Source: Tagaea sp. (lineage in GTDB: Bacteria; Pseudomonadota; Alphaproteobacteria; CACIAM-22H2). Taken from it: a stretch of DNA of 64,000 bases. The translations under genes were made by a program, and so were the position numbers. A model generated the notes under the pieces. That model saw only the letters and a program-made list of their open reading frames with translations, did not search any database and was not told the DNA's origin. The first letter of the stretch is position 1; each line of letters opens with the position of its first letter. This document shows positions 1 through 64,000 of this stretch, one piece after another. Location of the stretch: positions 145-64,144 of the forward strand of contig JBILXZ010000001.1 of the NCBI GenBank assembly GCA_044378015.1. Reading direction: 5' to 3'.

Positions 1-4
1 CCTC

Positions 5-1438
5 GTGCTGTTCCGCGACGGTGCCGTGCGCCACACGCGCATGGTCACGGCCAATTACTGGCACGGCTACGGGGCGCGGGGCGTGCGCGCGTGGATGCTG
101 CTGCTCGACGCCGACGGCAAGGAAATCGCGAACTGGGAAGAAGCGCTGCCCGACGCGGTCGCAGGCTTCACGGTCGACAGCCGCGACGTGCGAAAGCGCT
201 TCAAGCTCGGCGATTTCGACGGCCAGCTCTTCGTGCACATGGTCGGCATCGCCGGACACGACGTGCTCAAATACGCGCTCGACAGTTTCGGGCCCGAAGA
301 GCTCAGCTGCACGCACGACGCCAATCCCTGGCCGGCCGACTTCTACGCCGGCATTCCGGCCCCGGCCCCAGGCGAGCGCGTGCGCGTGTGGGTGCAGAAC
401 TGCCAGCCTTGCGCGATCCCGGCCGACGGCGTGCGCTTCGCCGCGATGGGCAGCGACGTGTGGGCGCCGATCGGCACGTCGATTCCCGCCTTCGGCATGC
501 GCGAGATCGACATGGGCGATCTGCTCCCCGGCCTCGCGTGGCCGCAGCAGATCGAAATGGACGCAGGCAAATATGTCGTGCGGCCGCGCTACGAAGTGGT
601 CCGCCCCGGCGGCAAGCGCCACATCGCGCACGCCAACGTCGAGCGCGCCGATCTTGCCGGCGATCCCGACATTGCGGGGCTGCCCGCGCATTTCGGCAAG
701 GGTTTCATCCTGTCGGCCCCGATCCTGCCGCAGCAAACCTATACGAGCCTCGCCCTGCCCACGCCGATGGCGCGCGCCCAAGCGAGCCTGCCGCTGATCG
801 CGCGCTTCTACGACGCCGACGGCACGTCGGCGGGCGAGCGTTTCCTCGGCAATCTGCCGCGCAGCCACGCACACCTCGTCGATCTCGGCGAAGCCAAGCT
901 CAAAAGCGGCTACGGCCATGTCGAACTCAGCTACGATTTTCGCGACGGGGGAGTCGGCGACGGTTGGATCCACGGGCTGTTCCGCTACGCGCGCATCGAC
1001 GCCCCCGCGCATGCCGCCGAAACGAGCTTCGGCAGCCACATCTTCAACACGCCGCTCGTTTTCAAGAACGAGCCGCAATCCTATATCGGCCGCCCGCCGG
1101 GCCTGTCGACGCGGCTCTTCCTGCGGCTCGGCAGCGACGGCTACGAATCGATGTGCCATCTCGTCTATCCCGCTTCCACGCCGTGGCACGCGCATTCCGA
1201 CACGCATCTCGAACTCTACGATGCCGCGGGCGCGAAGCTCGCCGAGGCGAAACTCGCGATTCCCTGCTCGGGCTCGCGCCTGTGGCGCCCGAGCGAGTTC
1301 TTCGCCCCATCCGAGCTTGCGCGCGCGGCAGGCGGGGGCTACGTGCTGATCCGCGACCGCACCTGCCGCCTGTTCGGCTACCACGGCCTCGTGGCGGCCG
1401 ACGGGCGCTTCTGCCTCGACCACATGTTCGGATTCTGA
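5..1438 (+). CDS. hypothetical protein, probably 5' truncated by the window edge (GTG at 5; frame open to position 1)
   Basis: Long ORF with regular high-GC codon usage and no domain I can name; followed by the next gene after 53 nt. Confidence 0.4.
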   Translation: MLFRDGAVRHTRMVTANYWHGYGARGVRAWMLLLDADGKEIANWEEALPDAVAGFTVDSRDVRKRFKLGDFDGQLFVHMVGIAGHDVLKYALDSFGPEELSCTHDANPWPADFYAGIPAPAPGERVRVWVQNCQPCAIPADGVRFAAMGSDVWAPIGTSIPAFGMREIDMGDLLPGLAWPQQIEMDAGKYVVRPRYEVVRPGGKRHIAHANVERADLAGDPDIAGLPAHFGKGFILSAPILPQQTYTSLALPTPMARAQASLPLIARFYDADGTSAGERFLGNLPRSHAHLVDLGEAKLKSGYGHVELSYDFRDGGVGDGWIHGLFRYARIDAPAHAAETSFGSHIFNTPLVFKNEPQSYIGRPPGLSTRLFLRLGSDGYESMCHLVYPASTPWHAHSDTHLELYDAAGAKLAEAKLAIPCSGSRLWRPSEFFAPSELARAAGGGYVLIRDRTCRLFGYHGLVAADGRFCLDHMFGF

Positions 1439-1491
1439 CGCCGCGTTCGGCAGATCGTTGACAAAAGCAACGATCGTGCCGACGATGCCGC

Positions 1492-2433
1492 ATGGCTGCC
1501 GCTTCTTCCGACCAGACCGACGCGGTGCGCCGCTTCGCCCGCCTGTTCACGGCCCGGCTCGGCGTGCTGCGCAAAGGCCTCTACGGCAGCCGCTTCTCGC
1601 TGGCCGAGGCGCGCGTACTCTACGAGGTCGCGAACCGGCAGGCGCCGACGGCTGGTGCCGTCGCCGCCGATCTCGGCATCGATCCCGGCTATATGAGCCG
1701 AATTTGCAGCGGCCTTGCGCGCGCCAAACTTCTGCGCCGCGCCAAGGTCGCAGGCGACGGCCGCCAGCGCCGTCTCGAACTGACCAAGACCGGGGCTGCC
1801 GCTTTCGCCAAAATCGAAGCCGCTTCGCGCGTCGAGGTGGCGGCGTTGCTGGAACCGCTTGCAGCGCCCGCGCGCCGCACGCTCGTCGAAGCGCTGGCGC
1901 AAGCCGAGACTGTTCTGGATCCGCGCGCGGCGGCGGCACCGCGCGCTTTCGCGCTGCGCGCGCCGCGGCCGGGCGATCTCGGCTGGATCGTGCATCGGCA
2001 CGCGGCGATCTATGCGGCCGAATACGGGTGGGACGCGCATTTCGAAGCCGACGTTGCCGCGATCGTGGCCAAGTTCGCGGCCGCGCACGATCCGGTTTGC
2101 GAGCGCTGCTGGATTGCCGAGGGTGCGGGGGCGATCGTCGGCGCAATCGTCGTCGTGCGCGAAGACAAGGCGACCGCGAGACTGCGGCTGTTCTACCTGG
2201 AGGCAGAAGCGCGCGGCCACGGCTTGGCCCGGCAGTTGGTCGAGACGCTGCTCGGCTTCGCGCGCCAAGCAGGCTATCGGCGCATCGTGCTGTCGACCTA
2301 CGCGAACCTGACAGCTGCGCGCAAACTCTACGAGAAATTCGGGTTTGTGCGCACGGCGCAAAGCCCCAAGCGCCATTACGGCAAAAAGCTTGTCGCCGAA
2401 GACTGGGCGCTCGATCTTTGCCGAGGCGACTGA
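1492..2433 (+). CDS. MarR-type HTH regulator fused to GNAT N-acetyltransferase
   Basis: N-terminal winged-helix (LAEARVLYEVANRQAPTAGAVAADLGIDPGYMSRICSGLARAKLLRR...RRLELTKTG) typical of MarR; C-terminal GNAT fold (RLFYLEAEARGHGLARQLVE...GYRRIVLSTYANLTAARKLYEKFGF). Confidence 0.75.
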   Translation: MAAASSDQTDAVRRFARLFTARLGVLRKGLYGSRFSLAEARVLYEVANRQAPTAGAVAADLGIDPGYMSRICSGLARAKLLRRAKVAGDGRQRRLELTKTGAAAFAKIEAASRVEVAALLEPLAAPARRTLVEALAQAETVLDPRAAAAPRAFALRAPRPGDLGWIVHRHAAIYAAEYGWDAHFEADVAAIVAKFAAAHDPVCERCWIAEGAGAIVGAIVVVREDKATARLRLFYLEAEARGHGLARQLVETLLGFARQAGYRRIVLSTYANLTAARKLYEKFGFVRTAQSPKRHYGKKLVAEDWALDLCRGD

Positions 2434-2476
2434 GCCGGATCCAAGAACTGCGAATTGCGCCGCCGACGTCGCGACA

Positions 2477-2512
2477 CAAAGAAAAACGCCGCTAGGTCAT
2501 AGACCTAGCGGC
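2477..2512 (-). terminator. probable intrinsic terminator of the trxB-LysR transcript (also closes the convergent MarR-GNAT gene)
   Basis: Perfect 11-bp inverted repeat GCCGCTAGGTC-ata-GACCTAGCGGC (2488-2512); read on the minus strand it is followed by GTTTTTCTTTGTG. Confidence 0.5.
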
Positions 2513-2716
2513 AAGTTGAACAGGGAGGCATGGCGTCATGAGGGGACGCCAGGATCTGGAAAGACCCCCTTCGGCCCGCAAAGGCCAAAGCCCGCCGAAA
2601 ACCGTCGGCTCCGTCGATCAAAGATCAACAGCCAAGAGATAGTACGGATAATGCCTTAAAAAACGGCAAAGATCGCATACGAGGCATGAAATGTTCGCAT
2701 GCCTATGACTTTGCCG

Positions 2717-3616
2717 TCAGAATTGGGATTCTGCGACCTTCTGGACGAGATAGTCGCGGAACACGGCGATGCGTTTGGAGCTGCGCAGCTCCTCGGGATA
2801 CACGAAATAGGCCTCGTAGGTCGGCCCCTCGAGCTCGGGCAGGATCTGCACGATGGCGCTGCTCTGCTGGGCGACATAGTCGGGAAAGGCCGCGATGCCG
2901 ATGCCGTTTTCGACCGCGCGCAGGATCGCCGAGACGTTGTTGACCATCAAAGTCGGCGTGCGCTTCTTGCCGCCCGACGTGCCGACCTCGAGCAGCCAGT
3001 TCACGTTCGGGAAAGGCGGATTGGGATCGTCGCCGTAGACGATCAGGCGATGGCGGTCGAGATCGGCCGCCGATTTGGGGGCGCCGTGCTTGGCGAGATA
3101 CGCCTCCGACGCGAACACGTGCACATGCACCGACAGAAGATGGCGCTGGATGAGATCGGCCTGGCGCGGCGGGTGCATGCGGATGGCGCAGTCCGCCTCG
3201 CGCATGCCGAGATCGAGTTCGCGGTCGTCGACGCGCATGCTGAACTGCATGTCCGGATAGAGCTCGGCGAATTCGCGCAAGCGCGGGGCGAGCCACACCG
3301 AACCGAACGCGACGGTCGTGGTCACGCGCAGCAGGCCCGACGGGCGCTCCTTGGTTTCGGCGAGCTGCGCTTCGACGAGCGCGAGCTTGTCGAACACGTC
3401 GCGCACCGTGTTGAACAGCAATTCGCCCTGCTCGGTCAGGATGAGGCCGCGCGCGTGGCGGTGGAAAAGCGAGGCGCGCACCGATTCTTCGAGCGCCGAA
3501 ATCTGGCGGCTCACGGCCGACTGGCTGAGATTGAGCTTCTCGCCGGCATGCGTGAACGAGCCCGCCGCAGCAACCGCATGGAAGATCCGCAGCTTGTCCC
3601 AATCCATCGCCGACAT
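2717..3616 (-). CDS. LysR-family transcriptional regulator
   Basis: N-terminal HTH MDWDKLRIFHAVAAAGSFTHAGEKLNLSQSAVSRQISALEE plus LysR substrate-binding domain; single Cys, so not OxyR; 12 nt downstream of trxB on the same strand. Confidence 0.85.
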   Translation of the reverse strand: MSAMDWDKLRIFHAVAAAGSFTHAGEKLNLSQSAVSRQISALEESVRASLFHRHARGLILTEQGELLFNTVRDVFDKLALVEAQLAETKERPSGLLRVTTTVAFGSVWLAPRLREFAELYPDMQFSMRVDDRELDLGMREADCAIRMHPPRQADLIQRHLLSVHVHVFASEAYLAKHGAPKSAADLDRHRLIVYGDDPNPPFPNVNWLLEVGTSGGKKRTPTLMVNNVSAILRAVENGIGIAAFPDYVAQQSSAIVQILPELEGPTYEAYFVYPEELRSSKRIAVFRDYLVQKVAESQF

Positions 3617-3628
3617 GGTCGCGCCGTC

Positions 3629-4600
3629 CTATTCGGCTGCAGCCGATTGATGGCCCGCTTGCGCGTGGGCGAGGAATTTTTCGGCCTCGAGCGCGGCCAT
3701 GCAGCCCATGCCCGCCGCCGTCACGGCCTGGCGGAACACTTTGTCCTTCACGTCGCCCGCCGCGTAGACGCCGGGCAAGTCGGTCGCCGTCGAATCGGGC
3801 TTTGTCAGGATGTAGCCCTCCGCGTCGAGGGCGATCTGGCCCTTGAAAAGTTCGGTCGCCGGCACGTGGCCGATCGCGACGAACAGACCGTCGACCGCAA
3901 GCGTGCTGCGTTCGCCCGTGACGAGATTCTTGAGCGCCAAGCCCGTCACTGCCGCAGGCGTGCCGGTGCCGAGCACCTCGTCGACGGCCGAATTCCAAAC
4001 GACCTCGATTTTGGGGTGCTTGAGCAGGCGGGCCTGCAGCATCTTTTCGGCGCGCAGCGCGTCGCGGCGATGGATCAGCGTGACCTTGGCGGCGTGGTTG
4101 GTGAGATAGAGCGCTTCTTCGACCGCCGTGTTGCCGCCGCCGACCACGGCCACGTTCTTGCCGCGGAAGAAAAAACCGTCGCAGGTGGCGCACGCCGAAA
4201 CGCCCGCGCCGCGGAATCTGGTTTCCGATTCGAGCCCGAGCCAGCGGGCTTGCGCGCCCGTGCAGATCACGATCGTGTCGGCGATGTAGGTGTCGCCCGA
4301 ATCGCCGGTCGCGACGTAGGGGCGTTTGGAGAGATCGACTTCGACGACGATGTCTTCGAGGATCAGCGTGCCGACATGGGCGCACTGCTTGTACATCTGC
4401 TCCATCAGCCACGGCCCTTGGATCGCCGTCTCGAAACCCGGATAGTTTTCGACGTCGGTCGTGATCGACAATTGGCCGCCGGGTTGGATGCCGCGGACGA
4501 GGATGGGGGAAAGATTGGCGCGCGTCGCGTAAATGGCCGCCGTATAGCCCGCAGGCCCCGAACCAAGGATCAGCATTTTGGTGCGATGGGTTTGCGGCAT
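3629..4600 (-). CDS. trxB: thioredoxin-disulfide reductase
   Basis: KMLILGSGPAGYTAAIYATRANL FAD motif, CATC redox centre (SACATCDGFFF), NADPH motif VAVVGGGNTAVEEAL; start chosen at the internal Met (MPQTHRTKM...) preceded by GGAAAGG, not at the track Met at 4639. Confidence 0.9.
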   Translation of the reverse strand: MPQTHRTKMLILGSGPAGYTAAIYATRANLSPILVRGIQPGGQLSITTDVENYPGFETAIQGPWLMEQMYKQCAHVGTLILEDIVVEVDLSKRPYVATGDSGDTYIADTIVICTGAQARWLGLESETRFRGAGVSACATCDGFFFRGKNVAVVGGGNTAVEEALYLTNHAAKVTLIHRRDALRAEKMLQARLLKHPKIEVVWNSAVDEVLGTGTPAAVTGLALKNLVTGERSTLAVDGLFVAIGHVPATELFKGQIALDAEGYILTKPDSTATDLPGVYAAGDVKDKVFRQAVTAAGMGCMAALEAEKFLAHAQAGHQSAAAE

Positions 4601-4681
4601 CGGACGACCTTTCCGTCTCGGGCTATGCGTCTGGCGCAAGCCTAGCAGGCATGCCTCGGCGTTGGGAAGCAGGCGCCGGAT

Positions 4682-5659
4682 TTATCCCCAGCCAAATTTC
4701 TGCCGCAACAGGCGGGCGGCCCGCGCCGTATCGTCGGGCGGGACATAGGTCCAATGCTCGAAGCGGCCTTCGAACGGGCGCGTAAAGCCTTTGGCCTGCA
4801 TGGTGGCCTGAAACGCGGCAATGCGGCCCGAACGGCCTTCAAGGGCGGCGACGAACACGGGCTTGCCGGTCGAAAGCGCTTCGCTGGTCATCGACACGGA
4901 ATCCTCGGTCACAACGATGCCGTCCGCCAATGCCAACAGCCCGAAATAGGGATTCTCGCCCTCGCCGTCCCAAGCATAGCCGCCGAGCGCGCGCACGGTC
5001 TTCACAAGCGCTTCGCGGGCCGGCGGGTCGGTACGACGCGACGGCGTCAATGCAAGGCCGCAACCGCCTGCCGCCAAACTTTCGAGGCCAGCCGCCAGAC
5101 GCGCGACGGCGCCCTCCGTCATCTGGAAGCGGCGCCAGCCGTTCGAACCGCCCAGGATCACGGCAATCAGCGGCCGCTTGAGAGCGGTCAATCGCGGCGC
5201 CCAAACTTCGGCTGCGGCGGCGAGCTTCGCCGGCGTCACATGGTGAAGCGCCATTTGCGTTTCGATGACGTTGGCCCCGACGATTTCGTCGTGCGCAGGC
5301 ACGATCACCGCATCGAGCCAAGCGACCGGGACCGCCGGACGCTGCACGTGAAGGGCAAATACCCTGCCGCCGCTGCGCCGCTTCATCGCAACGCCGATGG
5401 GCGCGCAACGCGAACCCAGCGTAATCGCCATGTCGGGCCAAGGTTCGGACAGATCGGGGCTGTCGGCGCGCAACATCGCGAGCGGATCGCCGCGCACGAG
5501 GGCCACTTCGGGGAGCCACGAATAAGGCGGGCGAAACGCCACATCCTTGAATTCGAAGGCGAGGCCCAGGGCCTCGGCAATGCCGCGGCATTGCGCTTTC
5601 ATGCCGACCTGCCCCGGGCTGATAATCCAGGCGGTTTTGGGGGCGGAGGGGGTTGTCAT
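4682..5659 (-). CDS. ELM1-like (mitochondrial fission ELM1 / DUF1022) family protein
   Basis: Size and motifs (AWIISPGQVGMKAQCRGIAEALGL...VILGGSNG...PSRRT) resemble the ELM1/GT-B-like family common in alphaproteobacteria; called from memory of the family only. Confidence 0.55.
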   Translation of the reverse strand: MTTPSAPKTAWIISPGQVGMKAQCRGIAEALGLAFEFKDVAFRPPYSWLPEVALVRGDPLAMLRADSPDLSEPWPDMAITLGSRCAPIGVAMKRRSGGRVFALHVQRPAVPVAWLDAVIVPAHDEIVGANVIETQMALHHVTPAKLAAAAEVWAPRLTALKRPLIAVILGGSNGWRRFQMTEGAVARLAAGLESLAAGGCGLALTPSRRTDPPAREALVKTVRALGGYAWDGEGENPYFGLLALADGIVVTEDSVSMTSEALSTGKPVFVAALEGRSGRIAAFQATMQAKGFTRPFEGRFEHWTYVPPDDTARAARLLRQKFGWG

Positions 5660-5778
5660 CGCGGGCGGGACTATGGCCGCGCTGCGGCGATTTGCGCAAT
5701 TTTTTTAGCCATACGGCTTGCGTTTACGCGCGCATTGGTAATATTGTTTCAACTTCGTCGAAATTCGGGACCTGAAAA

Positions 5779-6282
5779 ATGCGCGGGCACAAGCTTGACG
5801 ACGTGGATCGCCAGATTCTCCACGATCTCCAGAACGACGGGCGAATGACCAATGTCGAGCTTGCGCGCCGGGCCGGTGTTTCGGCCCCGCCCTGCTTGCG
5901 CCGCGTGCGCGTGCTCGAGGAAGCCAATGTGATCCGCGGCTATCACGCCGACATCGACCCGCATGCGCTGGGTTTCGGGGTGGCTGTATTCGCGTTCGTC
6001 AGCCTCAAGAGCCAAGCCGATGCCGATCTGCGGGCTTTCCAGGCGATCATCGATTCCTGGCCGATGGTGCGGGAATGCCACATGCTGACCGGGGAAACCG
6101 ATTTCCTCATCAAAGTCGTAGCGCAGGATTGGGACGCGTACGAAAAATTCCTGACGACGCAGCTGACGGCAGCCCCCAATGTCAGCAACGTCAAGTCGGC
6201 GCTGACGATCCGCACGACCAAAAACCAGCCGGGCGTGCCGATCGAGGCCAAACAGCCCGACGCCAAAGCGGCGCGCAAATAG
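5779..6282 (+). CDS. Lrp/AsnC-family transcriptional regulator
   Basis: LDDVDRQILHDLQNDGRMTNVELARRAGVSAPPCLRRVRVLEE HTH plus RAM (ACT-like) C-terminal domain. Confidence 0.85.
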   Translation: MRGHKLDDVDRQILHDLQNDGRMTNVELARRAGVSAPPCLRRVRVLEEANVIRGYHADIDPHALGFGVAVFAFVSLKSQADADLRAFQAIIDSWPMVRECHMLTGETDFLIKVVAQDWDAYEKFLTTQLTAAPNVSNVKSALTIRTTKNQPGVPIEAKQPDAKAARK

Positions 6283-6650
6283 CCGTTATTCCCCGGGCTT
6301 CAGCACGCGCAGATCGCCGCTTGCCGAATCGCGTTCGACGATTTTCATATGGGCTGCCCACCGCGCGACCGCTTCGAGCGGCAGGTCGCGGCGCGCCAAC
6401 CGACGGCCCAGCGCTTGTGCGCGCGCCTCGGTCCAAGCGAAAAACGCGACGATTTCGGGTGCCGCATCGTCGAACGGTTCGGGAGCGCCATTCATTTCGA
6501 CGGAATCGGTCGAACGAAGACGCCTGCACGCAAAGGTTTGTGCCTTGGTGAGCGAGAAGCGATTTCTCTACTTCGAGTATGCCGAAGAAGCAGAACGCGA
6601 ATCAAATGTTGAATTCTACGCCGGCTCGGCGAGCGGCGGCGTCAAGCCGC

Positions 6651-8318
6651 TCATGCCAGTTTCGTCGCGTCCTTGACGATGCGCATCGCCAAAACGCCTT
6701 GGCGGCCGCGTATATCGGTCGTCTCCTCGGGAAAACCAGAAAAATCGAGGCCGCTGGCGCGCGCAGCGTCGGTCGAGACCAAAAGATCGGCACCGTATGT
6801 TTTGGTGAGCGCTTCGAGGCGACTTGCCGTATTGACCGTGTCGCCGATGGCGGTGAATTGGCGCACGTCGCCGTAGCCCATCTCGCCGACGATGGCGGGG
6901 CCCGTATGGATGCCGATGCCGATCCGCAACGGCGCGCCGAGATCGTGCGCAAGGGCAGCGTTGAGGGCGGCGAGCCGTTCGATCATGGCGCGAGCCCCGG
7001 CAAGCGCTTCGCGCGTGCCTTGCGCGGGCCCGCTTTCGACGCCGAACAGCGCGACGATGCCGTCGCCCACGAATTTGTCGATGCGCCCGCCCGCCGTTTC
7101 GATCGCAGCCCCCATTTCCGCGAAATAGCGGTTGAGCAGAAAGACCACGTCGAACGGCAACTTGTTTTCCGACAACGTCGTGAAGCCGCGCAGATCGGCG
7201 AACATCACGGCGATGGTTTTCTCGACCCCCGAATTGTCGCGCGAGCGGCGCTGGGCAACGGATGCGGAGCCGACAGCGGCGGGCAGCAGCGGCACGATCG
7301 CGACGTCGCCTTCGGCGCGCGCCTGGCATGCCAGACGCACGCTCGGCGGCGCCGCGACGCGCGCAAGCACGGCCAACTCGTCGGCGGCGGCCGGCGACAG
7401 GTTTTCGCTCCCGCGCTCGACGCGCACGCGGCAAGTCGAGCAGCGGCCCCGCCCGCCGCATACGGAAGCGTGCGCAATCCGTCCTTGGCGGCTCGCCTCG
7501 AGCAGCGTCGTGCCGCGCGCGACGGCGACCGTCGCGTCGCGCGGGTAGGCCACGACCGCCCGCCCGCCGCGATCCGCATGCCACGCGCGCACGCGCCGGG
7601 CGGCGAACACGGCGGCGATCGACAAAGCCCACAGCGCCAGCACGCCGCTCTGGATGCGCTCGAGAGTCGCGGCATCGTCGGCATTCGGCAAACGATGGCG
7701 CTCGGCAAGGCCAGCGCGCCAAGCCGGGTCGGCGAACAATGCGGCGACTTCGCGGCTGCCGGCGAGATATCCCGCCACGGCAAGGGCGCCGAGGATCGTC
7801 GCCGCCGCCAACAGCCACGGCTGCCAGCGCGCGTAGAGCGGCTTCAAGCGCAGCCAGTAATGCACGCCCGCGCAGCCGTGCAGCCAGACCAGCAGCAGGC
7901 CCGAGACGAGCAGCAGCCCGCCCGACGGGTCGATCTGGGTCGTTGCGACCGCGACCGACGCATGCGAGGGCAGCATGCCGAACAGCAACGCGCCGAAGCG
8001 CACCGGAACCACGTGACCCGCGAGGATCGGCACGACGGCCAAGCCCGCGACAAGCTGCACAGTTTCGCCGCGCGACAGGGTGGCGAGATCGCGCCGCAGA
8101 TAGACGGTCCGCAGCGACAGCCCGAAATGCGCGGCGAGCGACAAATAGAGAAGGACGCGAACCGGCGGCAGCCCCACGACCGAGAACATCGCCTGGGCAA
8201 AGGCATCGGCCGCCGCCAAAGAAACGTTCATCAGCGCGTGGTTGGCCAGATGCAGCGCGACATAGACGAACAGCGCGAGGCCGGAAGCCAGCCGCACCTG
8301 GCGCGCCGCGATCCTCAT
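6651..8318 (-). CDS. membrane-anchored 2Fe-2S ferredoxin-domain adenylate/guanylate cyclase (class III)
   Basis: C-terminal CYC domain (IAVMFADLRGFTTLSE...FVGDGIVALFG...IGIHTGPAIVGEMGYGDVRQFTAIGDTVNTASRLE); central plant-type 2Fe-2S motif (CGGRGRCSTCRV...RLACQA); N-terminal multi-TM region with paired His; ATG at 8318 overlaps the upstream stop (ATGA). The first 253 codons of the 808-aa track ORF are rejected because they overlap the plsC frame. Confidence 0.8.
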   Translation of the reverse strand: MRIAARQVRLASGLALFVYVALHLANHALMNVSLAAADAFAQAMFSVVGLPPVRVLLYLSLAAHFGLSLRTVYLRRDLATLSRGETVQLVAGLAVVPILAGHVVPVRFGALLFGMLPSHASVAVATTQIDPSGGLLLVSGLLLVWLHGCAGVHYWLRLKPLYARWQPWLLAAATILGALAVAGYLAGSREVAALFADPAWRAGLAERHRLPNADDAATLERIQSGVLALWALSIAAVFAARRVRAWHADRGGRAVVAYPRDATVAVARGTTLLEASRQGRIAHASVCGGRGRCSTCRVRVERGSENLSPAAADELAVLARVAAPPSVRLACQARAEGDVAIVPLLPAAVGSASVAQRRSRDNSGVEKTIAVMFADLRGFTTLSENKLPFDVVFLLNRYFAEMGAAIETAGGRIDKFVGDGIVALFGVESGPAQGTREALAGARAMIERLAALNAALAHDLGAPLRIGIGIHTGPAIVGEMGYGDVRQFTAIGDTVNTASRLEALTKTYGADLLVSTDAARASGLDFSGFPEETTDIRGRQGVLAMRIVKDATKLA

Positions 8319-9055
8319 CGCGCGTCGTCGGCCGAGGCGTGGCCTTCTTCGAGGCGCCTCGTGGCCGTTTCGATGCGCGTCTCGAGTTCGCGCATGAACT
8401 CTGCGCGCTTGAGGCCGGCCGGAATCGCGTCGAGCACCTCGACCGTGATGAGGCCGGGCTTCTTGGCGAACGTGCGCCTGCCCCAGAACAGGCCGGAGTT
8501 GAGCGCGACCGGCACGCACGGCATGTCGAGCTTGCTGTAGAGCGCCATGACGCCGGGATGGTAGGGCCAGTCTGCGGCGTCGCTGCGCACCGGCGTGCGC
8601 GTCCCTTGCGGAAAGATCACGATCTGGCGGCCTTCCGCGATCGCTTCTTGCGCCATCGTCAGCATGCGCTTCAAGGCCGCTCCGCCGCCTTTGCGGTCGA
8701 CCGGGATCATTTTCTGCTTTTGCGCATGCCATCCGTAGAGCGGGATCGACAGAAGCTCCTTCTTCATCACGTAGGTCGGATCGCCGCACAGCGCGTAGAA
8801 GATCAGCGTGTCCCACGCCGACTGGTGCTTGCACGCGACAAGCGCCGGGCCTTCGAGCAGGTCGACCCGGCCGACGAGGCGGTGTTCGAGCCTGCAGATG
8901 TGCTTGAGACCCCACACGACGGTCTTGGCCCAGACCCGCGCGATGAAATGCACGCCGCGTCGATCCATGAAATGGCAGGGCAACGAAGCGATCAGCAGCG
9001 CCGTCGTGGCGCCGAAAAACCAGACATTGAACAGAAACGACCGCAGCTGGATCAT
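8315..9055 (-). CDS. lysophospholipid (1-acyl-sn-glycerol-3-phosphate) acyltransferase, PlsC family
   Basis: Acyltransferase H-X4-D box (ACKHQSAWDTLIF) and FPQGTR motif; ATG at 9055 overlaps the upstream stop (ATGA). Confidence 0.8.
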   Translation of the reverse strand: MIQLRSFLFNVWFFGATTALLIASLPCHFMDRRGVHFIARVWAKTVVWGLKHICRLEHRLVGRVDLLEGPALVACKHQSAWDTLIFYALCGDPTYVMKKELLSIPLYGWHAQKQKMIPVDRKGGGAALKRMLTMAQEAIAEGRQIVIFPQGTRTPVRSDAADWPYHPGVMALYSKLDMPCVPVALNSGLFWGRRTFAKKPGLITVEVLDAIPAGLKRAEFMRELETRIETATRRLEEGHASADDAR

Positions 9056-9648
9056 GGGGGGACATCCGCAAAAGCAAGATAGGGGCGCAGCAATGCGCCG
9101 ACGTATTTGTGGTACTCGGCCTGCAGCAGCGCGTAGGTTCCCGGCCAGCGCCACCATTCGTCGATATGGAAGTTTTCGGGGTAGACGGGCTGGGCGATCA
9201 GATCGATGTCCGGCATCGCGCGGCGGAACTCGAGCGTCGCGCGCCGCAGATGGTAGTTGGCCGTCACGAGCCGCAGCGAGGCGATCTTCTCGCGCGCGAC
9301 GAAGGCGGCGGCCTCGCGCGCATTGCCTTGGGTCGAATCCGCGTCGTAGCCGAGTTCGACGCAGCATTCGAGAGCGCCCGGCCCCTGGCGCGCCACGCGC
9401 AGCAGCTCCTGCAGCTCGACATTGCGGTTGACGCCAGAGACCAGCAGCTTTTTGGCCTTGCCCTCGGCCATCAGACGCAGGCCCTCGCGCAGGCGCAGCT
9501 GGCCGCCCGTCAGCACCACGATCGCGTCGGTCGCGCGCGCATCGACCGGGCCCTCGCGCGGGATCGCGGCGGCGAACCACACGAGCCCGCCCAAATAGAT
9601 CAAGCCCAACGCGGCCGCCGCAGCGCCCAAGCGCAGGAGCGTCGCCAT
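9052..9648 (-). CDS. DUF218 (YdcF/ElyC/SanA-family) envelope protein
   Basis: N-terminal TM, then DAIVVLTGG...KLLVSGV...GYDADSTQGNAREAAAF, characteristic of DUF218. Confidence 0.7.
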   Translation of the reverse strand: MATLLRLGAAAAALGLIYLGGLVWFAAAIPREGPVDARATDAIVVLTGGQLRLREGLRLMAEGKAKKLLVSGVNRNVELQELLRVARQGPGALECCVELGYDADSTQGNAREAAAFVAREKIASLRLVTANYHLRRATLEFRRAMPDIDLIAQPVYPENFHIDEWWRWPGTYALLQAEYHKYVGALLRPYLAFADVPP

Positions 9649-9654
9649 TTCCCG

Positions 9655-10197
9655 TCAACCCAGCAGCGCGGCCACGGCCGCGCCGAGATCTTCGTGCACG
9701 CCGACAGGCAGCACGGCATCGGGCAGACCCGCAGCCAAGGTTTTGGCGCCGTGGCCGGTGCGCACGAGATGGCGCGGGCAGCCGATCGCCGCGGCAGCTT
9801 GCAGATCGCGCAGACTGTCGCCGACGAAGGGTGTGGCGGCCGCGTCGGCCGCGAACATGGCGATGGCCTCGATCAGCATGCCGGGGGCCGGCTTGCGGCG
9901 CGTCGAAACCGGGCCGGGCGCGTCGGGGCAATGGAAGATCGCGTCGAGTTTCGCGCCCTCGCGCGCCAGCCCGTCGCGCAGGGCCTCGTGGATGCGCGCC
10001 AGCATCGCTTCGTCGAAGATGCCGCGCCCGATCGGCGACTGGTTCGTGCACACGGCCACGGCATATCCCGCGCGATTGAGGCGCGCGACGGCCGCCGCCG
10101 CTCCGGGCAGGAACACAAGCTCGCCCGGATGCTTCACATAGTCGGCACGATCGACGTTCAGCACGCCGTCGCGATCGAGGAGGACGAGTCGGGCCAT
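9655..10197 (-). CDS. gmhB: D-glycero-beta-D-manno-heptose-1,7-bisphosphate 7-phosphatase (HAD-IIIA)
   Basis: LDRDGVLN, CTNQSPIGRG, RRKPAPGM, GDSLRDLQAA and VRTG motifs align with E. coli GmhB. Confidence 0.85.
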   Translation of the reverse strand: MARLVLLDRDGVLNVDRADYVKHPGELVFLPGAAAAVARLNRAGYAVAVCTNQSPIGRGIFDEAMLARIHEALRDGLAREGAKLDAIFHCPDAPGPVSTRRKPAPGMLIEAIAMFAADAAATPFVGDSLRDLQAAAAIGCPRHLVRTGHGAKTLAAGLPDAVLPVGVHEDLGAAVAALLG

Positions 10198-10209
10198 GTC
10201 CGTCCGAGC

Positions 10210-11079
10210 CTACAGGATACGCGCGAGATTTCGCATCACCGTGCCGTAGGCAGCGGCGGCCGCGACTGCGGTTGCGGCGAACGGCACGCTTGCGAGCAGC
10301 AGCCAATCGCTCCACCCCAACGCCGGCAGCGGAAAGGCGAGCGCGGCGCTGCCGCTTGCCACCGCCGAGGCGGCGACCAACACGAGCGCGGCCCCCGCAG
10401 CCCCGAGGCCGGCACCTGCAAAAGCCAGCCGCATCGCCGCGCGCGCGAACTGCACGGCGATGTAGGCGTCGGGCGCGCCGACCAGATGCAGAAGATCGAC
10501 CGCCTCGCGATGCACGGCCAGACCCGCGCGCGTTGCAAACGCGACGCAGCTTGCAGCCGCCAGCGCCACCGCCGACAGCACGATCGCCGCCACGAGCCCC
10601 GCCGCGCGCGCCAGCGCCAAGAAACCGCCGAGCCAGCGCCCATGGTCGTCGATCGCCGCATCCGGCACGGCCGCCTCCAAACGCCGGCCCAACGCCGCGA
10701 GATTGGGCGTGGCGCCCGCGACAAGCCGCACGTCGATCAGCACCGGGATCGGCAGATCCTGGAGATTGCCGGCGCCAAGCCACGGGCCCAAAAGCGCCTC
10801 GGCCGCCGCACGCGAAATCTGCGTCGCCGCCGCGACCGCCGGGTCGGCGCGCAGCAGCGCCAAAGCGGCGGCCGGATCGGCGCCGGCAGGCAGCTCGACC
10901 GTGAGCGTGCCCGCGAAATTCGCCTGCCAGCGCTTGGCCGTGCCCGACAAAGCGAGGGCGAGACCGAGCGCGAGCGTGGCGAGGAACGCAAGAGCCGCGA
11001 CAACGGCCGCAATCCAGCGCCGTTCGCGGTCGCGTTCCAACGCAAGCTCGCTGCCGCGCCCGAAACCGAAGCCCGCCAT
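10210..11079 (-). CDS. ftsX: cell-division ABC transporter permease FtsX
   Basis: Directly downstream of ftsE; N-terminal TM, periplasmic region and C-terminal TM bundle typical of FtsX; start MAGFGFGRG chosen inside the longer track ORF. Confidence 0.75.
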   Translation of the reverse strand: MAGFGFGRGSELALERDRERRWIAAVVAALAFLATLALGLALALSGTAKRWQANFAGTLTVELPAGADPAAALALLRADPAVAAATQISRAAAEALLGPWLGAGNLQDLPIPVLIDVRLVAGATPNLAALGRRLEAAVPDAAIDDHGRWLGGFLALARAAGLVAAIVLSAVALAAASCVAFATRAGLAVHREAVDLLHLVGAPDAYIAVQFARAAMRLAFAGAGLGAAGAALVLVAASAVASGSAALAFPLPALGWSDWLLLASVPFAATAVAAAAAYGTVMRNLARIL

Positions 11080-11084
11080 CGTCG

Positions 11085-11753
11085 CTACGCCGCCTTCGCG
11101 AGTTGCACGAGGGCTCCGGCTTCCAGGCGCAGTTCGGGATGGCGCGAGTCGCGCACCAACTGCATATTGTGCGTCGCGACCACGATCGTCGTGCCGAGGC
11201 GGTTGAGCTCTTCGAACAGCCGCATCAAGCGCAGCGCGATGCGGTCGTCGACGTTGCCGGTGGGCTCGTCCGCGATCAGAAGCTTGGGCCGCCCGATCAC
11301 CGCGCGCGCGATCGCCACGCGCTGCTTTTGCCCGCCCGACAAAGTCGGCGGCAGCGCGCCGAGATGGTCGCCCAACCCGACCCACACCAGCAACTCGGCC
11401 GCGTGCTCGCGCAGCTGCGCCTCGTCTGCCCCCTGCACGCGCAGAGGCAAGGCCACGTTGTCGATGACCGAAAGATGATCGAGCAGGCGGAAATCCTGGA
11501 ATACCGTGCCGATGCGTCGGCGCAAGCCCGGCAGATCGCGCCGCGCCATGCGGGCGACGTCGCGCCCGAACATATGGACGGTGCCGCGGCTCGGCAGGCG
11601 TGCGAGATAAAGCAGCGAAAGCAGCGACGATTTGCCCGCCCCCGACGCGCCGGTCAGAAAATGGAAACTGCCGGGCTGCAGCGCGAAGCTCACGTCGCGC
11701 AGCACTTCGGGCCCCAGGCCGTAACGCAAGCCCACTTGTTGGAAGACGATCAT
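11085..11753 (-). CDS. ftsE: cell-division ATP-binding protein FtsE
   Basis: Walker A GASGAGKSS, signature LSGGQKQRVAIARA, Walker B LLIADEPTGNVD; start taken at MIVFQQVGLRY (the track Met at 11774 is 7 codons upstream). Confidence 0.9.
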   Translation of the reverse strand: MIVFQQVGLRYGLGPEVLRDVSFALQPGSFHFLTGASGAGKSSLLSLLYLARLPSRGTVHMFGRDVARMARRDLPGLRRRIGTVFQDFRLLDHLSVIDNVALPLRVQGADEAQLREHAAELLVWVGLGDHLGALPPTLSGGQKQRVAIARAVIGRPKLLIADEPTGNVDDRIALRLMRLFEELNRLGTTIVVATHNMQLVRDSRHPELRLEAGALVQLAKAA

Positions 11754-11832
11754 TGGCAGGGCGGATGCTGGCACGCGCGGGCAAGACGGCGCAAGCTTGC
11801 CCCCGTGCCGTCTAAGGCCCTATAAAAGCCGT

Positions 11833-12702
11833 ATGATTCTGGCGTGCCCAACTTGCTCTACGCGCTTTCGCGTGCCCGATGGTGCCCTCGGCTCTGCCGG
11901 GCGCACCGTAAGGTGCGGCAATTGCGGGCATAGCTGGCACCAAAAGCCGCGCCAAGCGATCCTCGAAATCAATCCGCACTTCCCCAAGACGGCAAAACGG
12001 ATGCGCCAGAGCTTGGGCGACGACGAACAGCTCGACATGCCGGATGCGCCGGGCCGCAGCTATTCGCCTCCCCCGCCGCCGCCTATTCCGAAGGCGGCCC
12101 CGCCGCCGCCGCCGCCGATCAAAGAGTCCGAAGAGCCCGTCCCGGTTTCCCTGAGCTTCCAACGCACGATGGAAGCGGTGCGCGAGACCATCGCCACCGA
12201 AGCCGACCCGATGCCGGCCGCCCTCAAGCCAGCGGACGAGGCGACGGCGCCCGCGCCGAAGCGCCGCTCGATCGCGGCAGCGATCGGCTGGCTTCTGTTC
12301 GCGTTGACGACCTCGGTGCTCGGGGCCGGGATTTTCGCGCAGACCGAAATCATGGCGCGCTTCCCCGAGACGCGGGCGATCTACCAAGCGCTGCAGTTTC
12401 CCGTCCCTTTGCCGGGCGAAGGGCTCGAAGTCGTGTCGCCCGTGCCGACGCGCGGCACGCTCGACGGCGCGCCGGTCCTTCTCGTCACGGGCCGCGTGCG
12501 AAACGCAACCGACCTGCCGCGAAACGTGCCGCAGATGCGCGCCGTCCTGCGCGACGCAAACGGCACCGAGGTCGCAAGCTGGGAATTCGCCGCCGAGATC
12601 GCGCGCCTCGAGCCGGGCGAGGAGACGGCGTTCGCGACCCACCTCCCCAGCCCGCCCGCCGACGCCAACCAGCTTCAGATCGTGTTCTTGGACAAATACT
12701 GA
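11833..12702 (+). CDS. MJ0042-type zinc-ribbon / DUF3426 membrane protein with a Pro-rich linker
   Basis: MILACPTCSTRFRVPDG...RCGNCGHSW zinc ribbon; poly-Pro tract (PPPPPIPKAAPPPPPPI); TM; C-terminal DUF3426-like domain; divergent from ftsEX as in many alphaproteobacteria. Confidence 0.7.
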   Translation: MILACPTCSTRFRVPDGALGSAGRTVRCGNCGHSWHQKPRQAILEINPHFPKTAKRMRQSLGDDEQLDMPDAPGRSYSPPPPPPIPKAAPPPPPPIKESEEPVPVSLSFQRTMEAVRETIATEADPMPAALKPADEATAPAPKRRSIAAAIGWLLFALTTSVLGAGIFAQTEIMARFPETRAIYQALQFPVPLPGEGLEVVSPVPTRGTLDGAPVLLVTGRVRNATDLPRNVPQMRAVLRDANGTEVASWEFAAEIARLEPGEETAFATHLPSPPADANQLQIVFLDKY

Positions 12703-13253
12703 CGCAGCATGCGCTCGGCGGCCGGACTGTCCCACGCGGCCGCCCCTTCGAGACGGCCGCGCTCGAACCCGTCCGGGTCGATTACCATCGTGGTCGGCAG
12801 ACCTCGCACCGCGAAAGCGCGCATCGACGCCCCCGAAGGATCGAGATAGACGGGAAGATTGGCAAGCGTGTTGGCCGCGAAAAACGGGGCGACTTGGCGC
12901 ATGCCGCCGCGATCGACCGATATCGCCAGCACGGCAACGCCGAGATTGCCCATCCGCGCCTGCAGCCGGTCGAGCGACGGCATCTCTTCCACGCACGGCG
13001 CGCACCATGTCGCCCAGTAGTTCAGCACGACGACGCGGCCGCGAAAGTCGCCGAGCCCCAGCGTGCGCCCCTCGGCATCCTGGAACGCGATTTCCGGCGT
13101 GCGCACCGGTTCGGGGTGCGGCTTGAACGGCCCGAGCTTGCCCGCGAAGCCGGACGCTTGGGCGAAAACACTTGATCCCTGGCCGCCAAGCGCTAGGGTC
13201 GCGCCCGCCGCCAGGGCCAGCACCGTCCGCCGGTTGGTGTTCGCGCTTTGCAT
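12675..13253 (-). CDS. TlpA-family periplasmic thiol:disulfide oxidoreductase (Tat/Sec signal)
   Basis: NRRTVLALAAGATLALGG signal peptide and thioredoxin-fold motif VVVLNYWATWCAPCVEEMP; start taken at MQSANTNRR to avoid overlapping the divergent argH. Confidence 0.8.
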   Translation of the reverse strand: MQSANTNRRTVLALAAGATLALGGQGSSVFAQASGFAGKLGPFKPHPEPVRTPEIAFQDAEGRTLGLGDFRGRVVVLNYWATWCAPCVEEMPSLDRLQARMGNLGVAVLAISVDRGGMRQVAPFFAANTLANLPVYLDPSGASMRAFAVRGLPTTMVIDPDGFERGRLEGAAAWDSPAAERMLRQYLSKNTI

Positions 13254-13272
13254 GCTGCTAATATAGGTCGCC

Positions 13273-14691
13273 ATGGCTCGCCCGACAAAGACTTCGCGTT
13301 CCAAAAAGAAAGCCGCCAACCCGATGTGGGGCGGTCGTTTCGGCGTCGCCCCCGACGCGATCATGCAGAGGATCAATGCCTCGATCGACGTCGACCGGCG
13401 GCTCTACGCCGAAGACATTGCGGGCTCGACCGCGCATGCGAAGATGCTGGCGCACGCCAAAATCCTGAAGGCCAAAGACGTGGCCGCGATCGTGCGCGGA
13501 CTCGAGGAGGTGCGCCGGGAAATCGAACAAGGCGAGTTCGTTTTCAAGACCGAACTCGAAGACATCCACATGAACGTCGAAGCGCGGCTGGCCGACCTGA
13601 TCGGCGAGCCCGCCAAGCGCCTGCATGTGGCCCGCTCGCGCAACGACCAAGTCGCGCTCGACTTCAAAATGTGGGTGCGCGCGGCCTGCGACCGCGCCGA
13701 AGCCGCGTTGCGCGAATTCCAGCGCGCGCTCATCGACAAGGCGGCCGTCCATGCGGGCACCGTCATGCCGGGCTTCACGCATCTGCAGCCCGCCCAACCC
13801 GTCACGTTTGGCCACCATCTGATGGCCTATGTCGAAATGGCGGGCCGCGATCGCGCGCGCTTTGCCGATGCCCGCCGCCGCATGAACGAGTGCCCGCTGG
13901 GGGCTGCCGCGCTTGCCGGGACGTCGTTCCCGATCGACCGCAACTTCACGGCGCGCGCGCTGGGCTTCGAGCGGCCGACCGCAAACTCGCTCGACAGCGT
14001 GGCCGACCGCGATTTTGCGCTCGAGTTTCTGGCCGCAGCCGCGATCGCGGCCTTGCATCTGTCGCGGCTGGCCGAAGAAATCGTATTCTGGACCGGCCCG
14101 CAATTCGGCTTCGCGCGCCTGTCGGACGCGTGGACGACCGGCTCCTCGATCATGCCGCAGAAGCGCAATCCGGACGCGGCCGAACTCGTGCGCGCATCGA
14201 CAGGCCGCCTGCTCGGCGCGTTCGTCGGGCTCGCCACCGTGATGAAGGGGCTGCCGCTCACCTATTCCAAAGACATGCAGGAGGACAAGGCGCGCTGCTT
14301 TGCCGCCGCCGACGCGCTGATGCTGGGCATTGGCGCCATGACCGGCATGATCGACGACATCTCGGTCGACGCCGCGCGGATGAAGGCGACGGCAAGCGCC
14401 GGTTTTACGACGGCGACGGATCTTGCCGACTGGCTCGTACGCGTGCTCGGCATGCCGTTTCGCGAGGCGCACCATGCGACGGGCCGCATCGTGCGCCGGG
14501 CCGAGGAAAAAGGCTGCGACATCGCCGAGCTGCCGCTTGCCGACATGCAGGCCGTCGAACCGCGCATCGACAAGTCCGTGTTCAGGGTTCTGGGCGTCGA
14601 AAACTCCGTCGCCAGCCGCACGAGCTATGGCGGCACGGCGCCTGCCAACGTCAAGAAAGCCGTCGCGGCGGCGCGCCGGAGGTTTCTGTGA
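13273..14691 (+). CDS. argH: argininosuccinate lyase
   Basis: MWGGRFG N-terminal signature, fumarate-lyase signature [12 protein letters not shown]; an alternative start at 13324 (MWGGRF) is possible. Confidence 0.95.
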
Positions 14692-14894
14692 AACGCACCC
14701 TTGCAGCTTTTCTCGCCCTCGCGCTGGTCTTGGGCGTCGCCGCCTGCGGGCGCAAGGGCGATCCCGAAGCGCCCGCCAATGTCGATCCGCGCTTTCCGCG
14801 CGCCTATCCCGGCAACGCGCCGCGCGCGCCAGCCCCGCCCGCAGCCCCGCAGCTTCCGGGCGACGACAATTTCATCCCGAGAACCACGCCATGA
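14688..14894 (+). CDS. small lipoprotein (argH-lysA intergenic lipoprotein)
   Basis: GTG overlapping the argH stop (GTGA); lipobox [11 protein letters not shown]; Pro-rich mature part; conserved position between argH and lysA. Confidence 0.55.
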
Positions 14895-16183
14895 GCATCG
14901 GCTTTACGCGCAAGAACGCGGCCCTCCACTGCGACGGGCTGGCGGTCGGCAAACTCGCGGCCGATTACGGCACGCCCCTGTGGCTCTACAGCCAGTCGAT
15001 GCTGGAAGCGCGCTACAAGATGTTTGCGGCCAGCCTTGCCGACCTCGCGCCGACCATCTGCTACGCGCTGAAGGCCAACTCGAACCAGGCTGTGATCGCC
15101 ACCTTCGCGAAATTGGGCGCGGGCGCCGACATCGTGTCGGCAGGCGAATTGCTGCGCGCGTTGCAGGCGGGCGTGCCGCCGCGCAAGATCGTGTTTGCGG
15201 GCGTGGGCAAATCGGCCGAAGAAATGGCGCTCGCCCTCGATGCGGGCATCCTGCAGTTCAACGTCGAATCCGGCGAAGAGCTCGCGCGCCTGTCGGCGGT
15301 GGCCCGGGCCCAGCACGGCGTGGCGCGCGTGGCTTTGCGCGTCAATCCCGACGTCGACGCGAAGACGCACAAGAAAATCACGACCGGCAAAACGGAAAAC
15401 AAATTCGGCATCGAGATCGCGCACGCGATGGCGCTCGCCGACCAGGCGCGCGGCCTCAAGGGCGTCGCCATCGAGGCGATCTCGACGCATATCGGCAGCC
15501 AGATCACAGACGTGACCCCCTATCGCGCGGCCTTCAAGCGCATGGCCGAAATGGCGACAGCCCTGCGCGCGCGAGGCCACGCGCTGAAGCGCATCGATTT
15601 CGGCGGCGGGCTCGGCGTCGTCTACAAAAACGAGACGCCGCCCGATCTCAAAGCCTATGCCGCCGCCGTGCGCGCGGCCGTCAAGGGTTTGGGCCTGGAT
15701 CTGATCGTCGAGCCCGGCCGCTGGCTCGTGGCCGATGCGGGCGCGCTCGTGGCGCGGGTCGAATACGTCAAGAAGGGCTCGGCCAAGAGCTTCGCCATTC
15801 TCGACGCAGCGATGAACGATCTCATCCGGCCGACTCTCTACGAGGCCTGGATGCCGATCGAACCGGTCGCGGCCCCGCGCAAAGGAAAAAAACGGCCGTA
15901 CGACGTGGTCGGGCCCGTCTGCGAATCGGGCGATTTCTTTGCGCACGGCCGCGCGCTTCCGCCGCTCGAACAGGGCGACCTTGTCGCGGTGCGCCAGGCG
16001 GGCGCTTACGGGGCGGTGATGTCGTCCACTTACAACGCGCGCCCGCTCGCGCCCGAAGTGCTCGTGAAAGGCAAGCGACACGCGGCCGTGCGCGTACGCC
16101 AGACGCTGGCCGAGCTGATCGGCCAGGATGCGCTGGCACCCTGGCAGGGTGCGGGGCAGACTAAGCGCAAGGGCGCGCGCTAG
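14891..16183 (+). CDS. lysA: diaminopimelate decarboxylase
   Basis: PLP-dependent Orn/DAP decarboxylase motifs (YALKANSN..., EPGRWLVADAG, CESGD); ATG overlaps the lipoprotein stop (ATGA). Confidence 0.95.
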   Translation: MSIGFTRKNAALHCDGLAVGKLAADYGTPLWLYSQSMLEARYKMFAASLADLAPTICYALKANSNQAVIATFAKLGAGADIVSAGELLRALQAGVPPRKIVFAGVGKSAEEMALALDAGILQFNVESGEELARLSAVARAQHGVARVALRVNPDVDAKTHKKITTGKTENKFGIEIAHAMALADQARGLKGVAIEAISTHIGSQITDVTPYRAAFKRMAEMATALRARGHALKRIDFGGGLGVVYKNETPPDLKAYAAAVRAAVKGLGLDLIVEPGRWLVADAGALVARVEYVKKGSAKSFAILDAAMNDLIRPTLYEAWMPIEPVAAPRKGKKRPYDVVGPVCESGDFFAHGRALPPLEQGDLVAVRQAGAYGAVMSSTYNARPLAPEVLVKGKRHAAVRVRQTLAELIGQDALAPWQGAGQTKRKGAR

Positions 16184-16456
16184 ACGAAGACATTTGCAGC
16201 CGACCCGTGAACAAGGCATGCGTCCGCACCGAAATCGCAAGCCTTGGCTCAACCAAGAACCAAACAATTTCAGCATCTTGAATTATATTTACGGATGCTT
16301 GCGCTGCCGACTTGCGGGACTCGGTCGGCCGGTTTTGCCGGATCCTGCCGAGCCGTGGCGGTAGACACCTTGCTTTTTGCCTGCGCATGATTGTTGCAAG
16401 TCCTTATCCGACGACTCGTTTTTGCGCCGCCGCGTTCTACCTTCGATGGGGTGAAA

Positions 16457-19030
16457 ATGCCTCAAACGCAGCAAGTGCCGCCGATCGGTCCGGGTCTCGC
16501 CCGGGTTCCCGCTTTGCTTTGGCGCGCGCGGCTTGCGCTGGCCTGGGAAAGACTGTGGCCGGCACTCTGGCCCGCTTTCGCGGTTGTTACGCTCTTCGCA
16601 GCGGTTGCCTTGTTCGATCTGCTGCCGCGTCTGCATTGGCTTGGCCATGGGGCGGCGCTGCTGCTGTTCGGGGCCGCCTTGGGGACAGCTTTGTGGCATG
16701 CGCGCAAAGCGTTCCGCTTGCCGGACGCCGTTGCCGCAAGGCGACGCGTGGAGACCGCCAGCGGCCTTGCGCACCGCCCGCTCGCCACCCTTGAGGACCG
16801 TCTGCCGCTGGGATCGAACGACGCAATGGCGCAGGCTCTGTGGGCCGCCCACCGCGTGCGGATCGCGCGCATGCTGGCGCGCTTGCGCGCCGGGTGGCCG
16901 CATCCGGGCATGGCAATGCGCGATCCGCTGGCACTGCGCGTCGTGTTGGGGCTGGTCTTGATCGTGGCGGTCGCCGTCGGCGGCGACCGGGCCGGGCGCA
17001 ATTTTGCGCGTGCATTGTCGCCGGGGATCGAGACGCTTGCGGTGCTGCCCGGCACCCTCGATTTGTGGATTACGCCGCCAGCCTATACTGGCCTGCCGCC
17101 GGTGCTGCCGCGCCTCGAGGCGGGCGAAATCGCCGTTCCTGTCGGCAGCCAGGTCATCGCCCAGGTCGCCGGCGGCAAGGGCCAGCCGCGGTTGGTCGTG
17201 GATACGGCCGTGCAGGCCTTCGCGCCCATGGAAAATGCCGCGCTCGCCGCCGCGCCGTCCGCCGCCGGGGCCGCGAGCCTGCAGGCCTGGCGCGTGGCCG
17301 CCGACTTGAAAGAGGGCCAGCGTCTCACCATCGAGCAGGGCAACGGCACGCTTGCCTCGTGGGCGCTGCGCTTGATCCCCGATACCCCGCCGACGGCGGA
17401 ATTCGCGGCGCCGCCGCAGCGCAATCCGCGCGCGGCCGTGCGCATGGAGTACCGCGCGCGCGACGATTACGGCCTCGCGAGCGTGGTCGCCGAGATCCGC
17501 CGCCCGGCCGACGCCAAACCGAGCCCCGGCGCGCCCATCGACCTCGCGCTGCCGCTCGCGGCCTTGCGCGCCAAGGACAGCACGGCCATCAGCCTGCACG
17601 ATCTCACGAGCCATCCGTGGGCCGGGCTCGACGTGCGCGTGACGTTGCGCGCGTCGGACGAAACCGGCCAGACGGGCCAGTCCGAAACGCTCGACTGGGT
17701 GCTGCCCGAACGGCTCTTCGAGCATCCGGTGGCGCGCGCGGTGATCGAACAGCGCAAATTGCTGATGGGCAATCCCGAACTGCGCGCCGGCGTGGCCCGC
17801 GCGCTTGCCGCCATCGGCCTCAACCCCGCGCAGTATGCCGACGACCAGACGGTGTTTTTGAGCCTGCGCGTCGCGTCGTTGCGTTTGGTGCGCGCCGATC
17901 CCGCCAATCTCGGCGAGGTGCTCGACGACGTGCAAGGCTTGATGTGGGAAACGGCCTTGCGCATCGAAGACGGCCGCCAGTCGGGCACCGAGCGCGAATT
18001 GCGCGCCCTCATGGAACGGCTGCAGGACGCGCTCGCCAAAAACGCGCCGGACGCCGAAATCGAGCAGATGATGCGCGAATTGCAGACGGCGATCGACCGG
18101 CATCTGCGCGCGATGCTCGAACAGGCCCTGCGCAACCCCGACCAAAGCCGCCAGCCGCCCGACCGCAACGCCCAACGCATGGAGCGCCAGGATCTGCAGA
18201 AACTGCTCGACCAGGCGCGCCAGCTTGCGCGCACGGGCGCACGCGACGCGGCGCGCGATCTGCTGTCGCGGCTCCAGCAGATGCTCGAGAATCTCCGCGT
18301 GCAGCAGGCCCAGCGCGAAGGCAACCAGGACTCCCAGCCCGGCGACGGCCAGGCGCAGGAAATGATGAAGAGCCTGCAGGAAATGATGCGCCGCCAGCAG
18401 AGCCTGATCGACCGCACGTTCCGCCGCTCGCAGCAGAACCGGCCCGGCCAATTCCGCCCCGGCCAACAGGGCCAGCAAGGGCAGCAGGGGCAACAAGGCC
18501 AGCAAGGTCAGCAAGGCGAGGGCGAAGGGGACGGCGAAGGCGATGCGGCCGAGCAGGACGCGCTTCGAGGGGCACTTGCCGATCTCATGGGCCAGCTCGG
18601 CGACCTGATGGGCCAGGTGCCCGAAGGTTTCGGGCGCGCCGAACGCTCGATGCGCGACGCGCAAGGCCAGCTGCAGCGCGGCGCGCCCTCGCGGGCGCTC
18701 CGCCCGCAGATGGAAGCGCTCGACCAGATGCGCTCGGCCGCCCGCGACGCGATGCGCCAGATGATGGAACGTTTCGGCCAGGCCGAAGGCGAAGGGGCGG
18801 GCGAGGATGCCTTCAACCAGCAGCAGGCCGAGGACCGCGATCCCTTGGGCCGCGGGCCCGACGGCAGCAACGGCACCTTGTCGGACAGCTACCAGCGCGT
18901 GCCGCAGGTCGGCGAAGGCCAGCTGCTGCGCTCGCAGGAAATCCTCGACGAGCTGATAAGGCGCCTGGGCGAACGCAGCCGCCCGACGGTCGAGCGCGAC
19001 TATCTCGAACGCCTGCTGCGCCGTTTCTAG
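16457..19030 (+). CDS. TIGR02302/DUF4175 family large low-complexity membrane protein (alphaproteobacteria-specific)
   Basis: N-terminal TM helices, about 857 aa, Gln/Arg/Glu-rich coiled region, conserved position after lysA; start placed at MPQTQQVPPIG. Confidence 0.7.
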   Translation: MPQTQQVPPIGPGLARVPALLWRARLALAWERLWPALWPAFAVVTLFAAVALFDLLPRLHWLGHGAALLLFGAALGTALWHARKAFRLPDAVAARRRVETASGLAHRPLATLEDRLPLGSNDAMAQALWAAHRVRIARMLARLRAGWPHPGMAMRDPLALRVVLGLVLIVAVAVGGDRAGRNFARALSPGIETLAVLPGTLDLWITPPAYTGLPPVLPRLEAGEIAVPVGSQVIAQVAGGKGQPRLVVDTAVQAFAPMENAALAAAPSAAGAASLQAWRVAADLKEGQRLTIEQGNGTLASWALRLIPDTPPTAEFAAPPQRNPRAAVRMEYRARDDYGLASVVAEIRRPADAKPSPGAPIDLALPLAALRAKDSTAISLHDLTSHPWAGLDVRVTLRASDETGQTGQSETLDWVLPERLFEHPVARAVIEQRKLLMGNPELRAGVARALAAIGLNPAQYADDQTVFLSLRVASLRLVRADPANLGEVLDDVQGLMWETALRIEDGRQSGTERELRALMERLQDALAKNAPDAEIEQMMRELQTAIDRHLRAMLEQALRNPDQSRQPPDRNAQRMERQDLQKLLDQARQLARTGARDAARDLLSRLQQMLENLRVQQAQREGNQDSQPGDGQAQEMMKSLQEMMRRQQSLIDRTFRRSQQNRPGQFRPGQQGQQGQQGQQGQQGQQGEGEGDGEGDAAEQDALRGALADLMGQLGDLMGQVPEGFGRAERSMRDAQGQLQRGAPSRALRPQMEALDQMRSAARDAMRQMMERFGQAEGEGAGEDAFNQQQAEDRDPLGRGPDGSNGTLSDSYQRVPQVGEGQLLRSQEILDELIRRLGERSRPTVERDYLERLLRRF
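18464..18517 (+). repeat. in-frame (CAR CAR GGN)x6 microsatellite encoding QQGQQGQQGQQGQQGQQG
   Basis: Direct tandem 9-nt units read inside the TIGR02302 gene. Confidence 0.7.
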
Positions 19031-19037
19031 CGTCGGG

Positions 19038-19670
19038 ATGTTCGATCTCGGCAATCTTCTGCTTTTCCTTGCCGCCGCCCTGGTGATTGCGGTCACGCCG
19101 GGGCCCGGCATTTTCTACGTCGCGGCGCGCAGCCTTGCGGGCGGCAGGCGCGACGGGCTCGCGTCGAGCTTCGGCACCGGCCTTGGCGGGCTCGCGCATG
19201 TGGCCGCCGGGGCCGTCGGCGTTTCGGCGTTGATGCTGGCGAGCGCGCAAGCCTTCGCGCTGCTCAAGATCGCGGGCGCGATCTATCTCGTGTGGCTCGG
19301 CATCCAAACCTGGCGCCAGGCGGGCGAGGCTTTGACCGCGCCCGACGGAGCTGGCGCCGGAACGGCGCGCGCCTTCCGCGACGGCATCGTCGTCGAAATC
19401 TTCAATCCCAAGACGGCCGCTTTTTTCCTCGCCTTCCTGCCGCAATTCGTCGATCCGCAGGCGGGGTCGGTCGCGCTTCAATTTGTCGTGTTGGGCACAA
19501 TATCCGTGGCGCTCAACACAGGCGCCGACGTCGTCGTTGCGTTCGCGGCATCGCGCGCGCGCGACGGTCTTGCGCGCTATCCCGTCGCCATTCGCCGCAT
19601 CCGCCGTGCGGCCGGAGCGTCGATCGCCGCCCTGGGGCTGGCTCTCGCCTTCGCGCGCAGGCCCGGCTGA
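19038..19670 (+). CDS. LysE/RhtB-family amino-acid exporter
   Basis: LLFLAAALVIAVTPGPG N-terminal signature; about 210 aa; 6 TM. Confidence 0.85.
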   Translation: MFDLGNLLLFLAAALVIAVTPGPGIFYVAARSLAGGRRDGLASSFGTGLGGLAHVAAGAVGVSALMLASAQAFALLKIAGAIYLVWLGIQTWRQAGEALTAPDGAGAGTARAFRDGIVVEIFNPKTAAFFLAFLPQFVDPQAGSVALQFVVLGTISVALNTGADVVVAFAASRARDGLARYPVAIRRIRRAAGASIAALGLALAFARRPG

Positions 19671-19676
19671 CGCCGT

Positions 19677-20699
19677 TCAGAAGATCATGTCGTCGTCGCC
19701 GCCGCGCCCGCTCAGCACGATTTCGCCGCGCGCGGCGAGATCCTTGGCGAGATCGATGATGGCACGCTGCGCTTCGCCCACCTCTTTGACGCGGACCGGG
19801 CCGAGCGCGGCCATGTCGTCGTGCAGAAGCGTGGCGGCGCGCTCGGACATGTTGGCGAGGAAAACGTCGCGCACTTCGTCGGGCGCGCCCTTGAGTGCCA
19901 GGGCCAGACGCCGCTTGTCGATCGCGCGCAGCAGCGTCTGCACGCCTGCCGGTGCGAGCCGCGCCATGTCCTCGAACTTGAACATGCTGTCGCGCACTTT
20001 GTCGGCGACGTCGGGCGCGCGCTCCTCGAGCGCGCCCATGAAGCGCCGCTCGGTCGCCGCTTCGAACTCGTTGAAGATTTCGGCGACGGATTCGTGGGTG
20101 TTCTTACGCGGCGCTTTGGCGACGTTGCTCATGAACTCGTTGCGCAGGATCGCCTCGATCTCTTCGAGCACCTCCTTGGGCACGGTTTCGAGGCGCAGCA
20201 TGCGCGTGACGACCTCCATCGCGAAACTGTCGCTCAACTGCGACAGAACCTTGGCGGCGTAAGCCGGCGCCACCTTCGAAAGCACGACGGCGGCGGTCTG
20301 CGGATATTCGTTCTTGAGATACGTCGCCAGCATCTGCTCGGGCACGTAGCCGAGCTTCTCCCAGATCGTGCGCCCGCGCGGTCCGCGGATTTCTTCGAGA
20401 ATGCCGCCCGCCCGCTTGCCGAGCGCCTTGCCCAAAAAGCGTTCGGTGCCTTCCATGGTCCCGGCAAGACCGGATCCCTGGCCCATTTGGGCCGCGAAGT
20501 CGGCGACCAGCTGTTCGATGACCGGCGCGCCGACCGCGCCCAATCCGGCCATGACGAGGGAGAGCTCTTTGATCTCCTCGTCGTCCATCATCGCGAAGAT
20601 TCTGGCCGCACTCTCCTCGCCGACGGCCAACAGCAAGATGGCCGCCTTTTCCGAACCGGTCAAAGTCCGGTAGTCGTCGACGGAGCGAGGACTAGACAT
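19677..20699 (-). CDS. fliG: flagellar motor switch protein FliG
   Basis: Full-length FliG: N-terminal SGSEKAAILLLAVGEE, middle EIRGP, C-terminal torque helix (MFKFEDMARL...VGEAQRAIIDLAKDLAARGEIV). Confidence 0.85.
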   Translation of the reverse strand: MSSPRSVDDYRTLTGSEKAAILLLAVGEESAARIFAMMDDEEIKELSLVMAGLGAVGAPVIEQLVADFAAQMGQGSGLAGTMEGTERFLGKALGKRAGGILEEIRGPRGRTIWEKLGYVPEQMLATYLKNEYPQTAAVVLSKVAPAYAAKVLSQLSDSFAMEVVTRMLRLETVPKEVLEEIEAILRNEFMSNVAKAPRKNTHESVAEIFNEFEAATERRFMGALEERAPDVADKVRDSMFKFEDMARLAPAGVQTLLRAIDKRRLALALKGAPDEVRDVFLANMSERAATLLHDDMAALGPVRVKEVGEAQRAIIDLAKDLAARGEIVLSGRGGDDDMIF

Positions 20700-20850
20700 A
20701 GGACTCCCATTTTACGCCGATTCGGCGGCTTGGCAAAACCAACCGCCCCAAACGGGGCCTCGAATATCTTGCAATCCGCCGCAGTTCCCCTAAATGGAGG
20801 GTCGAACCGGCGGACGCGGAAAAACGGCTTATCCAGAGCGGCAGCTTCAA

Positions 20851-21794
20851 TGATCGAAATCCAGGGCCTGAAGAAATATTTCGGCCATATTCGGGCGGTC
20901 GACGACGTTTCGTTTTCGGTCGCGCGCGGCGAAGTGCTGGGATTTCTGGGCCCCAACGGGGCGGGAAAATCCACGACCATGAAGATGGCGACGGGCTTTC
21001 TCGCGCCGACGGCGGGGACCGCGCGCATTTGCGGCTTCGACGTGCAGACCGATCCCGTCGCCGCCAAGCGCAAGATGGGCTACCTGCCCGAAGGGGCCCC
21101 CGCCTATCCCGACATGACGGCCGCCTCCTTCCTCGATTTCATCGCCGCCATCCGCGGCTTCGACGGCGCGCAGCGGGCGAAGCGCGTGGCGGCGGCAGTC
21201 GAACGCACGCAGCTTGCGGGCATTCTGGACCAGTCGATCGACACGCTCTCGAAGGGCTTCAAGCGGCGCGTGGGCCTCGCACAAGCGCTGCTGCACGACC
21301 CCGACGTGCTGATCCTGGACGAGCCAACCGACGGGCTCGATCCCAACCAGAAGCACGAGGTGCGCAACCTCATCCGCGACATGGCGGCCGACAAGGCGAT
21401 CGTGATCTCGACGCACATTCTCGAAGAGGTCGATGCGATTTGCACGCGCGCGATCATCGTCGCCAAGGGGCGCGTGCTGGCGGACGGCACGCCCGAAGCG
21501 CTCGAGAAACGTTCGCGCTGGCACTATGCCGTTTCGTTCGTGACCGACGCTTCGGCCATCGACGCGTTGCAGGCGGCCCTCGGCGCGCACGCGGGCGTGG
21601 GCGGCTTCGAGCGCGTTGCGGGCGAGGACGGGCTTGCGATGCTGACCGCATTCCCGCGCAACGGGGTCCCGATGCTGGTCGAACTCGGCGCCATCGCGCG
21701 CGCCAGCGGCGCGCGCATCCACGAAATCCGCGAGGAACGCGGCCGCCTCGACGAGGTGTTCCGCGCCGTCACCACCGCCCGGCAGGCAGCCTGA
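20851..21794 (+). CDS. ABC transporter ATP-binding protein (GldA/ABC-2 type)
   Basis: Walker A GPNGAGKST, signature LSKGFKRRVGLAQAL, Walker B VLILDEPTDGLD. Confidence 0.85.
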
Positions 21795-21798
21795 CGCC

Positions 21799-22533
21799 AT
21801 GCGCAACATCTGGTTCATCTTCAAGCGCGAACTCGGCGGCTATTTCGCCACCCCGGTCGCCTACGTGTTTCTGGTCATCTTCCTCGTGCTGGCCAGCGTC
21901 TTCACCTTCTATCTCGGCAATTTCTTCGAGCGCGGCCAGGCCGACCTGCAGGCCTTCTTTTCGTTCCATCCGTGGCTCTATCTGTTCCTGATCCCGGCCA
22001 TCGCGATGCGGCTGTGGTCGGAGGAGCGCCGCTCGGGCACGATCGAGCTGTTCTTGACGCTGCCGATCACCGTAGGCCAAGCCGTGCTCGGCAAATTTCT
22101 CGCCGCATGGGCGTTCGTGGTGCTGGCCCTTGCCCTCACCTTTCCGATCTGGATCACGGTCAACCGGCTGGGCGAGCCCGACAACGGGATCGTGCTCGCA
22201 AGCTACGCGGGCTCGGCCATGATGAGCGCGGGCTATCTCGCCATCGGATCGGCGATTTCGGCGACGACCAAAAGCCAGGTCGTGGCCTTCGTGATTTCGG
22301 CGGCAGTCTGCTTCGCGTTCACGGTCGCAGGCACGCCGCTCGTGCTGTCCTTCTTCTCGGGCTGGGCGCCGGGCGCTGTCGTCGACGCCGTCGCAAGCTT
22401 CAGCTTCCTCACCCATTTCAACGCGATTTCGCGCGGCGTCATCGACCTGCGCGACGTCGTCTATTTCGTCTCGCTCGTCGCGGCGTGCCTTTTCGCCAAT
22501 GCCGCGATCGTCGAACTGAAAAAGGCGGGCTGA
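21799..22533 (+). CDS. ABC-2 type transporter permease (GldF-like)
   Basis: 6-TM ABC-2 permease, 4 nt after the ATPase gene. Confidence 0.8.
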   Translation: MRNIWFIFKRELGGYFATPVAYVFLVIFLVLASVFTFYLGNFFERGQADLQAFFSFHPWLYLFLIPAIAMRLWSEERRSGTIELFLTLPITVGQAVLGKFLAAWAFVVLALALTFPIWITVNRLGEPDNGIVLASYAGSAMMSAGYLAIGSAISATTKSQVVAFVISAAVCFAFTVAGTPLVLSFFSGWAPGAVVDAVASFSFLTHFNAISRGVIDLRDVVYFVSLVAACLFANAAIVELKKAG

Positions 22534-22537
22534 TCCG

Positions 22538-24445
22538 ATGGCAGGCAACGCCCCTTCCAATGCCGCCGCCAAGCGCGCGGCCGCTGCAGGCGCCGGCATA
22601 GCGCTCGCGGCACTGCTGTTCGTGGCCGTCAACATGCTGGCCAATCTCCTGTTCGCCAATGCCCGGCTCGACCTCACCGCCGACCGGCTCTTCACCTTGA
22701 GCCAGGGCACGCGCGCGATCCTCGGCAAGATCGAAGAGCCCATCGTCCTTCGCTTCTACTATTCCGAGCGCCTGGGCCGCGAAGTGCCGAGCTACGGCGT
22801 CTACGCCCAGCGCGTGCGCGAACTGCTCGAGGAATACCGCAACAATTCGCGCGGCCGCCTGCGCCTCGAAACGATCGACCCCGCCCCCTATTCGGACGAA
22901 GAAGACCGCGCGGTCGCCTTCGGCCTGCAGGGCGTGCCGCTGAACCAGCAGGGCGAGACCGTCTATTTCGGGCTCGTCGGCACCAACGGCGCCGACCGCG
23001 AAGAGACCATCGCTTTCTTCCAGCCCGAGCGCGAGCGCTTTCTCGAATACGATCTCACCAAGGCCGTCTACAATCTGACGGTCGCGAAGAAGCCCCAGGT
23101 CGGCCTCCTCTCGAGCCTGCCGATGGAGGGCGAGTTCCGCGGCCGCGGCCAGCCGAGCCCGCCTTGGGCTGTCTATACCCAGCTGGGCCAGTTCTTCGAC
23201 ATCCGCCCCGTGGCGCGCGACGCGGCCGAAATTCCGGCCGAGATCGGCGTGCTGATGGTCGTGCATCCGAAGAGCCTGCCCGAGCCCACGCTCTACGCGA
23301 TCGACCAGTTCGTGCTGCGCGGCGGCCGCGCGCTTGTTTTCGTCGATCCGATGTCGGAAAGCGAGATGGTGCGCGGCGGGCCTGCCGCCATGGGCGGCCC
23401 CGTCGGCTCGAACCTTGCCAAGCTGTTCGACGCGTGGGGCCTGTCGATGGAAGACGACAAGCTCGCGGGCGACCGGGCGGCGGCGCGGCGCGTCAATGCC
23501 GGCACCGAGGGCCGCGTGCGCGCGGTCGACTACGTGCTGTGGCTGAGTCTGCGGGAGCCGAATTTCGAGCGCAGCGACGTGCTGCTGACCGAAGCGAGCA
23601 CGATCCAGATGGCGTCGGCCGGAATTCTCGCCAAGAAGGAAGGGGCCGCGACCGAATTCGTGCCGCTGCTGCGCACAAGCGCGCAATCGCAGGCGATCGG
23701 CGTGGACGAAGTGCGCATGCAGCCCGATCCGGCCGCATTGCTCGCCAATTTCAAACCCTCGGGCGCATCGTTCGCGCTCGCCGCGCGCATTCGCGGCGAA
23801 AGCCGGTCGGCGTTCGCGGAGGCCCCTGCGCTGGCCGAGGGCCAGCCGGCGCGCGCGGCAACGCATCTCGCGCAGTCGACCGGGCCCATCAACGTCGTCG
23901 TCGTCGCCGATACGGACATGCTCGAAGACCGGTTCTGGGTGCAGGTGCAGGATTTCTTCGGCCAGCGCGTGGCGACACCTGCCGCGTACAACGGCGATTT
24001 CGTCGTGAACGCGGTCGACAATCTGCTGGGTTCGTCGGACCTCATCGGCCTGCGCGGGCGCGGCCTGTCGCAGCGCCCCTTCACGCTGCTGGCCGACATC
24101 CAGCGCGACGCCGAGTTGCGCTTCCGCGCCAAGGAGCGCGAACTCAGCGAGAAGCTGCGCGAAACCGAGCGGCGCCTGGCCGAGCTGCAGGGCCGCGGGG
24201 GGCCTCGCGGCGAAGACGCCCCGCGCTCGATCCTGACGGCCGACCAGCAGACCGAGATCGACCGTTTCCGCGCCGAACTCCTCGGCGTGCGCCGCGAACT
24301 GCGCGACGTGCAGCGCGATCTGCGCCAGGACATCGAAGCCGTCCAGACCTTCGCGAAAGCGGTCAATATCGGCGCGGTCCCGGCTCTCGTCGCCCTGCTG
24401 GCGATCGGGCTCGGCGCGGCGCGCCTGCGCCGCCGCAGCGGCTGA
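22538..24445 (+). CDS. GldG-family ABC-transporter auxiliary protein
   Basis: N- and C-terminal TM helices flanking a large periplasmic domain; RLDLTADRLFTLSQGTRAILGKIEEPIVLRFYYS motif typical of GldG. Confidence 0.75.
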   Translation: MAGNAPSNAAAKRAAAAGAGIALAALLFVAVNMLANLLFANARLDLTADRLFTLSQGTRAILGKIEEPIVLRFYYSERLGREVPSYGVYAQRVRELLEEYRNNSRGRLRLETIDPAPYSDEEDRAVAFGLQGVPLNQQGETVYFGLVGTNGADREETIAFFQPERERFLEYDLTKAVYNLTVAKKPQVGLLSSLPMEGEFRGRGQPSPPWAVYTQLGQFFDIRPVARDAAEIPAEIGVLMVVHPKSLPEPTLYAIDQFVLRGGRALVFVDPMSESEMVRGGPAAMGGPVGSNLAKLFDAWGLSMEDDKLAGDRAAARRVNAGTEGRVRAVDYVLWLSLREPNFERSDVLLTEASTIQMASAGILAKKEGAATEFVPLLRTSAQSQAIGVDEVRMQPDPAALLANFKPSGASFALAARIRGESRSAFAEAPALAEGQPARAATHLAQSTGPINVVVVADTDMLEDRFWVQVQDFFGQRVATPAAYNGDFVVNAVDNLLGSSDLIGLRGRGLSQRPFTLLADIQRDAELRFRAKERELSEKLRETERRLAELQGRGGPRGEDAPRSILTADQQTEIDRFRAELLGVRRELRDVQRDLRQDIEAVQTFAKAVNIGAVPALVALLAIGLGAARLRRRSG

Positions 24446-24478
24446 GACGCGACACCACTTCGGAAAAGAGACGCCAAG

Positions 24479-25558
24479 ATGCGAACCAAAACGCTTGTCG
24501 TGCTGGCCGGTCTGACGCTCGCAACGGGGGCAGGCGCGTTCTATGCGACGCACCAGCGCAACGCGCCCGACGCGAGCGCTGCCGTGCAGAACCAGCCGGT
24601 GCTGCCGGGCTTGGCCGCGCGCATCGACGGGCTCGCGCGCGTCGAAATCGAGCGCGGCGGTGCCGCCTTCGCGCTGCAGCGCGGGGCCGACGGCAACTGG
24701 TCGCTGCCCGGCAAAGCCGACTACCCGGTCGCTTTCGAACCCGTGCGCCGCTTGGCGCTCGACATGGCGAATTTGCGCATCCTCGAGGCGCGCACGGCCA
24801 ATCCGGCGCTGCACGGCGAAATCGATCTCGACGGCGCAGGCGCCGACCAGAAAGCGACGCGCGTGACGCTGTTCGGCCCCGACGGCCAAACGCTTGCGAG
24901 CCTGCTTGTGGGCCGCACGCGTTTCGGCCGCCAGGGGACGGCCGGCGACGGAACTTTCGTTCGCCTCGCGGGCCAAAACCAGGTGTGGCTGGCGCAAGGC
25001 CGCGTTTCGGTCGAGCGCGAGGCGGCACGCTGGCTCGACCGGCGCTTGGCCGACGTCGCGCGCGAACGCATCGCCAGTGCGCGCATCGTCGCCGCCGACG
25101 GCAAGTACCTCGCGGTTTCGCGCGACAAGCCGGCCGACGAGGATTTTGCGCTCGCCGACCTTCCCCGCGGCAAAAAAATCAAGTCGGCCTTCGACGTCAA
25201 TCTTGTGGCAAGCGCGCTCGAAGGGCTCGAACTCGAGGATGTGCGCAAGGCCGACGGACTGGCGTTTGCCGCCGACGCCGACTATTCGGAATATCGCAGC
25301 TTCGACGGGCTCGTGGTGCGCGCCCAGCGCGCGCGCGACGGCAGCGACGTCTGGGTGCGGTTCGCGGCCCGCTTCGAGCCCGCCGCCGCGCGCGATCCGT
25401 TGCCCGAGGATGCCAAGCTCAAATCCGCCGACGACGTCGCCAAAGAAGCGGCGGCTCTCAACGCGCGCACCGCCGGCTGGGCCTATCGGCTGCCCGGCTA
25501 CAAAATCGAATATATGACCCGCAGCGTCGCCGATTTGGTCGAAGACAAAACGCCCTGA
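24479..25558 (+). CDS. DUF4340 domain protein (fourth component of the GldAFG-type system)
   Basis: Signal/TM N-terminus; conserved placement after gldG; repeated beta-rich modules. Confidence 0.6.
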   Translation: MRTKTLVVLAGLTLATGAGAFYATHQRNAPDASAAVQNQPVLPGLAARIDGLARVEIERGGAAFALQRGADGNWSLPGKADYPVAFEPVRRLALDMANLRILEARTANPALHGEIDLDGAGADQKATRVTLFGPDGQTLASLLVGRTRFGRQGTAGDGTFVRLAGQNQVWLAQGRVSVEREAARWLDRRLADVARERIASARIVAADGKYLAVSRDKPADEDFALADLPRGKKIKSAFDVNLVASALEGLELEDVRKADGLAFAADADYSEYRSFDGLVVRAQRARDGSDVWVRFAARFEPAAARDPLPEDAKLKSADDVAKEAAALNARTAGWAYRLPGYKIEYMTRSVADLVEDKTP

Positions 25559-25614
25559 TTCGGAGCAGCAAAAGGCTCCTGTGAAACCTGGGGATAAGTC
25601 CGAAAGCATCTGCC

Positions 25615-25630
25615 CCACAATATCTTGTGA
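25615..25630 (+). promoter_or_regulatory. candidate NrdR box upstream of nrdJ
   Basis: cCACAATATCTTGTGa matches the NrdR box consensus acaCwAtATaTwGtgt with perfect CACAA/TTGTG arms; no convincing second box. Confidence 0.35.
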
Positions 25631-25740
25631 GTCTGGAGATTGTGGAAACATAGAGAGAACATTTCGATTGAAGCGGTCGCATTCTCGGGCTTAGACTGCA
25701 GCCCTTCATTGCCAATATGCGCCTTGCGAAAGCCCCTGCC

Positions 25741-28167
25741 ATGCGTCCGATCGCTGCCATCTCCCAGCAAATCTGGGACATGAAGTACCGTTTCAAAACG
25801 CCCGACGGTGCCCCTATCGACAAGTCGATCGAGGACACCTGGATGCGCGTGGCAACCGCTTTGGCCGCATGCGAGGCGGATCCGGCGGCGTGGACGGCGC
25901 GCTTCTACGAAGCGCTCGACGGCTTCAAATTCATCCCCGCCGGCCGCATTGTCGCGGGGGCCGGGACCGCGCGCAGCGTCACGCTGTTCAACTGCTTCGT
26001 GATGGGCACGGTGCCCGACGACATGGGCGGCATTTTCGCGCATCTGCGCGAAGCGGCCCTCACGATGCAGCAAGGCGGGGGCATCGGCTACGATTTCTCG
26101 ACGCTGCGACCCAAGGGGGCGGCCGTCAAGGGCGTGGGTGCGGACGCCTCGGGCCCGCTCACCTTCATGGACGTGTGGGACGCGATGTGCCGCACGATCA
26201 TGTCGGCGGGGAGCAGGCGCGGCGCCATGATGGCGACCTTGCGCTGCGACCATCCGGACATCGAGGCCTTCATCGAGGCCAAGCGCGAACCCGGGCGCCT
26301 GCGCATGTTCAATCTTTCCGTCCTCGCGACCGACGCCTTCATGACGGCCGTCAAGGAAGACGCGCCCTGGCAGCTCGTGTTCGGCGGCACGCACTACAAG
26401 ACGCTGCGCGCGCGCGAGCTGTGGGACAAGATCATGCGCGCGACCTACGCCTTCGCCGAACCCGGCGTGATCTTCATCGACCGCATCAACCGCACCAACA
26501 ATCTCTGGTACGCCGAACAAATCGCGGCGACGAACCCGTGCGGCGAGCAGCCGCTGCCGCCCTACGGCGCCTGCCTGCTGGGCTCGGTCAATCTCGCGGC
26601 CTTCGTGACCGACCCGTTCGGCGCCGACGCCAAGCTCGACGAGGCCGAACTGCTGCGCACCATCCCGCTTGCCGTGCGCATGATGGACAATGTCACGGAC
26701 GTGTCGCGCTTTCCGCTGCCCGAGCAGCGGAAGGAAGCGCACGACAAGCGCCGCATCGGCCTCGGCGTCACGGGCCTCGCGGACGCGCTTGCCATGTGCA
26801 AGCTGCGCTACGGCACCGATCCGGCCGTCGCCACGACCGAGCGCTGGATGCGCCTCATCCGCGACGCGGCCTATGCGGCCTCGGTCGAGCTTGCGCGCGA
26901 GAAGGGCCCCTTCCCGCTGTACGAGCGCGACAAATATCTGGCCGGCCCCGCGATCCAAGGTCTCGACGACGATCTGCGCGCGCGGATCGCCGAACACGGC
27001 ATCCGCAACGCGCTTTTGACGTCGATAGCACCCACGGGAACGATCTCGCTGATGGCCGACAACGTGTCGTCGGGCCTCGAACCGATTTTCTCGCTGAGCT
27101 ACACGCGCACGGTGCTGATGCCCGACGGCACGCGCCGCCAGGAGGAAGTCAGCGACTACGCGTACCGGCTCTACAAGCGCCTCCACGGCGACAACGCGGA
27201 ACTGCCGGGCTATTTCGTCGATGCCCAGCGCTTGAGCCCGTCCGAGCATGTCGTGATGCAGGCCGCCGTGCAGAAATACATCGACGCTTCGATCTCCAAG
27301 ACCATCAACTGCCCCGAAGACATGTCCTTCGACGCGTTCAAGGACGTCTACGGCCAAGCCTACGCGCTGGGCTGCAAGGGCTGCACGACCTACCGGCCCA
27401 ACGACGTGACGGGCTCGGTCTTGACGGTCAAGAAAGAGGAAACCAAGAAGGCGGCCTCGCCCGTGCAGCAGACGCTGCCGCTCGGCAAGGCGCCGGTACG
27501 CGCGGCCGACCCCTACGAGGCGGGCGGCATCGTCTACATGACGCGCCCGCTCGACCGGCCCGAAGCGCTGCCGGGCCAGACCTACAAGATCAAATGGGCC
27601 GAGGCCGAACACGCGCTCTACATCACGATCAACGACGTGATCACCGACGGGCGCAGGCGCCCGTTCGAAGTGTTCATCAACTCGAAGAACACCGAGCACT
27701 ATGCGTGGACGGTCGCCCTCACGCGCATGATCTCGGCCGTGTTCCGGCGCGGCGGCGACGTGTCCTTCGTGGTCGAAGAGCTGAAGGCCGTGTTCGATCC
27801 GCGCGGCGGCCAATGGATGAACGGGCGCTACGTGCCCTCGCTGCTGGCGGCGATCGGCGAAGTCATCGAGCGCCACATGGTGCAGATCGGCTTCCTGCGC
27901 GCGGGCGAAGCCTTGGCCGCCGACCCGATGGCCGAGCACGCGCCCGTCGCGATCGCGGCAAGCGAGCTTGCCCCGCCCTCGCCCGCCACCGGTGCGGTCG
28001 CGAACCTGTTCGCGCAGACAATGGCGTCCGGCACCCTGGGCAAAATCGATTCGGGCCCCGGCCGCCTTGCGGGGGCGCGCACCTGCCCCAAATGCCAAGC
28101 GCCGACGCTGATCCGCCAGGAAGGTTGCGACAGCTGCTCGAGCTGCGGCTATTCGAAATGCGGGTGA
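25741..28167 (+). CDS. nrdJ: adenosylcobalamin-dependent (class II) ribonucleoside-diphosphate reductase
   Basis: ISQQIWDMKYRF N-terminus, catalytic region (NPCGEQPLPPYGACLLGSVNLA) and C-terminal Cys pair (CDSCSSCGYSKCG), as in class II RNR; alternative start at 25717. Confidence 0.85.
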   Translation: MRPIAAISQQIWDMKYRFKTPDGAPIDKSIEDTWMRVATALAACEADPAAWTARFYEALDGFKFIPAGRIVAGAGTARSVTLFNCFVMGTVPDDMGGIFAHLREAALTMQQGGGIGYDFSTLRPKGAAVKGVGADASGPLTFMDVWDAMCRTIMSAGSRRGAMMATLRCDHPDIEAFIEAKREPGRLRMFNLSVLATDAFMTAVKEDAPWQLVFGGTHYKTLRARELWDKIMRATYAFAEPGVIFIDRINRTNNLWYAEQIAATNPCGEQPLPPYGACLLGSVNLAAFVTDPFGADAKLDEAELLRTIPLAVRMMDNVTDVSRFPLPEQRKEAHDKRRIGLGVTGLADALAMCKLRYGTDPAVATTERWMRLIRDAAYAASVELAREKGPFPLYERDKYLAGPAIQGLDDDLRARIAEHGIRNALLTSIAPTGTISLMADNVSSGLEPIFSLSYTRTVLMPDGTRRQEEVSDYAYRLYKRLHGDNAELPGYFVDAQRLSPSEHVVMQAAVQKYIDASISKTINCPEDMSFDAFKDVYGQAYALGCKGCTTYRPNDVTGSVLTVKKEETKKAASPVQQTLPLGKAPVRAADPYEAGGIVYMTRPLDRPEALPGQTYKIKWAEAEHALYITINDVITDGRRRPFEVFINSKNTEHYAWTVALTRMISAVFRRGGDVSFVVEELKAVFDPRGGQWMNGRYVPSLLAAIGEVIERHMVQIGFLRAGEALAADPMAEHAPVAIAASELAPPSPATGAVANLFAQTMASGTLGKIDSGPGRLAGARTCPKCQAPTLIRQEGCDSCSSCGYSKCG

Positions 28168-28171
28168 GCGT

Positions 28172-29899
28172 TTAGCTCTCGCGGCTGCCGGGGACCACGG
28201 TCAGGGCCGGGCGGCCGACGTCGAGGCCGATTTTGTCGAGGTCGAGATCGGCGAGCCACGGGCGCTCGACGCTCGGCGTGCCGAACAGATAACCCTGCAG
28301 GAGCTTCACGCCCTTGCGCGCGAGATGCTGGGCTTCCTGCGCGCTCTCCACGCACTCGGCCACCGTCTCGAGCCCGAAGCCGTCGGCGAGGCCCAGCAGC
28401 GTGCGGATGAAAAGCTGGTTGTCGACGTTGTTCGCCACGCCGCGCACGAAGCTGCCGTCGATCTTGACGCTGTCCACCGCGATCGCTTTGAGGTTGCGGA
28501 AGCTCGTGTAGCCCGCGCCGAAATCGTCGAGCGACACGCGGCACCCGAGTTCGCGCACCTGAGCCACGAACTTGGCCGTCTCGTCGATGTCCTGGATCGC
28601 CACCGTTTCGGTTATCTCGACCGTCAGGCGCTTGGCAAGATCGGGGCGCGTCTTGAGGGTGCCCGAGAGCGCCCGCAGCCACGAAGGATCGCCCGCCGTG
28701 AGGCCCGAGATGTTGATGGCAAGCCGCACGTCCGGCCAGCGCATGAGTTCGCCCATCGCCATTTCGAGCACGCGCCGATCGAGCAGCCGCATGAGGCCGG
28801 TCTGCTCGACGACCGGAATGAACGAGCCCGCGGGCGCTATCGTGCCGTCCATGCGCTGCAGCCGGATCAGACATTCGTAATGGTCCACGACGTAGGTCGT
28901 GGCGTCGACGATCGGCTGGAAGGCGAAGATCAGGCGCTCGTCCTTGAGGGCGGCCTGCACGTCCGAGGAAATCGCCACGAGGCGCTGATGCAGCTCGCGT
29001 TGCGCGGGGCTTGCCGAGAATATCGCGTAGCGATTGCGCCCGGCGCGCTTGGCCTCGTGCAGCGCGGATTCCGCGCGCGCCATCACCTCGACCGCCGAAG
29101 GACCTTGCTCGAGGAACAGCACCGCACCGGCGGACGCCGTCACGTGCAGCGGCCCGTCCGGCGTTTCGATGGGGGCACTGCGCACGGCCGTGAGCAGCCG
29201 GTCGGCGGCAAGGCCGATCTCGGATTCGGGGCACTGGGCGAGGACGAGGCCGAAACGGTCGCCGCCCGCGCGCCCGATCGTGTCGGAAGCGCGCAGGCTG
29301 CGCTCGAGGCGCTGGCCGATGCCGACCAGAAGCGCGTCGGCAGTCGACCAGCCGAACGCGTCGTTGATCGCCGAGAGATTGTCGACGCCGATCAGCAGGA
29401 ACGCGCCGGGCGCCTTGTAGCGAACCGCGTACTCGATCGCGTGGTCGAGCGATTCGCGCAGCCTCGAGGCGTTGAAATGCCCGGTCAGCGGATCGTAGTT
29501 GGCGAGATACTCCAGACGCGCTTCCTTTTCCTTGCGCGTCGTGATCGCGCGCAGCGTGCCGACGAGGCGCAAGGGTTTGCCGTCTTCGGCGAAGGTCGCG
29601 CGCCCGCGGTCGTGCACCCAGATCAGGTTGCCGCCGTCGCCGCGGATGCGGTAGTCGAGATCGTAGGCGATGCGGTCGACGAAATGGGCGGACAGCGCCT
29701 TGAGGCGCTGCGGCAGGTCTTCGGCGTAGACGCGGCTCTGGAATATCTGGCCCGAGTCCGGAAAATCGGCGCGGCCGCCGAACACGTTTTCCGCGCGGCC
29801 GTGCCAGGCGATCGTGTCGGCCGCGAGGTCCCACGCGTAGGCGGCATCGCCCGCCGCGTCGAGCGCGGATGCCGCAAAATCGCGAGTCGCGCCCGTCAT
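28172..29899 (-). CDS. PAS-GGDEF(degenerate)-EAL c-di-GMP phosphodiesterase-type signalling protein
   Basis: PAS region; GGDEF domain whose signature is degenerate (RAGGDRFGL); EAL domain with catalytic residues (ECLIRL, EITE, DDFGAGYTSF, KIDGSFV); start ATG 29899 overlaps the aminotransferase stop by 1 nt (TGATG). Confidence 0.85.
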   Translation of the reverse strand: MTGATRDFAASALDAAGDAAYAWDLAADTIAWHGRAENVFGGRADFPDSGQIFQSRVYAEDLPQRLKALSAHFVDRIAYDLDYRIRGDGGNLIWVHDRGRATFAEDGKPLRLVGTLRAITTRKEKEARLEYLANYDPLTGHFNASRLRESLDHAIEYAVRYKAPGAFLLIGVDNLSAINDAFGWSTADALLVGIGQRLERSLRASDTIGRAGGDRFGLVLAQCPESEIGLAADRLLTAVRSAPIETPDGPLHVTASAGAVLFLEQGPSAVEVMARAESALHEAKRAGRNRYAIFSASPAQRELHQRLVAISSDVQAALKDERLIFAFQPIVDATTYVVDHYECLIRLQRMDGTIAPAGSFIPVVEQTGLMRLLDRRVLEMAMGELMRWPDVRLAINISGLTAGDPSWLRALSGTLKTRPDLAKRLTVEITETVAIQDIDETAKFVAQVRELGCRVSLDDFGAGYTSFRNLKAIAVDSVKIDGSFVRGVANNVDNQLFIRTLLGLADGFGLETVAECVESAQEAQHLARKGVKLLQGYLFGTPSVERPWLADLDLDKIGLDVGRPALTVVPGSRES

Positions 29900-31230
29900 C
29901 ACGCGACCCGACGCAAGGCAGCCGACAGCATCTCGGCCATCCGGTCGATCTGCGGCTTTTCGACGATCAGCGGCGGCGACAGGGCGACGATGTCGCCCGT
30001 CGTGCGGATCAGCAGACCCGCTTCGAAACAGTCGACGAGCACGTCGTAGGCCCTGGTGCCGGGGGCTCCGGCACGCGGCTCGAGCTCGATGCCCGCCACC
30101 AAACCCAGATTGCGGATGTCGACGACGTGGCGCGTGCCTTTGAGGGCGTGCATCGTCGCCTCCCAATAGGGGGCGAGGTCGGCTGCGCGCGCGAACAGGC
30201 CTTCGTCGCGATAGACGTCGAGGGTCGCGATGCCGGCGGCGCAGGCGAGCGGATGGCCCGAGTAGGTGTAGCCGTGGAAAAACTCGATGGTGTTTTCAGG
30301 CCCCTGCATGAACGCGTCGTAGATCGCCTTGGTCGCGAACACGGCCCCCATCGGCACGGCGGCGTTGGTGATGCCTTTGGCGACCGTCATGAGGTCCGGC
30401 ATCACGGCGAAGCGTTCGGCCGCAAAGGCCGTGCCGAGGCGCCCGAAGCCCGTGATGACTTCGTCGAAGATCAAGAGAATGCCGTGCTTGCTGCAGATCG
30501 CGCGCAGCTTTTCGAGATAGCCTTTGGGCGGTATCAATACCCCGGTCGAGCCCGCGACCGGCTCGACGATCACGGCCGCGACGTTCGACGGATCGTGCAG
30601 GGCGAGGATGGCTTCGAGCCGGTCGGCGAGCTCCGCACCGTGTTCGGGCTGGCCCTTCGAATAGGCGTTGCGCACCGGGTCGTGCGTGTGCGGCAGATGG
30701 TCGACATAGGGCAATTGCAGCCCGAACTGCTTGCGGTTGGGCGAAATGCCGCCCACAGAGATGCCGCCGAACCCCACGCCGTGATAGCCGCGCTCGCGGC
30801 CGATGAAGCGCACGCGCTGGGATTCGCCGCGCGCGCGATGGTAGGCGAGGGCGATCTTGAGCGCGGTATCGACCGACTCGGAGCCCGAATTCGTGAAGAA
30901 AACCTGGTTGAGATCGCCCGGCAGCATCGCCTGCAGACGCGCCGCGAACTCGAACGACAGCGGATGGCCCATCTGGAAGCCGGGGGCGAAATCCATCGTT
31001 GCGGCCTGCTTTTGGATCGCTTCGACGATGGATTTGCGGCCGTGGCCCGCATTCACGCACCACAGGCCGGCCGTGCCGTCCAAAATCTGGCGATTGTCCG
31101 GCGTGTAGTAGTACATCCCTTCCGCGCGCGAAAGCAGTCGCGGTTTGCGCTTGAATTGCCGGTTGGCCGTGAACGGCATCCAAAGCGCTTCGAGGTTGTT
31201 GGGATCGACCGGCATAGAAGCGGCTGGCAT
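29899..31230 (-). CDS. class III (omega-amino acid/beta-alanine--pyruvate type) PLP aminotransferase
   Basis: PLP-lysine region (DEVITGFGRLG), YTYSGHP motif, length about 443 aa; start at MPAASMPV with AGGAG 10 nt upstream. Confidence 0.85.
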   Translation of the reverse strand: MPAASMPVDPNNLEALWMPFTANRQFKRKPRLLSRAEGMYYYTPDNRQILDGTAGLWCVNAGHGRKSIVEAIQKQAATMDFAPGFQMGHPLSFEFAARLQAMLPGDLNQVFFTNSGSESVDTALKIALAYHRARGESQRVRFIGRERGYHGVGFGGISVGGISPNRKQFGLQLPYVDHLPHTHDPVRNAYSKGQPEHGAELADRLEAILALHDPSNVAAVIVEPVAGSTGVLIPPKGYLEKLRAICSKHGILLIFDEVITGFGRLGTAFAAERFAVMPDLMTVAKGITNAAVPMGAVFATKAIYDAFMQGPENTIEFFHGYTYSGHPLACAAGIATLDVYRDEGLFARAADLAPYWEATMHALKGTRHVVDIRNLGLVAGIELEPRAGAPGTRAYDVLVDCFEAGLLIRTTGDIVALSPPLIVEKPQIDRMAEMLSAALRRVA

Positions 31231-31284
31231 CGCGCGTACTCTCCTGAAATAGCCAACGGATTGCCCCAACCCTAAATCCGACCA

Positions 31285-31440
31285 CGTTCTAATGTAACTG
31301 CTAAATCTCAAGAGTGATTGATCTTTCTATATAATAAGCTTTTATAATAATTTTAAGATAATTGAATATTTCTCTTGATTTCGATTTGTATCTAATTTTA
31401 AAATAATTTTATGGTCGCTGCTCCTAATATTATTCTGCTG
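31285..31440. promoter_or_regulatory. sharply AT-rich island (about 25% GC) in the divergent promoter region
   Basis: Sequence 31285-31440 is dominated by TAAT/TTTTAA/AATAATTTT runs in an otherwise 65-70% GC window. Confidence 0.6.
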
Positions 31441-31791
31441 CCGCCGCCCAGTGCCCGCCAAAGCGACGGGCCGCGCGTCGATGATTCGAGCCAGCGCCGC
31501 AAAACTGCACCTAACAACGACAATAATGCCGGTTTCACCGATGGTTTTGCCGCCTCAACCGCCCGTGCCGAGACCGCCTCGCCGCGCCAAAGGGCGCGGA
31601 CGCGGAGTTTCGCCGACGAATTGGTCGGCGAAAGCGGGCGCGCCTCGGGGGCCTTGACCTTCGCGACCCAGCGCATTGCCCAAGAGCGGCTGCGCAGCGG
31701 CGCGTACGTCGAAAACTGGCGCCAAGCGACCGCCGCCTATGCCCAGACCGCGCGCAACGCCGAGCAAAATTTGGGCGGCGTGCGCGCCTAG
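31411..31791 (+). CDS. small hypothetical protein (126 aa, predicted disordered); may be spurious
   Basis: ORF begins inside the AT-rich island; low-complexity Ala/Arg/Gln-rich product; no recognisable domain. Confidence 0.3.
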   Translation: MVAAPNIILLPPPSARQSDGPRVDDSSQRRKTAPNNDNNAGFTDGFAASTARAETASPRQRARTRSFADELVGESGRASGALTFATQRIAQERLRSGAYVENWRQATAAYAQTARNAEQNLGGVRA

Positions 31792-31846
31792 AAATCGTCG
31801 CTTCAACCTGCTATCGACACGTCCTCTGCGAAGAAAGGACGAGACG

Positions 31847-33367
31847 ATGGCGTTTGCGACGATGTGGGAGCTTCTGCGGAACGGAGCCGACGGCAGCCCG
31901 GCTTTGGGCGCGCCCGAAACGGCGGCGTTGACCTTCAAGGATCTGCGCGCGCTTGCGGCAGACACGGTTGCCGCGCTCAACCGCATGGGCATCGGCCGCA
32001 ACGACCGGGTCGCGATCGTGCTGCCCAACGGGCCGGAAATGGCTGCGGCCTTTCTTTGCGTCGCCGCCGGGGCGACGACGGCCCCCTTGAACCCCGCCTA
32101 CCGGCAGGAGGAGTTCGAGTTCTACATCGCCGACCTCAAATCCAAAGCCGTGATCGTGCAGACGGGCGACGACACGCCCGCGCGCGCCGCCGCCGCCAAG
32201 CTCGGCGTGCCGCTGATCGAGTTGGCGCCGCAGCGCGATCTCGGTGCGGGCGCCTACAAGCTTTCCTCGAACCTCGCCGGCGCGGCCGCCGCACCGGGCT
32301 TTGCGGCCGCCGACGACGTGGCCCTCATTCTGCACACGTCGGGCACCACCTCGCGGCCGAAGATCGTGCCGCTGTCGCAGGCGAACATTTGCGCCTCGGC
32401 CCGGCATATCGGCGCCACGCTCGAGCTCAAGGGCCACGACCGCTGCCTCAACATCATGCCGCTGTTCCACATCCACGGGCTCATCGCGGCCGTGCTGTCG
32501 TCCTTGGCGGCCGGCGGCCAGACCGTGTGCACGCCGGGCTTCAACGCGCTCAAATTCTTCGCGTGGCTCGACGAGGCGGGACCCAGCTGGTACACGGCCG
32601 TGCCGACCATGCACCAGGCGATCCTCGCGCGCGCCGAGCGCAACAAGGAGAGCCTCGCAAAATCGAAGCTGCGCTTCATCCGCTCGTCTTCGGCCTCGCT
32701 GCCGCCGCAGGTGATGCAAGCCCTCGAAGACACGTTCGGCTGCCCCGTCGTCGAAAGCTACGGCATGACGGAAGCCGCCCACCAGATGGCCTCGAACCCG
32801 CTGCCGCCGCGCGCGCGCTTCGCGGGCTCGGTCGGCATCGCGGCGGGGCCCGAGGTGCGCGTGATGGACGAGGAAGGCAATCTCCTCGGCCCCAACACGC
32901 TCGGCGAAATCGTGATCCGAGGCCCCAACGTGACCAAGGGCTACGAAGCCAACCCCGACGCCAATCTCAAAGGCTTTGCGAATGGCTGGTTCCGCACCGG
33001 CGACCAGGGCACGCTCGACGACCAAGGCTATCTGCGCATCACCGGCCGCTTGAAGGAACTGATCAATCGCGGCGGCGAAAAAGTGAGCCCGCTCGAGGTC
33101 GATGAAGTGGTGATGGACCATCCGGCCGTGCAGCAGGTCGTGACGTTCGCGATCCCGCACGACAAGCTCGGCGAAGAGGTGGGGGCCGCCATCGTGCTGC
33201 GCGAAGGCCAGAGCGCGACCGAACGCGACATCCGCGACTTCGCCGCCAAGCGCCTCGCCGACTTCAAAGTGCCGCGCAAGGTCGTGTTCCTTGCCGAGAT
33301 CCCGAAGGGGGCGACCGGCAAGCTGCAGCGCATCGGCTTGGCAGAGAAGCTGGGGTTGGGCAAATGA
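31847..33367 (+). CDS. acyl-CoA synthetase of the AAE3/Pcs60 (oxalate--CoA ligase-like) family
   Basis: AMP-binding motifs LHTSGTTSRPKIV, MPLFHIHGL, YGMTEA, GWFRTGD, GGEKVSP closely follow Arabidopsis AAE3 / yeast Pcs60; AAAGGA SD 9 nt upstream. Confidence 0.8.
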   Translation: MAFATMWELLRNGADGSPALGAPETAALTFKDLRALAADTVAALNRMGIGRNDRVAIVLPNGPEMAAAFLCVAAGATTAPLNPAYRQEEFEFYIADLKSKAVIVQTGDDTPARAAAAKLGVPLIELAPQRDLGAGAYKLSSNLAGAAAAPGFAAADDVALILHTSGTTSRPKIVPLSQANICASARHIGATLELKGHDRCLNIMPLFHIHGLIAAVLSSLAAGGQTVCTPGFNALKFFAWLDEAGPSWYTAVPTMHQAILARAERNKESLAKSKLRFIRSSSASLPPQVMQALEDTFGCPVVESYGMTEAAHQMASNPLPPRARFAGSVGIAAGPEVRVMDEEGNLLGPNTLGEIVIRGPNVTKGYEANPDANLKGFANGWFRTGDQGTLDDQGYLRITGRLKELINRGGEKVSPLEVDEVVMDHPAVQQVVTFAIPHDKLGEEVGAAIVLREGQSATERDIRDFAAKRLADFKVPRKVVFLAEIPKGATGKLQRIGLAEKLGLGK

Positions 33368-34344
33368 GCCGCGTTCTGATTTTCGGCGCCGGGGCCATCG
33401 GCGGCTACATGGGCGTGATGATGGCGAAGGCAGGCGCCCGCGTGACGTTCTTCGCGCGCGGCGCGCACCTTGCGGCCATGAAGGAAAACGGCATCAAGCT
33501 GATTTCCGAGGGCGCCGAAACCGTGATCTGCGACGCGGTCTTCACCGACGATCCGGTCGAGGCGGGCCCGCAGGATTTCGTCGTGGTCGCCCTCAAGGCG
33601 CACGGGCTTGTTGCGGCAGCACCGCAGATCGCCAAGCTTCTCGCACCCGAAACCGCCATCGTCACGGCGATGAACGGCGTGCCCTACTGGTATTTCTACA
33701 AACATGGCGGCCCGCACGACGGGGCACGCCTCAAATCCGTCGATCCGGACGGCAAATTGTGGGACACGCTCGCCCCCGAACGCGCCATCGGCTGCATCGT
33801 CTACCCTGCCGCCAATATTCTTGCCCCCGGCGTCATCGAACACACCTACTCCAACCGCTTCGCGCTGGGCGAACCCGACGGCGCCAAATCGGCGCGCGCG
33901 GCCAAGCTCGGCGAGATCATGATCGCGGGCGGCCTCAAAGCGCCCGTGCGCCCGAAGATCCGCGACGACATGTGGGTGAAGCTGTGGGGCAATCTCAGCT
34001 TCAACCCAGTGTCGGCGCTGACGGGCGCGACCCTCGACGTGATCACGGGCGATCCCGAAACGCGCAGCGTGGCGCGCGCGATGATGCTGGAAGCGCAGGA
34101 AGTCGGCGAAGCGCTCGGCATCCGCTTCGGCATCGACGTCGAAAAGCGCATCGACGGTGCCGGCGAAGTGGGGGCGCACAAAACCTCGATGCTGCAGGAT
34201 CTCGAAGCCAAAAAGCCGATGGAAATCGACGCGCTTCTGGGGGCCGTCGTCGAGATGGGCGAACTCACGGGCCACGCCATGCCGATCTGCCGCACGGTGC
34301 TGGGCCTCGTGCGCCAGCGCGCGCGCGTGGCCGGCGTCTACTAG
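33364..34344 (+). CDS. PanE/ApbA-family 2-dehydropantoate 2-reductase homolog (candidate oxalyl-CoA reductase, PanE2-like)
   Basis: N-terminal Rossmann motif VLIFGAGAIGGYMG; ApbA C-terminal domain; ATG overlaps the ligase stop (ATGA). Confidence 0.75.
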   Translation: MSRVLIFGAGAIGGYMGVMMAKAGARVTFFARGAHLAAMKENGIKLISEGAETVICDAVFTDDPVEAGPQDFVVVALKAHGLVAAAPQIAKLLAPETAIVTAMNGVPYWYFYKHGGPHDGARLKSVDPDGKLWDTLAPERAIGCIVYPAANILAPGVIEHTYSNRFALGEPDGAKSARAAKLGEIMIAGGLKAPVRPKIRDDMWVKLWGNLSFNPVSALTGATLDVITGDPETRSVARAMMLEAQEVGEALGIRFGIDVEKRIDGAGEVGAHKTSMLQDLEAKKPMEIDALLGAVVEMGELTGHAMPICRTVLGLVRQRARVAGVY

Positions 34345-34352
34345 CCGCCGTC

Positions 34353-34553
34353 ATGGCCGTCGAATCGCCGTGCGTCAACGTCTGCAAGCTCGACGAAGCG
34401 CGCGTTTGCATCGGGTGCGGGCGCAGCGTGGCCGAAATCCGCGACTGGAAGGCGTCCGGCGACGGCGCCAAACGCCGCATCGTCGAGCGCATTCGCCGTC
34501 AGGGGTATCCGCGCCCCGACGCCCTTCGAGCGATCACAGAATCGCAATCCTAA
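34353..34553 (+). CDS. DUF1289 (YdhL-like) small Cys-rich protein
   Basis: SPCVNVCKLDEARVCIGCGRSVAEIRDW matches the DUF1289 Cys pattern. Confidence 0.6.
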   Translation: MAVESPCVNVCKLDEARVCIGCGRSVAEIRDWKASGDGAKRRIVERIRRQGYPRPDALRAITESQS

Positions 34554-34624
34554 CGTCATAGGATTGCCGTGCGATGGCGCTACGCCTCCGGGTGTCGATC
34601 ACTCTCGAAACCGGAGACTCGCGC

Positions 34625-35980
34625 ATGCGCCAGACACTCGCCGCCGCCTCGATCCTCGCCCTGATTGCGGGCGCTGCCCTCGCCGACCAGAAATTTCCGG
34701 CGACCCTCGCGGGCCATGCGCTGCTCCCCGCCAATACGATGGTGCCCGCCCCCGCCGACGCGCCGGACATGCTGAAGACGTCCGGCAAATTCGCCGGTCC
34801 CGGCAACCTGCGCAACGAGCGCCTGGCGAGCGTCCCGGGCACGACAGGCACGCCCGCCGCAAGCCGCCCGACGGGCCTCTCCTTCCCGTTCCAGGGCCAG
34901 CCCGTGCAGGGCTTCTCAGGCATCAAGCGCATCGGCGACGGCACCTACTGGACGCTCACCGACAACGGCTTCGGCAGCAAGGTGAATTCGCCGGACGCGA
35001 TGCTGATGTTCCACCGCATCCGCCCCGACTTCCAGAGCGGCCGCGTCGAGCGCCTCGAAACGATTTTCCTGCACGATCCCGACAAGCTGCTGCCGTTCCC
35101 GATCGCGGCGGAAGCCACGGCCAAGCGCTACCTCACCGGGGCGGACCTCGATCTCGAATCGATCCAGCCGATCGGCGACTCCTTCTATTTCGCCGAGGAG
35201 TTCGGGCCGTATCTCGTCCGCACCGACCGCCAGGGCAAGGTCACCGGCTTCTGGCCGACCGAACTCGACGGCAAGCCCGTGCGCTCGCCGGACAACGCCT
35301 CGAACCGCACGCCGGGCGTGCCGGGCGGCGCTTTCGAGTTCAACCTGCCGCGTTCGAAGGGCTACGAAGGCATGGCCGCCTCGCCCGACGGCAAGTTCCT
35401 CTACGCGATGCTCGAAGGACCGGTCTATGCCGACGGCAAGCCCGAAACCGTCGACGGGCGCGAATTCCTGCGCGTGATCGAATTCGACGTCGCCGCATCC
35501 AAATGGACCGGCCGCAGCTTCCGCTACGTACTCGAAGCCAACGGCCTTGCGATCGGCGACTTCAACATGATCGACGCCAACCGCGCGCTCGTGATCGAAC
35601 GCGACAACGGCGAAGGCGATCCGGCGCGCGCCTGCCCGCAGGGGCAGAACGCGCCCACGTGCTTCGCCACGCCCGCACGCCTCAAGCGCGTATACGCGGT
35701 GAGCTTCGAGGGCGTCGCGTCGGGCGCTTCGTTGCGCAAGCTCGGCCATATCGATCTCATGGATATCGCCGACCCGCGCAATCTCGCCCGCCAGGGTGGG
35801 GCGAACGGCAAGTTCACCTTCCCGTTCTTCACGATCGAGAATGTGGACGTGGTCGATGCCGAGCACATCGTCGTGGGCAACGACAACAACCTGCCCTTCT
35901 CGGCCGGCCGTTCGCTCGACAAAGCCGACGACAACGAAGTGATCCTGCTGCGCGTGCCCGAACTGCTGAACGCGCGCTAA
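34625..35980 (+). CDS. secreted esterase-like-activity-of-phytase (PF13449-like) family protein
   Basis: Signal peptide MRQTLAAASILALIAGAALA; DNGFGS and repeated beta-propeller-like blocks typical of the phytase-like esterase family. Confidence 0.65.
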   Translation: MRQTLAAASILALIAGAALADQKFPATLAGHALLPANTMVPAPADAPDMLKTSGKFAGPGNLRNERLASVPGTTGTPAASRPTGLSFPFQGQPVQGFSGIKRIGDGTYWTLTDNGFGSKVNSPDAMLMFHRIRPDFQSGRVERLETIFLHDPDKLLPFPIAAEATAKRYLTGADLDLESIQPIGDSFYFAEEFGPYLVRTDRQGKVTGFWPTELDGKPVRSPDNASNRTPGVPGGAFEFNLPRSKGYEGMAASPDGKFLYAMLEGPVYADGKPETVDGREFLRVIEFDVAASKWTGRSFRYVLEANGLAIGDFNMIDANRALVIERDNGEGDPARACPQGQNAPTCFATPARLKRVYAVSFEGVASGASLRKLGHIDLMDIADPRNLARQGGANGKFTFPFFTIENVDVVDAEHIVVGNDNNLPFSAGRSLDKADDNEVILLRVPELLNAR

Positions 35981-35990
35981 CCGCCCGCCC

Positions 35991-38225
35991 TCAACGGCTC
36001 TCGCGCGGCGTGAAGCTGCGCGCAGAGCCGTACTGGGGCGGCCAGGGCATCTTGTAGCCTTGCTCGTAGGCGGCGTGGCGCGTCCAGTAGGGATCGTAGA
36101 GATGGGCGCGCGCGAGCACGCATAGATCGGCGCGCCCCGCCGTCAGGATCGTGTTGCAGTCCGCCCAAGACGAGATGTTGCCGACCGTCATCGTCGGCAC
36201 GTCGGCCCCGAAGCGCACGCGGTCGGAAAACGGCGTTTGGAAAAGGCGCCCGTAGACGGGCTGGTCGTCGGCAACCGTCTGGCCTGCCGACACGTCGACG
36301 ATGTCCGCGCCGTGCGCCTTCAAGCGTTTGGCGATTTCGACCGCATCTTCGGCCGTGTTGCCGTCCTCTTTCCAGTCGGTCGCCGATATGCGCACCGAAA
36401 TCGGCCGCTCGGCGGGCCAAGCGCTGCGCACCGCGTCGAACACTTCGAGCGGGAAGCGCATGCGGCCGTCGATGTCGCAGCCGTATTCGTCGGCACGCAC
36501 GTTCGTGAGCGGCGACAGGAAACTCGCCAAAAGATAGCCGTGCGCCATATGCACTTCGACGAGGTCGAAACCCGCTTCGAGGGCGTAGCGCGTCGCCCGC
36601 ACGAAATCGGCCTTGACCGCATCCATGTCGGCGCGGTCCATCGCCTTGGGCGTCTGGCTGTCTTTTTTGTAGGGCAGTGCGGAGGCCGACAGGAGCGGCC
36701 AATTGCCGTCCGCCAAGGGTCGGTCGATGCCCTCCCAGGCTTTGCGCGTCGAGCCCTTGCGGCCCGCGTGCGCCAGCTGCACGCCGATCTTGGCCGGCGA
36801 ATGCGCATGCACGAAATCGACGGTGCGCTTCCATGCCGCGACGTGTTCGGGCGCATAGAGGCCAGTGCAACCCGGCGTGATCCGGCCGTCGGCGCTCACA
36901 TCCGTCATCTCGGTCATCACAAGCCCGGCCCCGCCCACGGCGCGGCTGCCCAGATGAACGAGATGCCAGTCGTTGGCCAGCCCGTCTTCGGCCGAATACT
37001 GGCACATGGGCGAAACGACGATGCGGTTGGCGAGCGTGAGGCCGCGCAGCTTGAACGGCACGAACATCGGCGGCGTGTCGGCGGGGGCGCCGAAACGCGC
37101 GGCAAAGGCCGCATCCACCTTGGCGACGAGGGCGGCGTCGCGCAGCTTCAGATTCGCGTGCGTGATGCGCATCGAGCGCGTGAGCATCGACATCGCGAAA
37201 TCGAGCGGCGCCAGCTTGCCCGCATAGCGCTCGGTCTCCTCGAACCATTCGAGGCTGATCTGCGCGGCGCGCTGGATCGCTTCGGTCTGTGGCCGACGTT
37301 CGGCCTCGTAGGCGGCAAGCGCCTGCGGCACGCTTTTGTGGCGCTCGACGGCGTCGGCAAGCGCGATCGCGTCTTCCATCGCAAGCTTTGTGCCCGAGCC
37401 GATCGAGAAATGCGCGGTGTGCGCGGCGTCGCCCATCAGCACGACGTTGCCGAACGACCAATTGGCGCAGCGCACGGTCGGGAAAGTGCGCCAGATCGAA
37501 CGGTTGGCGACGAGGCGATGGCCGCCGAGCTCTTCGGCGAAGAGGTTTTCGCAGAAGGCCAGCGTCTCGGCCTCCCCGGCCGCGTCGAGGCCCGCCTTTT
37601 TCCAGGTCTCTTCGGTGCACTCGACGATGAAGGTCGAGTTCGCCGCGTCGTACTGGTAGGCGTGCACGCGGAACAGGCCGGTCGCGTGCGGTTTGAAATG
37701 GAACGTGAAGGCCGGATGCGGGCGCGTGGTGCCGAGCCAAACGAATTTGTTGCGCCGCCAGTCGAGCGCGGGCAGCAGCCGGTCGGCGTATTTCGCGCGG
37801 ATGCCGGAATTGACGCCGTCGGCCGCGAGGATCAAGTCGGCGTCCGGAAAATCTCCGGGGTCTTTGGCTTCCGTCTCGAACGCGACGCGCACGCCGAGCG
37901 CCTTGGCGCGGCGCTGCAATATCTCGAGCAGCTTCACGCGCGCGAGGCCGGAAAAACCGTGCCCTGCCGAGGTCACGACCGTGCCGCCGTAGTGGATGTC
38001 GATGTCCGTCCAGTGCGCGAAGGCGCGCGCGATCTCGGCGTAGCTTTCGGGATCGGCGGCGGCGAAATTGCCGAGCGTTTCGTCCGAGAACACGACGCCG
38101 AAGCCGAAGGTGTCGTGCGGCCGATTGCGCTCGACGACGAGAATGTCGCGCGACGGATCGGCTTTTTTGGCCAGGATGGCGAAATAGAGGCCCGCCGGCC
38201 CGCCGCCGATGCTGACGATCTTCAT
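35991..38225 (-). CDS. bifunctional FAD-dependent aromatic monooxygenase / Old-Yellow-Enzyme (FMN) reductase fusion (anthraniloyl-CoA monooxygenase/reductase and salicylyl-CoA 5-hydroxylase family)
   Basis: N-terminal [19 protein letters not shown] motif, DG and GD motifs ([14 protein letters not shown]; [25 protein letters not shown]); C-terminal OYE TIM barrel ([11 protein letters not shown]...[24 protein letters not shown]); start at Met-60 of the 803-aa track ORF. Confidence 0.85.
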
Positions 38226-38271
38226 GGCCCGTGTCTCCCGGTCGCTGCGCCAAATCGAAATTACTTTAGAC

Positions 38272-39063
38272 CTAAAATATCGTCGGCGGAAGCCCCCCGC
38301 GCTGCTGGAGAGCGGCGATGCCGTCCCACAGCAGCTTGACGCCCGTGAGCAGCAGGAAGACGTTGCACCAGAAAAAGAACGGCTTTTCGGGCACGCGCGC
38401 ATGCAGCCAGATGCCGAGCGCCATGCCGAGCGGCGCGAGCGGCAGCAGCACGAGGCTCGTGGCCAGATTCTCGAACGAAAACAGGCCGAGATAGACGAAC
38501 GGCCCGAGCTTCATGGCGTTGACGGCCGCGAAGAAGACGACCGTCGTCGCCACGAACGCGGTCTTGTCGAGCCGCAGCGGCAGCAGATAGACCTGCAAGG
38601 GCGGCCCGCCGGCGTTGGCGACGAAACTCGTGACGCCCGAAACGGCCGACCAGAAAACGCCCTTTGGCCAGCTCGGCCCTCGCGCGGGGGCCGCGCGCCC
38701 GAGGGCCGCCACGAGCCAATCGTTGGCGGTGAAAACCACGGCCACGGCGCCGACGATCACGCGGACCCAGGCCTCGTCGAGACGTTCGAAGGCGAGATAG
38801 CCGAGCACCGTGCCGAGCGCGGCCCCAACCATCAGGAACGCCATGTGCCCGCGCGCGTATTGGGTGCGGTACTTCCACAGGCCGATCGCGTCCATGACCA
38901 TCAGCAGCGGCAGCATGATGGCGGCCGCCTGCGGCACGGGGATGGCGAGCGCCATCAGCGGCACGCCCATCGAACCCATGCCCGACCCGAACCCGCCTTT
39001 GGAAACGCCGACGACCAGAAAGGCCGGCACGGCTAGCGCGTAGAAGAACCAGTCGGTCAGCAC
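38272..39063 (-). CDS. TauE/SafE (DUF81) family anion exporter
   Basis: Repeated GxGGG-type motifs ([18 protein letters not shown]...; [16 protein letters not shown]); GTG start 4 nt after the Anbu stop. Confidence 0.8.
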
Positions 39064-39067
39064 GAAC

Positions 39068-39799
39068 TCAGACTTTCCAGTCCGGATCGGGCACGGTCTG
39101 GAACACCGAACGCAAGCCTTCGGACCAGCGGCGGCGAATGTCGGAGAGATAGACGTCTTTTTCGTCGAGCCTGCGGCGCACGGCCAAGCGGCATTCGTCG
39201 CGTCGCACGATCGCGATGTCGACCGGTAGGCCGACCGACACGTTCGAGCGCAGCGTGGAATCCATCGAGATCAGCGCGCATTTTGCCGCTTCGTTGAGGG
39301 TCGTCTTGCCCATCACGACGCGGTCCAGGATCGGTTTTCCGTATTTCGTTTCGCCGATCTGGAAATAGGGCGTCTCGGCAGAAGCTTCGATGAAATTGCC
39401 GGCCGAGTAGATCTGGAACAGGCGCAAGCGGCGGCCCTTGAGCTGGCCGCCCAGAATGAGCGAGATCGAGAACTCGGTTCCCTGCTCCTTGAGCCGGGCC
39501 GCGTCGAGATCGTAGATCTCGCGCACCGCCCGGCCCGCGAGCCGGGCCGCCTCGAACATCGAGGGCACGTTGGCGAGCGTCTCGGTGCGGTCCTTGCCCA
39601 TGCCCTCGGTCAGTAGATTGACGACCGACTGGGAGATCGCGAGATTGCCCGCGGTCAGCAGCACGAGGCAGCGCTCGCCCGGATTTTCCCAGACATGCAT
39701 CTTGTTGAAGACCGCGACGTGGTCCACGCCCGCGTGCGTGCGCGAATCCGAACACAGAACGAGCCCGTCTTCGAGCAGCAATCCAACCCCGTATGTCAT
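39068..39799 (-). CDS. Anbu (ancestral beta-subunit) proteasome homolog
   Basis: MTYGVGLLLEDGLVLCSDSRTHAGVDHVAVFNKMHVWENPGERCLVLLTAGNLA: Thr2 Ntn-nucleophile arrangement and Anbu-specific block; about 243 aa. Confidence 0.8.
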   Translation of the reverse strand: MTYGVGLLLEDGLVLCSDSRTHAGVDHVAVFNKMHVWENPGERCLVLLTAGNLAISQSVVNLLTEGMGKDRTETLANVPSMFEAARLAGRAVREIYDLDAARLKEQGTEFSISLILGGQLKGRRLRLFQIYSAGNFIEASAETPYFQIGETKYGKPILDRVVMGKTTLNEAAKCALISMDSTLRSNVSVGLPVDIAIVRRDECRLAVRRRLDEKDVYLSDIRRRWSEGLRSVFQTVPDPDWKV

Positions 39800-39841
39800 T
39801 GCGGAAACTCTCCCCTGGCGCCCTCGAAAGGGCGGATGTCG

Positions 39842-40789
39842 CTAGCGCGCGAGCCCGAAATCGTCGGCGATGGCCGTGCCGATGCGGGCATTGGTCTCGA
39901 CGATTTCGGTCAGGAACTCGTGCAGACCCTGATTGAAGATGTTGTCGATCGAATCGAAGCGAAGACGGTTGTAGGTCTGGTCGGCGAGACGCGCCGACAC
40001 GTAGTCGCGTCCGAACATTTCGCGCAGCTCGTCGAGCAGGCGCGTGAGTTCGCGCAGACACGAGCGCAGCGAGCGCGGCATGTCCTCGCGCAGGATCAGC
40101 AGCTCGGCCACGCGCCGCGGCACGATCGCGTCGCGATAGAGGCGCCGGTAGGCCTGGAAGGCCGACACCGAACGCAGCAGCGCGCCCCACTGGTAGTAGT
40201 CGACCGCGCCGCCCACGTCGCGCGTGGAGGGCAGCAGCACGTGGTATTTGACGTCGAGCAGGCGGGCGGTCGCGTCCGCGCGCTCGAGGAAGGTGCCGAC
40301 GCGCACGAACCGGTAGGCCGCATCGCGCGTCATCGTGCCGTAGCCGACGCCGCGGAACAGATGGCTGCGTTCCTTGACCCAGTCGAAAAACGCGCGCAGG
40401 CCCATCGCCTCGATCTTTGGGTAGTCGAGGGCGCGCATCTCGAGCCAGGTCCCGTTCAGCGCTTCCCACATTTCGGTGGTGATCTGCGTGCGCATCGCGC
40501 GCGCGTTTTCGCGCGCCATCCACAGGGCCGACCGGATCGACGAGGGATTGTCGGCCGCAAGGGCCAGAAACTCGATGACGTTGCGCGCGTCGATTTTCTT
40601 GCCCGTCTCCTTGAAGGGCGCCTCGCAGCCCGCCACGACAAGGGCCGGCTCCCACTGCGTCTGCTGGGAATAGGCATCCGTCGCGGTCAGCGACATGCGG
40701 TAGGAGACGTCGAGCAGGCGCGCCGTGTTTTCGGCGCGCTCCATGTAGCGGGACATCCAGTAGAGCGAATCGGCGGCGCGCGACAGCAT
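39842..40789 (-). CDS. alpha-E (DUF403) domain protein
   Basis: MLSRAADSLYWMSRYMERAENTARLLDV N-terminal signature of the alpha-E family; GAGGA SD overlaps the upstream stop. Confidence 0.85.
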   Translation of the reverse strand: MLSRAADSLYWMSRYMERAENTARLLDVSYRMSLTATDAYSQQTQWEPALVVAGCEAPFKETGKKIDARNVIEFLALAADNPSSIRSALWMARENARAMRTQITTEMWEALNGTWLEMRALDYPKIEAMGLRAFFDWVKERSHLFRGVGYGTMTRDAAYRFVRVGTFLERADATARLLDVKYHVLLPSTRDVGGAVDYYQWGALLRSVSAFQAYRRLYRDAIVPRRVAELLILREDMPRSLRSCLRELTRLLDELREMFGRDYVSARLADQTYNRLRFDSIDNIFNQGLHEFLTEIVETNARIGTAIADDFGLAR

Positions 40790-40791
40790 GG

Positions 40792-42192
40792 CTAATCCTC
40801 CAGCACCCAGGTGTCTTTGGTGCCGCCGCCTTGCGAGGAATTGACGACGAGCGAACCTGCGCGCAACGCCACGCGCGTGAGGCCGCCGGGCACGAGCTTC
40901 ACGTCCTTGCCGACCAGCAGATAGGGCCTGAGATCGACGTGGCGCGGGGCCACGCCCTCGTCGACGAAAGTGGGGCATGTCGACAGCGCCAGCGTGGGCT
41001 GGGCGATGTAGTTGTCGGGATCGGCGAGGATGCGCAGGCGGAAATCCTCGATCTCGGCCTTGGTCGATTTCGGGCCCACGAGCATGCCGTAGCCGCCCGA
41101 GCCGTGCACTTCCTTCACCACCAGCTCGGCCAGGTGCTCGAGGGCGTATTTGAGGTCGTCCTTGTTGCGCAGCGTGTAGGTCGGCACGTTGGCGAGCTTG
41201 GGCTCTTCGCCCAGATAGAAGCGCACCATCTCCGGCACGTAAGGATAGACCGATTTGTCGTCGGCAACGCCCGTGCCCACCGCGTTGGCAAGGTTGACGT
41301 TGCCGCGGCGGTAGGCGTCGAACAGGCCGCGCACGCCGAGAACGCTGTCGGGATTGAAGGCGGCGGGATCGATGAAGGCGTCGTCCAGGCGCCGATAGAT
41401 CGTGTCGACGCGCTTGGGGCCCGCGACCGTGCGCATGTAGACGAAACCGTCGTCCACGAACATGTCCTGGCCTTCGACCAGCTCCACGCCCATCTGCTCG
41501 GCGAGGAAAACGTGCTCGAAATAGGCCGAATTGTAGGCCCCCGGCGTCATCACGACGACCGTGGGCTCGTCCTTGTTGAGGCAGTTTTCCGGCGGCAGCG
41601 AGCGCAGCGACTTGAGGAGTTCGTCGGGATAGTGGCCCACGGGACGCACGCGGTTGGCGCTGAACAGCTCGGGAAAAAGCCGCATCATGGCTTCGCGGTT
41701 CTCGAGCATGTAGGACACGCCCGACGGCGTGCGCGCGTTGTCTTCGAGCACGTAGAACTGGTTCTCGGACACGCGCACCACGTCGATGCCCGCGATGTGC
41801 GTGTAGACGTTGCCCGGCAGCGCCACGCCGATCATCTCGGGCCGGTACTGCGAATTGGCGACGACCAGCTCCCGCGGGATCTTGCCCGCGCGCACGATGT
41901 TCATGCCGTGATAGACGTCGTAGAGAAAAGCGTTGAGCGCGCGAACGCGCTGGACGAGCCCTTCGGACAGGGCGTGCCATTCGGCGCCCGTAATCACGCG
42001 CGGGATGAGATCGAACGGAATAAGCCGCTCGGGATCGCCGCCCTCGCCGTAGACGGCGAAGGTAATGCCGAGGCGGCGGAAAAGCAGATCGGCCTCGCGG
42101 CGCTTGGCGTCCGTCTGGCTTGCGGGCATGCGCTCGAGCCATTCCGCCAATTCGGCGTAGGCCGCGCGAACCGCACCGTCCGCCGCGCTCAT
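40792..42192 (-). CDS. circularly permuted ATP-grasp type 2 (DUF404/DUF407) amidoligase
   Basis: Conserved CP-ATP-grasp blocks (NAFLYDVYHG, ARTPSGVSYMLENR, VKEVHGSGGYGMLVGP); start placed at internal ATG 42192, because the track ORF begins with TTG at 42324. Confidence 0.85.
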   Translation of the reverse strand: MSAADGAVRAAYAELAEWLERMPASQTDAKRREADLLFRRLGITFAVYGEGGDPERLIPFDLIPRVITGAEWHALSEGLVQRVRALNAFLYDVYHGMNIVRAGKIPRELVVANSQYRPEMIGVALPGNVYTHIAGIDVVRVSENQFYVLEDNARTPSGVSYMLENREAMMRLFPELFSANRVRPVGHYPDELLKSLRSLPPENCLNKDEPTVVVMTPGAYNSAYFEHVFLAEQMGVELVEGQDMFVDDGFVYMRTVAGPKRVDTIYRRLDDAFIDPAAFNPDSVLGVRGLFDAYRRGNVNLANAVGTGVADDKSVYPYVPEMVRFYLGEEPKLANVPTYTLRNKDDLKYALEHLAELVVKEVHGSGGYGMLVGPKSTKAEIEDFRLRILADPDNYIAQPTLALSTCPTFVDEGVAPRHVDLRPYLLVGKDVKLVPGGLTRVALRAGSLVVNSSQGGGTKDTWVLED

Positions 42193-42425
42193 CTCGTCGA
42201 AAGCGGCCCCTGCCGAGGACTGCGTCTGCCTCACCCCATCCTCCTTGGCTTGCCCACCCGCAACAAGCGCGGCCGGTCGCTTCCCGTCGCCTTGGCATGC
42301 AACGCCCGGACCAGACTCTGGCAATTCGTACAGGGCTTTGCAACCAATCGAATCGCGGGCAATGGAATCGCCGAAAGGGATGAGCTAGGGTCCCGGCTTC
42401 GCGATTTGCCACAAAAGAGGTCGTT

Positions 42426-43541
42426 TTGGATTCGTTTTCGCAGGCAGCTCTCGGGGCAGCAGTCGGCTACGCCGTCGCCGGGCGGCGTTTGGGCCGCCGC
42501 GCCATCGCCTTCGGGGCGCTTGCAGGCACCGTTCCCGATCTCGACAATGTCGCCTTGCTGCTGACCGACGGCTGGGCCGAGTGGCGACATCACCGCGGCC
42601 TCACGCACGGGCTTTTCTTCGCGCCCGTGATGGGGCCGCTGCTGGGCTGGATCGCATGGCGCATGCACAACCGCACCCGGCCCTTCGAACCGGCGGGCAG
42701 CCACGATGCCGCCCCTGCCTGGATGGCGCTGTTTTTCTTCGGGCTCATAACCCACCCGCTGCTCGATTTTTTCACGATCTACGGAACCCAGCTTTTGGCG
42801 CCGTTCGACGCGACCCGTTTTGCGGCACCCGGGCTCGGCATCATCGATCCCGGCTACACGCTTCCGTTGCTGGCGGCATTGATCGTGGCCCTTTGGCGGC
42901 CGCGCGCGGGCCTCTCGTTCCTCGCCGTCTTCGCCGCTCTTTTTGCGACGAGCGTCTATCTGTTCTACGGCCTGTCGAACAACGCCAAGGTCGAGGCGCG
43001 CGCGCGCGCGCAGCTTGCCGCCGAAGCGGTCGAACCGGCCGACGTGCGCGTCTACACGACGATCTTCCAGCCGTGGCTGCGCCGCATCGTCGTCGACGAG
43101 CCCGAAGGTGCGCGCGTCGGGTTCGCCACGGCGGACCAGAAAGACGCGATCGCGTGGCTGTGCTTCGCACGCCCCCGCCATCCGGCGATCCAGGCCGCTT
43201 TGGCCACGCCCGAGGGCAAGCTGTTCGCCTGGTTTGCGATGGGCGAAGTGTGGCCGAGCCTTGCTGCGGCCGACGACGGCTCGACCGTGGTGCGGCTCAC
43301 CGACCGTCGCTACGGCGTGCCGGGGACGACCGCCCAAGGCTGGTGGGGCATCGAGATGCGCATCGCCGCCGACGGCAGCGTGGCCGAAGCGCCGCGCCGC
43401 ATCGATCTGCCGCGCGGCGCCGACGGCGACGCGATCGGCCAGCTTTTCGCGGCGGCGCGCGGGCAGGCGACCGCGCTTTTTGCGCACGCCGCAAGCGCGC
43501 AGGACGCAGCCGAGAAGTGCCGCGCGTCGCGCGCCGGCTAG
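42426..43541 (+). CDS. membrane-bound metal-dependent hydrolase (YdjM/DUF457-like) with a C-terminal extension
   Basis: N-terminal MDSFSQAALGAAVGYAV...PDLD...HRGLTHGL pattern of DUF457; 371 aa, longer than E. coli YdjM. Confidence 0.55.
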   Translation: MDSFSQAALGAAVGYAVAGRRLGRRAIAFGALAGTVPDLDNVALLLTDGWAEWRHHRGLTHGLFFAPVMGPLLGWIAWRMHNRTRPFEPAGSHDAAPAWMALFFFGLITHPLLDFFTIYGTQLLAPFDATRFAAPGLGIIDPGYTLPLLAALIVALWRPRAGLSFLAVFAALFATSVYLFYGLSNNAKVEARARAQLAAEAVEPADVRVYTTIFQPWLRRIVVDEPEGARVGFATADQKDAIAWLCFARPRHPAIQAALATPEGKLFAWFAMGEVWPSLAAADDGSTVVRLTDRRYGVPGTTAQGWWGIEMRIAADGSVAEAPRRIDLPRGADGDAIGQLFAAARGQATALFAHAASAQDAAEKCRASRAG

Positions 43542-43837
43542 ACGTATTTGTCGCCGCGCAGCACCGACACGTCGCCGAGCCACGCGATGGTGGCAAAGCG
43601 CGGGAAATAATGTTCGGCAAGCCGGGCCATGATTTTCTCGGCCACGGATTCGCTGACGACCGCATCGATGCGCAAATTCAGTTCGCCCACCCGTCCCATG
43701 CGCTTGCCGCGCGAACCCTGGCCGTGCGCTTCGACTATCGTGTAGCCGGAGGCGCCCAGCCGCATCATGTCTTCGGCGATCTTGGGGGCCACGACCTCTT
43801 CGGCGACGACCGTGATGAGTTTCAGCGCCACAGTCAT
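43538..43837 (-). CDS. sbtB: P-II-like signalling protein SbtB
   Basis: 99-aa GlnB-fold protein (KLITVVAEEVVAPKIAEDMMRLGASGYTIVEAHGQG) 1 nt downstream of sbtA. Confidence 0.7.
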   Translation of the reverse strand: MTVALKLITVVAEEVVAPKIAEDMMRLGASGYTIVEAHGQGSRGKRMGRVGELNLRIDAVVSESVAEKIMARLAEHYFPRFATIAWLGDVSVLRGDKYV

Positions 43838-43838
43838 G

Positions 43839-44807
43839 TCACGACCCTTTCAGCATCTGCGCGAAAGCGAAAAAGAGCGGCAGCCCAACCACCAGATTGA
43901 ACGGAAAAGTGATCGCAAGCGACGCGGTCAGATAAAAGCCCGGATTGGCCTCGGGCAGCGCTATGCGCACGGCGGCCGGCGCTGCGATGTAGGAGGCGCT
44001 TGCCGCCAGCACGCCGAGGATCGTCGCCCCGCCGACCGACAAGCCGATCTCGTGGCCCACGAATACGCCGAGAATGCCGTGCAGAACCGGCATCGCGATC
44101 GCAAACGCGATGAGGAACGGACCGACCTGTTTGAAGTCGCCCAAGCGCCGTGCCGCGACAAGGCCCATATCGAGCAGGAACAGGCACAAAGCGCCCTGGA
44201 AAGGATCGGCGAAAAAGGGCGCGACCGATTTGTAGCCCGTGGGACCGGCCAGAAAGCCGATCGCAAGCCCGCCGACCAGCAGCACGACGCTCTTGCCCGC
44301 CAGCACTTCGGGCAGTGCTGCCCGCCAATCGCCGTCCGACGCCCCTTTGAGCTTGGCGAGCAGCAAGGCCACGACGATGGCCGGCACTTCCATGACCGCC
44401 AGCACGGCCGGCATGAAACCTTCGGCCGGCAGCCCCGCCGACTGGAGATAGGCCGTGGCGGCGATGAACGTGACGGCCGAGACCGAACCGTAATGCGCCG
44501 CGATCGCCGCCGCGTTCGACGCGTCGAACTTGCCGAACCGCGTGAGGATATGGAACGACCAGAGCGGGATCGCCGTGCCGAGCCCGAAGCCCGCGAGCAA
44601 TGCCAGTATCACCGTGCCGAACGGCGCCACCGACAACGCGACCCCGCCTTTGAGGCCGATCGCGAACAGAAGATAGATCGACAGCGCCGCGTAGATTTGG
44701 TCCGGAAACTTGAGGTCGCTGCGCACCAGATGGGCGACCGCCCCCAGCACGAAGGACAGCACCATCGGCGACAGCAGGTTGAGGCGAACCAGTTCGAGCG
44801 TCGTCAT
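43839..44807 (-). CDS. sbtA: sodium-dependent bicarbonate transporter SbtA-family permease (DUF897)
   Basis: 322 aa, 10-TM inverted-repeat layout with blocks LSIYLLFAIGLKGG / LFLLDMGLVAARRL typical of SbtA; paired with sbtB. Confidence 0.8.
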   Translation of the reverse strand: MTTLELVRLNLLSPMVLSFVLGAVAHLVRSDLKFPDQIYAALSIYLLFAIGLKGGVALSVAPFGTVILALLAGFGLGTAIPLWSFHILTRFGKFDASNAAAIAAHYGSVSAVTFIAATAYLQSAGLPAEGFMPAVLAVMEVPAIVVALLLAKLKGASDGDWRAALPEVLAGKSVVLLVGGLAIGFLAGPTGYKSVAPFFADPFQGALCLFLLDMGLVAARRLGDFKQVGPFLIAFAIAMPVLHGILGVFVGHEIGLSVGGATILGVLAASASYIAAPAAVRIALPEANPGFYLTASLAITFPFNLVVGLPLFFAFAQMLKGS

Positions 44808-44918
44808 CGGGCACCAATCGGAAAGCGCGAAATTACAGCAACGATACGCGGTATTTGCGGACAAGCTGGGCGCGATAATGGCTTGGCTTTCGGCATTCGG
44901 ATAGCCATATTCGCACGC

Positions 44919-46322
44919 ATGAAAATCATATTCGCTGCCATCGCGTTTGCCTTTGCCGCCTTCCCCGCCTTTGCCGCCGCAGCAGATGCGCCCAAACTGG
45001 CCGGCGATCTTATGGGTCTTGCCTGGGTCTTGCCGTTCGTCGCGATCCTGCTTGGCATTGCATTGGGACCGCTGCTGGCGGCGCATTTGTGGCACGCGCA
45101 TTACGGCAAATTCGCGGTTGCCTGCGCAGCCGCGTTTTTGGCGCCGTGCGCCGCGATATTCGGCGCCGACGTGGCACTCTACGAGTTTCTGCACACGATG
45201 CTGCTCGAATACATTCCGTTCATCGTGATGCTGTTTTCGCTTTACGTCGTGGCCTGCGGCGTGCGGTTGCGCGGCGATCTTGTCGGAACGCCGGCGCTCA
45301 ATACGGGCATGCTGGCCTTCGGCACCCTGATCGCGAGCGTGATGGGAACAACCGGTGCATGCATGCTGCTGATCCAGCCGATGCTTCGCGCGAACGCGTG
45401 GCGAAAAAAGAACGTGCATGTTTTCGTGTTCTTCATCTTCCTGGTCGGCAATGTCGGCGGCAGCCTGACCCCGCTGGGCGATCCGCCGCTTTTCATCGGC
45501 TTTCTGGAGGGTGTTGATTTCTTCTGGACGACGAAGGCGATGCTGGTCCCCATGCTGCTCGTCGCAGTGCCGCTGCTGGTCGCGTTCTACGCGCTCGACA
45601 GCTATCTCTTTCGCAGCGAAGGGGCCCCACCCGGTCCGAGCGGCGAAACCTTCGCGGTCGAAGGCAAAATCAATCTGCTTCTGCTGGCGGGCATCGTGGC
45701 GGCCGTGCTGCTGTCGGGCGTGTGGCGCCCGAATATGCCCGTCGAGTTCTACTACACGCCCGTCGCCCTCGAAAGCATCGTGCGCTCGGTTCTGCTGCTG
45801 GCCCTCGCCTGGGCCTCGCTCGCATTGACAGACAACGACAGCCGCATGGCGAACGGATTCAGCTGGGAGCCGATCGCGGAAGTCGCGAAGCTCTTCGTTG
45901 GCATTTTCGTGACGATCGTGCCCGTGCTTGCGATCATCCGCTCAGGCCAGGAGGGGGCGCTCGGCGGCCTGATCGCGCTGCTCAACAGCGACGGCCGACC
46001 CGACAACCTGATGTATTTCTGGATCACCGGAATCCTGTCGGGTTTCCTCGACAACGCCCCCACATATCTGCTGTTCTTCAATCTGGCGGGCGGCGATCCC
46101 GAAACATTGATGGGACCGCTCGCAACCACGTTGCTGGCGATCTCGTGCGGCTCGGTTTTCATGGGCGCGCTCACCTATATCGGCAACGCGCCCAATTTCA
46201 TGGTCAAGGCGGTGGCCGAAAAAGCCGGCATCAGGATGCCCAGTTTCTTCGGCTATATGCTGTGGTCGGCCGCGTTCCTGCTGCCGCTTTTTGCGCTCGT
46301 CACGCTGGTGTATTTTCGCTAG
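44919..46322 (+). CDS. NhaD/ArsB-superfamily ion transporter (putative Na+/H+ antiporter), paralog 1
   Basis: 467 aa; hydrophobic N-terminus MKIIFAAIAFAFAAFPAFA; 10-12 TM; GDPPLF motif; highly similar to the next gene. Confidence 0.65.
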   Translation: MKIIFAAIAFAFAAFPAFAAAADAPKLAGDLMGLAWVLPFVAILLGIALGPLLAAHLWHAHYGKFAVACAAAFLAPCAAIFGADVALYEFLHTMLLEYIPFIVMLFSLYVVACGVRLRGDLVGTPALNTGMLAFGTLIASVMGTTGACMLLIQPMLRANAWRKKNVHVFVFFIFLVGNVGGSLTPLGDPPLFIGFLEGVDFFWTTKAMLVPMLLVAVPLLVAFYALDSYLFRSEGAPPGPSGETFAVEGKINLLLLAGIVAAVLLSGVWRPNMPVEFYYTPVALESIVRSVLLLALAWASLALTDNDSRMANGFSWEPIAEVAKLFVGIFVTIVPVLAIIRSGQEGALGGLIALLNSDGRPDNLMYFWITGILSGFLDNAPTYLLFFNLAGGDPETLMGPLATTLLAISCGSVFMGALTYIGNAPNFMVKAVAEKAGIRMPSFFGYMLWSAAFLLPLFALVTLVYFR

Positions 46323-46352
46323 CTTCGCAAAAAACACTGCGGAGCCGGGCCC

Positions 46353-47759
46353 ATGCGCGTTGCTGGATTGGTCGTTTCGTTCCTTCTGATTGCCACCCCC
46401 GCTTTCGCCGCCGAGGGCCTCGACGGCTCGAAGCTCGGCATCGTCTGGGCCGTTCCGTTCGTTGGCATCCTCTTGTCGATCGCGATCCTGCCGCTCGCCG
46501 CGCCGAAGCTTTGGCACCACCATTATGGCAAGATCGCGCTCGGCTGGGCGCTCGCGTTTTTGCTGCCCTTCGCCGCGATCGCCGACCTCGGCACGGTCGT
46601 GGAGACGACCGCGCACGTGCTGCTGGGCGAGTACATTCCGTTCATCATCCTGATCGGCGCGCTGTTCACGGTCGCGGGCGGTGTGCTGTTGCGCGGCAAC
46701 ATCCACGGCAGTGCGGGCATGAACACGGGCCTGCTGGCCATCGGCACCGGCATCGCGAGCTTCACCGGCACCACGGGTGCCGCCATGCTGATGATCCGGC
46801 CGATGCTGCGCGCCAACGACAACCGGCGCCACAACGCGCATGTGTTCGTGTTTTTCATCTTCCTCGTCGCCAATGTCGGCGGCAGCCTCACCCCGCTCGG
46901 CGATCCGCCGCTGTTCCTGGGCTTCCTCAAGGGTGTCGATTTCTTCTGGCCCACGGTGCATCTGTTCTTGCCGATGCTGACGGTAACCGCGCTGCTGCTC
47001 GCCGCGTTCTATGTCGTCGACAGCTACTACTATCGTTTCGACACGCATCTCCCGCCCAAGCCCGATCCAACGCCGGACACGCGCCTGCGCCTGGAAGGCC
47101 GCCTCAATCTGCTGCTGTTGGGCGGCGTGGTCGGCGCCGTGCTGCTGTCGGGCGCTTGGAAATCGGGCGTCGAATTCAAGGTTTTGGGCGTGGCCTTGTC
47201 GCTCGAAGGGCTGGTGCGCGACGCGGCTCTGCTGGGCCTGGCGGCCGTGTCGGTCGCGGCCACCTCGAAGCAGGTGCGCGACGACAACGGATTCAGCTGG
47301 GGCCCGATCCTCGAAGTCGCCAAGCTGTTCTTCGGCATTTTCGTGACGATCGTGCCGGTCATCGCGATGCTGCGCGCGGGCACCGACGGCGCTTTCGCGG
47401 GCCTCGTCCATCTCGTCACGCGGCCCGACGGCACGCCCAACGTCGCGATGTATTTCTGGATGACCGGGCTCCTGTCGAGCTTCCTCGACAATGCGCCCAC
47501 CTATCTCGTGTTCTTCAATCTGGCGGGCGGGGACCCGGCGACGCTGATGGGCCCGCTCGCGGCCACGCTTGCGGCGATCTCGGCCGGTGCGGTGTTCATG
47601 GGTGCCAACTCGTATATCGGCAACGCCCCCAACTTCATGGTCAAGGCCGTCGCCGAAGAGGCGGGCGTGCGCATGCCGAGTTTCTTCGGCTACATGGGCT
47701 GGGCGTTCGTGTTCCTGATCCCGTGCTTCGCGCTGACGACCTGGCTGTTCTTCATCTGA
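46353..47759 (+). CDS. NhaD/ArsB-superfamily ion transporter, paralog 2 (tandem duplicate)
   Basis: 468 aa; colinear with the upstream paralog through LEYIPFI...GTTGA...LRAN...HVFVFFIFLV.NVGGSLTPLGDPPLF...DNAPTYL...GNAPNFMVKAVAE. Confidence 0.65.
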   Translation: MRVAGLVVSFLLIATPAFAAEGLDGSKLGIVWAVPFVGILLSIAILPLAAPKLWHHHYGKIALGWALAFLLPFAAIADLGTVVETTAHVLLGEYIPFIILIGALFTVAGGVLLRGNIHGSAGMNTGLLAIGTGIASFTGTTGAAMLMIRPMLRANDNRRHNAHVFVFFIFLVANVGGSLTPLGDPPLFLGFLKGVDFFWPTVHLFLPMLTVTALLLAAFYVVDSYYYRFDTHLPPKPDPTPDTRLRLEGRLNLLLLGGVVGAVLLSGAWKSGVEFKVLGVALSLEGLVRDAALLGLAAVSVAATSKQVRDDNGFSWGPILEVAKLFFGIFVTIVPVIAMLRAGTDGAFAGLVHLVTRPDGTPNVAMYFWMTGLLSSFLDNAPTYLVFFNLAGGDPATLMGPLAATLAAISAGAVFMGANSYIGNAPNFMVKAVAEEAGVRMPSFFGYMGWAFVFLIPCFALTTWLFFI

Positions 47760-48069
47760 TGCGCGCTTGCGCTGCCGCGCGCGCCACGGCCAGCAGCGCG
47801 TCGCGGTCGTCGGCGGCGGCACTCTTGCAGCGCCGCTCGGTGCGGCAAACCTCGCAGATATGCGTGAGGGTCCAGCCGCCGCGCGCCGGTTCGACCGCAA
47901 CCGGCCGCATCGCCCCGCCGCATTCGTCCGCCCGGTCGCCCGGATTGACATCGACATGGCGCGACCACAGGCATTCCGGGCAATGATTCGTATAGCCGTC
48001 GCCGGCGACTTGCGTGCCGCAATGGCCGCACACAAAATCCTCCATGCGGCGCTGGAAGCGTTTGCTCAT
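47752..48069 (-). CDS. RNHCP-domain zinc-ribbon protein
   Basis: FVCGHCGTQV...YTNHCPECLWSRHVD...CEVC matches the RNHCP signature; ATG overlaps the chrA stop (ATGA). Confidence 0.7.
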   Translation of the reverse strand: MSKRFQRRMEDFVCGHCGTQVAGDGYTNHCPECLWSRHVDVNPGDRADECGGAMRPVAVEPARGGWTLTHICEVCRTERRCKSAAADDRDALLAVARAAAQARIR

Positions 48070-49370
48070 AGGCCCAAAAGATAGCGCGCAAGGCCGAAGG
48101 CCGCCCCTGCGATCACCAACCAATGGATCGCAAGGCCGACGCGCACCAAGAGGCCGAGGGCTGCCGCAGCCACCGCGATCGCGACGAAATCCACACCGCT
48201 TGCAGGCCAGAACACAGCCTGGCCAAGAAACACGCCGAGATTGAGGATCACGCCGACGACCGCGGCCGTGATCGCGCCCAGGGCTGCCGAAGCCGCCTTG
48301 TTCTCGTGCAGGCCCTCGACATAGGGCGCGCCGGCGAGAATGAACAGAAAGCTCGGCAGGAACGTAACGTATGTGGCCAGCAACGCCGCGACGGTCGCAG
48401 CCGTCAGCGGGTCGGCCGCACCGGCATTCCAGCCCGCGAAGAAACCGACATATTGCAGCACCAGGATGAGCGGCCCGGGCGTCGTCTCGGCGAGCGCCAA
48501 ACCGTTCAGCATGTCGGCGGGCGTGAGCCAACCGTAGAGATTGACCGCCGCGTCCGCGACATAAGGGAGAACGGCATAGGCGCCGCCGAACGTGACGAAG
48601 GCCGCCTTCGTGAACAGGGCTGCCACGTCGGCAAAAGGCTTCGCGCCCATCGCGAACAGCACGCCCACGACCGGGATCGCCCACAGCACGGCGAACACGG
48701 CGCCCAAGCCGGCAAAACGCAGCATCGGCCTGGCCGGCAGCAGCACGTCGTCCGGCACGTTGCCGCCGGTGCTGCTCGCGTGCCCGCCGGTCGCAAAGGG
48801 CGAAGCCGTTGTCCCTCGCGCCGACGACACGCCCACGAGAGCCGCCGCTGCCACGACCCACGGGAACCCGACGCCGAAAAAATGGATGGCAACGAAGGCC
48901 GCGGCGGCAAGTGCTGCCGCTTGCCAAGTTTGCAGCGCCTTCTTGCCGATGCGCCAGACCGCATGCAGCACGACGGCAACGACGACCGGTTTGAGCCCGT
49001 CGAAAATCGCCCCGACGGCGCCCGTCTCGCCGTGCACGGCCGCAATGTAGGACAGCACCAGCATGCACAAGGCGCCCGGCAGCACGAACAAGGCGCCCGC
49101 CGCAACCCCGCCCCATGTGCCGTGCAGGCGCCAGCCGATATAGGTGGCAAGCTGCTGCGCTTCGGGGCCCGGCAGCAAAGTGGCGAACGAAAGCCCGCGC
49201 AGGAAACTGCGCTGGCCGATCCAACGCTGCTTGTCGACGAGATCGTGCTGCATCATCGCGATCTGCCCGGCGGGCCCGCCGAAGGACAGGCAGCCCAGCT
49301 TGAGCCAATAGGCGAGGGCGGTCCGGTAGCTCGGCCGGTCGCCGAAAGCGGGGGTGGAAGCGTCGGGCAT
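48066..49370 (-). CDS. chrA: chromate efflux transporter (long, two-domain ChrA)
   Basis: Duplicated CHR domains (LGCLSFGGPAGQIAMMQ and FVTFGGAYAVLPYV); AGGAGG SD 5 nt upstream of ATG 49370. Confidence 0.85.
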   Translation of the reverse strand: MPDASTPAFGDRPSYRTALAYWLKLGCLSFGGPAGQIAMMQHDLVDKQRWIGQRSFLRGLSFATLLPGPEAQQLATYIGWRLHGTWGGVAAGALFVLPGALCMLVLSYIAAVHGETGAVGAIFDGLKPVVVAVVLHAVWRIGKKALQTWQAAALAAAAFVAIHFFGVGFPWVVAAAALVGVSSARGTTASPFATGGHASSTGGNVPDDVLLPARPMLRFAGLGAVFAVLWAIPVVGVLFAMGAKPFADVAALFTKAAFVTFGGAYAVLPYVADAAVNLYGWLTPADMLNGLALAETTPGPLILVLQYVGFFAGWNAGAADPLTAATVAALLATYVTFLPSFLFILAGAPYVEGLHENKAASAALGAITAAVVGVILNLGVFLGQAVFWPASGVDFVAIAVAAAALGLLVRVGLAIHWLVIAGAAFGLARYLLGL

Positions 49371-49399
49371 TGTTCCTCCTTGAAAATGCGGGCGCAAGG

Positions 49400-50326
49400 C
49401 TAGCGCACCTCTTGCCCGCGCACACCCTTGGCGACGACCGGTTTGCCCATAGCGCGCCAGCCGACGATGCCCGTGTCGAGAAACGACGCATCGTAGCCTT
49501 GGGCGCGCAGGGCTGCCGCCGTGTCGCGGCTGAACGAAAAACCGTACACGCAATAGACGACGATTTTGCGTGCGCGCGGTAAGCCCGCTTTGGCGCCGTC
49601 CGGATCGGCCGGATCGAGGCGCAGCGCTTGCGGCAGCATGTCGGTTCCGGCCTCGAAGGCGGGCGCGCGCCGCGCATCGACGAAAACGCCGTCGAAACCG
49701 TCGAGCGCCTCGGCCGCAACGCCGTGCAAGGCGGGCCGTGCTACCTCGCCCCGCCACCGCCGCTCGGCCCCAGTCCAGTCGATCGTGGCCAGAAACGCAT
49801 CGACATAGCGCCCGGCTTCGGCGCCGTAGTCGAGATGGTAGGCGTGTTCGTACATGTCGAGCGCAAGCAACGGCGTTGCGCCCGCAAAACCCATCGCATG
49901 GTCGGCGCCCCATTGGATGGCCAAACGCCCGTCGCGATTCTCGCGCACCAGCACGACCCAGCCCGATCCGCCCGCCAACGCCTTCGCGCAGGCCGCAAAG
50001 CGCCTTTCCCAGATTTCGAACGCGCCGAAATCGCGCGCGATCGCCGCAGCGAATTCCGCGGAGGGCGGTTTCGACGGTGCGAGCGCTTCGAAATAGATTT
50101 CGTGAAGCACCATCGAGTTGTAGGCGGCGAGCTCCTCGCGCTTGAGGGCGTTCAACTCGAAAGCAGGAGCGGAAACGTCGAGCGCATCGAGCCGCCCGGC
50201 GATCGCGTTGAGGCGCTTCACCGCCCCGGCGTAGTTGTTGGCGTAGTGGCTCGCGACCAGCTTTTCGCTGAAACCGGGATAGGATTCGGGTTTAGCCGCC
50301 AAAGGCTTCAGATAACGCATGTCCAT
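49400..50326 (-). CDS. Fe/Mn-SOD-fold (ChrC-like) domain fused to a rhodanese (ChrE-like) domain
   Basis: N-terminal SOD-like fold (SHYANNYAGAV...LHEIYFE...WGADHAMGF...LALDMYEHAYHLDY) with partial metal-ligand set; C-terminal rhodanese active-site loop VVYCVYGFSFSRD. Confidence 0.75.
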   Translation of the reverse strand: MDMRYLKPLAAKPESYPGFSEKLVASHYANNYAGAVKRLNAIAGRLDALDVSAPAFELNALKREELAAYNSMVLHEIYFEALAPSKPPSAEFAAAIARDFGAFEIWERRFAACAKALAGGSGWVVLVRENRDGRLAIQWGADHAMGFAGATPLLALDMYEHAYHLDYGAEAGRYVDAFLATIDWTGAERRWRGEVARPALHGVAAEALDGFDGVFVDARRAPAFEAGTDMLPQALRLDPADPDGAKAGLPRARKIVVYCVYGFSFSRDTAAALRAQGYDASFLDTGIVGWRAMGKPVVAKGVRGQEVR

Positions 50327-50330
50327 CTCC

Positions 50331-50358
50331 TCTCAAGCAAAACCCCTTGAAGGGGTTC
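50331..50358 (-). terminator. intrinsic terminator downstream of greA
   Basis: AACCCCTT-g-AAGGGGTT hairpin followed on the minus strand by TTTTGCTTG. Confidence 0.5.
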
Positions 50359-50471
50359 GCTCAAAAGGCAGCGCTTGGACGAGCGGATCGTCTTGGAAAA
50401 TTCGGGGCGACTGCCGACGGCCCCGCGTGGGGGTCTTCATACGCGCGCGCGCGCGCGAACGCAAGTCGCAC

Positions 50472-50945
50472 TTACTTGAAGCGGACCTTCATGATCTCGT
50501 AGGCCTTGCTGCCGCGCGGCGTGGTCACTTCGACCGTGTCGCCGGCCTGCTTGTTGATAAGCGCGCGCGACAGAGGCGAGGTGATCGAAATGCGGCCCTT
50601 TTCGACGTCGGCCTCGTCGGCGCCGACGATCTGGTAGGTGGCTTCTTCGTTCGTGTCGACGTCGGCCAGCGTCACTTTGGCGCCGAACTTGATGTGTTTG
50701 CCCGACAGCGAGGCGACGTCGATGATCTCGCCGCGGCTCACCTTGTCCTCGAGCTCGCCGATGCGCCCCTCGATGAAGGACTGGCGTTCGCGCGCGGCAT
50801 GGTATTCGGCGTTTTCGGAAAGGTCGCCGTGGTCGCGGGCTTCGGCGATGGCGCGAATGACGGCCGGACGCTCGACAGTCTTGAGGTTCTTTAGTTCCGC
50901 TTCGAGGCGTTCGTAGCCCTCGCGCGTCATCGGAATCTTGTCCAT
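50472..50945 (-). CDS. greA: transcription elongation factor GreA
   Basis: 157 aa; N-terminal coiled coil with acidic tip ([13 protein letters not shown]), C-terminal FKBP-like domain. Confidence 0.95.
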
Positions 50946-51098
50946 TGCTTGCCGATCCGTGCCCTAACGCTTCCTGTTGTCGCCACGCCGATTTTGCATC
51001 GGCGCCGCCGCCTCTCGCGCCCCATCAACGCTTGTCCGCCGCGGACGGTCTTCGATCGACCGGCCGTCGCGCAAGACCCGCTGGTAAGGGGATCGCCG

Positions 51099-54350
<3,252 letters not shown>

Positions 54351-54353
54351 GTC

Positions 54354-55535
54354 TCAGGCCGCCTTCGAGTTTGTCATCAATGCCGCGAAGCGCGCGAACA
54401 GGTGGTGCGCGTCTTGCGGGCCGGGGCTGGCTTCGGGGTGGTATTGCACCGAGAAGGCCGGGCGGTCGAGGCAGCGCAGGCCTTCGTTGGTCTGGTCGAA
54501 CAGCGACACGTGCGTGGCTTGCGCTGTCGCGGGCAGCGTTTCGGGCAGCACGGCAAAGCCGTGGTTCTGGCTCGTGATCTCGACTTTGCCGGTTTCGAGA
54601 TCCTTGACCGGATGGTTAGCACCCCGATGGCCGCGCGCAAGTTTTGTCGTCTTGGCGCCCAAAGCCAGCGCCAGCAATTGATGGCCCAAGCAGATGCCGA
54701 AAATGGGGATGCGCTTGTCGAGCAGCGCCTTGATCGTCGGCACGGCGTACACGCCCGTTGCCGCTGGATCGCCGGGACCGTTCGACAGGAACACGCCGTC
54801 CGGCTTGTGGCGCAGCACGTCTTCGGCCGTGGCTTGGGCGGGCAGAACCGTCACTTTGCAGCCGGCCTCGGCCAGGCAGCGCAGAATGTTGCGCTTGGCC
54901 CCAAAGTCGATCGCGACCACGTGGAATCTGGGTTTGCCCAACTTGCCGTAGCCCTTGCCGAGCGCCCACACGGTTTCGTCCCACGTGTAGCTTTGGCGCG
55001 CGGTTACTTCCTTCGCGAGGTCCATGCCTTCGAGGCCCGGCCATGCGGCGGCCTCCGCAACCAAGGCGGCCGCGTCGATCCTGCCGTCGGGGCGATGCAG
55101 CAGCGTGCCGTTGGGGGCGCCCGCATCGCGGATATGGCGCGTCAGCGCGCGCGTATCGATGCCGCAAATGCCCGGGATGCCGTTGACCTTCAGCCACACA
55201 TCGAGCGATTGCGTGGCGCGGAAATTCGAAGGCGCCATGACGTCCTCACGCAGCACGAGGCCACGTGCCGCCGGCACCAAGGTTTCGATGTCCTCGGGAT
55301 TGGCGCCGACATTGCCGATATGCGGGAAGGTGAAGGTGACGATCTGGCCCGCATAGGACGGATCGGTCAGGATTTCCTGGTAGCCGGTGATCGAGGTGTT
55401 GAAGCACACCTCGCCGGTCTTCTTGGCCGCAGCCCCGAGCCCCTTGCCCCAGAAGACCGTGCCGTCCGATAGCGCCAAGGCGGCGGTCGCACCGGGGGGC
55501 GCACCGTGCGGCGGGCTCGATTTGCGGTTGGGCAT
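54354..55535 (-). CDS. carA: carbamoyl-phosphate synthase small subunit (glutamine amidotransferase)
   Basis: GATase triad region [12 protein letters not shown]; 4 nt upstream of carB; start at MPNRKS with GAGGAG SD. Confidence 0.95.
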
Positions 55536-55732
55536 CGGCGATCTCCTCGGGTGGCGGTGGACACGCGATGCGAGGCGTCTACGCAAAGAGCCGTCGGCCG
55601 GTCAATCGCCGCTTTTCCACAGCCCAAACAACTGATCCGACCGCAGTTTTCGGCATGCAGGCGCGCGCGGCCGAGCGGCCGAGCGCCCGAATCGCTGGCA
55701 TTTCCTGGACCGTTCGGATAAGTCTGTACCGA

Positions 55733-56290
55733 ATGGTAAAGCAGATCGCCGAACGCAACGACCTGTTGCCGAAGCTCGCCCAACTCTTCCGGCGACACGG
55801 CTACGAAGGGACTTCGCTTGCCGCGATCGCGGCGGGCACGGGCTTGGGCAAAGGCAGCCTCTACCATTTTTTCCCGCGCGGTAAGCCCGAGATGGCGCAA
55901 GCCGTGCTCGACGAAACGGCGGCGTGGTTCGCGCGCGAAGTACTGGGGCCTTTGCGCCATCCGGGGCCCCCGCGCGTCGCGATCCGCGAAATGTGCCGGG
56001 CCCTCGAAGCGCACCACAAAGGCGGCACGCAAATCTGCGCCTTCACGCTGTTCGCGGCCGACGAAACGCAAACGCTGTTCGCGGCGCCGTTGCGCGCGCA
56101 TTTCCAGCAATGGATCGAAGCTTTGGCGCGCGTGCTGGTGCTCGCAGGCCGCGGGCCCGCTGCCGCGCGCACCGAGGCGTTCGATGCGGTCGCAACCGTG
56201 CAAGGGGCGATCGTTCTGGCGCGTGCGGCCGAAGACGGGCGCGTGTTCGCAGGTGCGGTCGCGCGGCTCGAAGCGCGGCTATGCGCCTAA
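55733..56290 (+). CDS. TetR/AcrR-family transcriptional regulator
   Basis: HTH YEGTSLAAIAAGTGLGKGSLYHFFPRGKPEMAQAV; divergent from carAB; 3' end overlaps glcF by 12 nt (convergent). Confidence 0.8.
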   Translation: MVKQIAERNDLLPKLAQLFRRHGYEGTSLAAIAAGTGLGKGSLYHFFPRGKPEMAQAVLDETAAWFAREVLGPLRHPGPPRVAIREMCRALEAHHKGGTQICAFTLFAADETQTLFAAPLRAHFQQWIEALARVLVLAGRGPAAARTEAFDAVATVQGAIVLARAAEDGRVFAGAVARLEARLCA

Positions 56291-57580
56291 CGCGGCCGGC
56301 TTCGGCCCGCCGGTGGCCCAATCCATCAGCTCGACCGTGTGGACGACCGGCATGTCGGCGGCGGCGGCGATCTGCGCCATGCAGCCGATATTGCCGGCCG
56401 CAACGACGCTGGCGCCCGTGGCCGCAAGATTGGCGACCTTGCGCGCCTGCAATTGCCCGGCGATTTCGGGCTGCATCAGATTGTAGGTGCCGGCCGACCC
56501 GCAGCACAGATGCCCCTCGGCCGGGTCGCGCATCGCAAAGCCCGCATCGGCAAGCAACTTGCGCGGCACCGCCCCCAGCTTCTGCCCGTGCTGCAGCGAG
56601 CAGGCCGAATGGTACGCCACGACAAGCGGCTCGGGCGCTTTCGCGGCCGGTTCGAGGTCGCGCAAGATTTCGGAAACGTCGCGCGCCCGGCTCGAGACGG
56701 CTTCGGCCGCCACTTTCAGCTGCGCGTCTTCGCGGAACATGAAGCCGTAATCCTTGACCGTGGTGCCGCAACCCGACGCGTTGACGACGATCGCGTCCGG
56801 CCCGCGCCCGTCCCACATCCCCATCCAGGCGCGGATATTGGCCGCCGCCGACGCATGGCTCGCATCGACATTGCCCATATGGTGCGTCAATGCCCCGCAG
56901 CATCCCGAACCGGGCGCGATCGCCACCTCGCAGCCCAGTCTTGTGAGCACGCGCACGGTCGCTTCGTTGATCTGCGGGGCCAGCACTTGCTGGGCACAAC
57001 CTTGCAGCAGGGTCACGCGCATTTTGGTTTCGCCCTGCGCCGGGAATATCCGCGCTTCGCCGATCTGCGAGGGCGACGGGATCGAGGTCGGCGCCATTTC
57101 CAACATTGCGCGCAGCCGCGCAAACGGCACGGTCCGGGGCAACAGCCCCTTCAAGGGCCGTGCGAGCAAAGCTCCGACGAGGGCCACGCGAAAGCGCTGC
57201 GGATGCGGCAACACGAATGCCAGCACGCGGCGCAGCAGGCGCTCGTGCCACGGGCGCACATAGGTCGCCTCGATATGCGCGCGCGCATGGTCGACGAGAT
57301 GCATGTAGTTGACGCCCGATGGGCACGTGGTCATGCACGAAAGGCACGAGAGGCACCGGTCCACGTGCTTGACCGTGCGCGCATCCGCCGGCCGGTTCTT
57401 TTCGAGCATGTCTTTGATGAGATAGATGCGCCCGCGCGGAGAGTCGAGTTCGTCGCCGAGCAGCGTGTAGGTCGGGCACGTTGCCGTGCAGAAACCGCAA
57501 TGCACGCATTTGCGCAGGATCGCTTCCGACGCCTTCATGTCGGGATCGGCCAATTGGGCAAGCGTGAAATTGGTTTGCAT
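56279..57580 (-). CDS. glcF: glycolate oxidase iron-sulfur subunit
   Basis: Two 4Fe-4S motifs (CVHCGFCTATCPT; CLSCLSCMTTCP) and CCG domains. Confidence 0.9.
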   Translation of the reverse strand: MQTNFTLAQLADPDMKASEAILRKCVHCGFCTATCPTYTLLGDELDSPRGRIYLIKDMLEKNRPADARTVKHVDRCLSCLSCMTTCPSGVNYMHLVDHARAHIEATYVRPWHERLLRRVLAFVLPHPQRFRVALVGALLARPLKGLLPRTVPFARLRAMLEMAPTSIPSPSQIGEARIFPAQGETKMRVTLLQGCAQQVLAPQINEATVRVLTRLGCEVAIAPGSGCCGALTHHMGNVDASHASAAANIRAWMGMWDGRGPDAIVVNASGCGTTVKDYGFMFREDAQLKVAAEAVSSRARDVSEILRDLEPAAKAPEPLVVAYHSACSLQHGQKLGAVPRKLLADAGFAMRDPAEGHLCCGSAGTYNLMQPEIAGQLQARKVANLAATGASVVAAGNIGCMAQIAAAADMPVVHTVELMDWATGGPKPAALGA

Positions 57581-57591
57581 CGGGGGCGCTC

Positions 57592-58797
57592 TCAGTAGGC
57601 TTCCGACAGGCGGCCGGGATTGAGGATGCCCTTGGGATCGAACTGGGCTTTGACGCCGCGATTGAGGGCAGCCACGGCGGCCGACGGCGGTTCGAACACG
57701 GGCACGGCCAGGCGCAACGCGTCGGGTGCGCGCATCAAAGTCGCGTGGCCTTCCGCGAAGCTAGCGCGGATAATGGACGCCTGCGCGTCACCCGAGGCGG
57801 GCACGGCCAGCCAAACCAAGCCCCCGCCCCAGTCGCAGAACCAATCCGCGTCGGATGCCGCGGCCGCAACGGCGGGTCCTCGCGTGGGTGCGACCGACAC
57901 GCGCCAGATCGCCGCGTTGCGGTCGGGCAGCAGGGCGGCGACGTCGCGGATCTCGCGCCAGAGTTTGAGGCTGCGCATCGTGTGCAGTTCTTCGACCGGT
58001 CCGAACGCGCCCAAGCTGCGGCGCAAAGCCTCGCAGCGAGCCGCGACCGAAACGGAAGTGCCCTCGACGCGGATGGCGATGACGCTCGCACTCGCCTGGG
58101 CCACATGGTCGACGCCCGAGCGTGCGGCCGCGCGCTTGGGCAGATAGGCCGCTCCCGACACTTCCCACGGGCTGTTGAGCGCGTCGGCCATCGCTGCCAC
58201 GGCTTTGGCGGGATCGAGGCCGAACACGAGCACGCTGCGCGTCTTGGCACCCGCCGGCATCACCTTGACCGTGACGCGGTCGAGGACAGCAAGCGTGCCC
58301 ATGGCACCCGCCACGATCTTCGGCAGATCGTAGCCGGTCACGTTCTTGACGACTTTGGACCCTGCCTTGAATTCCTCGCCGCGCCCCGACACGCCCGAGA
58401 ATCCCAAGAAATGGTCGCGCGCCGATCCCATTTTGATGCGGCGCGGGCCGCCCAGATTGGCGGCCAACGCGCCGCCTATGCTGCCGCTGTCGGCTTCCGC
58501 GATACCGTAGAGGACACCCAGATCCGGCGGCTCGAAAGCCAGCATCTGCGCGCGCTGTTCGAGCAGCAGCAGAATGTCGCGCATCTTCGTGGCGGCATTG
58601 CAGGTCAGCACGAGCTCTTCGGGCTCGTATTCGACATCGCCCGCCAGCGCCGACAGATCGAGCGTGCGTGCGGGCGCCGTCGGCCGACCGAGGCCCGACT
58701 TGGTGCCGAGGCCCTGCACGCGCAGCGCCTCGCCTTCGGCGGCGGCGTAGGCCACGCATTCCTGCAGCTGTTTGGCGTTGGTCGGCTTGAAATCCAT
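57592..58797 (-). CDS. glcE: glycolate oxidase FAD-binding subunit
   Basis: FAD-binding PCMH domain; position between glcD and glcF. Confidence 0.85.
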   Translation of the reverse strand: MDFKPTNAKQLQECVAYAAAEGEALRVQGLGTKSGLGRPTAPARTLDLSALAGDVEYEPEELVLTCNAATKMRDILLLLEQRAQMLAFEPPDLGVLYGIAEADSGSIGGALAANLGGPRRIKMGSARDHFLGFSGVSGRGEEFKAGSKVVKNVTGYDLPKIVAGAMGTLAVLDRVTVKVMPAGAKTRSVLVFGLDPAKAVAAMADALNSPWEVSGAAYLPKRAAARSGVDHVAQASASVIAIRVEGTSVSVAARCEALRRSLGAFGPVEELHTMRSLKLWREIRDVAALLPDRNAAIWRVSVAPTRGPAVAAAASDADWFCDWGGGLVWLAVPASGDAQASIIRASFAEGHATLMRAPDALRLAVPVFEPPSAAVAALNRGVKAQFDPKGILNPGRLSEAY

Positions 58798-58813
58798 CGC
58801 GCGTTTGCCGCCT

Positions 58814-60304
58814 TTAGAATCGCGGCAGATCGGGGAACGGCACCTGGCCCTTGTGCACGCGCATGCGCCCCATCTCGGCGCAGCGATGCAGCTGCGGGAA
58901 CACTTTGCCAGGATTGAGCAGCCCGTCGGCGTCGAAGGCGCATTTGAGGCGCATCTGCGTGGCGAGGTCGTCGTCGTCGAACATCGCGGGCATCAGATCG
59001 CGCTTCTCGACGCCCACGCCGTGCTCGCCGGTGAGCACGCCGCCCGCCGCCACGCACAGGCGCAGAATGTCGGCGCCGCAGGCTTCGGCGGCCAGCAATT
59101 CGCCGTCCTTGTTGGCGTCGAACAGAATGAGCGGATGCAGATTGCCGTCGCCCGCATGGAACACGTTGGCCACGCCCACGCCGTGCTTGGCGGCGATGTC
59201 GGAAATGCCGCGCAGCACGTCGGCGAGGCGCTTGCGCGGGATCGTGCCGTCCATGCAGATGTAGTCCGGGCTGATGCGCCCCACCGCCGGGAACGCCGCC
59301 TTGCGCCCGGCCCAGAAGCGCATGCGCTCCTCTTCCGATTCCGAAATGCGGCTCGTGACGGCGTTGTTCTCGCGCGCGATGCGCTCCACGTTCGCGATGA
59401 GCTCGTCGACTTCCGCCTGCGGCCCGTCGAGTTCGACGATGAGCAGGCTTTCGACGTCGAGCGGATAGCCCGCGTGCACGAAGGCTTCGGCCGCATGGAT
59501 CGCGGGCTTGTCCATCATCTCGATGCCGCCGGGCACGATGCCCTCGGCGATGATCTGCGCCACGCAATTGCCGCCGTCTTCGAGCGAGGGGAAACCGACG
59601 AGCACGGCGCGCGCTGTCTCGGGCTTGCGCAGCAGACGCACGGTCACTTCTGTGACCACACCCAAAAGCCCTTCGGAACCGACCACGATGCCGAGCAGAT
59701 CGTAGCCGCCCGCATCGAGATGCTTGCCGCCGAGCCGCACCACGTCGCCCGCCATCGTCACCATCTCGACGCCCAGCACGTTGTTCGTCGTGAGGCCGTA
59801 TTTGAGGCAGTGCACGCCGCCCGAGTTTTCGGCGACGTTGCCGCCGATCGTGCAGGCGATCTGCGAGGAAGGATCGGGCGCGTAGTAGAAGCCTGCATGC
59901 TGAACGGCCTGGGTGATGCCGAGATTGGTCACGCCCGGCTGCACGCGGGCGCAGCGGTTTGCGAAATCGATCTCGAGCACCTTGTTGAACTTCGCCATGC
60001 CGAGCAGGATGCCGTCTTCGAGCGGCAAGGCGCCGCCCGACAAGCCCGTGCCCGCCCCGCGCGGCACGATCTTGATGCCGTTGGCCTGGCAGTATTTCAT
60101 CACGGCGGCGACCTGCGCCACGTTCGAGGGCAGCACCACGACCATCGGCAATGCGCGGTATATGTTGAGCCCGTCGCATTCGTAGGCGCGGCGCTCTTCT
60201 TCGGCGTCGATCACGCCCTCGCCGGGAACCAGTCCGCGCAGATCGGCCACAATCCTGTCGCGGCGGGCGAGGATTGCGGCATCGGGTACCGGCATGGTCG
60301 GCAT
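58814..60304 (-). CDS. glcD: glycolate oxidase subunit GlcD
   Basis: Aligns over full length with E. coli GlcD (RGAGTGLSGGALP; CIGGNVAENSGGVHCLKYGLT; HAGDGNLHP; NPGKVFP..HRCAE). Confidence 0.9.
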   Translation of the reverse strand: MPTMPVPDAAILARRDRIVADLRGLVPGEGVIDAEEERRAYECDGLNIYRALPMVVVLPSNVAQVAAVMKYCQANGIKIVPRGAGTGLSGGALPLEDGILLGMAKFNKVLEIDFANRCARVQPGVTNLGITQAVQHAGFYYAPDPSSQIACTIGGNVAENSGGVHCLKYGLTTNNVLGVEMVTMAGDVVRLGGKHLDAGGYDLLGIVVGSEGLLGVVTEVTVRLLRKPETARAVLVGFPSLEDGGNCVAQIIAEGIVPGGIEMMDKPAIHAAEAFVHAGYPLDVESLLIVELDGPQAEVDELIANVERIARENNAVTSRISESEEERMRFWAGRKAAFPAVGRISPDYICMDGTIPRKRLADVLRGISDIAAKHGVGVANVFHAGDGNLHPLILFDANKDGELLAAEACGADILRLCVAAGGVLTGEHGVGVEKRDLMPAMFDDDDLATQMRLKCAFDADGLLNPGKVFPQLHRCAEMGRMRVHKGQVPFPDLPRF

Positions 60305-60370
60305 TGGCGGTCTCCCAGGGACGTCGTTCGTCCGACTATAGAAGAGGCAGCCGCAGGGCAGTCAAAAGAA

Positions 60371-60405
60371 AACCCGCGCCGGGCGGGCCGACGCGGGGTT
60401 TTTCC
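60371..60405 (-). terminator. intrinsic (bidirectional-looking) terminator after rpmJ
   Basis: aaaaCCCGCG-(loop)-CGCGGGgtttttcc: GC stem flanked by an A-run and a T-run. Confidence 0.5.
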
Positions 60406-60440
60406 GCGATACAGAATAAAATCGCGCGCGCGCCGCTCGG

Positions 60441-60566
60441 TCAGCCTTGGCGGGCCTTGAAGCGCGGATTCTTCTTGTTGATCACATAGACGCGGCCCTT
60501 GCGACGGACGATCTTGCAGTCCTTGTCGCGCTTTTTGGCCGACTTCAGGGAGTTCACGACCTTCAT
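60441..60566 (-). CDS. rpmJ: 50S ribosomal protein L36, zinc-independent (C-) form
   Basis: Hand translation gives [41 protein letters not shown] (41 aa, single Cys); absent from the ORF track because it is under the length cut-off. Confidence 0.85.
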
Positions 60567-60795
60567 GGCACGTCTGTTCCAGCGATAAAGTTGCGCGTCC
60601 AGGCCGATTTGTCCGGCCCCGAAAGAGCGCGGAACATAGGGGGGTATGCGCCGCCTGTCAACCCGCCCAAAAGCCTTTGATAAAAAACCGAATAGCGCCG
60701 CAGCGCCGATGGACAGGCGGCATCCCCGCCCCTAGGATGCCGCCCGGCGTTGCCGAAGAACCGGTGTCCCCCAACCCGGCGACCAGAAGAAGTCG

Positions 60796-61389
60796 ATGAT
60801 CGAGTGGATCGAAAGTCACGGCGAGTGGTTCTACCTGATCACGTTCGTCTGGACCTTTTTCGAAGGCGAAACCTTCGTGATTTTCGCGGGCGTCGCGGCC
60901 CAGCTCGGCATTCTGCGGCTCGACTATCTGATCGCCTGCGCATGGTTCGGCAGTTTTCTCGGCGACAATCTCTATTTCTGGCTCGGGCGGCGCTACGGCG
61001 AGCGGCTGGTCGCGCGCTTTCCGCGGATCAAGCCCGGCACGGACCTCGCCATTCTTTGGCTCAAGAAATACAATACCGGCTTCATTCTGAGTTTCCGCTT
61101 CATCTATCTCGTCCGCAACTTCAGTTCCTTCGCGTGCGGCATGAGCGGCATCTTCTGGCCGCGCTTCATGGTGCTGAATTTCATCGCGGCCGGCGTGTGG
61201 GCCTCGACCTTCGCGGGAGCGGGCTACCTGTTCGGCGTCGTGTTCACGGAGGCCGCCTTGCCGATAAAGATCGGCGTGCTGTGCGTGTTCGGCAGCCTCA
61301 TCGGCTACGCGATCTACATGCACCGCAAAAACAGGAAAACGACCGAAGCGCTCAAAGCGGCCGAAGCGTCCAACCCGCCGGCACCGTGA
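60796..61389 (+). CDS. DedA-family (SNARE-associated, TVP38/TMEM64) membrane protein
   Basis: FFEGETFVIFAGVAAQLG and GxxxFLGDNLYFWLGRRYG DedA signature. Confidence 0.85.
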   Translation: MIEWIESHGEWFYLITFVWTFFEGETFVIFAGVAAQLGILRLDYLIACAWFGSFLGDNLYFWLGRRYGERLVARFPRIKPGTDLAILWLKKYNTGFILSFRFIYLVRNFSSFACGMSGIFWPRFMVLNFIAAGVWASTFAGAGYLFGVVFTEAALPIKIGVLCVFGSLIGYAIYMHRKNRKTTEALKAAEASNPPAP

Positions 61390-61393
61390 AACG

Positions 61394-62353
61394 CTAGGCC
61401 GTTTTCGCGGCCACGATCCGCACGACGCGCAGATCGCCGCCGTCCATGGCCGCCAGGCGCCGCGCCCACGATTTGGCTTCGTCCATCAGCGCTTCGCCCT
61501 CGGTCGCGTCGAGTTGGCCGCGCACGACGAGCCGGTCGATCTTCGCCCAGCCGACGAGAAGCGCGGCGCGAAACGCAGCCGTGAAATCCTCGTTGTCGGC
61601 AATGCCGAACCCGGCCGCCTCGATCTGGCCCGCGAGCCGCGCTTGCGTCGACAGGCGCGGCGCCGTCGCCTCCCCGAGGCGATAGGCGTCGAGCGCGTCG
61701 CTGTGCGCGTCTTCGCGCGCGATCGCCCAGTCGAAGGCGACGAGTTTGGCCTCCGGCTTCATGCCGGCCGCCAGCCGCGCGAGCAGCTTCGGCTTGTCCG
61801 AGATCAAGGAGAGCACGTTGCGCACCAGCACGCCGTCGTAGCGGCCGGGCTTGAAAACGCCGTCGGCCAGGTCGAGAAAGCCGATCGGAGCTTTGCGCGC
61901 CATGCCGGCGCTGCGCGACAGGGCGGCGCCTGCCCGCGCAAGCTCGAGCGACGGATCGCAGCCCTCCATCCAAGCGCCGCTTGCCTGCGCAAGAGCGCGC
62001 GTGCCGGCCCCGAGCCCGCAGCCGAGATCGAGGCCGATCGCGTTGCGCCCGAGCGTCAGCGGAACCGCCAGCTTCAGCGCGAAATCGACCGCTCCGGGAA
62101 ACGTGAACCCGTCGCCCCAGACGAGCTGGGCCACCTTGATGCGTTCGCGCGGCCACCGGTCTTTGACGACGATTTTGCCGGTCGTCGGCAGCTCGATCGG
62201 ATCGGGATGCGCGCCATCCTGCGATGATGCCGGTTCGGCAGGCGCGGTCGCCGCAGGCTTGCCGTATTCGTAGCCTTCCCACCACGCATGCAGTCGCGCG
62301 CGCAATTCGGGCTTTGGAACCTTGCCCGATTCCTGCTTCGGCGCCCGCGCCAT
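61394..62353 (-). CDS. class I SAM-dependent methyltransferase
   Basis: Motif I LDLGCGLGAG and downstream motifs; about 319 aa. Confidence 0.75.
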   Translation of the reverse strand: MARAPKQESGKVPKPELRARLHAWWEGYEYGKPAATAPAEPASSQDGAHPDPIELPTTGKIVVKDRWPRERIKVAQLVWGDGFTFPGAVDFALKLAVPLTLGRNAIGLDLGCGLGAGTRALAQASGAWMEGCDPSLELARAGAALSRSAGMARKAPIGFLDLADGVFKPGRYDGVLVRNVLSLISDKPKLLARLAAGMKPEAKLVAFDWAIAREDAHSDALDAYRLGEATAPRLSTQARLAGQIEAAGFGIADNEDFTAAFRAALLVGWAKIDRLVVRGQLDATEGEALMDEAKSWARRLAAMDGGDLRVVRIVAAKTA

Positions 62354-62355
62354 CG

Positions 62356-62691
62356 TCAGTCGACCGCGCGAATGCCGTCACGCGACGGCGCAAAACGCGG
62401 GCGCGCGCCGCCCGTGCCCAGGCCGAGCGCGATCAGATCGCCGGTTTCGTCGAACGTCAGCAGCACCAGGTCGCCCGCCGCATTGCGCGCCTCGACGCGG
62501 TAGCAGCCATCGACCACCGCCATGTTTTCGAAACCGACGAATCCCATATCGAGCAAGCGGTCTGTGACTTTGGCGACGGCCGCGCGATCGAAGCCCGCAG
62601 CTTTGCACGACGGGCGGCCCGCCGTCGGGGCCTGTGCCGCTGCGCTCGCGGCCGCAACGCAAAGAAGGAGGGGCAGACAGAAAAGACGCAT
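62356..62691 (-). CDS. secreted PepSY-like small protein
   Basis: Signal peptide MRLFCLPLLLCVAAASAAA; about 90-aa domain with Cys pair; start chosen inside the longer track ORF. Confidence 0.5.
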   Translation of the reverse strand: MRLFCLPLLLCVAAASAAAQAPTAGRPSCKAAGFDRAAVAKVTDRLLDMGFVGFENMAVVDGCYRVEARNAAGDLVLLTFDETGDLIALGLGTGGARPRFAPSRDGIRAVD

Positions 62692-62696
62692 GGGCG

Positions 62697-63032
62697 CTAG
62701 CCTAGCACGCCGCCGGCCGCCGCCGCGATAACGGCGGCGGCGGCGGAGCAACCTGCGAACAGACTGCGCCTGAACAAAACGTACGTGCCGAGCGCTGCAG
62801 CGCACGCGCCCAAGCGCACGGACAATGCGATCTCGCGCAGCTCGCCGGACGGAAACACGACCAGCCGCACGACCAAGGCCGCGAGAATCGCGTAGGCGAC
62901 GGCGGCGAACCATTCGAACAACAAGCCATTGGGATCGAGCCTGCCGCCGACCGCCACGCCGAAACCGCGCCAGAAATAGGTCGCCGCGGCGCCCGCGACC
63001 GCTGCCCCGTAGAGCCCGATCTCGGCGCTCAT
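62697..63032 (-). CDS. azlD: branched-chain amino acid exporter small subunit AzlD
   Basis: About 111 aa, 3-4 TM, overlaps the upstream azlC by 4 nt (ATGA). Confidence 0.7.
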   Translation of the reverse strand: MSAEIGLYGAAVAGAAATYFWRGFGVAVGGRLDPNGLLFEWFAAVAYAILAALVVRLVVFPSGELREIALSVRLGACAAALGTYVLFRRSLFAGCSAAAAVIAAAAGGVLG

Positions 63033-63775
63033 CGCCGCACCGCGACGCGGCGGTAGATCGCCGCCACCGTGCCGCCCGCAAGCCCCGCGATCAGCAGGCT
63101 CCATTCGGGGCTGTAGAGCTGGGCGGGCACGCAAAGCGCGCCGCCCGTCAGCAAGGCCACGAGGCGCGTGGCGTCGCGCGCGCCTTGGGTGCTTTGCAAG
63201 AATAGCAGCAGGAAATAGACCGGATTGAGAAAAACCAGCGCCTGCGTGAGGGCCGTCGGCAGCTGGGCCGCCGCATAGTAGCCCACGACCGTGCCGACGA
63301 GCGACGCCCCCCACAAAACGAGCGAACAGCCGACGAACCAGCTCAAGCGGTCGCGGCGCGCCAGACCGGGCGCTTGCGCCATCGTCATGGCCCAGCAGGT
63401 GACGGCCACGAAAAACGCCGACGCGTAGATCCGCCAGACGGGCCTGCCGGGCGCGGCCACCAGCGGCATCATCGCGACCGTCATCGGCGCCAAGCGCATG
63501 TTGGCAAGCCCAACCGCCAGCACGATCGACAAGACGCCCGATCCCGCCAGATAGAGCTCGACCAGCACGACCTGCCCCGGCAAGGCCCACGCCGTCAGCG
63601 TGTTGAACAGCGCGAATTCGAGGCTGAGTTCGTGCGCGCCCACGAGCGACCCGTAGCCGACATAGGATGCGCCCAGCACGAGTGCGGGCGCCAGCGCAGC
63701 CGCGCGCGCGCCGGCCAGCAACGCGCCGCGCGTGCCCAGAGCGGGCGCTGCATCGTCGTCCGTCGCGCGCGTCAA
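63029..63775 (-). CDS. azlC: branched-chain amino acid exporter AzlC-family protein (start uncertain, possibly TTG)
   Basis: AzlC-like TM profile (GALLAGARAAALAPALVLGASYVGYGSLV...); about 248 aa if started at the TTG next to the aldolase stop. Confidence 0.6.
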   Translation of the reverse strand: MTRATDDDAAPALGTRGALLAGARAAALAPALVLGASYVGYGSLVGAHELSLEFALFNTLTAWALPGQVVLVELYLAGSGVLSIVLAVGLANMRLAPMTVAMMPLVAAPGRPVWRIYASAFFVAVTCWAMTMAQAPGLARRDRLSWFVGCSLVLWGASLVGTVVGYYAAAQLPTALTQALVFLNPVYFLLLFLQSTQGARDATRLVALLTGGALCVPAQLYSPEWSLLIAGLAGGTVAAIYRRVAVRR

Positions 63776-64000
63776 TACGGTCCCGTCGGTTTGGCGGGTG
63801 CTGCGTTCTGGCCGCGCAACGCCGCGAGGAATTCTGCGGCACGGCTCACCATCATGCCCATGTCCGACGCGACCGCGACGTAGCTGTAGCCCATGGCCAG
63901 GAACTTGCCGACCATGTCCGGATTGGGGCCGACGATGCCGCACGGCTTTCCCAGCTTCTTGGCCTTTGCGGCGCAATCGGCCAAGGCGGCTTGCACGTTG
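63772..64000 (-). CDS. HpcH/HpaI aldolase / citrate-lyase-beta family protein, C-terminal fragment (gene continues beyond the window)
   Basis: C-terminus GIVGPNPDMVGKFLAMGYSYVAVASDMGMM typical of HpcH/HpaI aldolases. Confidence 0.6.
   Translation of the reverse strand, partial: NVQAALADCAAKAKKLGKPCGIVGPNPDMVGKFLAMGYSYVAVASDMGMMVSRAAEFLAALRGQNAAPAKPTGPY

Follow-up and report, generated by a model that had tools for sequence, protein, structure and literature searches.

The transglutaminase-less Anbu cluster of a Tagaea sp. is best read as a modest variant of the known operon, probably joined to a separate flavoenzyme module

The canonical Anbu operon comprises four genes, encoding a circularly permuted ATP-grasp protein (COG2308), alpha-E (COG2307), a transglutaminase-like protein (COG1305; domains Bact_transglu_N plus Transglut_core) and Anbu, with the transglutaminase gene located between those of alpha-E and Anbu (Valas & Bourne, 2008, PMC3235984; Fuchs et al., 2017, PMC5666114; Piasecka et al., 2018, PMC6376114). 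The locus described here, in a 64-kb stretch of Tagaea sp. DNA (the window), has these ATP-grasp, alpha-E and Anbu genes, likewise co-directional and unchanged in order, but differs in having no transglutaminase and two further same-strand genes after Anbu. The canonical arrangement is reportedly also described by Iyer et al. in 2009. These differences raise the question of whether the five genes constitute a new system, in which the additional genes stand in for the transglutaminase, or a variant of the known one.

Inspection of the open reading frames verified the originally predicted string of five genes on the minus strand, separated by 2, 42, 4 and 46 nt. These encode a circularly permuted (CP) ATP-grasp amidoligase (40792–42234 from its more likely start; given as 40792–42192 in the original prediction), alpha-E (DUF403, 315 aa, 39842–40789), an Anbu-1 proteasome-beta homologue (243 aa, 39068–39799), a TauE/SafE (TSUP family) membrane permease (263 aa, 38272–39063) and an FAD-monooxygenase::Old-Yellow-Enzyme (OYE) fusion of 744 aa (35991–38225), and all five identities were upheld by profile searches and, for Anbu, by structure matches. 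The alpha-E gene starts 2 nt past the CP-ATP-grasp stop codon, and the permease gene starts with a GTG located 4 nt past the Anbu TGA. Scanning of the four junctions revealed no terminator-like hairpin and no unusual RNA structure, and promoter scans restricted to the sigma-70 and sigma-54 consensus gave neither a sigma-54 motif nor a sigma-70-like promoter between Anbu, the permease and the flavoenzyme, where no terminator was found either. The permease and flavoenzyme genes are probably co-transcribed with the Anbu core.

The CP-ATP-grasp protein matched Pfam CP_ATPgrasp_2 over the whole profile (E 6.5e-162), and alpha-E matched its own over positions 1–293 of 294 (E 1.6e-100). Anbu gave a weak match to Pfam Proteasome (23.9 bits) and matched solved Anbu structures, from 5loy (E 1.8e-91) down to Pa-Anbu 5lox (E 7e-69), as well as 5nyw, 5nyj and 5nyf, with E values of 1e-71 to 8e-75 for the Yersinia and Hyphomicrobium entries. 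The alignment with 5loy ran end to end (2–242 to 1–240) and included the C-terminal H5 extension. The N-terminus, MTYGVG, places Thr1 directly after the initiator Met, with no propeptide, and D17 and K32 are present; T1, D17 and K32 were invariant in both alignments examined. In Pa-Anbu, the Anbu-1 S1 pocket is formed by T20, F30, T48, L52 and S55, while the pocket of Anbu-2 is basic (PMC5666114). All five residues are identical in the window protein, which is assigned to the Anbu-1 subtype and has the same catalytic triad and S1 pocket as the protein of the canonical operon.

The core also shares a sigma-54 motif with many loci of the canonical type. A −24/−12-type promoter element, TGGTCCGGGCGTTGCA, was located by motif match at 42298–42313 (minus strand), within the 233-nt intergenic region common to the CP-ATP-grasp gene and a divergent YdjM gene. 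Taken alone, the motif is not above chance in the window (16 matches compared with 12.8 expected). Across 68 non-duplicate Anbu loci, however, it was present 5′ of the ATP-grasp gene in 35, as compared with 3 when the opposite strand was scanned and 1.3 on average after shuffling, an enrichment of approximately 27-fold that was seen both with and without a transglutaminase in the locus; among canonical, transglutaminase-containing loci it was common to 26 of 49. The element was kept in the Tagaea loci L006 and L001, while the rest of the intergenic region diverged. Induction of the Anbu operon under nitrogen limitation has been reported (PMC3235984; PMC6376114), and we infer that in Tagaea the Anbu core is driven from a sigma-54 promoter and subject to nitrogen control.

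The absence of a transglutaminase was confirmed throughout the 64-kb window, since tblastn with four operon transglutaminases as queries returned no match and Pfam scans of the flanking genes found none. The permease and flavoenzyme had been proposed to sit in its place; the canonical slot lies between alpha-E and Anbu, where only 42 nt remain here, and the additional genes are 3′ of Anbu. In a census of 80 species-representative Anbu loci, a transglutaminase was found between alpha-E and Anbu in 50, alpha-E abutted Anbu in 13, belonging to at least five separate lineages, and the upstream alpha-E was missing in the remaining 17. In a concatenated NJ tree the transglutaminase-less loci were polyphyletic, and the window fell in a transglutaminase-less clade with L004, L086, L087 and L094. 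Because this whole clade lacks the gene, and its absence recurs in at least five lineages, the loss predates the extra genes and is independent of them, contrary to the connection originally drawn between the two. The transglutaminase-less form is, on this tree, typical of a whole Rhodospirillales subclade and arose repeatedly elsewhere, as in Roseomonas (L012, L023 and L029), Accumulibacter (L020), Terricaulis (L057) and Burkholderiaceae (L058 and L074).

Transglutaminase-less clusters of other Proteobacteria, among them those of Sneathiellaceae (L004, L086 and L087), share the three-gene core, in which alpha-E directly adjoins Anbu, but differ in their 3′ genes (GGT, DUF4170, GGDEF, pterin dehydratase and others), none of them having the flavoenzyme or an orthologous TauE. 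Within the clade of the window, Anbu is followed by GGT in L004, by a pterin dehydratase in L087, by DUF4170, GGDEF and an unrelated TauE in L086, and by DUF4170 and GGT in the P0026 contig. We do not regard the extra genes as substitutes for the transglutaminase.

Known enzymes of this kind, including that of WA46, combine a FAD aromatic hydroxylase in their N-terminal part with an FMN reductase of the OYE type in their C-terminal part. The fusion in the window has the same two-domain build and, over residues 1–738, scored past the curated equivalog cut-off of NCBIfam NF006101 (1155 bits compared with 1078). Pfam placed FAD_binding_3 at 129–319 (E 6.7e-14) and Oxidored_FMN at 387–720 (E 3e-66), and the PDB matches were likewise separate, with VioD aligning to the N-terminal part and OYEs to the C-terminal part. 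The protein is accordingly placed in the known salicylyl-CoA 5-hydroxylase/2-aminobenzoyl-CoA monooxygenase-reductase family, with a predicted aryl-CoA activity; the substrates of this family are aryl-CoA thioesters, and a characterised member acts on anthraniloyl-CoA (PMC3534580). Its homologues number in the thousands, are named anthraniloyl-CoA monooxygenase or salicylyl-CoA 5-hydroxylase, and include an unusually conserved subgroup, to which the window protein belongs, that is ~70% identical across phyla and travels with DUF1289. In most contexts examined the flavoenzyme occurs without Anbu; Anbu-less orthologues were 70–73% identical, and TauE or DUF1289 was nearby in two of four such contexts. 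Characterised members lie in aryl-CoA catabolic clusters that also encode a CoA ligase, hydratase, dehydrogenase and thioesterase, and a Ralstonia homologue (58% identical) is likewise located in a classic cluster of this kind, whereas the window operon contains none of these, having neither a CoA ligase nor downstream CoA-ester catabolic genes. An AMP-binding gene is present 2.6 kb from the flavoenzyme gene on the opposite strand (31676–33367), and its pairing with PanE is syntenic with Anbu even in lineages without the flavoenzyme.

A small cysteine-rich DUF1289 protein of 66 aa is encoded on the plus strand at 34353–34553 (Pfam E 5.7e-17). DUF1289 was found ~0–2 kb from the flavoenzyme in most contexts examined, whether or not Anbu was present (L001-3, L006, L088/89, L090, L094, L095 and L096), and was not detected in the flavoenzyme contexts L091 and L092/93. 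As a regular companion of the flavoenzyme, it is assigned to the appended module and not to the Anbu core. The permease is a polytopic, full-length match to TauE (PF01925, E 6.3e-28, residues 13–244 to profile positions 3–237 of 237), in a context without sulfonate or sulfite metabolism. Orthologues with 69–72% identity occupy the same position in Tagaea loci, and in L092/L093, which lack Anbu, one with 60% identity adjoins the flavoenzyme. With a family-level HMM, TauE was near Anbu in 2 of 80 species-level loci; the 79 loci other than that of Tagaea had neither TauE nor the flavoenzyme near Anbu, except for one unrelated TauE in L028. The designation of the permease as an exporter came from the Pfam name, and the TSUP family includes both uptake and export members, with function and direction not predictable from sequence (PMC5840216).

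Only in Tagaea loci is Anbu followed by orthologues of both TauE and the flavoenzyme, and the five-gene order is kept throughout that clade. Among the closest relatives, for which the census drew on a few metagenomic contigs, two sister contigs, L094 and L096, carry Anbu followed by the flavoenzyme on the same strand, at distances of 70 and 7 nt, respectively, and without TauE; in L096 the pairing persists though alpha-E is not immediately upstream. The tree of the Anbu cluster placed L094 as the sister of Tagaea with 88% bootstrap support, and the flavoenzyme tree was congruent (67%), indicating one juxtaposition event; the gene order of L094 and L096 fits a single ancestral juxtaposition. 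Since the adjacency was kept in three diverged lineages with differing flanks, some coupling, at least transcriptional, is plausible in this clade, and its retention exceeds what would be expected of a purely accidental neighbour.

Several nitrogen-related genes were observed around related loci. An ammonium transporter gene lies directly 5′ of the cluster in L004/L005 and L086, the latter with an 11/12 sigma-54 site, GGT adjoins or is near the cluster in L004/L005, the P0026 contig, L087 and L010, and a glutamine-synthetase-family gene is directly 5′ of the flavoenzyme in L095.

We favour, as the probable explanation, a composite locus in which a sigma-54-driven, transglutaminase-less Anbu core and a separate catabolic module probably share regulation and not a pathway. 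The core would be transcribed from the sigma-54 promoter, probably by an NtrC-type activator under nitrogen limitation, as reported for Pseudomonas putida; the ATP-grasp protein, with alpha-E, may convert a carboxylate to an acyl-phosphate and then ligate an amine, and Anbu, as a Thr1 Ntn-hydrolase, may hydrolyse peptide or amide bonds within nitrogen-scavenging turnover, with the transglutaminase-like step either dispensable or supplied in trans. The second unit would be a widespread module of the TSUP permease and the aryl-CoA hydroxylating and reducing two-flavin enzyme, with DUF1289 nearby. In the ancestor of Tagaea and its sister lineage the flavoenzyme gene would have become placed directly 3′ of Anbu, and transcription from the Anbu promoter most likely now continues into it. 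The locus is best read as a modest variant of the known operon and not as a new system.

A closer physiological tie, in which the flavoenzyme (and TauE in Tagaea) was recruited to the nitrogen-limitation regulon because it helps to obtain nitrogen from aromatic amines, for example 2-aminobenzoyl-CoA, with no shared intermediate, seems unlikely. The sigma-54 promoter 5′ of the cluster with none internal, the activity of a family member on anthraniloyl-CoA (PMC3534580) and the adjacency retained in three lineages are consistent with it, and the genes for an ammonium transporter, gamma-glutamyl transpeptidase and glutamine synthetase that flank related loci would be a parallel, but that list was put together post hoc. 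Moreover, the operon lacks the CoA ligase and downstream catabolic genes, the AMP-binding/PanE pair tracks Anbu even where the flavoenzyme is missing, and flavoenzyme genes in Anbu-less loci have no sigma-54 motif. Chance adjacency of independent transcription units is quite improbable: with 4 nt separating Anbu from TauE, a promoter could be accommodated there only within coding sequence, neither gene is followed by a terminator, and L094, L096 and Tagaea all retain same-strand gaps of 7–70 nt, even though the slot 3′ of Anbu varies among relatives, the association of the flavoenzyme with TauE and DUF1289 does not depend on Anbu, and the promoter scans covered only the sigma-70 and sigma-54 consensus.

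The original prediction envisaged one pathway, in which the trio makes an amide-linked molecule that the flavoenzyme tailors and TauE exports, both replacing the transglutaminase. This we judge highly improbable. The tight same-strand gaps, the lack of detectable terminators, the five-gene order of the Tagaea clade and the Anbu–flavoenzyme order of L094 and L096 agree with it, but the five-gene set is confined to Tagaea and TauE is absent from both contigs. The core without a transglutaminase predates the association and is much more widely distributed, the remaining members of its clade have unrelated genes 3′ of Anbu, and the extra genes lie outside the transglutaminase position. Furthermore, the enzyme family acts on aryl-CoA thioesters (PMC3534580), with ~70% identical members in many Anbu-less genomes, and the direction of TSUP transport is not predictable (PMC5840216). 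A dedicated biosynthetic cluster is likewise unsupported, co-occurrence of the components not being conserved across independent lineages in the 80 species-level loci.

With respect to the start of the CP-ATP-grasp gene, the originally predicted ATG at 42192 gives a protein of 466 aa, and a GTG at 42234 gives 480 aa. The GTG is preceded by a Shine–Dalgarno sequence, AAGGAGG, at 42246–42240, both are kept in L006 and L001, and the gene calls of the relatives L003 and L088 are 480 aa in length, suggesting that GTG 42234 is more likely to be the true start than ATG 42192.

The ORF listing and translation bore out the five co-directional minus-strand genes of the original prediction, which encode a circularly permuted ATP-grasp protein (CP-ATP-grasp, 40792-42192), an alpha-E protein (39842-40789), Anbu (39068-39799), a TauE permease and a fusion of an FAD-monooxygenase with an Old Yellow Enzyme (OYE), here called the flavoenzyme (35991-38225). 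Read directly off the sequence, the four junctions measure 2, 42, 4 and 46 nt, as predicted, with the TauE GTG 4 nt past the Anbu TGA. All of the gene assignments were upheld by profile searches, the matches being Pfam CP_ATPgrasp_2 (E 6.5e-162), Alpha-E (E 1.6e-100), TauE (E 6.3e-28) and, for the flavoenzyme, FAD_binding_3 plus Oxidored_FMN. Anbu gave a marginal match to Pfam Proteasome (23.9 bits) and aligned end to end with solved Anbu structures, namely 5loy, a designed Anbu-1 consensus (E 1.8e-91), and Pa-Anbu 5lox (E 7e-69). The protein carries Thr1 right after Met, together with D17 and K32, and its S1 pocket is T20/F30/T48/L52/S55, the defining trait of Anbu-1 (PMC5666114). The nearest homologues of both Anbu and the flavoenzyme were found in Tagaea and unclassified Rhodospirillales assemblies.

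The CP-ATP-grasp gene probably starts at the GTG at 42234 (minus strand), 42 nt upstream of the ATG originally predicted, which lengthens the protein by 14 residues. A strong Shine-Dalgarno sequence, AAGGAGG, precedes this start with a 5-nt spacer (42232-42246, minus strand); in the Tagaea loci both the Shine-Dalgarno sequence and the start, as TTG or GTG, are kept, and some relatives have 480-aa calls for this gene. Further upstream, in the intergenic region, lies a sigma-54 -24/-12 element, TGGTCCGGGCGTTGCA (42313-42298, minus strand), which is kept in the Tagaea loci and which, in the window by itself, is not above chance. Using a criterion of a GG/GC core and at least 10 of 12 matches, such elements precede the ATP-grasp gene in 35 of 68 non-duplicate proteobacterial loci, as compared with 3/68 on the opposite strand and a shuffle mean of 1.3. 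The rate was equal in loci with a transglutaminase (26/49) and without one (8/16). As a sequence pattern, this enrichment fits, and would generalise, the nitrogen regulation described in Pseudomonas, the Anbu operon of Pseudomonas putida being strongly induced when nitrogen is limiting (PMC3235984, PMC6376114).

Canonical Anbu operons contain CP-ATP-grasp, alpha-E, transglutaminase and Anbu genes, in that order. The predicted absence of a transglutaminase held within the 64-kb window: only the 42-nt gap separates alpha-E from Anbu, and tblastn with four transglutaminases from canonical operons detected none anywhere in the window. The neighbours of the locus encode YdjM, an Sbt_1 transporter, two CitMHS_2 transporters, DUF1289, a phytase-like protein, PanE and an AMP-binding enzyme. 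A census then took in 80 species-representative Anbu loci, each with 10 kb of sequence on either side, in which ATP-grasp, alpha-E, Anbu and transglutaminase were placed by tblastn. The transglutaminase lay between alpha-E and Anbu, the canonical order, in 50 loci; alpha-E abutted Anbu with no transglutaminase between them in 13, nine of which had none within 10 kb; and 17, made up of orphan Anbu genes, truncated contigs and rearranged loci, had no alpha-E upstream of Anbu. A neighbour-joining (NJ) tree of concatenated ATP-grasp, alpha-E and Anbu had transglutaminase-less loci on five or more separate branches (Roseomonas, Terricaulis, Accumulibacter, two Burkholderiaceae and the window's clade), and the window's clade, which comprises the Sneathiellaceae loci L004, L086 and L087, the metagenomic locus L094 and Tagaea, is wholly without the gene. 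In Falsiroseomonas stagni (L010), whose locus is sister to Roseomonas loci devoid of transglutaminase, the operon transglutaminase (9237-9998) has lost its catalytic Cys (GSDAGLLHLF, as compared with GVCQDHAHLF in relatives) and looks like an intermediate stage of gene decay. Two transglutaminase-less Burkholderiaceae loci have about 1.7 kb between the ATP-grasp and alpha-E genes (L058, 4074-5767; L074, 7308-9001). The four-gene operon has been called 'frequent' or 'predominant', and separate Anbu cases have been recorded (PMC5666114, PMC6376114, PMC3235984). Taken together, the census, the tree and the wording of the literature indicate that the three-gene form is a recurrent minority variant and not a peculiarity of the window. 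Since the transglutaminase was lost repeatedly while ATP-grasp, alpha-E, Anbu and the sigma-54 motif persisted, the minimal conserved system consists of three genes, and models that need the transglutaminase are weakened.

Gamma-glutamyl transpeptidase (GGT) is an Ntn-hydrolase acting on gamma-glutamyl amides. Every case of its gene lying beside the Anbu cluster, or close to it, came from a lineage in which the transglutaminase is absent or degenerate (L004/L005, 10785-12374; L087, 12839-14530; L010, 4279-5961; and P0026, a contig of the window's clade), and none was detected among the 49 canonical loci whose transglutaminase is intact; the pattern was spotted post hoc, and its counts ignore kinship. 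If anything 'replaces' the transglutaminase, GGT is a stronger candidate for it than either TauE or the flavoenzyme. In two transglutaminase-less Anbu clusters the gene directly upstream, on the same strand, encodes an ammonium transporter (L004/L005, 5844-7223; L086, 4028-5410), the L086 copy having an 11/12 sigma-54 site, and this neighbour would be consistent with a nitrogen-limitation regulon.

TauE and the flavoenzyme had been predicted to occupy the place of the transglutaminase, and this did not hold, as both lie downstream of Anbu and not between it and alpha-E, where canonical operons have the transglutaminase. Among members of the transglutaminase-less clade the position 3' of Anbu is variable, being taken by GGT in L004/L005, by DUF4170 and GGT in P0026, by a pterin-4a dehydratase in L087, and by DUF4170, GGDEF and an unrelated TauE in L086, the last lying two genes downstream of Anbu and having no similarity to that of the window. 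Only in the Tagaea-type loci (L001-L003, L006 and L088/L089) is Anbu followed by orthologues of the TauE (69-72% identity) and the flavoenzyme (76-83%) of the window. TauE was rejected as a general Anbu partner, since, among the 80 species-level loci, a family-level HMM picked up a TauE no more than 10 kb from Anbu in only 2. The flavoenzyme was likewise rejected as an Anbu-specific partner in general, because orthologues occur in loci without Anbu, and was kept as a clade-specific association. The Anbu-less L092/L093 have an orthologous TauE (60% identity, full-length alignment) two genes from the flavoenzyme. A small cysteine-rich DUF1289 protein (34353-34553, plus strand) is encoded within about 2 kb of the flavoenzyme in most contexts examined, with Anbu present or not (also L001, L006, L088, L090 and L094-L096), and was not detected by the flavoenzyme in L091 or L092/L093. 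Judging by the company that they keep in Anbu-less loci, the flavoenzyme, DUF1289 and often TauE act as a separate module. The alphaproteobacterial metagenome contig L092 also carries a Cas9 and Cas1 locus (1-3771) a few kb from its TauE, MFS, TetR and flavoenzyme genes, with no bearing on the Anbu-flavoenzyme finding.

The flavoenzyme has a known architecture: it scored 1155 bits against NCBIfam NF006101 (cut-off 1078), 'bifunctional salicylyl-CoA 5-hydroxylase/oxidoreductase', and its homologues are publicly named anthraniloyl-CoA monooxygenase or salicylyl-CoA 5-hydroxylase. The Azoarcus evansii 2-aminobenzoyl-CoA monooxygenase/reductase has the domain layout FAD-hydroxylase::OYE. This enzyme, cited in PMC3534580, belongs to the same family. 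Assemblies labelled as Methylomirabilota, Rokubacteria and Tectomicrobia contain homologues about 70% identical to the flavoenzyme. A Ralstonia member (58% identical) lies inside a textbook aryl-CoA cluster with genes for SDR, MarR, enoyl-CoA hydratase, acyl-CoA dehydrogenase, an AMP-binding enzyme, thioesterase and RidA.

In the metagenomic contigs L094 and L096 (Anbu 68% and 66% identical to that of the window), the flavoenzyme gene directly follows Anbu, with no TauE, after gaps of 70 and 7 nt, respectively; L096 has a methyltransferase upstream of Anbu instead of alpha-E. In bootstrapped NJ trees, L094 was sister to Tagaea for the Anbu cluster (88%), and the Tagaea flavoenzymes clustered with those of L094, L095 and L096 (67%), L095 having a Gln-synthetase-family gene upstream and not Anbu. 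Separate origins of the adjacency in L094 and Tagaea were unsupported, the two being sister groups on both trees, which suggests that the genes came together once in an ancestor and have co-diverged since; judged by these trees, the adjacency is inherited by descent within one clade. That it has persisted despite altered flanks speaks modestly for selection, in the simplest case for co-expression. The Anbu-flavoenzyme link is real but narrow.

No sigma-54 site at 10/12 was found upstream of TauE, of the flavoenzyme or of the flavoenzyme in Anbu-less loci, the weak 9/12 matches being one within alpha-E and one in L091. No sigma-70-like promoter was found at the Anbu/TauE/flavoenzyme junctions and no terminator-like or structured RNA at the four junctions, and Rfam and tRNA scans of the window gave nothing within the locus. 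As neither such a promoter nor a terminator was seen at their junctions, read-through from Anbu into TauE and the flavoenzyme is the most economical inference. We regard a regulatory or nitrogen-scavenging coupling of the flavoenzyme to the Anbu operon as a reasonable minority view, though an unlikely one.

The locus would comprise two units, an Anbu-1 core operon of the recurrent variant and a permease and aryl-CoA flavoenzyme module joined to its 3' end, the two probably being co-transcribed and probably not parts of one pathway. On balance we favour this reading of a sigma-54-driven, transglutaminase-less Anbu-1 core with a separate module appended in one lineage and probably co-transcribed. 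The original prediction took the same gene string, with its permease and oxidoreductase, for a new biosynthesis-and-export system; this fails the comparison with relatives, and a pathway to an oxidatively tailored and exported product is very improbable. That Anbu is specifically coupled to the flavoenzyme in Tagaea and sister lineages, and that under nitrogen limitation its Ntn-hydrolase activity could be directed at a metabolite of the aromatic amide or thioester kind, is unlikely; in its favour, Anbu and the flavoenzyme stay adjacent, 7-70 nt apart, even in the absence of an alpha-E gene immediately upstream. If true, such coupling would give the first substrate-level handle on Anbu function and make the transglutaminase an accessory and not a core part of the system. 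Anbu is a widespread proteasome relative and the subject of three structural studies; the biochemical function of the core is one that we infer. The clade-restricted link offers a cheap experimental entry in the culturable genus Tagaea.

Elsewhere in the window, in the region 43767-47759, an 851-aa plus-strand ORF was rejected as a high-GC artefact, its 5' half overlapping the minus-strand Sbt_1 gene (43839 to about 44790). The CitMHS_2 transporter lies in its 3' half only, and a second tandem CitMHS_2 paralogue is located at 46353-47759. Rfam RF03086, the chrB-b RNA motif, matched at 50368-50425 (minus strand) with 52.6 bits; downstream of this motif are an ORF with Sod_Fe_C and rhodanese domains (49400-50326) and a chromate-transporter ORF (from 48066), and the region 48066-50425 (minus strand) looks like a chromate-resistance unit.

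Follow-up and report, generated by a model that had tools for sequence, protein, structure and literature searches.

2-Aminobenzoyl-CoA monooxygenase/reductase (ACMR, EC 1.14.13.40) of Azoarcus evansii joins an FAD monooxygenase and an Old Yellow Enzyme (OYE) in one polypeptide of the PRK08255/NCBIfam family, and the aryl-CoA ligase and beta-oxidation-type genes of the Azoarcus pathway are clustered (PMC4539516). Salicylyl-CoA 5-hydroxylase SdgC of Streptomyces sp. WA46, the source of the family's NCBI name, belongs to a pathway leading from salicylate through salicylyl-CoA to gentisyl-CoA (PMC4600096; PMC13215587). Here we describe a gene of this architecture in a 64,000-nucleotide stretch of Tagaea sp. 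DNA (hereafter the window), where it follows an Anbu operon on the same strand (Table 1). Iyer in 2009 and Valas & Bourne in 2008 reportedly viewed the Anbu operon as a peptide-ligase/peptidase system. As described, the operon holds only ATP-grasp, alpha-E and transglutaminase genes beside Anbu, and neither TauE nor a flavoenzyme is part of it (PMC5666114).

Table 1. Positions of the fusion gene, its domains, upstream motifs and neighboring genes in the window.
Feature	Position	Strand	Evidence
Oxalate--CoA-ligase-like AMP-binding enzyme	31847..33367	+	PDB 5ie0/6qjz/8aff, E 1e-129 to 1e-111
PanE/ApbA-family 2-dehydropantoate-reductase-like gene	33364..34344	+	Pfam, NCBIfam NF005089
DUF1289 small Cys-rich protein, convergent to fusion	34353..34553	+	Translation MAVESPCVNVCKLDEARVCIGCGRS...; relatives annotated PF06945
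Phytase-like esterase gene, convergent	34574..35980	+	Pfam PF13449
Fusion gene, FAD monooxygenase + FMN OYE, 744 aa	35991..38225	-	ORF list and translation (ATG 38225, end 35991), Pfam, NCBIfam, AF2
C-terminal FMN domain, aa 387-744, thermophilic-like/YqjM-class OYE	35994..37067	-	PDB matches, Foldseek, motifs
N-terminal class A FAD monooxygenase domain, ~aa 1-380, VioD-like fold	37086..38225	-	PDB sequence matches, Foldseek, motifs
Palindromic operator-like motif TTTTAGGTCTAAAGTA, core TTTAG-GT-CTAAA	38262..38277	-	Uniqueness, comparative alignment
-35-like box, TTCCGC	38286..38291	-	Anchored alignment; weak match in window
TauE/SafE (TSUP) membrane transporter gene, between Anbu and fusion	38272..39063	-	Pfam PF01925, E 6e-28
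Anbu, proteasome beta-like peptidase	39068..39799	-	Pfam Proteasome, E 3.7e-5
Alpha-E domain protein	39842..40795	-	Pfam PF04168, E 1.6e-100
Circularly permuted ATP-grasp type 2 protein, 480 aa, GTG 42234	40792..42234	-	Pfam PF14403/PF04174; start chosen to agree with 480-aa relatives

The fusion gene is real and intact. Its ATG is preceded by a GGGAGA ribosome-binding site, its GC3 of 0.84 is typical for real genes in this window (GC 67%), and the reading frame continues across the junction through a conserved linker. Homologous loci with the same single-ORF architecture number more than 160 and come from many phyla, and database proteins with an equivalent fusion (740-790 aa) run into the thousands. 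Thus the two halves do form one gene, and an artefact of frame or annotation, a condition under which the initial annotation would have been abandoned, is ruled out by the unbroken ORF and the wide retention of the fusion. Pfam placed FAD_binding_3 (PF01494) in the N-terminal half and Oxidored_FMN (PF00724) at residues 387-720 (E 3e-66), and the motifs initially quoted for a class A FAD monooxygenase fused to an OYE barrel were all recovered: GGGPAGL at 7-13, DG at 136-137 within AADGVNS (134-140) and GDAAH at 265-269. Together with the OYE signatures SPMCQY (405-410) and HMAHGY (559-564), which supply Cys408, His559, His562 and Tyr564, they make up an intact set of cofactor and catalytic motifs (GxGxxG, DG and GD; OYE Cys and His-x-x-His-Gly-Tyr). 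The catalytic roles of the four OYE residues are presumably those of their counterparts in YqjM, and we take the FAD-domain motif residues to act as in class A monooxygenases.

The closest solved structures are VioD for the N-terminal half and the thermophilic-like OYEs YqjM, TsER, CaOYE and XenA for the C-terminal half, all of them single-domain proteins that have the FAD fingerprints or the Cys/His/His/Tyr OYE residues in common with the window protein. In sequence searches of the PDB, the FAD half matched VioD 3c4a (E 5.8e-54) as well as 8gqr, and the FMN half matched 8pun, 5ocs and 7o0t (E ~1e-95). AlphaFold2 gave a confident two-domain model (pLDDT 91.1, pTM 0.89), in which Foldseek aligned the FAD half to VioD at a TM of 0.88-0.89 (VioD-normalised) and the FMN half to CaOYE and TsER at a TM of 0.96 and an rmsd of 1.3 A. 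Neither sequence nor Foldseek searches of the PDB returned a full-length structural homologue, the best query-normalised TM being 0.46.

The family assignment proposed from the architecture, that of ACMR and SdgC, was upheld by the NCBIfam equivalog NF006101, "bifunctional salicylyl-CoA 5-hydroxylase/oxidoreductase", which the window protein matched over residues 1-738 with 1155.1 bits (cutoff 1078); a member from a Ralstonia gene cluster reached 1446 bits. Close homologues carry the JGI label 'anthraniloyl-CoA monooxygenase'. The likeness to Azoarcus ACMR is one of architecture and family model, and we know of no close relative of the fusion that has been biochemically characterised. In place of the characterised Azoarcus and Streptomyces sequences, we used aryl-CoA cluster context as the functional anchor in a sample of about 170 homologous loci. 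This canonical context, consisting of an SDR, a PRK08258-type enoyl-CoA hydratase, an acyl-CoA dehydrogenase, RidA and a benzoate-CoA-ligase-family ligase, often with MarR, was found in about 71 of 168 loci (~40%), the Ralstonia megaplasmid being one example. It describes the gene neighborhood in part of the family and is no criterion of sequence. The 71 cluster-anchored proteins served as the reference for conservation. The window protein falls in a clade of six Tagaea-like loci (76-100% identity, neighbor-joining bootstrap 50/50; hereafter the window clade), which retains all 173 columns conserved in at least 95% of the reference proteins and 314 of the 320 columns at a threshold of 80%, with only conservative changes. 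Canonical control subclades retained 292-317 of ~326 columns, so that the window clade does equally well. The clade has no fixed residues specific to it. Neofunctionalisation was therefore rejected, since neither lost invariant residues nor fixed novelties were found, and the retention of all family-invariant positions argues against a new substrate class. Four cluster-anchored proteins (L012, L013, L100 and L103; 66-68% identity) grouped with the window clade, whose deeper placement in the tree is weak (22/50 bootstraps). Judged by sequence, the fusion is a bona fide and ordinary member of the ACMR/salicylyl-CoA 5-hydroxylase family.

The genomic context is less ordinary. Homologues at 54-68% identity cluster with aryl-CoA ligase and beta-oxidation-type genes, as in the Azoarcus pathway; the window gene, unlike Azoarcus ACMR, is without them and neighbors Anbu, TauE and oxalate genes instead. 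Similarly, the window protein passes the model named after SdgC, yet the window holds neither an sdgA/B-type ligase nor a gentisate dioxygenase, and the Streptomyces homologues in the sample share only 55-57% identity with it and sit on a distant branch. The comparison is sharpest with the Ralstonia solanacearum megaplasmid, where a fusion with 57.8% identity over 99% of the window protein heads a full catabolic operon (fusion, SDR, MarR, enoyl-CoA hydratase, acyl-CoA dehydrogenase, AMP ligase, thioesterase and RidA), whereas the window fusion stands alone. At E < 1e-3, we found no homologues of the aryl-CoA ligase, hydratase, acyl-CoA dehydrogenase, SDR or RidA anywhere in the 64 kb, in agreement with the initial claim that no cognate ligase lies near the fusion, and none of the six window-clade loci has aryl-CoA ligase or beta-oxidation-type partners within 8-10 kb. 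The one nearby ligase, initially read as oxalate-type, proved to be just that: it scored 435 bits against oxalate--CoA ligase 5ie0 and 218 bits against the next class. Its candidacy as the cognate aryl-CoA ligase was ruled out, with oxalate--CoA ligases the nearest by far and only 26% identity to the benzoate-CoA-ligase-family ligase of canonical clusters.

Upstream of the fusion, we found a palindrome, TATTTTAG-GT-CTAAAGTA, located 37 nt before the ATG and containing a perfect copy of the core. Its generalised form is TATTTTAG-NN-CTAAAATA and its core form TTTAG-NN-CTAAA; as a family-associated feature it was defined in this analysis and not taken from the literature. The palindrome overlaps a -10-like TAAAGT (38263-38268) as well as the stop codon of TauE (38272-38274). 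It occurs once in the window, where 0.01 matches with 3 or fewer mismatches would be expected, and is invariant in six related loci despite diverging flanks. Across the family, 23 of 157 loci carry the core in the 150 nt before the fusion start, compared with ~0.28 expected, an enrichment of about 80-fold, and the carriers include canonical-cluster fusions of Ralstonia, Pandoraea, Caldimonas, Sulfuritalea, Bradyrhizobium and Phenylobacterium. In the Ralstonia megaplasmid the form TTTA(C/G)-NN-CTAAA stands ~55 nt before the fusion start. The -35-like box lies 17 nt upstream of the -10-like hexamer and reads TTGCGG or TTGACC in relatives, and anchored alignment of motif-bearing loci showed CTTGNN at a fixed distance. 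This promoter-like region was recognised by comparative alignment only; a consensus promoter and terminator scan of 35500-42800 gave nothing useful and did not call the -35-like box. The palindrome may thus be an operator typical for the family and shared by clustered members and by those lacking such a cluster (hereafter orphans), which would offer a simple route to the regulon and its regulator in complete genomes. MarR was considered as this regulator and set aside: a MarR gene is within reach in 24 of 71 canonical loci and in only 5 of the 9 canonical loci that carry the motif, and the sole MarR-like ORF of the window is a MarR-GNAT fusion 34 kb away. A search for riboswitches and known RNAs found none near the fusion, only a chrB-b motif 12 kb off.

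We consider it reasonably likely that the gene encodes a separately regulated aryl-CoA hydroxylase/reductase, with its partner genes at other genomic sites. The N-terminal FAD domain, with NAD(P)H and O2, would hydroxylate an ortho-substituted benzoyl-CoA-type thioester para to the substituent, and the C-terminal YqjM-class FMN domain would reduce the resulting activated dienone or enone with NADH. The aryl-CoA would come from a ligase encoded at another site. In the Tagaea-like alphaproteobacterium, the fusion may have been separated from the ligase, SDR, enoyl-CoA hydratase, acyl-CoA dehydrogenase, RidA and MarR genes and have come to stand downstream of the Anbu-TauE string through lineage-specific synteny. 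Because the gene keeps a promoter-like region of its own together with the family palindrome, it is most likely turned on by the regulator of its own pathway.

A second reading, which we hold to be unlikely, joins the fusion to TauE (TSUP) and DUF1289 in a separate module, for instance one in which an imported or exported aromatic anion is hydroxylated and reduced; its substrate need not be a CoA ester made by a dedicated ligase. TauE and/or DUF1289 occur near the fusion throughout a clade of 11 loci (48/50 bootstraps), even though the orientation changes: in the window clade TauE precedes the fusion and shares its strand, and in L005, L088, L091 and L127 it follows the fusion and is convergent to it. 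None of the loci of this clade has CoA-pathway genes. An iterative HMM detected DUF1289 near the fusion both in the window clade and in L005. Of the 62 loci that reach 64.5% identity, 11 have TauE close to the fusion, with orientation varying and other genes inserted. On the other hand, the inserted genes between TauE and the fusion are unrelated ones in L009 (RecQ) and L172 (MFS and TetR), the flanking DUF2125, nadD-like, rsfS and rlmH genes are syntenic as well, so that the TauE association looks inherited rather than selected as a unit, and no other locus, orphan or canonical, has TauE or DUF1289. The catalytic residues of the fusion are, moreover, the same as those in enzymes from CoA clusters.

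Orphan members are common. Among relatives at 65-70% identity many are orphans as well, which points to an old orphan state that may go with another physiological role. It seems quite improbable that the window gene belongs to a large and old orphan ACMR branch with a role other than anthranilate or salicylate catabolism, acting for example together with TauE/DUF1289 on an aromatic compound that is imported or endogenous or, in Tagaea, on a product of the transglutaminase-less Anbu/ATP-grasp system. Such a branch would span 65-100% identity and comprise Tagaea-like alphaproteobacteria and many soil-metagenome lineages, all without dedicated CoA ligase or beta-oxidation partners. In a search for conserved neighbors of the other orphan loci, clustering of ORFs gave heterogeneous genes only, namely M20 peptidase, Uma2, GNAT, FAD monooxygenase and unannotated small ORFs. 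A substantial share of the proteins automatically named "salicylyl-CoA 5-hydroxylase" or "anthraniloyl-CoA monooxygenase" has no local CoA-pathway partner, which makes pathway calls from the fusion gene alone unsafe.

The initial annotation had taken the fusion for the last gene of the Anbu operon and had suggested the ATP-grasp product as a possible substrate. The arrangement itself was partly borne out. ATP-grasp, alpha-E, Anbu, TauE and the fusion follow each other on one strand with gaps of -4, 42, 4 and 46 nt, yet TauE intervenes, so that the fusion does not stand directly after Anbu. The locus is also carried by Tagaea-like assemblies such as GCA_051861425.1, GCA_006365015.1 and the JBGAKN01 MAG. 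ATP-grasp, alpha-E and Anbu are present, the Anbu protein being 40-55% identical to annotated 'proteasome-type protease' genes of ATP-grasp/alpha-E operons, but transglutaminase was found neither in the operon nor in the rest of the window. TauE and the flavoenzyme are extra genes, which the other Anbu operons inspected do not have. That the fusion functionally belongs to this operon as its last gene, modifying a peptide or amino-acid conjugate made by ATP-grasp and alpha-E, appears very improbable to us, although the co-directional order with short gaps is kept in all six loci down to 76% identity and the missing transglutaminase makes the operon atypical. The scan predicted no terminator between the fusion and TauE/Anbu, so that read-through co-transcription is possible. 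Against this reading, the co-occurrence with Anbu, once checked, turned out to be confined to the six loci of one narrow clade among about 170; the sister clade and all other homologues have no Anbu within 8-10 kb of the fusion. The Anbu operons of Ralstonia, Paracoccus and Azospirillum are without the fusion, and those of Ralstonia and Paracoccus end in unrelated genes. Ralstonia has both systems unlinked, with the Anbu operon, including transglutaminase, elsewhere in the genome and the fusion in its CoA cluster at a distance of ~0.9 Mb on the same type of replicon. Nor does the published gene list of the operon extend to a flavoenzyme, and the promoter- or operator-like region of the fusion is common to loci without Anbu. 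Functional membership of the operon was not supported by these comparisons, nor was the ATP-grasp product as substrate, which the narrow adjacency, the intervening TauE and the unchanged family-invariant residues all speak against. The fusion probably does not belong to the Anbu system, and its position is best explained by lineage-specific gene order; the adjacency therefore gives no handle on the Anbu substrate and adds little to Anbu biology.

Hardly credible is a tie to the adjacent oxalate or glyoxylate genes, in which the fusion would act on the CoA ester of a small acid or serve a related redox function, since it is not obvious what a class A aromatic hydroxylase and ene-reductase would do with C2 acids, the oxalate genes are convergent to the fusion and not operonic with it, and L009, L127, L152 and L172 of the same clade have none in their full flanks. 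In favor of the tie, every window-clade locus has the ligase and PanE pair convergent to the fusion, the pair recurs 5-6 kb from the fusion in L056, which is very divergent, frc/oxc oxalate genes lie 6-8 kb from the fusion in L005, and glcDEF is present at 56279-60304 of the window. In view of the literature on M. extorquens PanE2, we take the PanE-like gene to be a candidate oxalyl-CoA/glyoxylate-type reductase. The phytase-like esterase gene, which does not occupy the corresponding position in L006, L008 and L171, stops 10 nt from the stop of the fusion in the window.

The two-flavin gene is a single intact ORF on the minus strand, running from an in-frame ATG at 38225, preceded by a GGGAGA ribosome-binding site, to 35991 and encoding 744 aa. 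Its codon-position GC pattern (GC3 0.84) is the one shown by genuine genes at the window's 67% GC. All the N-terminal FAD monooxygenase motifs named in the initial annotation (GGGPAGL, DG, GDAAH) were found, and the NCBIfam equivalog NF006101 (PRK08255, "bifunctional salicylyl-CoA 5-hydroxylase/oxidoreductase") matched residues 1-738 with 1155 bits, exceeding its cutoff of 1078 bits. Among solved structures, the C-terminal half matched thermophilic-like OYEs (E about 1e-95) and the N-terminal half VioD (E 6e-54); each structure matched one half and no solved chain spanning both was found. The AlphaFold2 model was confident (pLDDT 91.1, pTM 0.89) and superposed on CaOYE/TsER with TM 0.96 and on VioD with TM 0.88-0.89. 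The ORF, Pfam domains, NF006101, motifs and model together establish the fusion as real rather than an artefact, and it belongs to an enzyme family that is known and widely annotated, as had been correctly recognised.

Coordinates of features in the window and, for protein features, residues of the fusion
Feature	Position	Strand	Remark
CP ATP-grasp	40792-42234	-	first in gene order toward fusion
alpha-E	39842-40795	-	
Anbu	39068-39799	-	
TauE/SafE-family transporter	38272-39063	-	between Anbu and fusion
Palindrome TATTTTAG-GT-CTAAAGTA	38262-38277	-	37 nt before fusion ATG, overlaps TauE stop codon
Fusion	35991-38225	-	last in order ATP-grasp, alpha-E, Anbu, TauE, fusion
FAD_binding_3	N-terminal half of fusion		Pfam
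Oxidored_FMN	residues 387-720		Pfam
GGGPAGL	residues 7-13		motif
AADGVNS	residues 134-140		motif, holds DG
GDAAH	residues 265-269		motif
SPMCQY	residues 405-410		YqjM-type OYE signature
HMAHGY	residues 559-564		YqjM-type OYE signature
AMP-binding ligase	31847-33367	+	convergent to fusion
PanE-like reductase	33364-34344	+	convergent to fusion
Small DUF1289 gene	34353-34553	+	convergent to fusion
Phytase-like gene	34574-35980	+	convergent to fusion
MarR-GNAT ORF	1492-2433	+	MarR-type HTH + GNAT acetyltransferase
Class II ribonucleotide reductase	25717-28167	+	B12-type, C-terminal TSCPD domain
PAS-GGDEF-EAL protein gene	28172-30166	-	
P-II-like gene	43538-43837	-	
CitMHS_2 transporter genes, tandem	about 44900-46322, 46353-47759	+	
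Chromate-transporter-family gene	48066-49913	-	
chrB-b cis-regulatory RNA	50368-50425	-	Rfam
glcDEF-like glycolate oxidase genes	56279-60304	-	

Homologues are numerous: one search gave at least 8000 proteins at E <= 1e-20, and a second gave 3616 representatives (50% identity level) at E <= 1e-30. We compared 80 genomic and 80 metagenomic loci with their flanks, plus several retrieved by exact-protein look-up, and scored neighbours with the window proteins and those of an annotated Ralstonia cluster. The best-matching genome locus came from a Tagaea sp. MAG (83% identity), which makes the source organism Tagaea-like, within the Rhodospirillales. In about 71 loci, from Burkholderiales, Rhizobiales, Gemmatimonadota, Acidobacteriota, Streptomyces and others, the fusion is accompanied by genes for an SDR, a PRK08258-type enoyl-CoA hydratase, an acyl-CoA dehydrogenase, RidA and a benzoate-CoA-ligase-family ligase, often also a MarR. 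RidA is an enamine/imine deaminase, and its frequency in these canonical clusters would fit an amino-substituted intermediate. The same gene set has been described for aerobic 2-aminobenzoate degradation, which proceeds via the CoA ester and then beta-oxidation-like steps (PMC4539516; PMC3534580).

No homologues of these canonical-cluster genes were found in the 64 kb of the window. Many soil-metagenome relatives at 65-70% identity were likewise without partner genes within 8-10 kb, as were members from Sorangium (L017/L060), Myxococcota and Planctomycetota; such loci include L089-L131 and others from metagenomes and L173 from Methylomirabilota. Neighbours of such orphan fusions are heterogeneous. 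The orphan-rich branch (65-70% identity to the window fusion) is intermixed with the cluster-anchored L012, L013, L100 and L103 (66-68% identity), and deeper branching of the tree is weak (22/50 bootstraps). The missing local ligase is real and common to a large orphan branch. A large share of the proteins that automatic annotation names 'anthraniloyl-CoA monooxygenase' or 'salicylyl-CoA 5-hydroxylase' lack CoA-ligase/beta-oxidation genes within 8-10 kb, and pathway calls from the fusion gene alone deserve caution.

The ATP-grasp, alpha-E, Anbu, TauE and fusion genes are separated, in order, by -4, 42, 4 and 46 nt; terminator prediction gave none within this string. The same order was found in L001, L003, L006, L008 and L171. 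Together with the window these loci (76-100% identity, DUF1289/PanE/ligase block convergent in all) form one clade in 50/50 NJ bootstraps. In the sister group (L005, L009, L088, L091, L127, L152; about 70% identity), TauE and/or DUF1289 lie nearby and no Anbu was found near the fusion; clade and sister group, 11 loci together, were recovered in 48/50 bootstraps. A RecQ gene lies between TauE and fusion in L009, an MFS and a TetR gene in L172; the wider flanks (DUF2125, nadD-like, rsfS, rlmH) are syntenic. We read the TauE/fusion neighbourhood, from gene order, as probably inherited rather than a functional unit. Anbu operons of Ralstonia and Paracoccus run ATP-grasp-alpha-E-transglutaminase-Anbu, then unrelated genes, whereas that of the Tagaea-like clade (39068-42234, minus strand, in the window) comprises ATP-grasp, alpha-E and Anbu without the transglutaminase that lies between alpha-E and Anbu in the other two; no transglutaminase gene was found in this operon or anywhere in the 64-kb window. 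Azospirillum has a solitary Anbu, and the Ralstonia fusion sits in a CoA cluster, apart from the Anbu operon. The operon as published contains no flavoenzyme (PMC5666114). Co-occurrence with Anbu loci, which the initial annotation had proposed to examine, did not extend to Ralstonia, Paracoccus or Azospirillum, whose Anbu loci have no adjoining fusion. Judged by these arrangements, the Anbu link of the fusion is positional and lineage-specific.

Alignment of the TauE-fusion spacer across six clade members revealed an invariant AT-rich block amid diverged sequence. This block is the palindrome upstream of the fusion. It is single-copy in the window, where 0.01 copies would be expected with up to 3 mismatches allowed. 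When no more than one arm mismatch was allowed, its core TTTAG-NN-CTAAA gave 30 sites across the 2.53 Mb of loci; 23 of the 30 lay within 150 nt upstream of a fusion start, and they fall in 23 of the 157 loci that could be tested (about 0.28 expected). Most other sites were intergenic in canonical loci; in Rhizobium L072 one separates the ligase gene from the divergently oriented fusion, and in L077 one precedes the hydratase gene. Among the 23 loci with a site before the fusion are orphans that do not belong to the Anbu clade (L005, L011, L091, L113, L118, L120, L122, L127) and canonical clusters of Ralstonia, Pandoraea, Caldimonas, Sulfuritalea, Bradyrhizobium, Phenylobacterium and a Burkholderiaceae MAG. 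The palindrome is conserved ahead of ACMR-family genes, orphan and clustered, in Alphaproteobacteria, Betaproteobacteria and soil lineages without assignment. The form TATTTTAG-NN-CTAAA(A/G)TA was seen 5' of the fusion in the window, L005, L007, L011, L045-L047, L057, L072, L077, L079, L082, L091, L118, L120, L122 and L127. To our knowledge it has not been described in the literature.

When the loci are aligned on the palindrome, its right arm coincides with a -10-like TAAAGT/TAAAAT, and a CTTGNN box lies about 17 nt further upstream (TTGACC in L046, TTGCGG in L171, a weaker TTCCGC in the window). This predicted arrangement matches that of a sigma-70-type promoter under repressor control, and the palindrome is probably the operator of a pathway regulator. 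We infer that the fusion would be driven from a regulated promoter of its own, similar to those of family members in general, and would therefore not simply be the tail of the Anbu operon. The initial annotation had placed it there; this promoter-like region with the family palindrome and the occurrence of Anbu adjacency in a single six-locus clade argue against that placement. Read-through from the Anbu genes may occur. The cluster MarR is a candidate regulator, but lies within reach in only 5/9 motif-bearing canonical loci. The sole MarR-like sequence in the window, the MarR-GNAT ORF, is 34 kb away from the fusion and was rejected as an orthologue of that cluster MarR (58 bits vs about 200). 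In L172 (7334-10418; 73% identical) the palindrome is missing, a TetR-family gene lies 62 nt upstream of the fusion and the MFS transporter is divergent, which suggests a regulator swap. The conserved, putative palindromic operator and the caution on single-gene pathway calls are by-products worth keeping.

A changed active site found no backing. The 11-locus clade keeps 173/173 columns conserved at >=95% in 71 cluster-anchored proteins and, at the 80% threshold, 314/320, the six differences being conservative; canonical control subclades keep 292-317 of about 326. We found no residue that is fixed in this clade but uncommon among canonical proteins, and the clade's branches are not elongated. 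The best-supported reading, by analogy, is the family's own mechanism: the FAD domain would hydroxylate an aryl-CoA and the FMN domain would then reduce the product with NADH. The gene would answer to a pathway-type operator, and its partner genes are presumed to lie at other genomic sites.

The earlier guess that the convergent ligase is oxalate-specific gains support, since among solved structures it scores best with oxalate--CoA ligases (435 bits vs 218 for the next class). Taken together with the PanE-like reductase, the ligase resembles part of a module for oxalate -> oxalyl-CoA -> glyoxylate, the reductase being presumably a partner by likeness to Methylorubrum PanE2. Oxalate/glyoxylate genes recur around the fusion, in three distinct configurations: the ligase/PanE-like pair in the window clade (window 31847-34553, plus strand), such a pair in the divergent L056 (17590-20096), and frc/oxc/FTHFS in L005 (15566-21544). 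The window additionally carries the glcDEF-like genes. This recurrence may be coincidence or inherited gene order. An alternative, PanE2-type reductase is mentioned in a review (PMC13409138).

The remaining window is housekeeping chromosome (carAB, greA, argH, fliG, B12-type RNR, glcDEF). The PAS-GGDEF-EAL gene adjoins the ribonucleotide reductase gene on the opposite strand. The P-II-like gene adjoins a region that encodes an Sbt_1 (SbtA-like) transporter in the 92%-identical L001, followed by the two CitMHS_2 genes. Finally, the chromate-transporter-family gene is preceded by the chrB-b RNA motif (52.6 bits, against a gathering score of 36.5).

Follow-up and report, generated by a model that had tools for sequence, protein, structure and literature searches.

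We asked whether the sbtA-sbtB pair found in this alphaproteobacterial DNA forms a functional system with the two paralogous permease genes that lie back to back with it, or whether two transport modules are simply neighbors. The window, which is the whole 64,000-nt stretch analyzed, carries sbtB (43538–43837, minus strand), encoding a 99-aa protein of the P-II fold (PF00543, E=5e-17), 1 nt downstream of sbtA (43839–44807, minus strand), whose 322-aa product starts with MTTLE and matches Sbt_1 (PF05982, E=2e-119). A 111-nt divergent intergenic region, to which no strand is assigned (44808–44918), separates sbtA from permease gene citA (44919–46322, plus strand, 467 aa), followed on the same strand by a 30-nt spacer (46323–46352) and citB (46353–47759, plus strand, 468 aa); both permeases belong to CitMHS_2 (PF16980). 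The short spacer, in which a GGAG precedes the citB ATG by 9 nt, is consistent with a single citA-citB operon, divergent from sbtA-sbtB, and the corresponding spacing is 33–83 nt in assemblies L002, L003 and L165 and in a JGI contig. Both flanks of the four-gene unit consist of convergent, overlapping genes, with overlaps of 4 nt (YdjM/sbtB) and 8 nt (RNHCP/citB). All four genes thus lie where the preliminary description had placed them. Its account of two colinear permeases 30 nt apart was also confirmed by a full-length BLASTP alignment (E=2e-166) and a spacer of exactly 30 nt, and the blocks that it reported as common, GDPPLF, DNAPTYL and GNAPNFMVKAVAE, are present in both CitA and CitB.

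SbtA (TC 2.A.83) matched PF05982 over the entire profile (positions 1–308 of 308) at 398.9 bits, with a cut-off of 27, and a profile built from 18 SbtA relatives aligned both halves of Synechocystis Slr1512 (7cye_A) in two stretches at E=1.7e-45. The HCO3- residues proposed for Slr1512 are Ser114, Tyr140, Ser324 and Ser327, in a site that is a docking model (PMC8352866). Ser114 and Ser324 correspond to Ser110 and Ser272 of the window SbtA, which are invariant in the SbtA clade, and Tyr140 and Ser327 are replaced by Leu136 and Ala275. Because two of the four proposed residues are replaced in the SbtA clade, bicarbonate is a likely, not a proven, substrate. SbtA is Na+-dependent in cyanobacteria (PMC8352866), and SbtA-family genes of the gammaproteobacterial autotroph Thiomicrospira pelophila rescue Escherichia coli lacking carbonic anhydrase (PMC12628692). 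The window protein is predicted from its sequence to be a short-form SbtA-family permease acting as a Na+/HCO3- symporter. For SbtB, the best solved relative was Thermus TTHA0516 (2cz4, E=6e-25), and cyanobacterial SbtB structures matched at about 1e-8. Its T-loop is short (GQGSRGKRMGRVGE), and the protein stops after VLRGDKYV, at residue 99, and has neither a C-terminal extension nor a Cys pair; the cyanobacterial redox R-loop (Cys105 and Cys110 in Slr1513) was looked for and is absent.

We surveyed the surroundings of sbtA in 80 species loci, counting CitMHS_2 genes up to a distance of 10 kb. In 63 of the 80 species, spanning at least eight phyla, sbtA is immediately followed by a P-II gene. 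Together with the matches to Slr1512, to TTHA0516 and to SbtB, this pairing indicates that the sbtA gene and P-II partner named in the preliminary description are genuine. The conserved unit is sbtA-sbtB. A beta-carbonic anhydrase gene was found within 2.5 kb in 15/80 loci, mostly co-directional and no more than about 100 nt from sbtA, purK/purE (AIR carboxylation) in seven species and LysR-type regulators in at least 11; IDH was a further recurrent neighbor of short-form sbtA in non-cyanobacterial phyla. No recurrent antiporter gene cluster was present among the neighbors in these 80 loci. The short-form SbtA-SbtB module is widespread in phyla that are mostly non-phototrophic, and its repeated beta-carbonic anhydrase and purK/purE context supports a role in supplying bicarbonate for ordinary carboxylations, beyond CO2-concentrating mechanisms.

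The preliminary description had assigned the two permeases to the NhaD/ArsB group. Family models place them elsewhere: CitA scored 592.1 bits against PF16980 (profile positions 4–448 of 448) and CitB 634 bits (positions 2–448 of 448), with a cut-off of 25.7. The PF03600 signal was marginal for both paralogues (38.9 bits for CitA), ArsB (PF02040) was not among the Pfam matches at E≤0.01, and NCBIfam, including its NhaD and ArsB/CitM models, gave no match at E≤0.01 or at E≤10. These results rule out membership in NhaD or ArsB. The database name "sodium:proton antiporter" for these proteins is an electronic label that stems from the COG1055-level bin, and gene names of this type, like "NhaD-like", are supported by neither a family model nor an experiment. 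With about 940 clusters at 50% identity, PF16980 is a family of considerable size, and it falls within the ion-transporter superfamily (PMC10372470), which also holds the Na+/H+ antiporters NhaB, NhaC and NhaD (PMC10372470). A literature search found no characterized PF16980/CitMHS_2 member, the sole mention among the papers searched being an Oca2 modeling study, and a search for SbtA together with NhaD returned nothing relevant. No citrate-metabolism genes adjoin citA-citB.

HMMER detected no sequence relative of CitMHS_2 in the PDB at E≤1, and the fold was examined with an AlphaFold2 model of CitB, which is of moderate quality (pLDDT 71, pTM 0.73; an alignment of only 17 sequences). The model has the ion-transporter fold, with two inverted repeats that each comprise a re-entrant hairpin and a broken helix, and it resembles DASS, ArsB and TRAP-M carriers. 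Foldseek returned 12 PDB matches at E≤1e-3, all of them carriers of the ion-transporter superfamily; the best were Pho90, NaDC3, ArsB, NaDC1, VcINDY and NaS1, and INDY was also among the neighbors. The significant structural neighbors were all anion carriers; NHA2 was not significant, and no NhaB, NhaC or NhaD structures were returned. Both paralogues keep the pseudo-symmetric hairpin and broken-helix motifs, GTTGA/SLTPLGDPP and LDNAPT/IGNAPN, and both begin with a signal-peptide-like N terminus (…AFPAFA/AAAD in CitA and …ATPAFA/AEG in CitB). The substrate of CitA and CitB is probably an anion, "anion carrier" being a name given to CitMHS_2 from the fold neighbors of this model.

The preliminary description had further read the tandem permeases as a recent amplification. 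Pairwise comparison argued against this reading, as CitA and CitB are 58% identical by BLASTP, 59% identical in amino acids in the codon alignment and 67% identical in nucleotides. Four other assemblies contain a separate orthologue of each gene, and the two types form separate A and B clades. The A-type orthologues include those of L002 (90% identity), L165 (73%) and L003 (64%), with dN/dS values of 0.10–0.27, and the B-type orthologues of L001, L002, L165 and L003 are 99–73% identical; across both paralogues, dN/dS between orthologues is 0.10–0.30. A recent tandem duplication is thereby ruled out, and citA-citB is an old paralogy under purifying selection. CitA is the divergent paralogue, and CitB is closest to single-copy genes of other lineages. 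Of 141 family-conserved columns, 136 are kept in CitA and 140 in CitB, the five CitA changes, including R153Q and D290S, being clade-wide. Judged from the conserved columns and dN/dS, both paralogues look functional, and sub-functionalization of CitA and CitB is plausible.

We examined the linkage of the two modules in two surveys of 80 loci each, the sbtA species loci and a set of metagenomic CitMHS_2 loci. Neighborhoods were counted by tblastn; ORF/GC3 gene calling is unreliable in such high-GC loci. A CitMHS_2 gene occurred within 10 kb of sbtA in two of the 80 species and was absent in 78, and sbtA occurred near CitMHS_2 in one of the 80 metagenomic loci and was absent in 79. Around the 80 metagenomic CitMHS_2 loci no beta-carbonic anhydrase gene was found, and a P-II gene was found in L085 only. 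These two surveys rule out a conserved sbtA/CitMHS_2 pair across bacteria. The divergent arrangement was found in about eight related assemblies. The full sbtBA/citAB order is present in the window, L002, L165 and the JGI contig, whereas in L166 and L085 sbtA is present twice and CitMHS_2 once, and L006 and L009 carry variants of the arrangement. The close relative L003/L004 has citAB, and sbtAB is missing from its position between a small ORF and the start of that pair. The genes greA, carAB and chrA are also syntenic in these genomes. Most likely, the adjacency is lineage-specific synteny confined to one alphaproteobacterial lineage, and genes that adjoin each other within a single lineage should not on that ground be taken for a functional system. 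The arrangement persists despite shifts in the copy number of both partners and irrespective of whether an A-type or a B-type gene abuts sbtA. Selection for co-regulation, and not inertia, could account for this persistence.

The 111-nt region is presumed to serve as promoter/operator for both sbtA-sbtB and citA-citB. It contains no sigma-70 consensus match. Alignment showed that blocks such as AATGGCTTGGCTTTCG are kept in L002 and not in more distant relatives. The region gave no Rfam family match at E≤10 and its RNA fold was unremarkable (z=0.49); a riboswitch or structured leader was rejected on these results, and conservation is limited to the closest relative.

How the two modules may relate was then weighed against these data. 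CitA and CitB might be Na+/H+ antiporters of an NhaD-like kind, pumping out the Na+ that enters through SbtA or building the gradient that drives it, and co-expressed with it from the shared region. Such a Na+ supply was proposed in the preliminary description, and it would suit the Na+ dependence of cyanobacterial SbtA (PMC8352866), the divergent position across 111 nt recurring in about eight related assemblies, the COG and NCBI labels "NhaD/arsenite permease-like" and "sodium:proton antiporter", and the presence of Na+/H+ antiporter families in the same superfamily. We consider it quite unlikely. The proteins belong to PF16980, with no NhaD, ArsB or other NCBIfam match at E≤10, their significant structural neighbors are all anion carriers, and no Rfam match, Na+/Li+ riboswitches included as far as these are covered, was detected upstream of citA. 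Comparative support for the coupling was not found either, since CitMHS_2 was missing within 10 kb of sbtA in 78/80 loci, whose recurrent neighbors included no antiporter cluster, 79/80 CitMHS_2 loci had no sbtA nearby, and L003/L004 hold citAB without sbtAB.

If the substrate is an anion, a specific version of this reading is that CitA and CitB carry an organic hydroxy-, keto- or carboxylic acid unrelated to inorganic carbon. A same-strand D-2-hydroxyacid dehydrogenase gene follows CitMHS_2 in 17 of the 80 metagenomic loci (10 called 13–91 nt downstream, the rest overlapping the match), and a LUD-domain gene of the lactate-utilization type lies just upstream in six; di- and tricarboxylate carriers (NaDC1/3, VcINDY and INDY) are among the structural neighbors. 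The dehydrogenase loci have PncB, RmuC and LOG-like neighbors in common, however, so that probably one Burkholderiales-type lineage was counted many times. Moreover, no D-2-hydroxyacid dehydrogenase gene adjoins citAB in the window, and carriers of phosphate, sulfate and arsenite match the fold equally well, which leaves this version unlikely. The permease pair in the window and the dehydrogenase-linked genes elsewhere are nevertheless reasonable entry points to the substrate of PF16980. We regard it as very improbable that CitA and CitB act with the convergent RNHCP/ChrA/SOD-like-rhodanese cluster, preceded by a chrB-b cis-regulatory RNA, on an oxyanion such as sulfate, chromate or a related stress anion. 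In the window, L001, L002, L003/4, L165 and the JGI contig, including the one genome without sbtAB, citAB stays next to RNHCP-ChrA-SOD/rhodanese, and NaS1 (sulfate), Pho90 (phosphate) and ArsB (arsenite) are among the fold matches. Yet the two gene groups lie on opposite, convergent strands, which excludes co-transcription; synteny extends just as well to greA and carAB beyond them, which makes the juxtaposition probably just conserved gene order; and ChrA is absent beside the 80 more distant CitMHS_2 genes.

We favor, as the probable explanation, two separate transport modules that share a 111-nt region and whose adjacency is the gene order of Rhodospirillales-like alphaproteobacteria. The gene identities and families, the age of the paralogy, the purifying selection and the distribution of neighborhoods are shown by the results above; what the modules carry, which ions drive them, how SbtB gates its partner and whether the operons are co-regulated we infer as follows. 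In the first module, SbtA would, by homology, be an elevator-type permease that brings bicarbonate in together with Na+, and SbtB its trimeric P-II-like partner. By analogy with the cyanobacterial complex, the SbtB T-loop may reach into SbtA at its cytoplasmic exit and gate or plug the carrier in response to adenine-nucleotide status. In the annotated flanks of the locus we noted no autotrophy genes; the host is probably heterotrophic, and SbtA-SbtB would likely supply bicarbonate for carboxylation reactions. In the second module, CitA and CitB are most likely dimeric, cation-coupled elevator carriers of an anion, which may differ slightly in specificity or form a heterodimer, and they would not be dedicated NhaD-type Na+/H+ antiporters. 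That the CitMHS_2 proteins are a functional accessory of SbtA-SbtB in this lineage, co-regulated from the shared region, seems quite unlikely to us; such an accessory might, for instance, be a CitA/CitB heterodimer that recycles Na+ or transports either a counter-anion or another form of inorganic carbon. If true, PF16980 as a whole would gain its first physiological role, and bacterial bicarbonate uptake outside cyanobacteria a new component.

Compared with known systems, CitA and CitB share with NhaD (TC 2.A.62) the superfamily and the COG1055 "NhaD/arsenite permease-like" bin; they differ in giving no family-model match to NhaD, their Pfam assignment being PF16980 with a borderline PF03600. 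To DASS/SLC13, Pho90 and ArsB carriers the CitB model is similar at TM 0.45–0.59 with a Foldseek probability of 1.0, in the two-repeat layout, the hairpin tips and the broken helices with Asn/Pro/Gly motifs. There is, however, no HMMER-detectable sequence similarity to these carriers, identity in the structural alignments is 12–16%, the CitA and CitB motifs are of the type xNAP and not SNT, and the signal peptide looks cleavable. The SbtA-SbtB pair resembles Synechocystis Slr1512/Slr1513 (7cye, 7egk) in its Pfam family, in the P-II-like gene directly downstream of sbtA, in the Ser114 and Ser324 equivalents and in the GxGSRG motif of the SbtB T-loop. It differs in that SbtA has 322 aa versus 374 aa, with the cytoplasmic loop at about residues 173–210 of Slr1512 missing and Leu and Ala at the Tyr140 and Ser327 equivalents, in that SbtB has a shorter T-loop and no redox R-loop, and in that the host is an alphaproteobacterium, unlike that of the cyanobacterial pairs. 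The closest group is the short-form SbtA (53–76% identical) of Alphaproteobacteria, Myxococcota, Chloroflexota, Deinococcota, Bacteroidota, Verrucomicrobiota and Planctomycetota, a likeness to which the match of the P-II partner to Thermus TTHA0516 adds; the neighbors in that group are beta-carbonic anhydrase, purK/purE, IDH and LysR genes, whereas here they are the CitMHS_2 genes.

The sbtA and sbtB genes and the two permease genes form a compact four-gene unit. sbtB (43538-43837, minus strand) encodes a 99-aa protein with a P-II fold, and sbtA (43839-44807, minus strand), which lies upstream of sbtB across a 1-nt gap, encodes a 322-aa permease matching Pfam Sbt_1 (PF05982, former DUF897) end to end (E=2e-119). 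A 111-nt divergent intergenic region (44808-44918) separates sbtA from citA (44919-46322, plus strand, 467 aa), which is followed after 30 nt by citB (46353-47759, plus strand, 468 aa), with a GGAG 9 nt ahead of the citB start codon. Convergent genes overlap both ends of the unit, with a 4-nt overlap between YdjM and sbtB and an 8-nt overlap between an RNHCP-domain gene and citB. The preliminary description of the four genes was correct in all measurable details, including coordinates, lengths, orientation, the 30-nt spacing and the quoted motif blocks. Upstream of YdjM, a conserved minus-strand trio (39068-42384) was syntenic with the related locus L002; its products are a circularly permuted ATP-grasp protein, one with an Alpha-E domain and a third protein.

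The 111-nt region contained no sigma-70 consensus, its folding was not unusual (z=0.49), and it shared conserved blocks with the closest relative only. No Rfam family matched it at E<=10, and hence there was no match to the Na+ or Li+ riboswitch families covered by the library. The four-gene unit contained no regulator gene. Downstream, a chrB-b cis-regulatory RNA (RF03086; 50368-50425, minus strand; 52.6 bits, cut-off 36.5) precedes, by 41 nt, a fused SOD_Fe_C/rhodanese gene (49400-50326), which is followed on the same strand by a ChrA chromate-family transporter gene (48066-49370) and the RNHCP-domain gene (47752-48069). This string was kept in the related loci L001-L004 and L165. A Chr-family transporter is cited in a review as moving HCO3- in an autotrophic proteobacterium (PMC10880623), and the Chr of Thiomicrospira pelophila failed to rescue carbonic-anhydrase-less E. 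coli (PMC12628692).

The permeases had been described as NhaD-like, putative Na+/H+ antiporters, an identity that the family assignment did not bear out. When NhaD, CitMHS and ArsB were considered by HMM, CitA and CitB proved to be full-length members of Pfam CitMHS_2 (PF16980; 592 and 634 bits, cut-off 25.7), with the general CitMHS domain (PF03600) borderline (38.9 and 31.8 bits, cut-off 31.9), and no NCBIfam model matched either protein, whether the threshold was set at E<=0.01 or relaxed to E<=10. The homologue names "sodium:proton antiporter" and "Na+/H+ antiporter NhaD/arsenite permease-like" are automatic database labels. Clustered at 50% identity, the family divides into about 940 groups (E<=1e-30); in the literature searched, it was mentioned only in a modelling study of human Oca2, which places it in the ion-transporter superfamily with ArsB, Na_sulph_symp, NhaB, DctM, GntP and CitMHS (PMC10372470).

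At E<=1, a sequence search with a profile of 17 CitMHS_2 members detected no protein of solved structure. We searched with an AlphaFold2 model of CitB (pLDDT 71, pTM 0.73; shallow input alignment), and Foldseek returned 12 PDB matches at E<=1e-3, all of them carriers of the superfamily fold, including the yeast phosphate carrier Pho90, NaDC3, NaDC1, ArsB, VcINDY and NaS1. TRAP-M subunits matched more weakly (E 2.9e-3 and above), and the Na+/H+ exchanger NHA2 was not significant. The conserved blocks occupy both halves of the protein (first half, residues 139-143 and 176-186; second half, residues 379-383, DNAPT, and 423-427, GNAPN). In the two repeats they coincide with the tips of the hairpins and the breaks in the helices, the pattern described for the superfamily fold (PMC4621753). 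CitA and CitB are therefore predicted to be elevator-type secondary carriers from an orphan family, and the fold neighbours favour an anion as the substrate. The fold alone is not decisive, since Na+/H+ antiporters belong to the superfamily too, and Foldseek returned no matching structures for them. At the N-terminus of both proteins, and of every orthologue, is a hydrophobic, signal-peptide-like segment ending AFA/A, an AxA-like site (44919-44990 in citA, 46353-46420 in citB). In the model this segment forms a helix of its own, which a disordered linker connects to the first membrane helix. This points to cleavage of a signal peptide from a polytopic carrier.

A full-length alignment of CitA and CitB gave 58% identity (E=2e-166), and the two had the motif blocks in common. 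The recent amplification suggested earlier was refuted by the identity of the two genes (59% amino acid, 67% nucleotide), their separate orthologue sets and their position in non-sister clades. A-type orthologues were 90% (L002), 73% (L165) and 64% (L003) identical, and B-type orthologues 99% (L001), 83% (L002), 77% (L165) and 73% (L003), with A-to-B cross-comparisons at 55-60%. Single-copy genes from other lineages separated the two clades in a neighbour-joining tree built on 96 members of the family. Among orthologues of all four genes dN/dS was 0.10-0.30; the values are rough, since this GC content constrains synonymous sites. These comparisons indicate that the pair is an old paralogy with both copies maintained. 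Across 83 homologues belonging to other lineages, 141 columns were conserved to at least 95%. The B clade deviated at one of them and the A clade at five, among them R153Q/H and D290S/T, which replace a conserved Arg and Asp. These few charged-residue changes in the A clade would fit an altered specificity or a specialised heterodimer subunit.

We surveyed the linkage from both sides. Scanning one genome per species gave 80 short-form SbtA loci (SbtA 53-76% identical) from Alphaproteobacteria, Myxococcota, Chloroflexota, Deinococcota, Bacteroidota, Verrucomicrobiota, Planctomycetota, Gemmatimonadota and others, and CitMHS_2 lay within 10 kb in two of them (L006 and L009, both alphaproteobacterial). 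A metagenome scan returned 80 CitMHS_2 loci (56-68% identity), of which one (L085) adjoined sbtA, one had a second copy within 10 kb, and none had a tandem pair or a nearby β-carbonic anhydrase gene. The human-gut contigs L139, L144, L145, L146, L150 and L151 carried CitMHS_2 genes at 57-58% identity, with two copies about 4 kb apart in L146.

Among close relatives, the full arrangement was also present in L002, L165 and a JGI contig. L166 and L085 had sbtB-sbtA-sbtA opposite one B-like CitMHS_2 gene, and L003/L004 had citA-citB in the same place, behind the same chemoreceptor and small ORF as L165, without sbtAB. The distant neighbours RNHCP, chrA, greA and carAB were syntenic too in all close relatives compared. 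Tandem sbtA-sbtA(-sbtB) duplications occurred in several lineages (L005, 574-2868; L013, 540-2838; L026, 10001-11962; L038, 10001-13288; L085, 1593-3900; L166, 4583-6893), and in the group that is sister to the lineage of the window a single CitMHS_2 gene is faced by two sbtA copies. The proposal that the permeases supply Na+ for SbtA was not supported by this rare linkage or by the loci without sbtAB; neither protein needs the other. Most simply, sbtAB can be read as a separable module that arrived beside, or was lost from beside, CitMHS_2 genes in one lineage. The divergent layout, kept through copy-number changes, leaves room for lineage-specific co-regulation, and a true functional link is improbable. 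At this locus a known bicarbonate-uptake module and two carriers of an orphan family are juxtaposed in an ordinary, lineage-specific way; what is of value is chiefly that PF16980 is an orphan family and that short-form SbtA-SbtB is spread widely through mostly non-phototrophic phyla.

The only operon-like association found for CitMHS_2 was outside the window's lineage. A D-2-hydroxyacid dehydrogenase gene followed the permease in 17 of the 80 metagenomic loci (called 13-91 nt downstream in 10, a spacing that holds where gene calls are clean), and a LUD-domain gene lay just upstream in six. The string PncB-(LUD-domain protein)-CitMHS_2-D-2-hydroxyacid dehydrogenase-RmuC (position about 11350-12400) recurred in L093, L095, L103, L106, L110, L114, L120, L123, L125, L134 and others. 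The dehydrogenase-linked loci, with PncB, RmuC and LOG-like neighbours in common, probably represent one Burkholderiales-type lineage, and hydroxy- or keto-acid transport is a lead, not a result.

On the sbtA side, a P-II gene was directly downstream in 63 of the 80 loci, a LysR-type regulator adjoined in at least 11, and a β-carbonic anhydrase gene lay within 2.5 kb in 15, mostly co-directional and within about 100 nt of sbtA, usually with sbtB (L034, L037, L038, L040, L045, L049, L050, L063, L064, L069, L073 and L077, most around position 10000). Hosts include Bacteroidota, Verrucomicrobiota and Planctomycetota, and the representative carbonic anhydrase examined (L037) had a signal-peptide-like N-terminus. 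In these mostly non-phototrophic phyla, a periplasmic carbonic anhydrase and a bicarbonate importer look like one putative module. purK and/or purE (seven loci each), whose products act in the bicarbonate-dependent carboxylation of aminoimidazole ribonucleotide, adjoined sbtA-sbtB in Thermus/Deinococcota, Verrucomicrobiota and Planctomycetota (L039, L051, L072, L042, L069, L078, L019 and L014), and isocitrate dehydrogenase adjoined sbtA in six other loci.

The identity of the sbtA-sbtB pair was upheld by its likeness to known systems. A clade profile matched the solved cyanobacterial Slr1512 (E=1.7e-45) in two stretches, between which the Slr1512 cytoplasmic loop (about residues 173-210) is absent from the window SbtA. 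Docking and mutagenesis led to the proposal that four Slr1512 residues hydrogen-bond bicarbonate (PMC8352866); Ser114 and Ser324 are retained as Ser110 and Ser272, invariant in the clade, whereas Leu136 and Ala275 stand in place of Tyr140 and Ser327. SbtB was closest to Thermus TTHA0516 (E=6e-25), followed by cyanobacterial SbtB structures, and has the GxGSRG T-loop motif but lacks the C-terminal redox loop. From homology and context, bicarbonate import gated by SbtB is the best-supported predicted function. SbtA-family genes of T. pelophila, a gammaproteobacterial autotroph, rescue carbonic-anhydrase-less E. coli (PMC12628692), so SbtA-family activity is not confined to cyanobacteria, and the co-operonic carbonic anhydrases and purK/purE of the short-form clade point the same way.

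Follow-up and report, generated by a model that had tools for sequence, protein, structure and literature searches.

The 64-kb stretch of Tagaea DNA analyzed here, which we call the window, carries three genes, chrCE, chrA and an RNHCP-domain gene, on the minus strand at the positions assigned to them in a first-pass annotation. The operon would be ordered as a promoter, a chrB-b RNA leader, chrCE, chrA and RNHCP (Table 1). The arrangement carB-greA-RNA-chrCE-(chrF)-chrA-RNHCP-CitMHS_2 is kept in at least eight relatives, with ChrCE identities of 56-76%.

Table 1. Features of the operon, listed from its 5′ end.
Feature	Position in window	Strand	Description or basis
Putative promoter	50437..50465	-	CTTGCG, 17-nt spacer including a (CG)8 run, GTATGA; read from the sequence
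chrB-b RNA (Rfam RF03086)	50368..50425	-	Orphan riboswitch candidate; cmscan
Expression platform, long hairpin	50327..50371	-	RNAfold
chrCE, longest ORF	49400..50326	-	308 aa, uninterrupted
chrCE, probable extent	49400..50320	-	Fused ChrC-type Fe/Mn-SOD and ChrE-type rhodanese; domain matches, alignments, structure model
SOD domain of chrCE	about 49751-50320	-	ChrC-type Fe/Mn-SOD
Rhodanese domain of chrCE	about 49427-49711	-	ChrE-type
Metal-ligand codons of chrCE	H27 50246-50248; H75 50102-50104; D157 49856-49858; H161 49844-49846	-	
chrA	48066..49370	-	Long-form (two-domain) CHR-family chromate ion transporter, 434 aa, own AAGGAGG ribosome-binding site
RNHCP-domain gene	47752..48069	-	105 aa, two-zinc-site ribbon protein; PF12647 1.3e-27

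The first gene encodes one polypeptide in which an SOD domain is joined to a C-terminal rhodanese, as had been proposed, and its reading frame is uninterrupted. Pfam matches Sod_Fe_C (1.1e-23, residues 88-190) and Rhodanese (8.6e-8, residues 206-292), and residues ~17 to 192 are covered by alignments to full-length SOD models and to SOD structures in the PDB. Whole SOD chains overlay the AlphaFold2 model of ChrCE (pLDDT 90.8, pTM 0.84) at TM scores, normalised to the target, of 0.82-0.90. Identity to the proteins of plasmid pMOL28 is 57% for the SOD part (against ChrC) and 38% for the rhodanese part (against ChrE). The best NCBIfam rhodanese model is rhodan_ChrE, which ChrCE matches below the cut-off (63.9 vs 120 bits). 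The rhodanese active-site cysteine, correctly read at first pass, is C259 in VVYCVYGFSFSRD (codon 49550-49552) and is invariant in 65 aligned homologs. Judging from sequence context, the true start is probably the second ATG, giving 306 residues; the Shine-Dalgarno (SD) sequence GAGAGGAG ends right at the first ATG, and relatives begin at the equivalent GGAC(G)ATG.

This locus is not exceptional in carrying the fusion. All of the best 120 database homologs of ChrCE share the fused, ~300-aa architecture, and at metagenome loci chrCE is an uninterrupted ORF in 78 of 80 cases, with about half adjoining chrA, chrB or chrF. The fused family is large and is annotated in databases as ‘Fe-Mn family superoxide dismutase’, and RefSeq plasmids of Pseudomonas, Acidovorax and Rhizobium carry the fused gene within canonical chrB-chrA-chrCE-chrF operons. 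The fusion is the common form of the chrC/chrE gene pair, already in public databases, and the separate pair of pMOL28 looks like a split version of it.

Downstream of the fusion gene, after a gap of 29 nt, chrA begins, and its earlier description as a directly adjoining long-form transporter gene is borne out. Pfam Chromate_transp matches the protein twice (1.1e-70), its score against TIGR00937 ‘chromate efflux transporter’ is 217.9 bits (cut-off 171.7), and it is 50% identical to a Rhizobium-plasmid chrA that adjoins chrB. The chrA TGA overlaps the RNHCP ATG as ATGA, as previously noted, and the 3′ ends of the RNHCP gene and of the CitMHS_2 transporter gene convergent with it share 8 nt, stop over stop. 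The RNHCP protein retains the invariant residues C14, C17, C30, C33, C50, C72, C75, H29, H38, D40, D45 and R46.

The chrB-b RNA in the leader, which the first-pass annotation had not noticed, is the sole Rfam match in the whole window. It covers the full model (1-49) at 52.6 bits (gathering score 36.5; E=4e-9 to 6e-8). P1 (CGGGGC...GCCCCG) has a GGCAG loop, P2 is AGACGA...TCGTC, and the tail CAAGCGCUGCC is conserved. Covariation points to a loop-tail pseudoknot, in which loop position +1 and tail position -1 pair in 11 of 11 distinct instances through six pair types. Every syntenic relative has the motif upstream of chrCE. Among the sampled chrCE loci, it and full-length chrB are mutually exclusive (0/24 vs 12/40, Fisher p=0.002; 0/24 vs 8/40, p=0.02, for Rfam-confirmed motifs alone), in a sample of short metagenome contigs and phylogenetically related loci with motif calls made partly by regular expression. 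A tblastn search of the 64 kb with ChrB, ChrF and ChrI from pMOL28 and ChrB and ChrF from a Rhizobium plasmid gave no matches at E<=0.01. The earlier statement that no chrB regulator is present is correct for the ChrB protein, but the 5′ leader does hold a candidate regulator in the chrB-b RNA. Other such operons have the ChrB protein where this RNA precedes the operon here, and expression is most likely set by the RNA instead of ChrB. The putative promoter sits in the interval from the greA stop (50472) to the RNA motif, and the block GCTTGCG...GCGCGTATA is kept at equal distance from the motif at three other loci (L085, L084 and L037). Because a generic sigma-70 scan did not call this promoter, we infer it only from these features.

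Toward the chrCE start, the leader folds into a long hairpin (-25.0 kcal/mol by RNAfold) in which CCUUUUGAG (50360-50368) pairs with the SD region CUUGAGAGG (within 50327-50337), enclosing an inner stem, GAACCCC/GGGGUU. The P2 3′ arm is complementary to the GGAC that precedes the chrCE start codon. Eight other leaders (seven distinct) from syntenic relatives fold in the same way, at -24.9 to -28.6 kcal/mol. Inner-stem sequences differ among these leaders, and the SD-sequestering hairpin is kept with compensatory changes.

Such a hairpin could instead be an intrinsic transcription terminator, acting by attenuation and not by trapping the SD. A terminator scan flags 50342-50369 with the tail TTTTGCTT, and in the window the inner stem is followed by UUUUGCUU. 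However, the region contains five terminator-like sites against 4.1 ± 2.3 in shuffled sequence, the inner stems of relatives have no U-run after them (for example, GCGGAUUCCAACCGG and GGGCGUUUCGCAAACGG), and conservation centres on the outer pairing to the SD, CCUUYYGG:CCGGGAGG. We consider a terminator quite improbable. At the protein level, the first-pass annotation had read an incomplete metal-ligand set, by which the SOD-fold domain would be a degenerate, noncatalytic scaffold for the rhodanese. Pfam did not call Sod_Fe_N, and the alignment has Asn in place of His30, Ala in place of Tyr34, a deletion of the FeSOD Gln69 region and, where MnSOD has Gln146, His143. The substitutions among these are outer-sphere only, however, and the ligand claim is contradicted by H27, H75, D157 and H161, which make up all four Fe/Mn-SOD ligands and are invariant relative to E. 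coli SodB, CH34 ChrC and 64 homologs. A His at the MnSOD Gln146 position is carried by archaeal SODs, and archaeal SODs were the best matches of the ChrCE model in a fold search. The outer-sphere signature and the ChrC signature SHYxNNYxGAV are both common to ChrCE, CH34 ChrC and a TnOtChr-type ChrC, and that ChrC family has measured Fe-SOD activity (PMC4779226). A degenerate SOD domain is very unlikely.

The role of the third gene can also be read in two ways. On one view, RNHCP is no passenger but would work together with ChrA, for instance as a regulator of zinc-ribbon type, as a factor in assembly or by binding Cr. The gene shares 4 nt with the end of chrA both here and in six further relatives, down to 56% ChrCE identity. 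Moreover, chrA and RNHCP are still adjacent in Tagaea sp. L006, which has lost chrCE and the RNA, and RNHCP was not found at the equivalent chromosomal site in other alphaproteobacteria. Against this, of the best 80 RNHCP loci (among at least 591), a nearby chrA is seen in just two, both from Tagaea, and 0 of 80 chrCE loci outside the Tagaea-like clade carry RNHCP. Judged from these genomic sequences, the coupling is confined to one Tagaea-like Rhodospirillales clade and therefore is not general to either family. RNHCP proteins are 50-60% identical across phyla, small-genome Patescibacteria included, and have no conserved neighbour, which suggests a general cellular role; none of the structural and sequence relatives searched gives a functional hint. 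An accessory role is unlikely, and the linkage could be a clade-specific accident. We likewise weighed whether the whole operon serves housekeeping oxyanion, sulfur or oxidative-stress physiology and is not primarily a chromate determinant, with the CHR transporter moving sulfate or another oxyanion, the rhodanese in sulfur trafficking and the RNA sensing a cellular metabolite. In relatives from metagenomes of activated sludge and other environments, the locus is found at one conserved place in the core chromosome, with greA/carAB on one side and CitMHS_2 transporters on the other. Such a site is not a metal-resistance island, so a physiological function in oxyanion handling or oxidative stress is conceivable. 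No mobile-element genes were found near the operon, which lacks chrB and has a GC content like the remainder of the window, and many chrB-b-controlled chrCE genes are solitary, without chrA. Weinberg et al. (2017, PMC5737381) described the chrB motif as a candidate cis-regulator connected with chromate, and reported that chromate and related compounds showed no in vitro binding to chrB RNAs; the signal may therefore be something other than chromate. However, all three characterised components have their nearest characterised relatives in experimentally validated chromate determinants (pMOL28 and TnOtChr), chrA exceeds the TIGR00937 cut-off, and the same fused gene and RNA motif occur elsewhere with chrA and chrF. 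We doubt that the operon has primarily a housekeeping role.

We consider it likely that the region is a single chromosomal chromate-resistance operon of a Tagaea-like member of the Rhodospirillales, encoding ChrCE, ChrA and RNHCP under chrB-b RNA control. Without ligand, the leader would form the long hairpin and bury the SD. On aptamer folding, P2 and the loop-tail pseudoknot would form. The last two C's of the pseudoknot would at the same time be bases 1 and 2 of the anti-SD strand, and the folding would thereby pull the hairpin apart and permit translation. Support for this switch comes from thermodynamic folding and from covariation among some eight related sequences. ChrA, by orthology, would be a proton-motive-force-driven CHR-family chromate exporter, and RNHCP would be co-translated with it in the Tagaea-like clade. 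ChrCE would be a cytoplasmic two-domain enzyme whose SOD part, in the ChrC clade of Fe-SODs, may remove superoxide from intracellular Cr(VI) reduction by analogy with TnOtChr ChrC, and whose ChrE-type rhodanese cysteine presumably handles thiol, persulfide or Cr-thiolate chemistry.

The pMOL28 determinant of Cupriavidus metallidurans CH34 (chrI-chrB-chrA-chrC-chrE-chrF) provides the same ChrA, ChrC and ChrE functions, and ChrCE is collinear with chrC plus chrE over 94% of its length. In pMOL28, as the earlier annotation held for Cupriavidus, ChrC (197 aa) and ChrE (113 aa) are separate proteins; their genes are 17 nt apart and differ in frame, and the split falls within the linker. That determinant is plasmid-borne and has chrB, chrF and chrI, whereas the window locus lacks all three and has RNHCP instead; pMOL28 has no chrB-b RNA at the gathering score, whereas the window locus has one. 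Closer in gene structure are the canonical chrB-chrA-chrCE-chrF operons of the Pseudomonas sp. JS3066 IncP plasmid, Acidovorax sp. T1 p1-T1 and Rhizobium bangladeshense p2, in which a ~300-aa Sod_Fe_C plus Rhodanese protein (43-49% identity) adjoins chrA. These differ in having a ChrB regulator and ChrF, in being plasmid- or transposon-borne and in lacking RNHCP, and the chrB-b motif was not found in the one locus of this type tested (L002).

In chrBACF of TnOtChr (Ochrobactrum tritici 5bvl1), ChrC falls in the same clade as the SOD part of ChrCE; experiments showed that it is an Fe-SOD, forms a tetramer and reduces the ROS that chromate induces (PMC4779226). It differs in being unfused (about 22 kDa, without a rhodanese domain) and transposon-borne, in an operon regulated by ChrB (PMC3817168). 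The RNHCP protein matches its family (PF12647) over its full length above the cut-off, with all conserved Cys/His kept, but family members normally stand alone, neighbour-free, in many phyla, and translational coupling to chrA occurs only in the Tagaea-like clade. Finally, the window RNA resembles the chrB-a/chrB-b motifs (Weinberg et al., 2017; RF03086) in lying in the 5′ leader of a chromate-related alphaproteobacterial gene, and does not differ in kind from them. To the published text, our analysis adds the SD-sequestering platform, the covariation of the loop-tail pseudoknot and the mutual exclusion with full-length chrB at chrCE loci.

Three co-directional minus-strand genes lie between greA and a convergent CitMHS_2 transporter gene, and the first-pass annotation was right about their anatomy. 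On its own, the locus is unremarkable within the chr family, a chr determinant with ChrC and ChrE as one polypeptide, and the GC content of the operon is like that of the rest of the window. By its sequence, ChrA is a CHR transporter of the long form, with two Chromate_transp domain stretches (1.1e-70) and a TIGR00937 match of 217.9 bits against a cut-off of 171.7; its substrate and direction of transport are predictions. On the far side of the operon, the last of two tandem CitMHS_2 paralogs overlaps the 3' end of the RNHCP gene by 8 nt, and an Sbt_1 bicarbonate-transporter-family gene lies nearby. This CitMHS_2/Sbt_1 neighbourhood is also kept in relatives.

Features of the chr operon, its leader and its flanks, in window coordinates
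Feature	Position	Strand	Remarks
greA	50472-50945		
promoter-like block CTTGCG-N17-GTATGA	50437-50465	-	called by eye and from conservation in relatives; upstream of the chrB-b motif
(CG)8 dinucleotide run	50443-50458		takes up most of the spacer (17 nt) in the putative chr promoter
chrB-b RNA (RF03086)	50368-50425	- (gene strand)	52.6 bits against gathering cut-off 36.5; model positions 1-49 all matched
possible pseudoknot, P1 loop with 3' tail	50367-50415	-	N-CAG-N with N-CUG-N; loop GGCAG at 50411-50415, tail CUGCC at 50367-50371
anti-SD strand	50360-50368		CCUUUUGAG
chrCE ORF	49400-50326	-	308 aa, no interruption; Pfam Sod_Fe_C 1.1e-23, Rhodanese 8.6e-8
chrA	48066-49370	-	434 aa; 29 nt downstream of chrCE; AAGGAGG ribosome-binding site
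RNHCP gene	47752-48069	-	105 aa; PF12647, 1.3e-27; ATG overlaps chrA stop as ATGA
CitMHS_2 gene, last of two	46353-47759	+	convergent with the operon
CitMHS_2 gene, tandem paralog	~44.9-46.3 kb	+	
Sbt_1 gene	~43.8-44.8 kb	-	flank region 43839-47759

Most informative at this locus is a known orphan RNA, chrB-b, with a platform that traps the Shine-Dalgarno (SD) sequence, standing in place of the absent regulator ChrB. That no chrB is present had been stated in the first-pass annotation and was confirmed with the ChrB proteins of plasmid pMOL28 (from Cupriavidus metallidurans CH34) and of a Rhizobium plasmid: tblastn of the 64-kb window with ChrB, ChrF and ChrI of the former and ChrB and ChrF of the latter gave no match at E<=0.01, and the ChrB_N+ChrB_C regulator of chrBACF-type operons is thus missing from the window. 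The chrB-b RNA is the sole Rfam match in the whole window. Between its end and the start of chrCE lie 47 nt, and it occupies the same place in all syntenic relatives. The related motifs chrB-a and chrB-b were described from 5' UTRs of alphaproteobacterial chromate-resistance genes and suggested to sense chromate, but neither chromate nor related compounds were seen to bind in vitro (Weinberg et al., 2017; PMC5737381). Upstream of the motif we noted a promoter-like block; a generic sigma-70 scan of the region called no promoter. Its spacer, which is GC-rich and less regular in relatives, consists in the window mostly of a CG dinucleotide run, in which slippage would alter the spacer length.

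Downstream of the motif, the leader folds into a hairpin (-25 kcal/mol) in which the SD region CUUGAGAGG is paired with the anti-SD strand, located directly after the conserved ...CUG tail. The same two-tier hairpin was found in all eight other leader sequences of syntenic relatives (seven distinct), at -24.9 to -28.6 kcal/mol, with an outer helix CCUUYYGG:CCGGGAGG and an inner stem of varying sequence. SD spacing indicates that the true chrCE start codon is probably the second ATG (50320). A GGAC just 5' of the start codon is invariant in the syntenic leaders and complementary to the 3' arm of the P2 stem. The loop of the P1 stem and the 3' tail can in addition pair as a pseudoknot. Its position loop+1:tail-1 is paired in 11/11 distinct instances, with six pair types, and loop-1:tail+1 in 10 of the 11, as GC or AU (the window plus loci L003, L037, L116, L120, L135, L145, L150, L161, L169 and L176).

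In the window's clade this pseudoknot reads GGCAGU:(G/A)CUGCC, and because the anti-SD strand begins with the last two C's of the pseudoknot (50367-50368), the overlap suggests a translational ON switch, in which the folded aptamer would compete with the SD trap. The hairpin could instead be a transcription terminator, a reading that the U-run in the window would favour; this is less likely, since that U-run is absent in relatives. We propose that the conserved SD trap and the overlapping pseudoknot give this orphan riboswitch candidate a concrete, mutable model, that of the translational switch.

We compared the distribution of the RNA with that of the ChrB protein in metagenome loci. Full-length chrB was scored as a match to the N-terminal half of ChrB, and the motif was called by a regular-expression descriptor together with Rfam scans. 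Descriptor motifs lie above the Rfam gathering cut-off in nine loci, and four more fall just below it (30.8-36.3 bits), each the sole match in its locus and in the expected place. Among 64 chrCE loci with >=250 nt of upstream sequence, which come from short contigs, are phylogenetically related and were ranked by similarity to the query, 24 have chrB only, 12 the motif only, 28 neither and none both (Fisher p=0.002; p=0.02 with Rfam-confirmed motifs only). A separate Rfam scan of 15 chrB-positive loci found the motif in none of them. In most motif-bearing loci, chrCE is the only downstream chr gene. In the sampled chrCE loci, then, chrB-b RNA and ChrB protein behave as alternative regulators, a pattern that sharpens the hypothesis of the RNA as a sensor and narrows the gene set for a ligand search.

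Three other arrangements of the RNA deserve mention. On a Variovorax paradoxus plasmid (NZ_CP138516.1; L003, 4719-5000) and in L111, chrB-b RNA lies ~230 nt from chrCE, and the stretch between encodes a short peptide that resembles the ChrA N-terminus; it may be a leader ORF or what is left of a chrA. A 4.1-kb soil contig (L120, 4-3268) carries nine tRNA-model Rfam matches on both sides of its chrB-b-chrCE unit. The third case, an alphaproteobacterial contig (L176/L177, 1173-7618), has chrA-chrB divergent from a YjiS-like gene, chrCE, chrF, a second chrCE and an MFS gene; the second chrCE is a fused paralog of 345 aa, so that one operon holds two SOD-rhodanese fusions, and a chrB-b-like sequence occurs farther downstream, at ~8355.

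In the surroundings of the operon, GreA and CarB share 94% and 90% identity with their counterparts in a MAG of Tagaea sp.; Tagaea is a genus of Rhodospirillaceae. The order carB-greA-[chrB-b]-chrCE-(chrF)-chrA-RNHCP-CitMHS_2 is shared by relatives with 56-76% identity in ChrCE, with chrF present in some of them (L084, L171, L037) and absent from the window and from others, and in every case the overlap of the RNHCP gene with the chrA stop is 4 nt. In a close relative, a Tagaea sp. MAG (JAYRYC010000005.1; L006, 3186-5312), greA is followed after 26 nt by chrA-RNHCP, with neither chrCE nor chrB-b RNA; the chrA-RNHCP pair persists beyond the loss of the SOD-rhodanese gene and the leader. Because the gene order and the 4-nt overlap are kept in relatives and chrA-RNHCP in this MAG, we regard the operon as chromosomal and vertically inherited in the clade. 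An ancestral greA-RNHCP adjacency, with the chr genes as an insertion, was rejected, as this adjacency was not found outside Tagaea.

The RNHCP protein itself matches PF12647 with 96 bits (cut-off 24), its motif reads GYTNHCPEC, and its seven Cys are invariant, as are H29, H38, D40, D45 and R46 beyond the Cys ligands. The family comprises at least 591 loci in species-representative genomes, from Patescibacteria, Poribacteria, Chloroflexota, Frankia and Bdellovibrionota to many alphaproteobacteria, and identity across phyla is 50-60%, small-genome Patescibacteria included. By this conservation RNHCP is a strongly constrained small protein. Its structural model (pLDDT 83) combines a zinc-ribbon-like region at the N-terminus with a three-stranded sheet and a helix at the C-terminus. 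Neither fold nor sequence comparison with the PDB gave a significant match (best, respectively, RNA polymerase I subunit RPA12, E=0.05, TM 0.29, and the Sgf11 zinc finger, E=0.005), PHROG gave none, and the literature searched yielded no paper on RNHCP.

The coupling of RNHCP to chrA reported in the first-pass annotation is real and conserved in the clade; outside the Tagaea-like clade, RNHCP is unrelated to chromate genes. A general association was rejected: chrA lies nearby in two of the best 80 of at least 591 RNHCP loci, both from Tagaea, and RNHCP occurs at 0/80 chrCE loci. No neighbour is conserved among the best 80 RNHCP loci; the largest neighbour cluster, pyruvate kinase, covers 11 of them and belongs to one gut alphaproteobacterial group. 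In three of the 80 (L011, L015 and L027, from Saccharibacteria/Parcubacteria of the candidate phyla radiation), RNHCP is preceded at ~2.4-3.1 kb by an ordinary Fe/Mn SOD gene, which may be chance.

The coupling in one clade is our sole clue to RNHCP, a domain whose conservation extends from Patescibacteria to Frankia and for which context offers few clues; hitch-hiking would explain the coupling equally well. A joint reading of the operon would be that in the Tagaea-like clade RNHCP was enlisted to work with ChrA and hence belongs to the chrB-b riboswitch regulon, and that, in general, chrB-b RNA functionally replaces ChrB and senses an intracellular ligand that is derived from or induced by chromate. 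We consider this reading improbable as a whole. If it were true, the compact operon would be the first functional handle on both the pan-bacterial domain RNHCP and the orphan riboswitch.

For the SOD part of the fused protein, the first-pass annotation had described an incomplete metal-ligand set, which proved wrong. Alignment with E. coli SodB, taken from its annotated record (ligands His26, His73, Asp156 and His160), places H27, H75, D157 and H161 at all four Fe/Mn-SOD ligand positions, and these residues do not vary in any of three alignments, with 8, 17 and 65 sequences; the ChrCE polypeptide is accordingly predicted to carry a complete SOD metal site. Pfam calls Sod_Fe_C only, and not Sod_Fe_N. 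The N-terminal helical domain is nevertheless present, because PDB SODs and NCBIfam SOD models align to residues ~17 to 192. An AlphaFold2 model from the 65-sequence alignment (pLDDT 90.8, pTM 0.84) superposes on whole SOD chains (~200 aa) with target-normalised TM 0.82-0.90 and rmsd ~2 A, which supports the annotated SOD fold in its two-domain form, a helical hairpin at the N-terminus and an alpha/beta domain at the C-terminus.

The outer sphere of the metal site (His30, Tyr34, Gln69/Gln146) is not that of SodB. SodB KHHQTY corresponds to NNYAGA in ChrCE (His30 to Asn31, Tyr34 to Ala35), the FeSOD Gln69 segment is deleted, and His143 occupies the MnSOD Gln146 position. The signature SH[YH]xNNYxGAV is common to the window ChrCE, pMOL28 ChrC and a ChrC of the type found in TnOtChr, the chrBACF element of Ochrobactrum tritici 5bvl1. 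Together with NSxxLHE[LIV][YH]F, 57% identity to CH34 ChrC and an adjacent chrA, it places the window protein in the ChrC clade. Juhnke et al. are said to have found, in 2002, SOD activity for CH34 ChrC. Purified ChrC of TnOtChr, which is unfused, proved to be a tetrameric Fe-SOD, and this enzyme reduces the ROS that chromate induces (PMC4779226). Because ChrC proteins with measured activity lack these outer-sphere residues too, the residues do not decide activity.

The C-terminal part scores 33.0 bits against Pfam Rhodanese (cut-off 22.2), and its active-site Cys, C259, is invariant in the 65-sequence alignment. The top-scoring NCBIfam rhodanese model is that of ChrE (rhodan_ChrE, NF033833; 63.9 bits, E=1.2e-17), below its equivalog cut-off of 120. 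By tblastn against plasmids, ChrCE is collinear with the adjacent pMOL28 chrC and chrE over 94% of its length, at 57% and 38% identity to their products, which bears out the proposal that ChrC-like and ChrE-like functions are predicted to reside in one polypeptide. Two genes separated by an undetected frameshift are ruled out: the ORF is uninterrupted, as it is in 78 of 80 metagenome loci that the alignment of the family retrieved, thousands of homologs share its length and architecture, and an in-frame stop in the linker occurs in only 2/80. About half of these 80 loci, on mostly short contigs, show chrA, chrB or chrF.

The observations of the first-pass annotation were therefore largely correct and its interpretation half right, failing on the ligands and on the novelty of the fusion, which is common, can be found with annotation in public databases and is no peculiarity of the locus. 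A search of 5.8 billion proteins gave 6611 matches to ChrCE; the best 120 are all ~300 aa, and 119 carry both Pfam domains. Their sources are Alpha-, Beta- and Gammaproteobacteria, and most bear the name 'Fe-Mn family superoxide dismutase'. In the literature searched we found no paper that discusses a ChrC-ChrE fusion. So widespread a fusion is evidence of the 'Rosetta-stone' kind for a joint action of ChrE, an uncharacterised rhodanese, with the Fe-SOD ChrC.

Natural split forms were seen in L153 (2240-3067) and L104, where an in-frame stop in the ChrC-ChrE linker is followed by an ATG a few codons on. In the sample, CH34 ChrC is closest to that of L153 (74.6%), one of the split forms, and then to fused proteins (73%); from these sequences we infer that the Cupriavidus chrC/chrE pair may be a fission product of the fused gene. 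In pMOL28, unlike the window, 17 nt and a change of reading frame separate chrC from chrE, and the interruption lies within the linker between the domains. Fused chrCE occurs together with chrB, chrA and chrF on RefSeq plasmids of Pseudomonas sp. JS3066, Acidovorax sp. T1 and Rhizobium bangladeshense, and the abundance of the fusion points to the pMOL28 arrangement of the textbooks as a split form and an exception.
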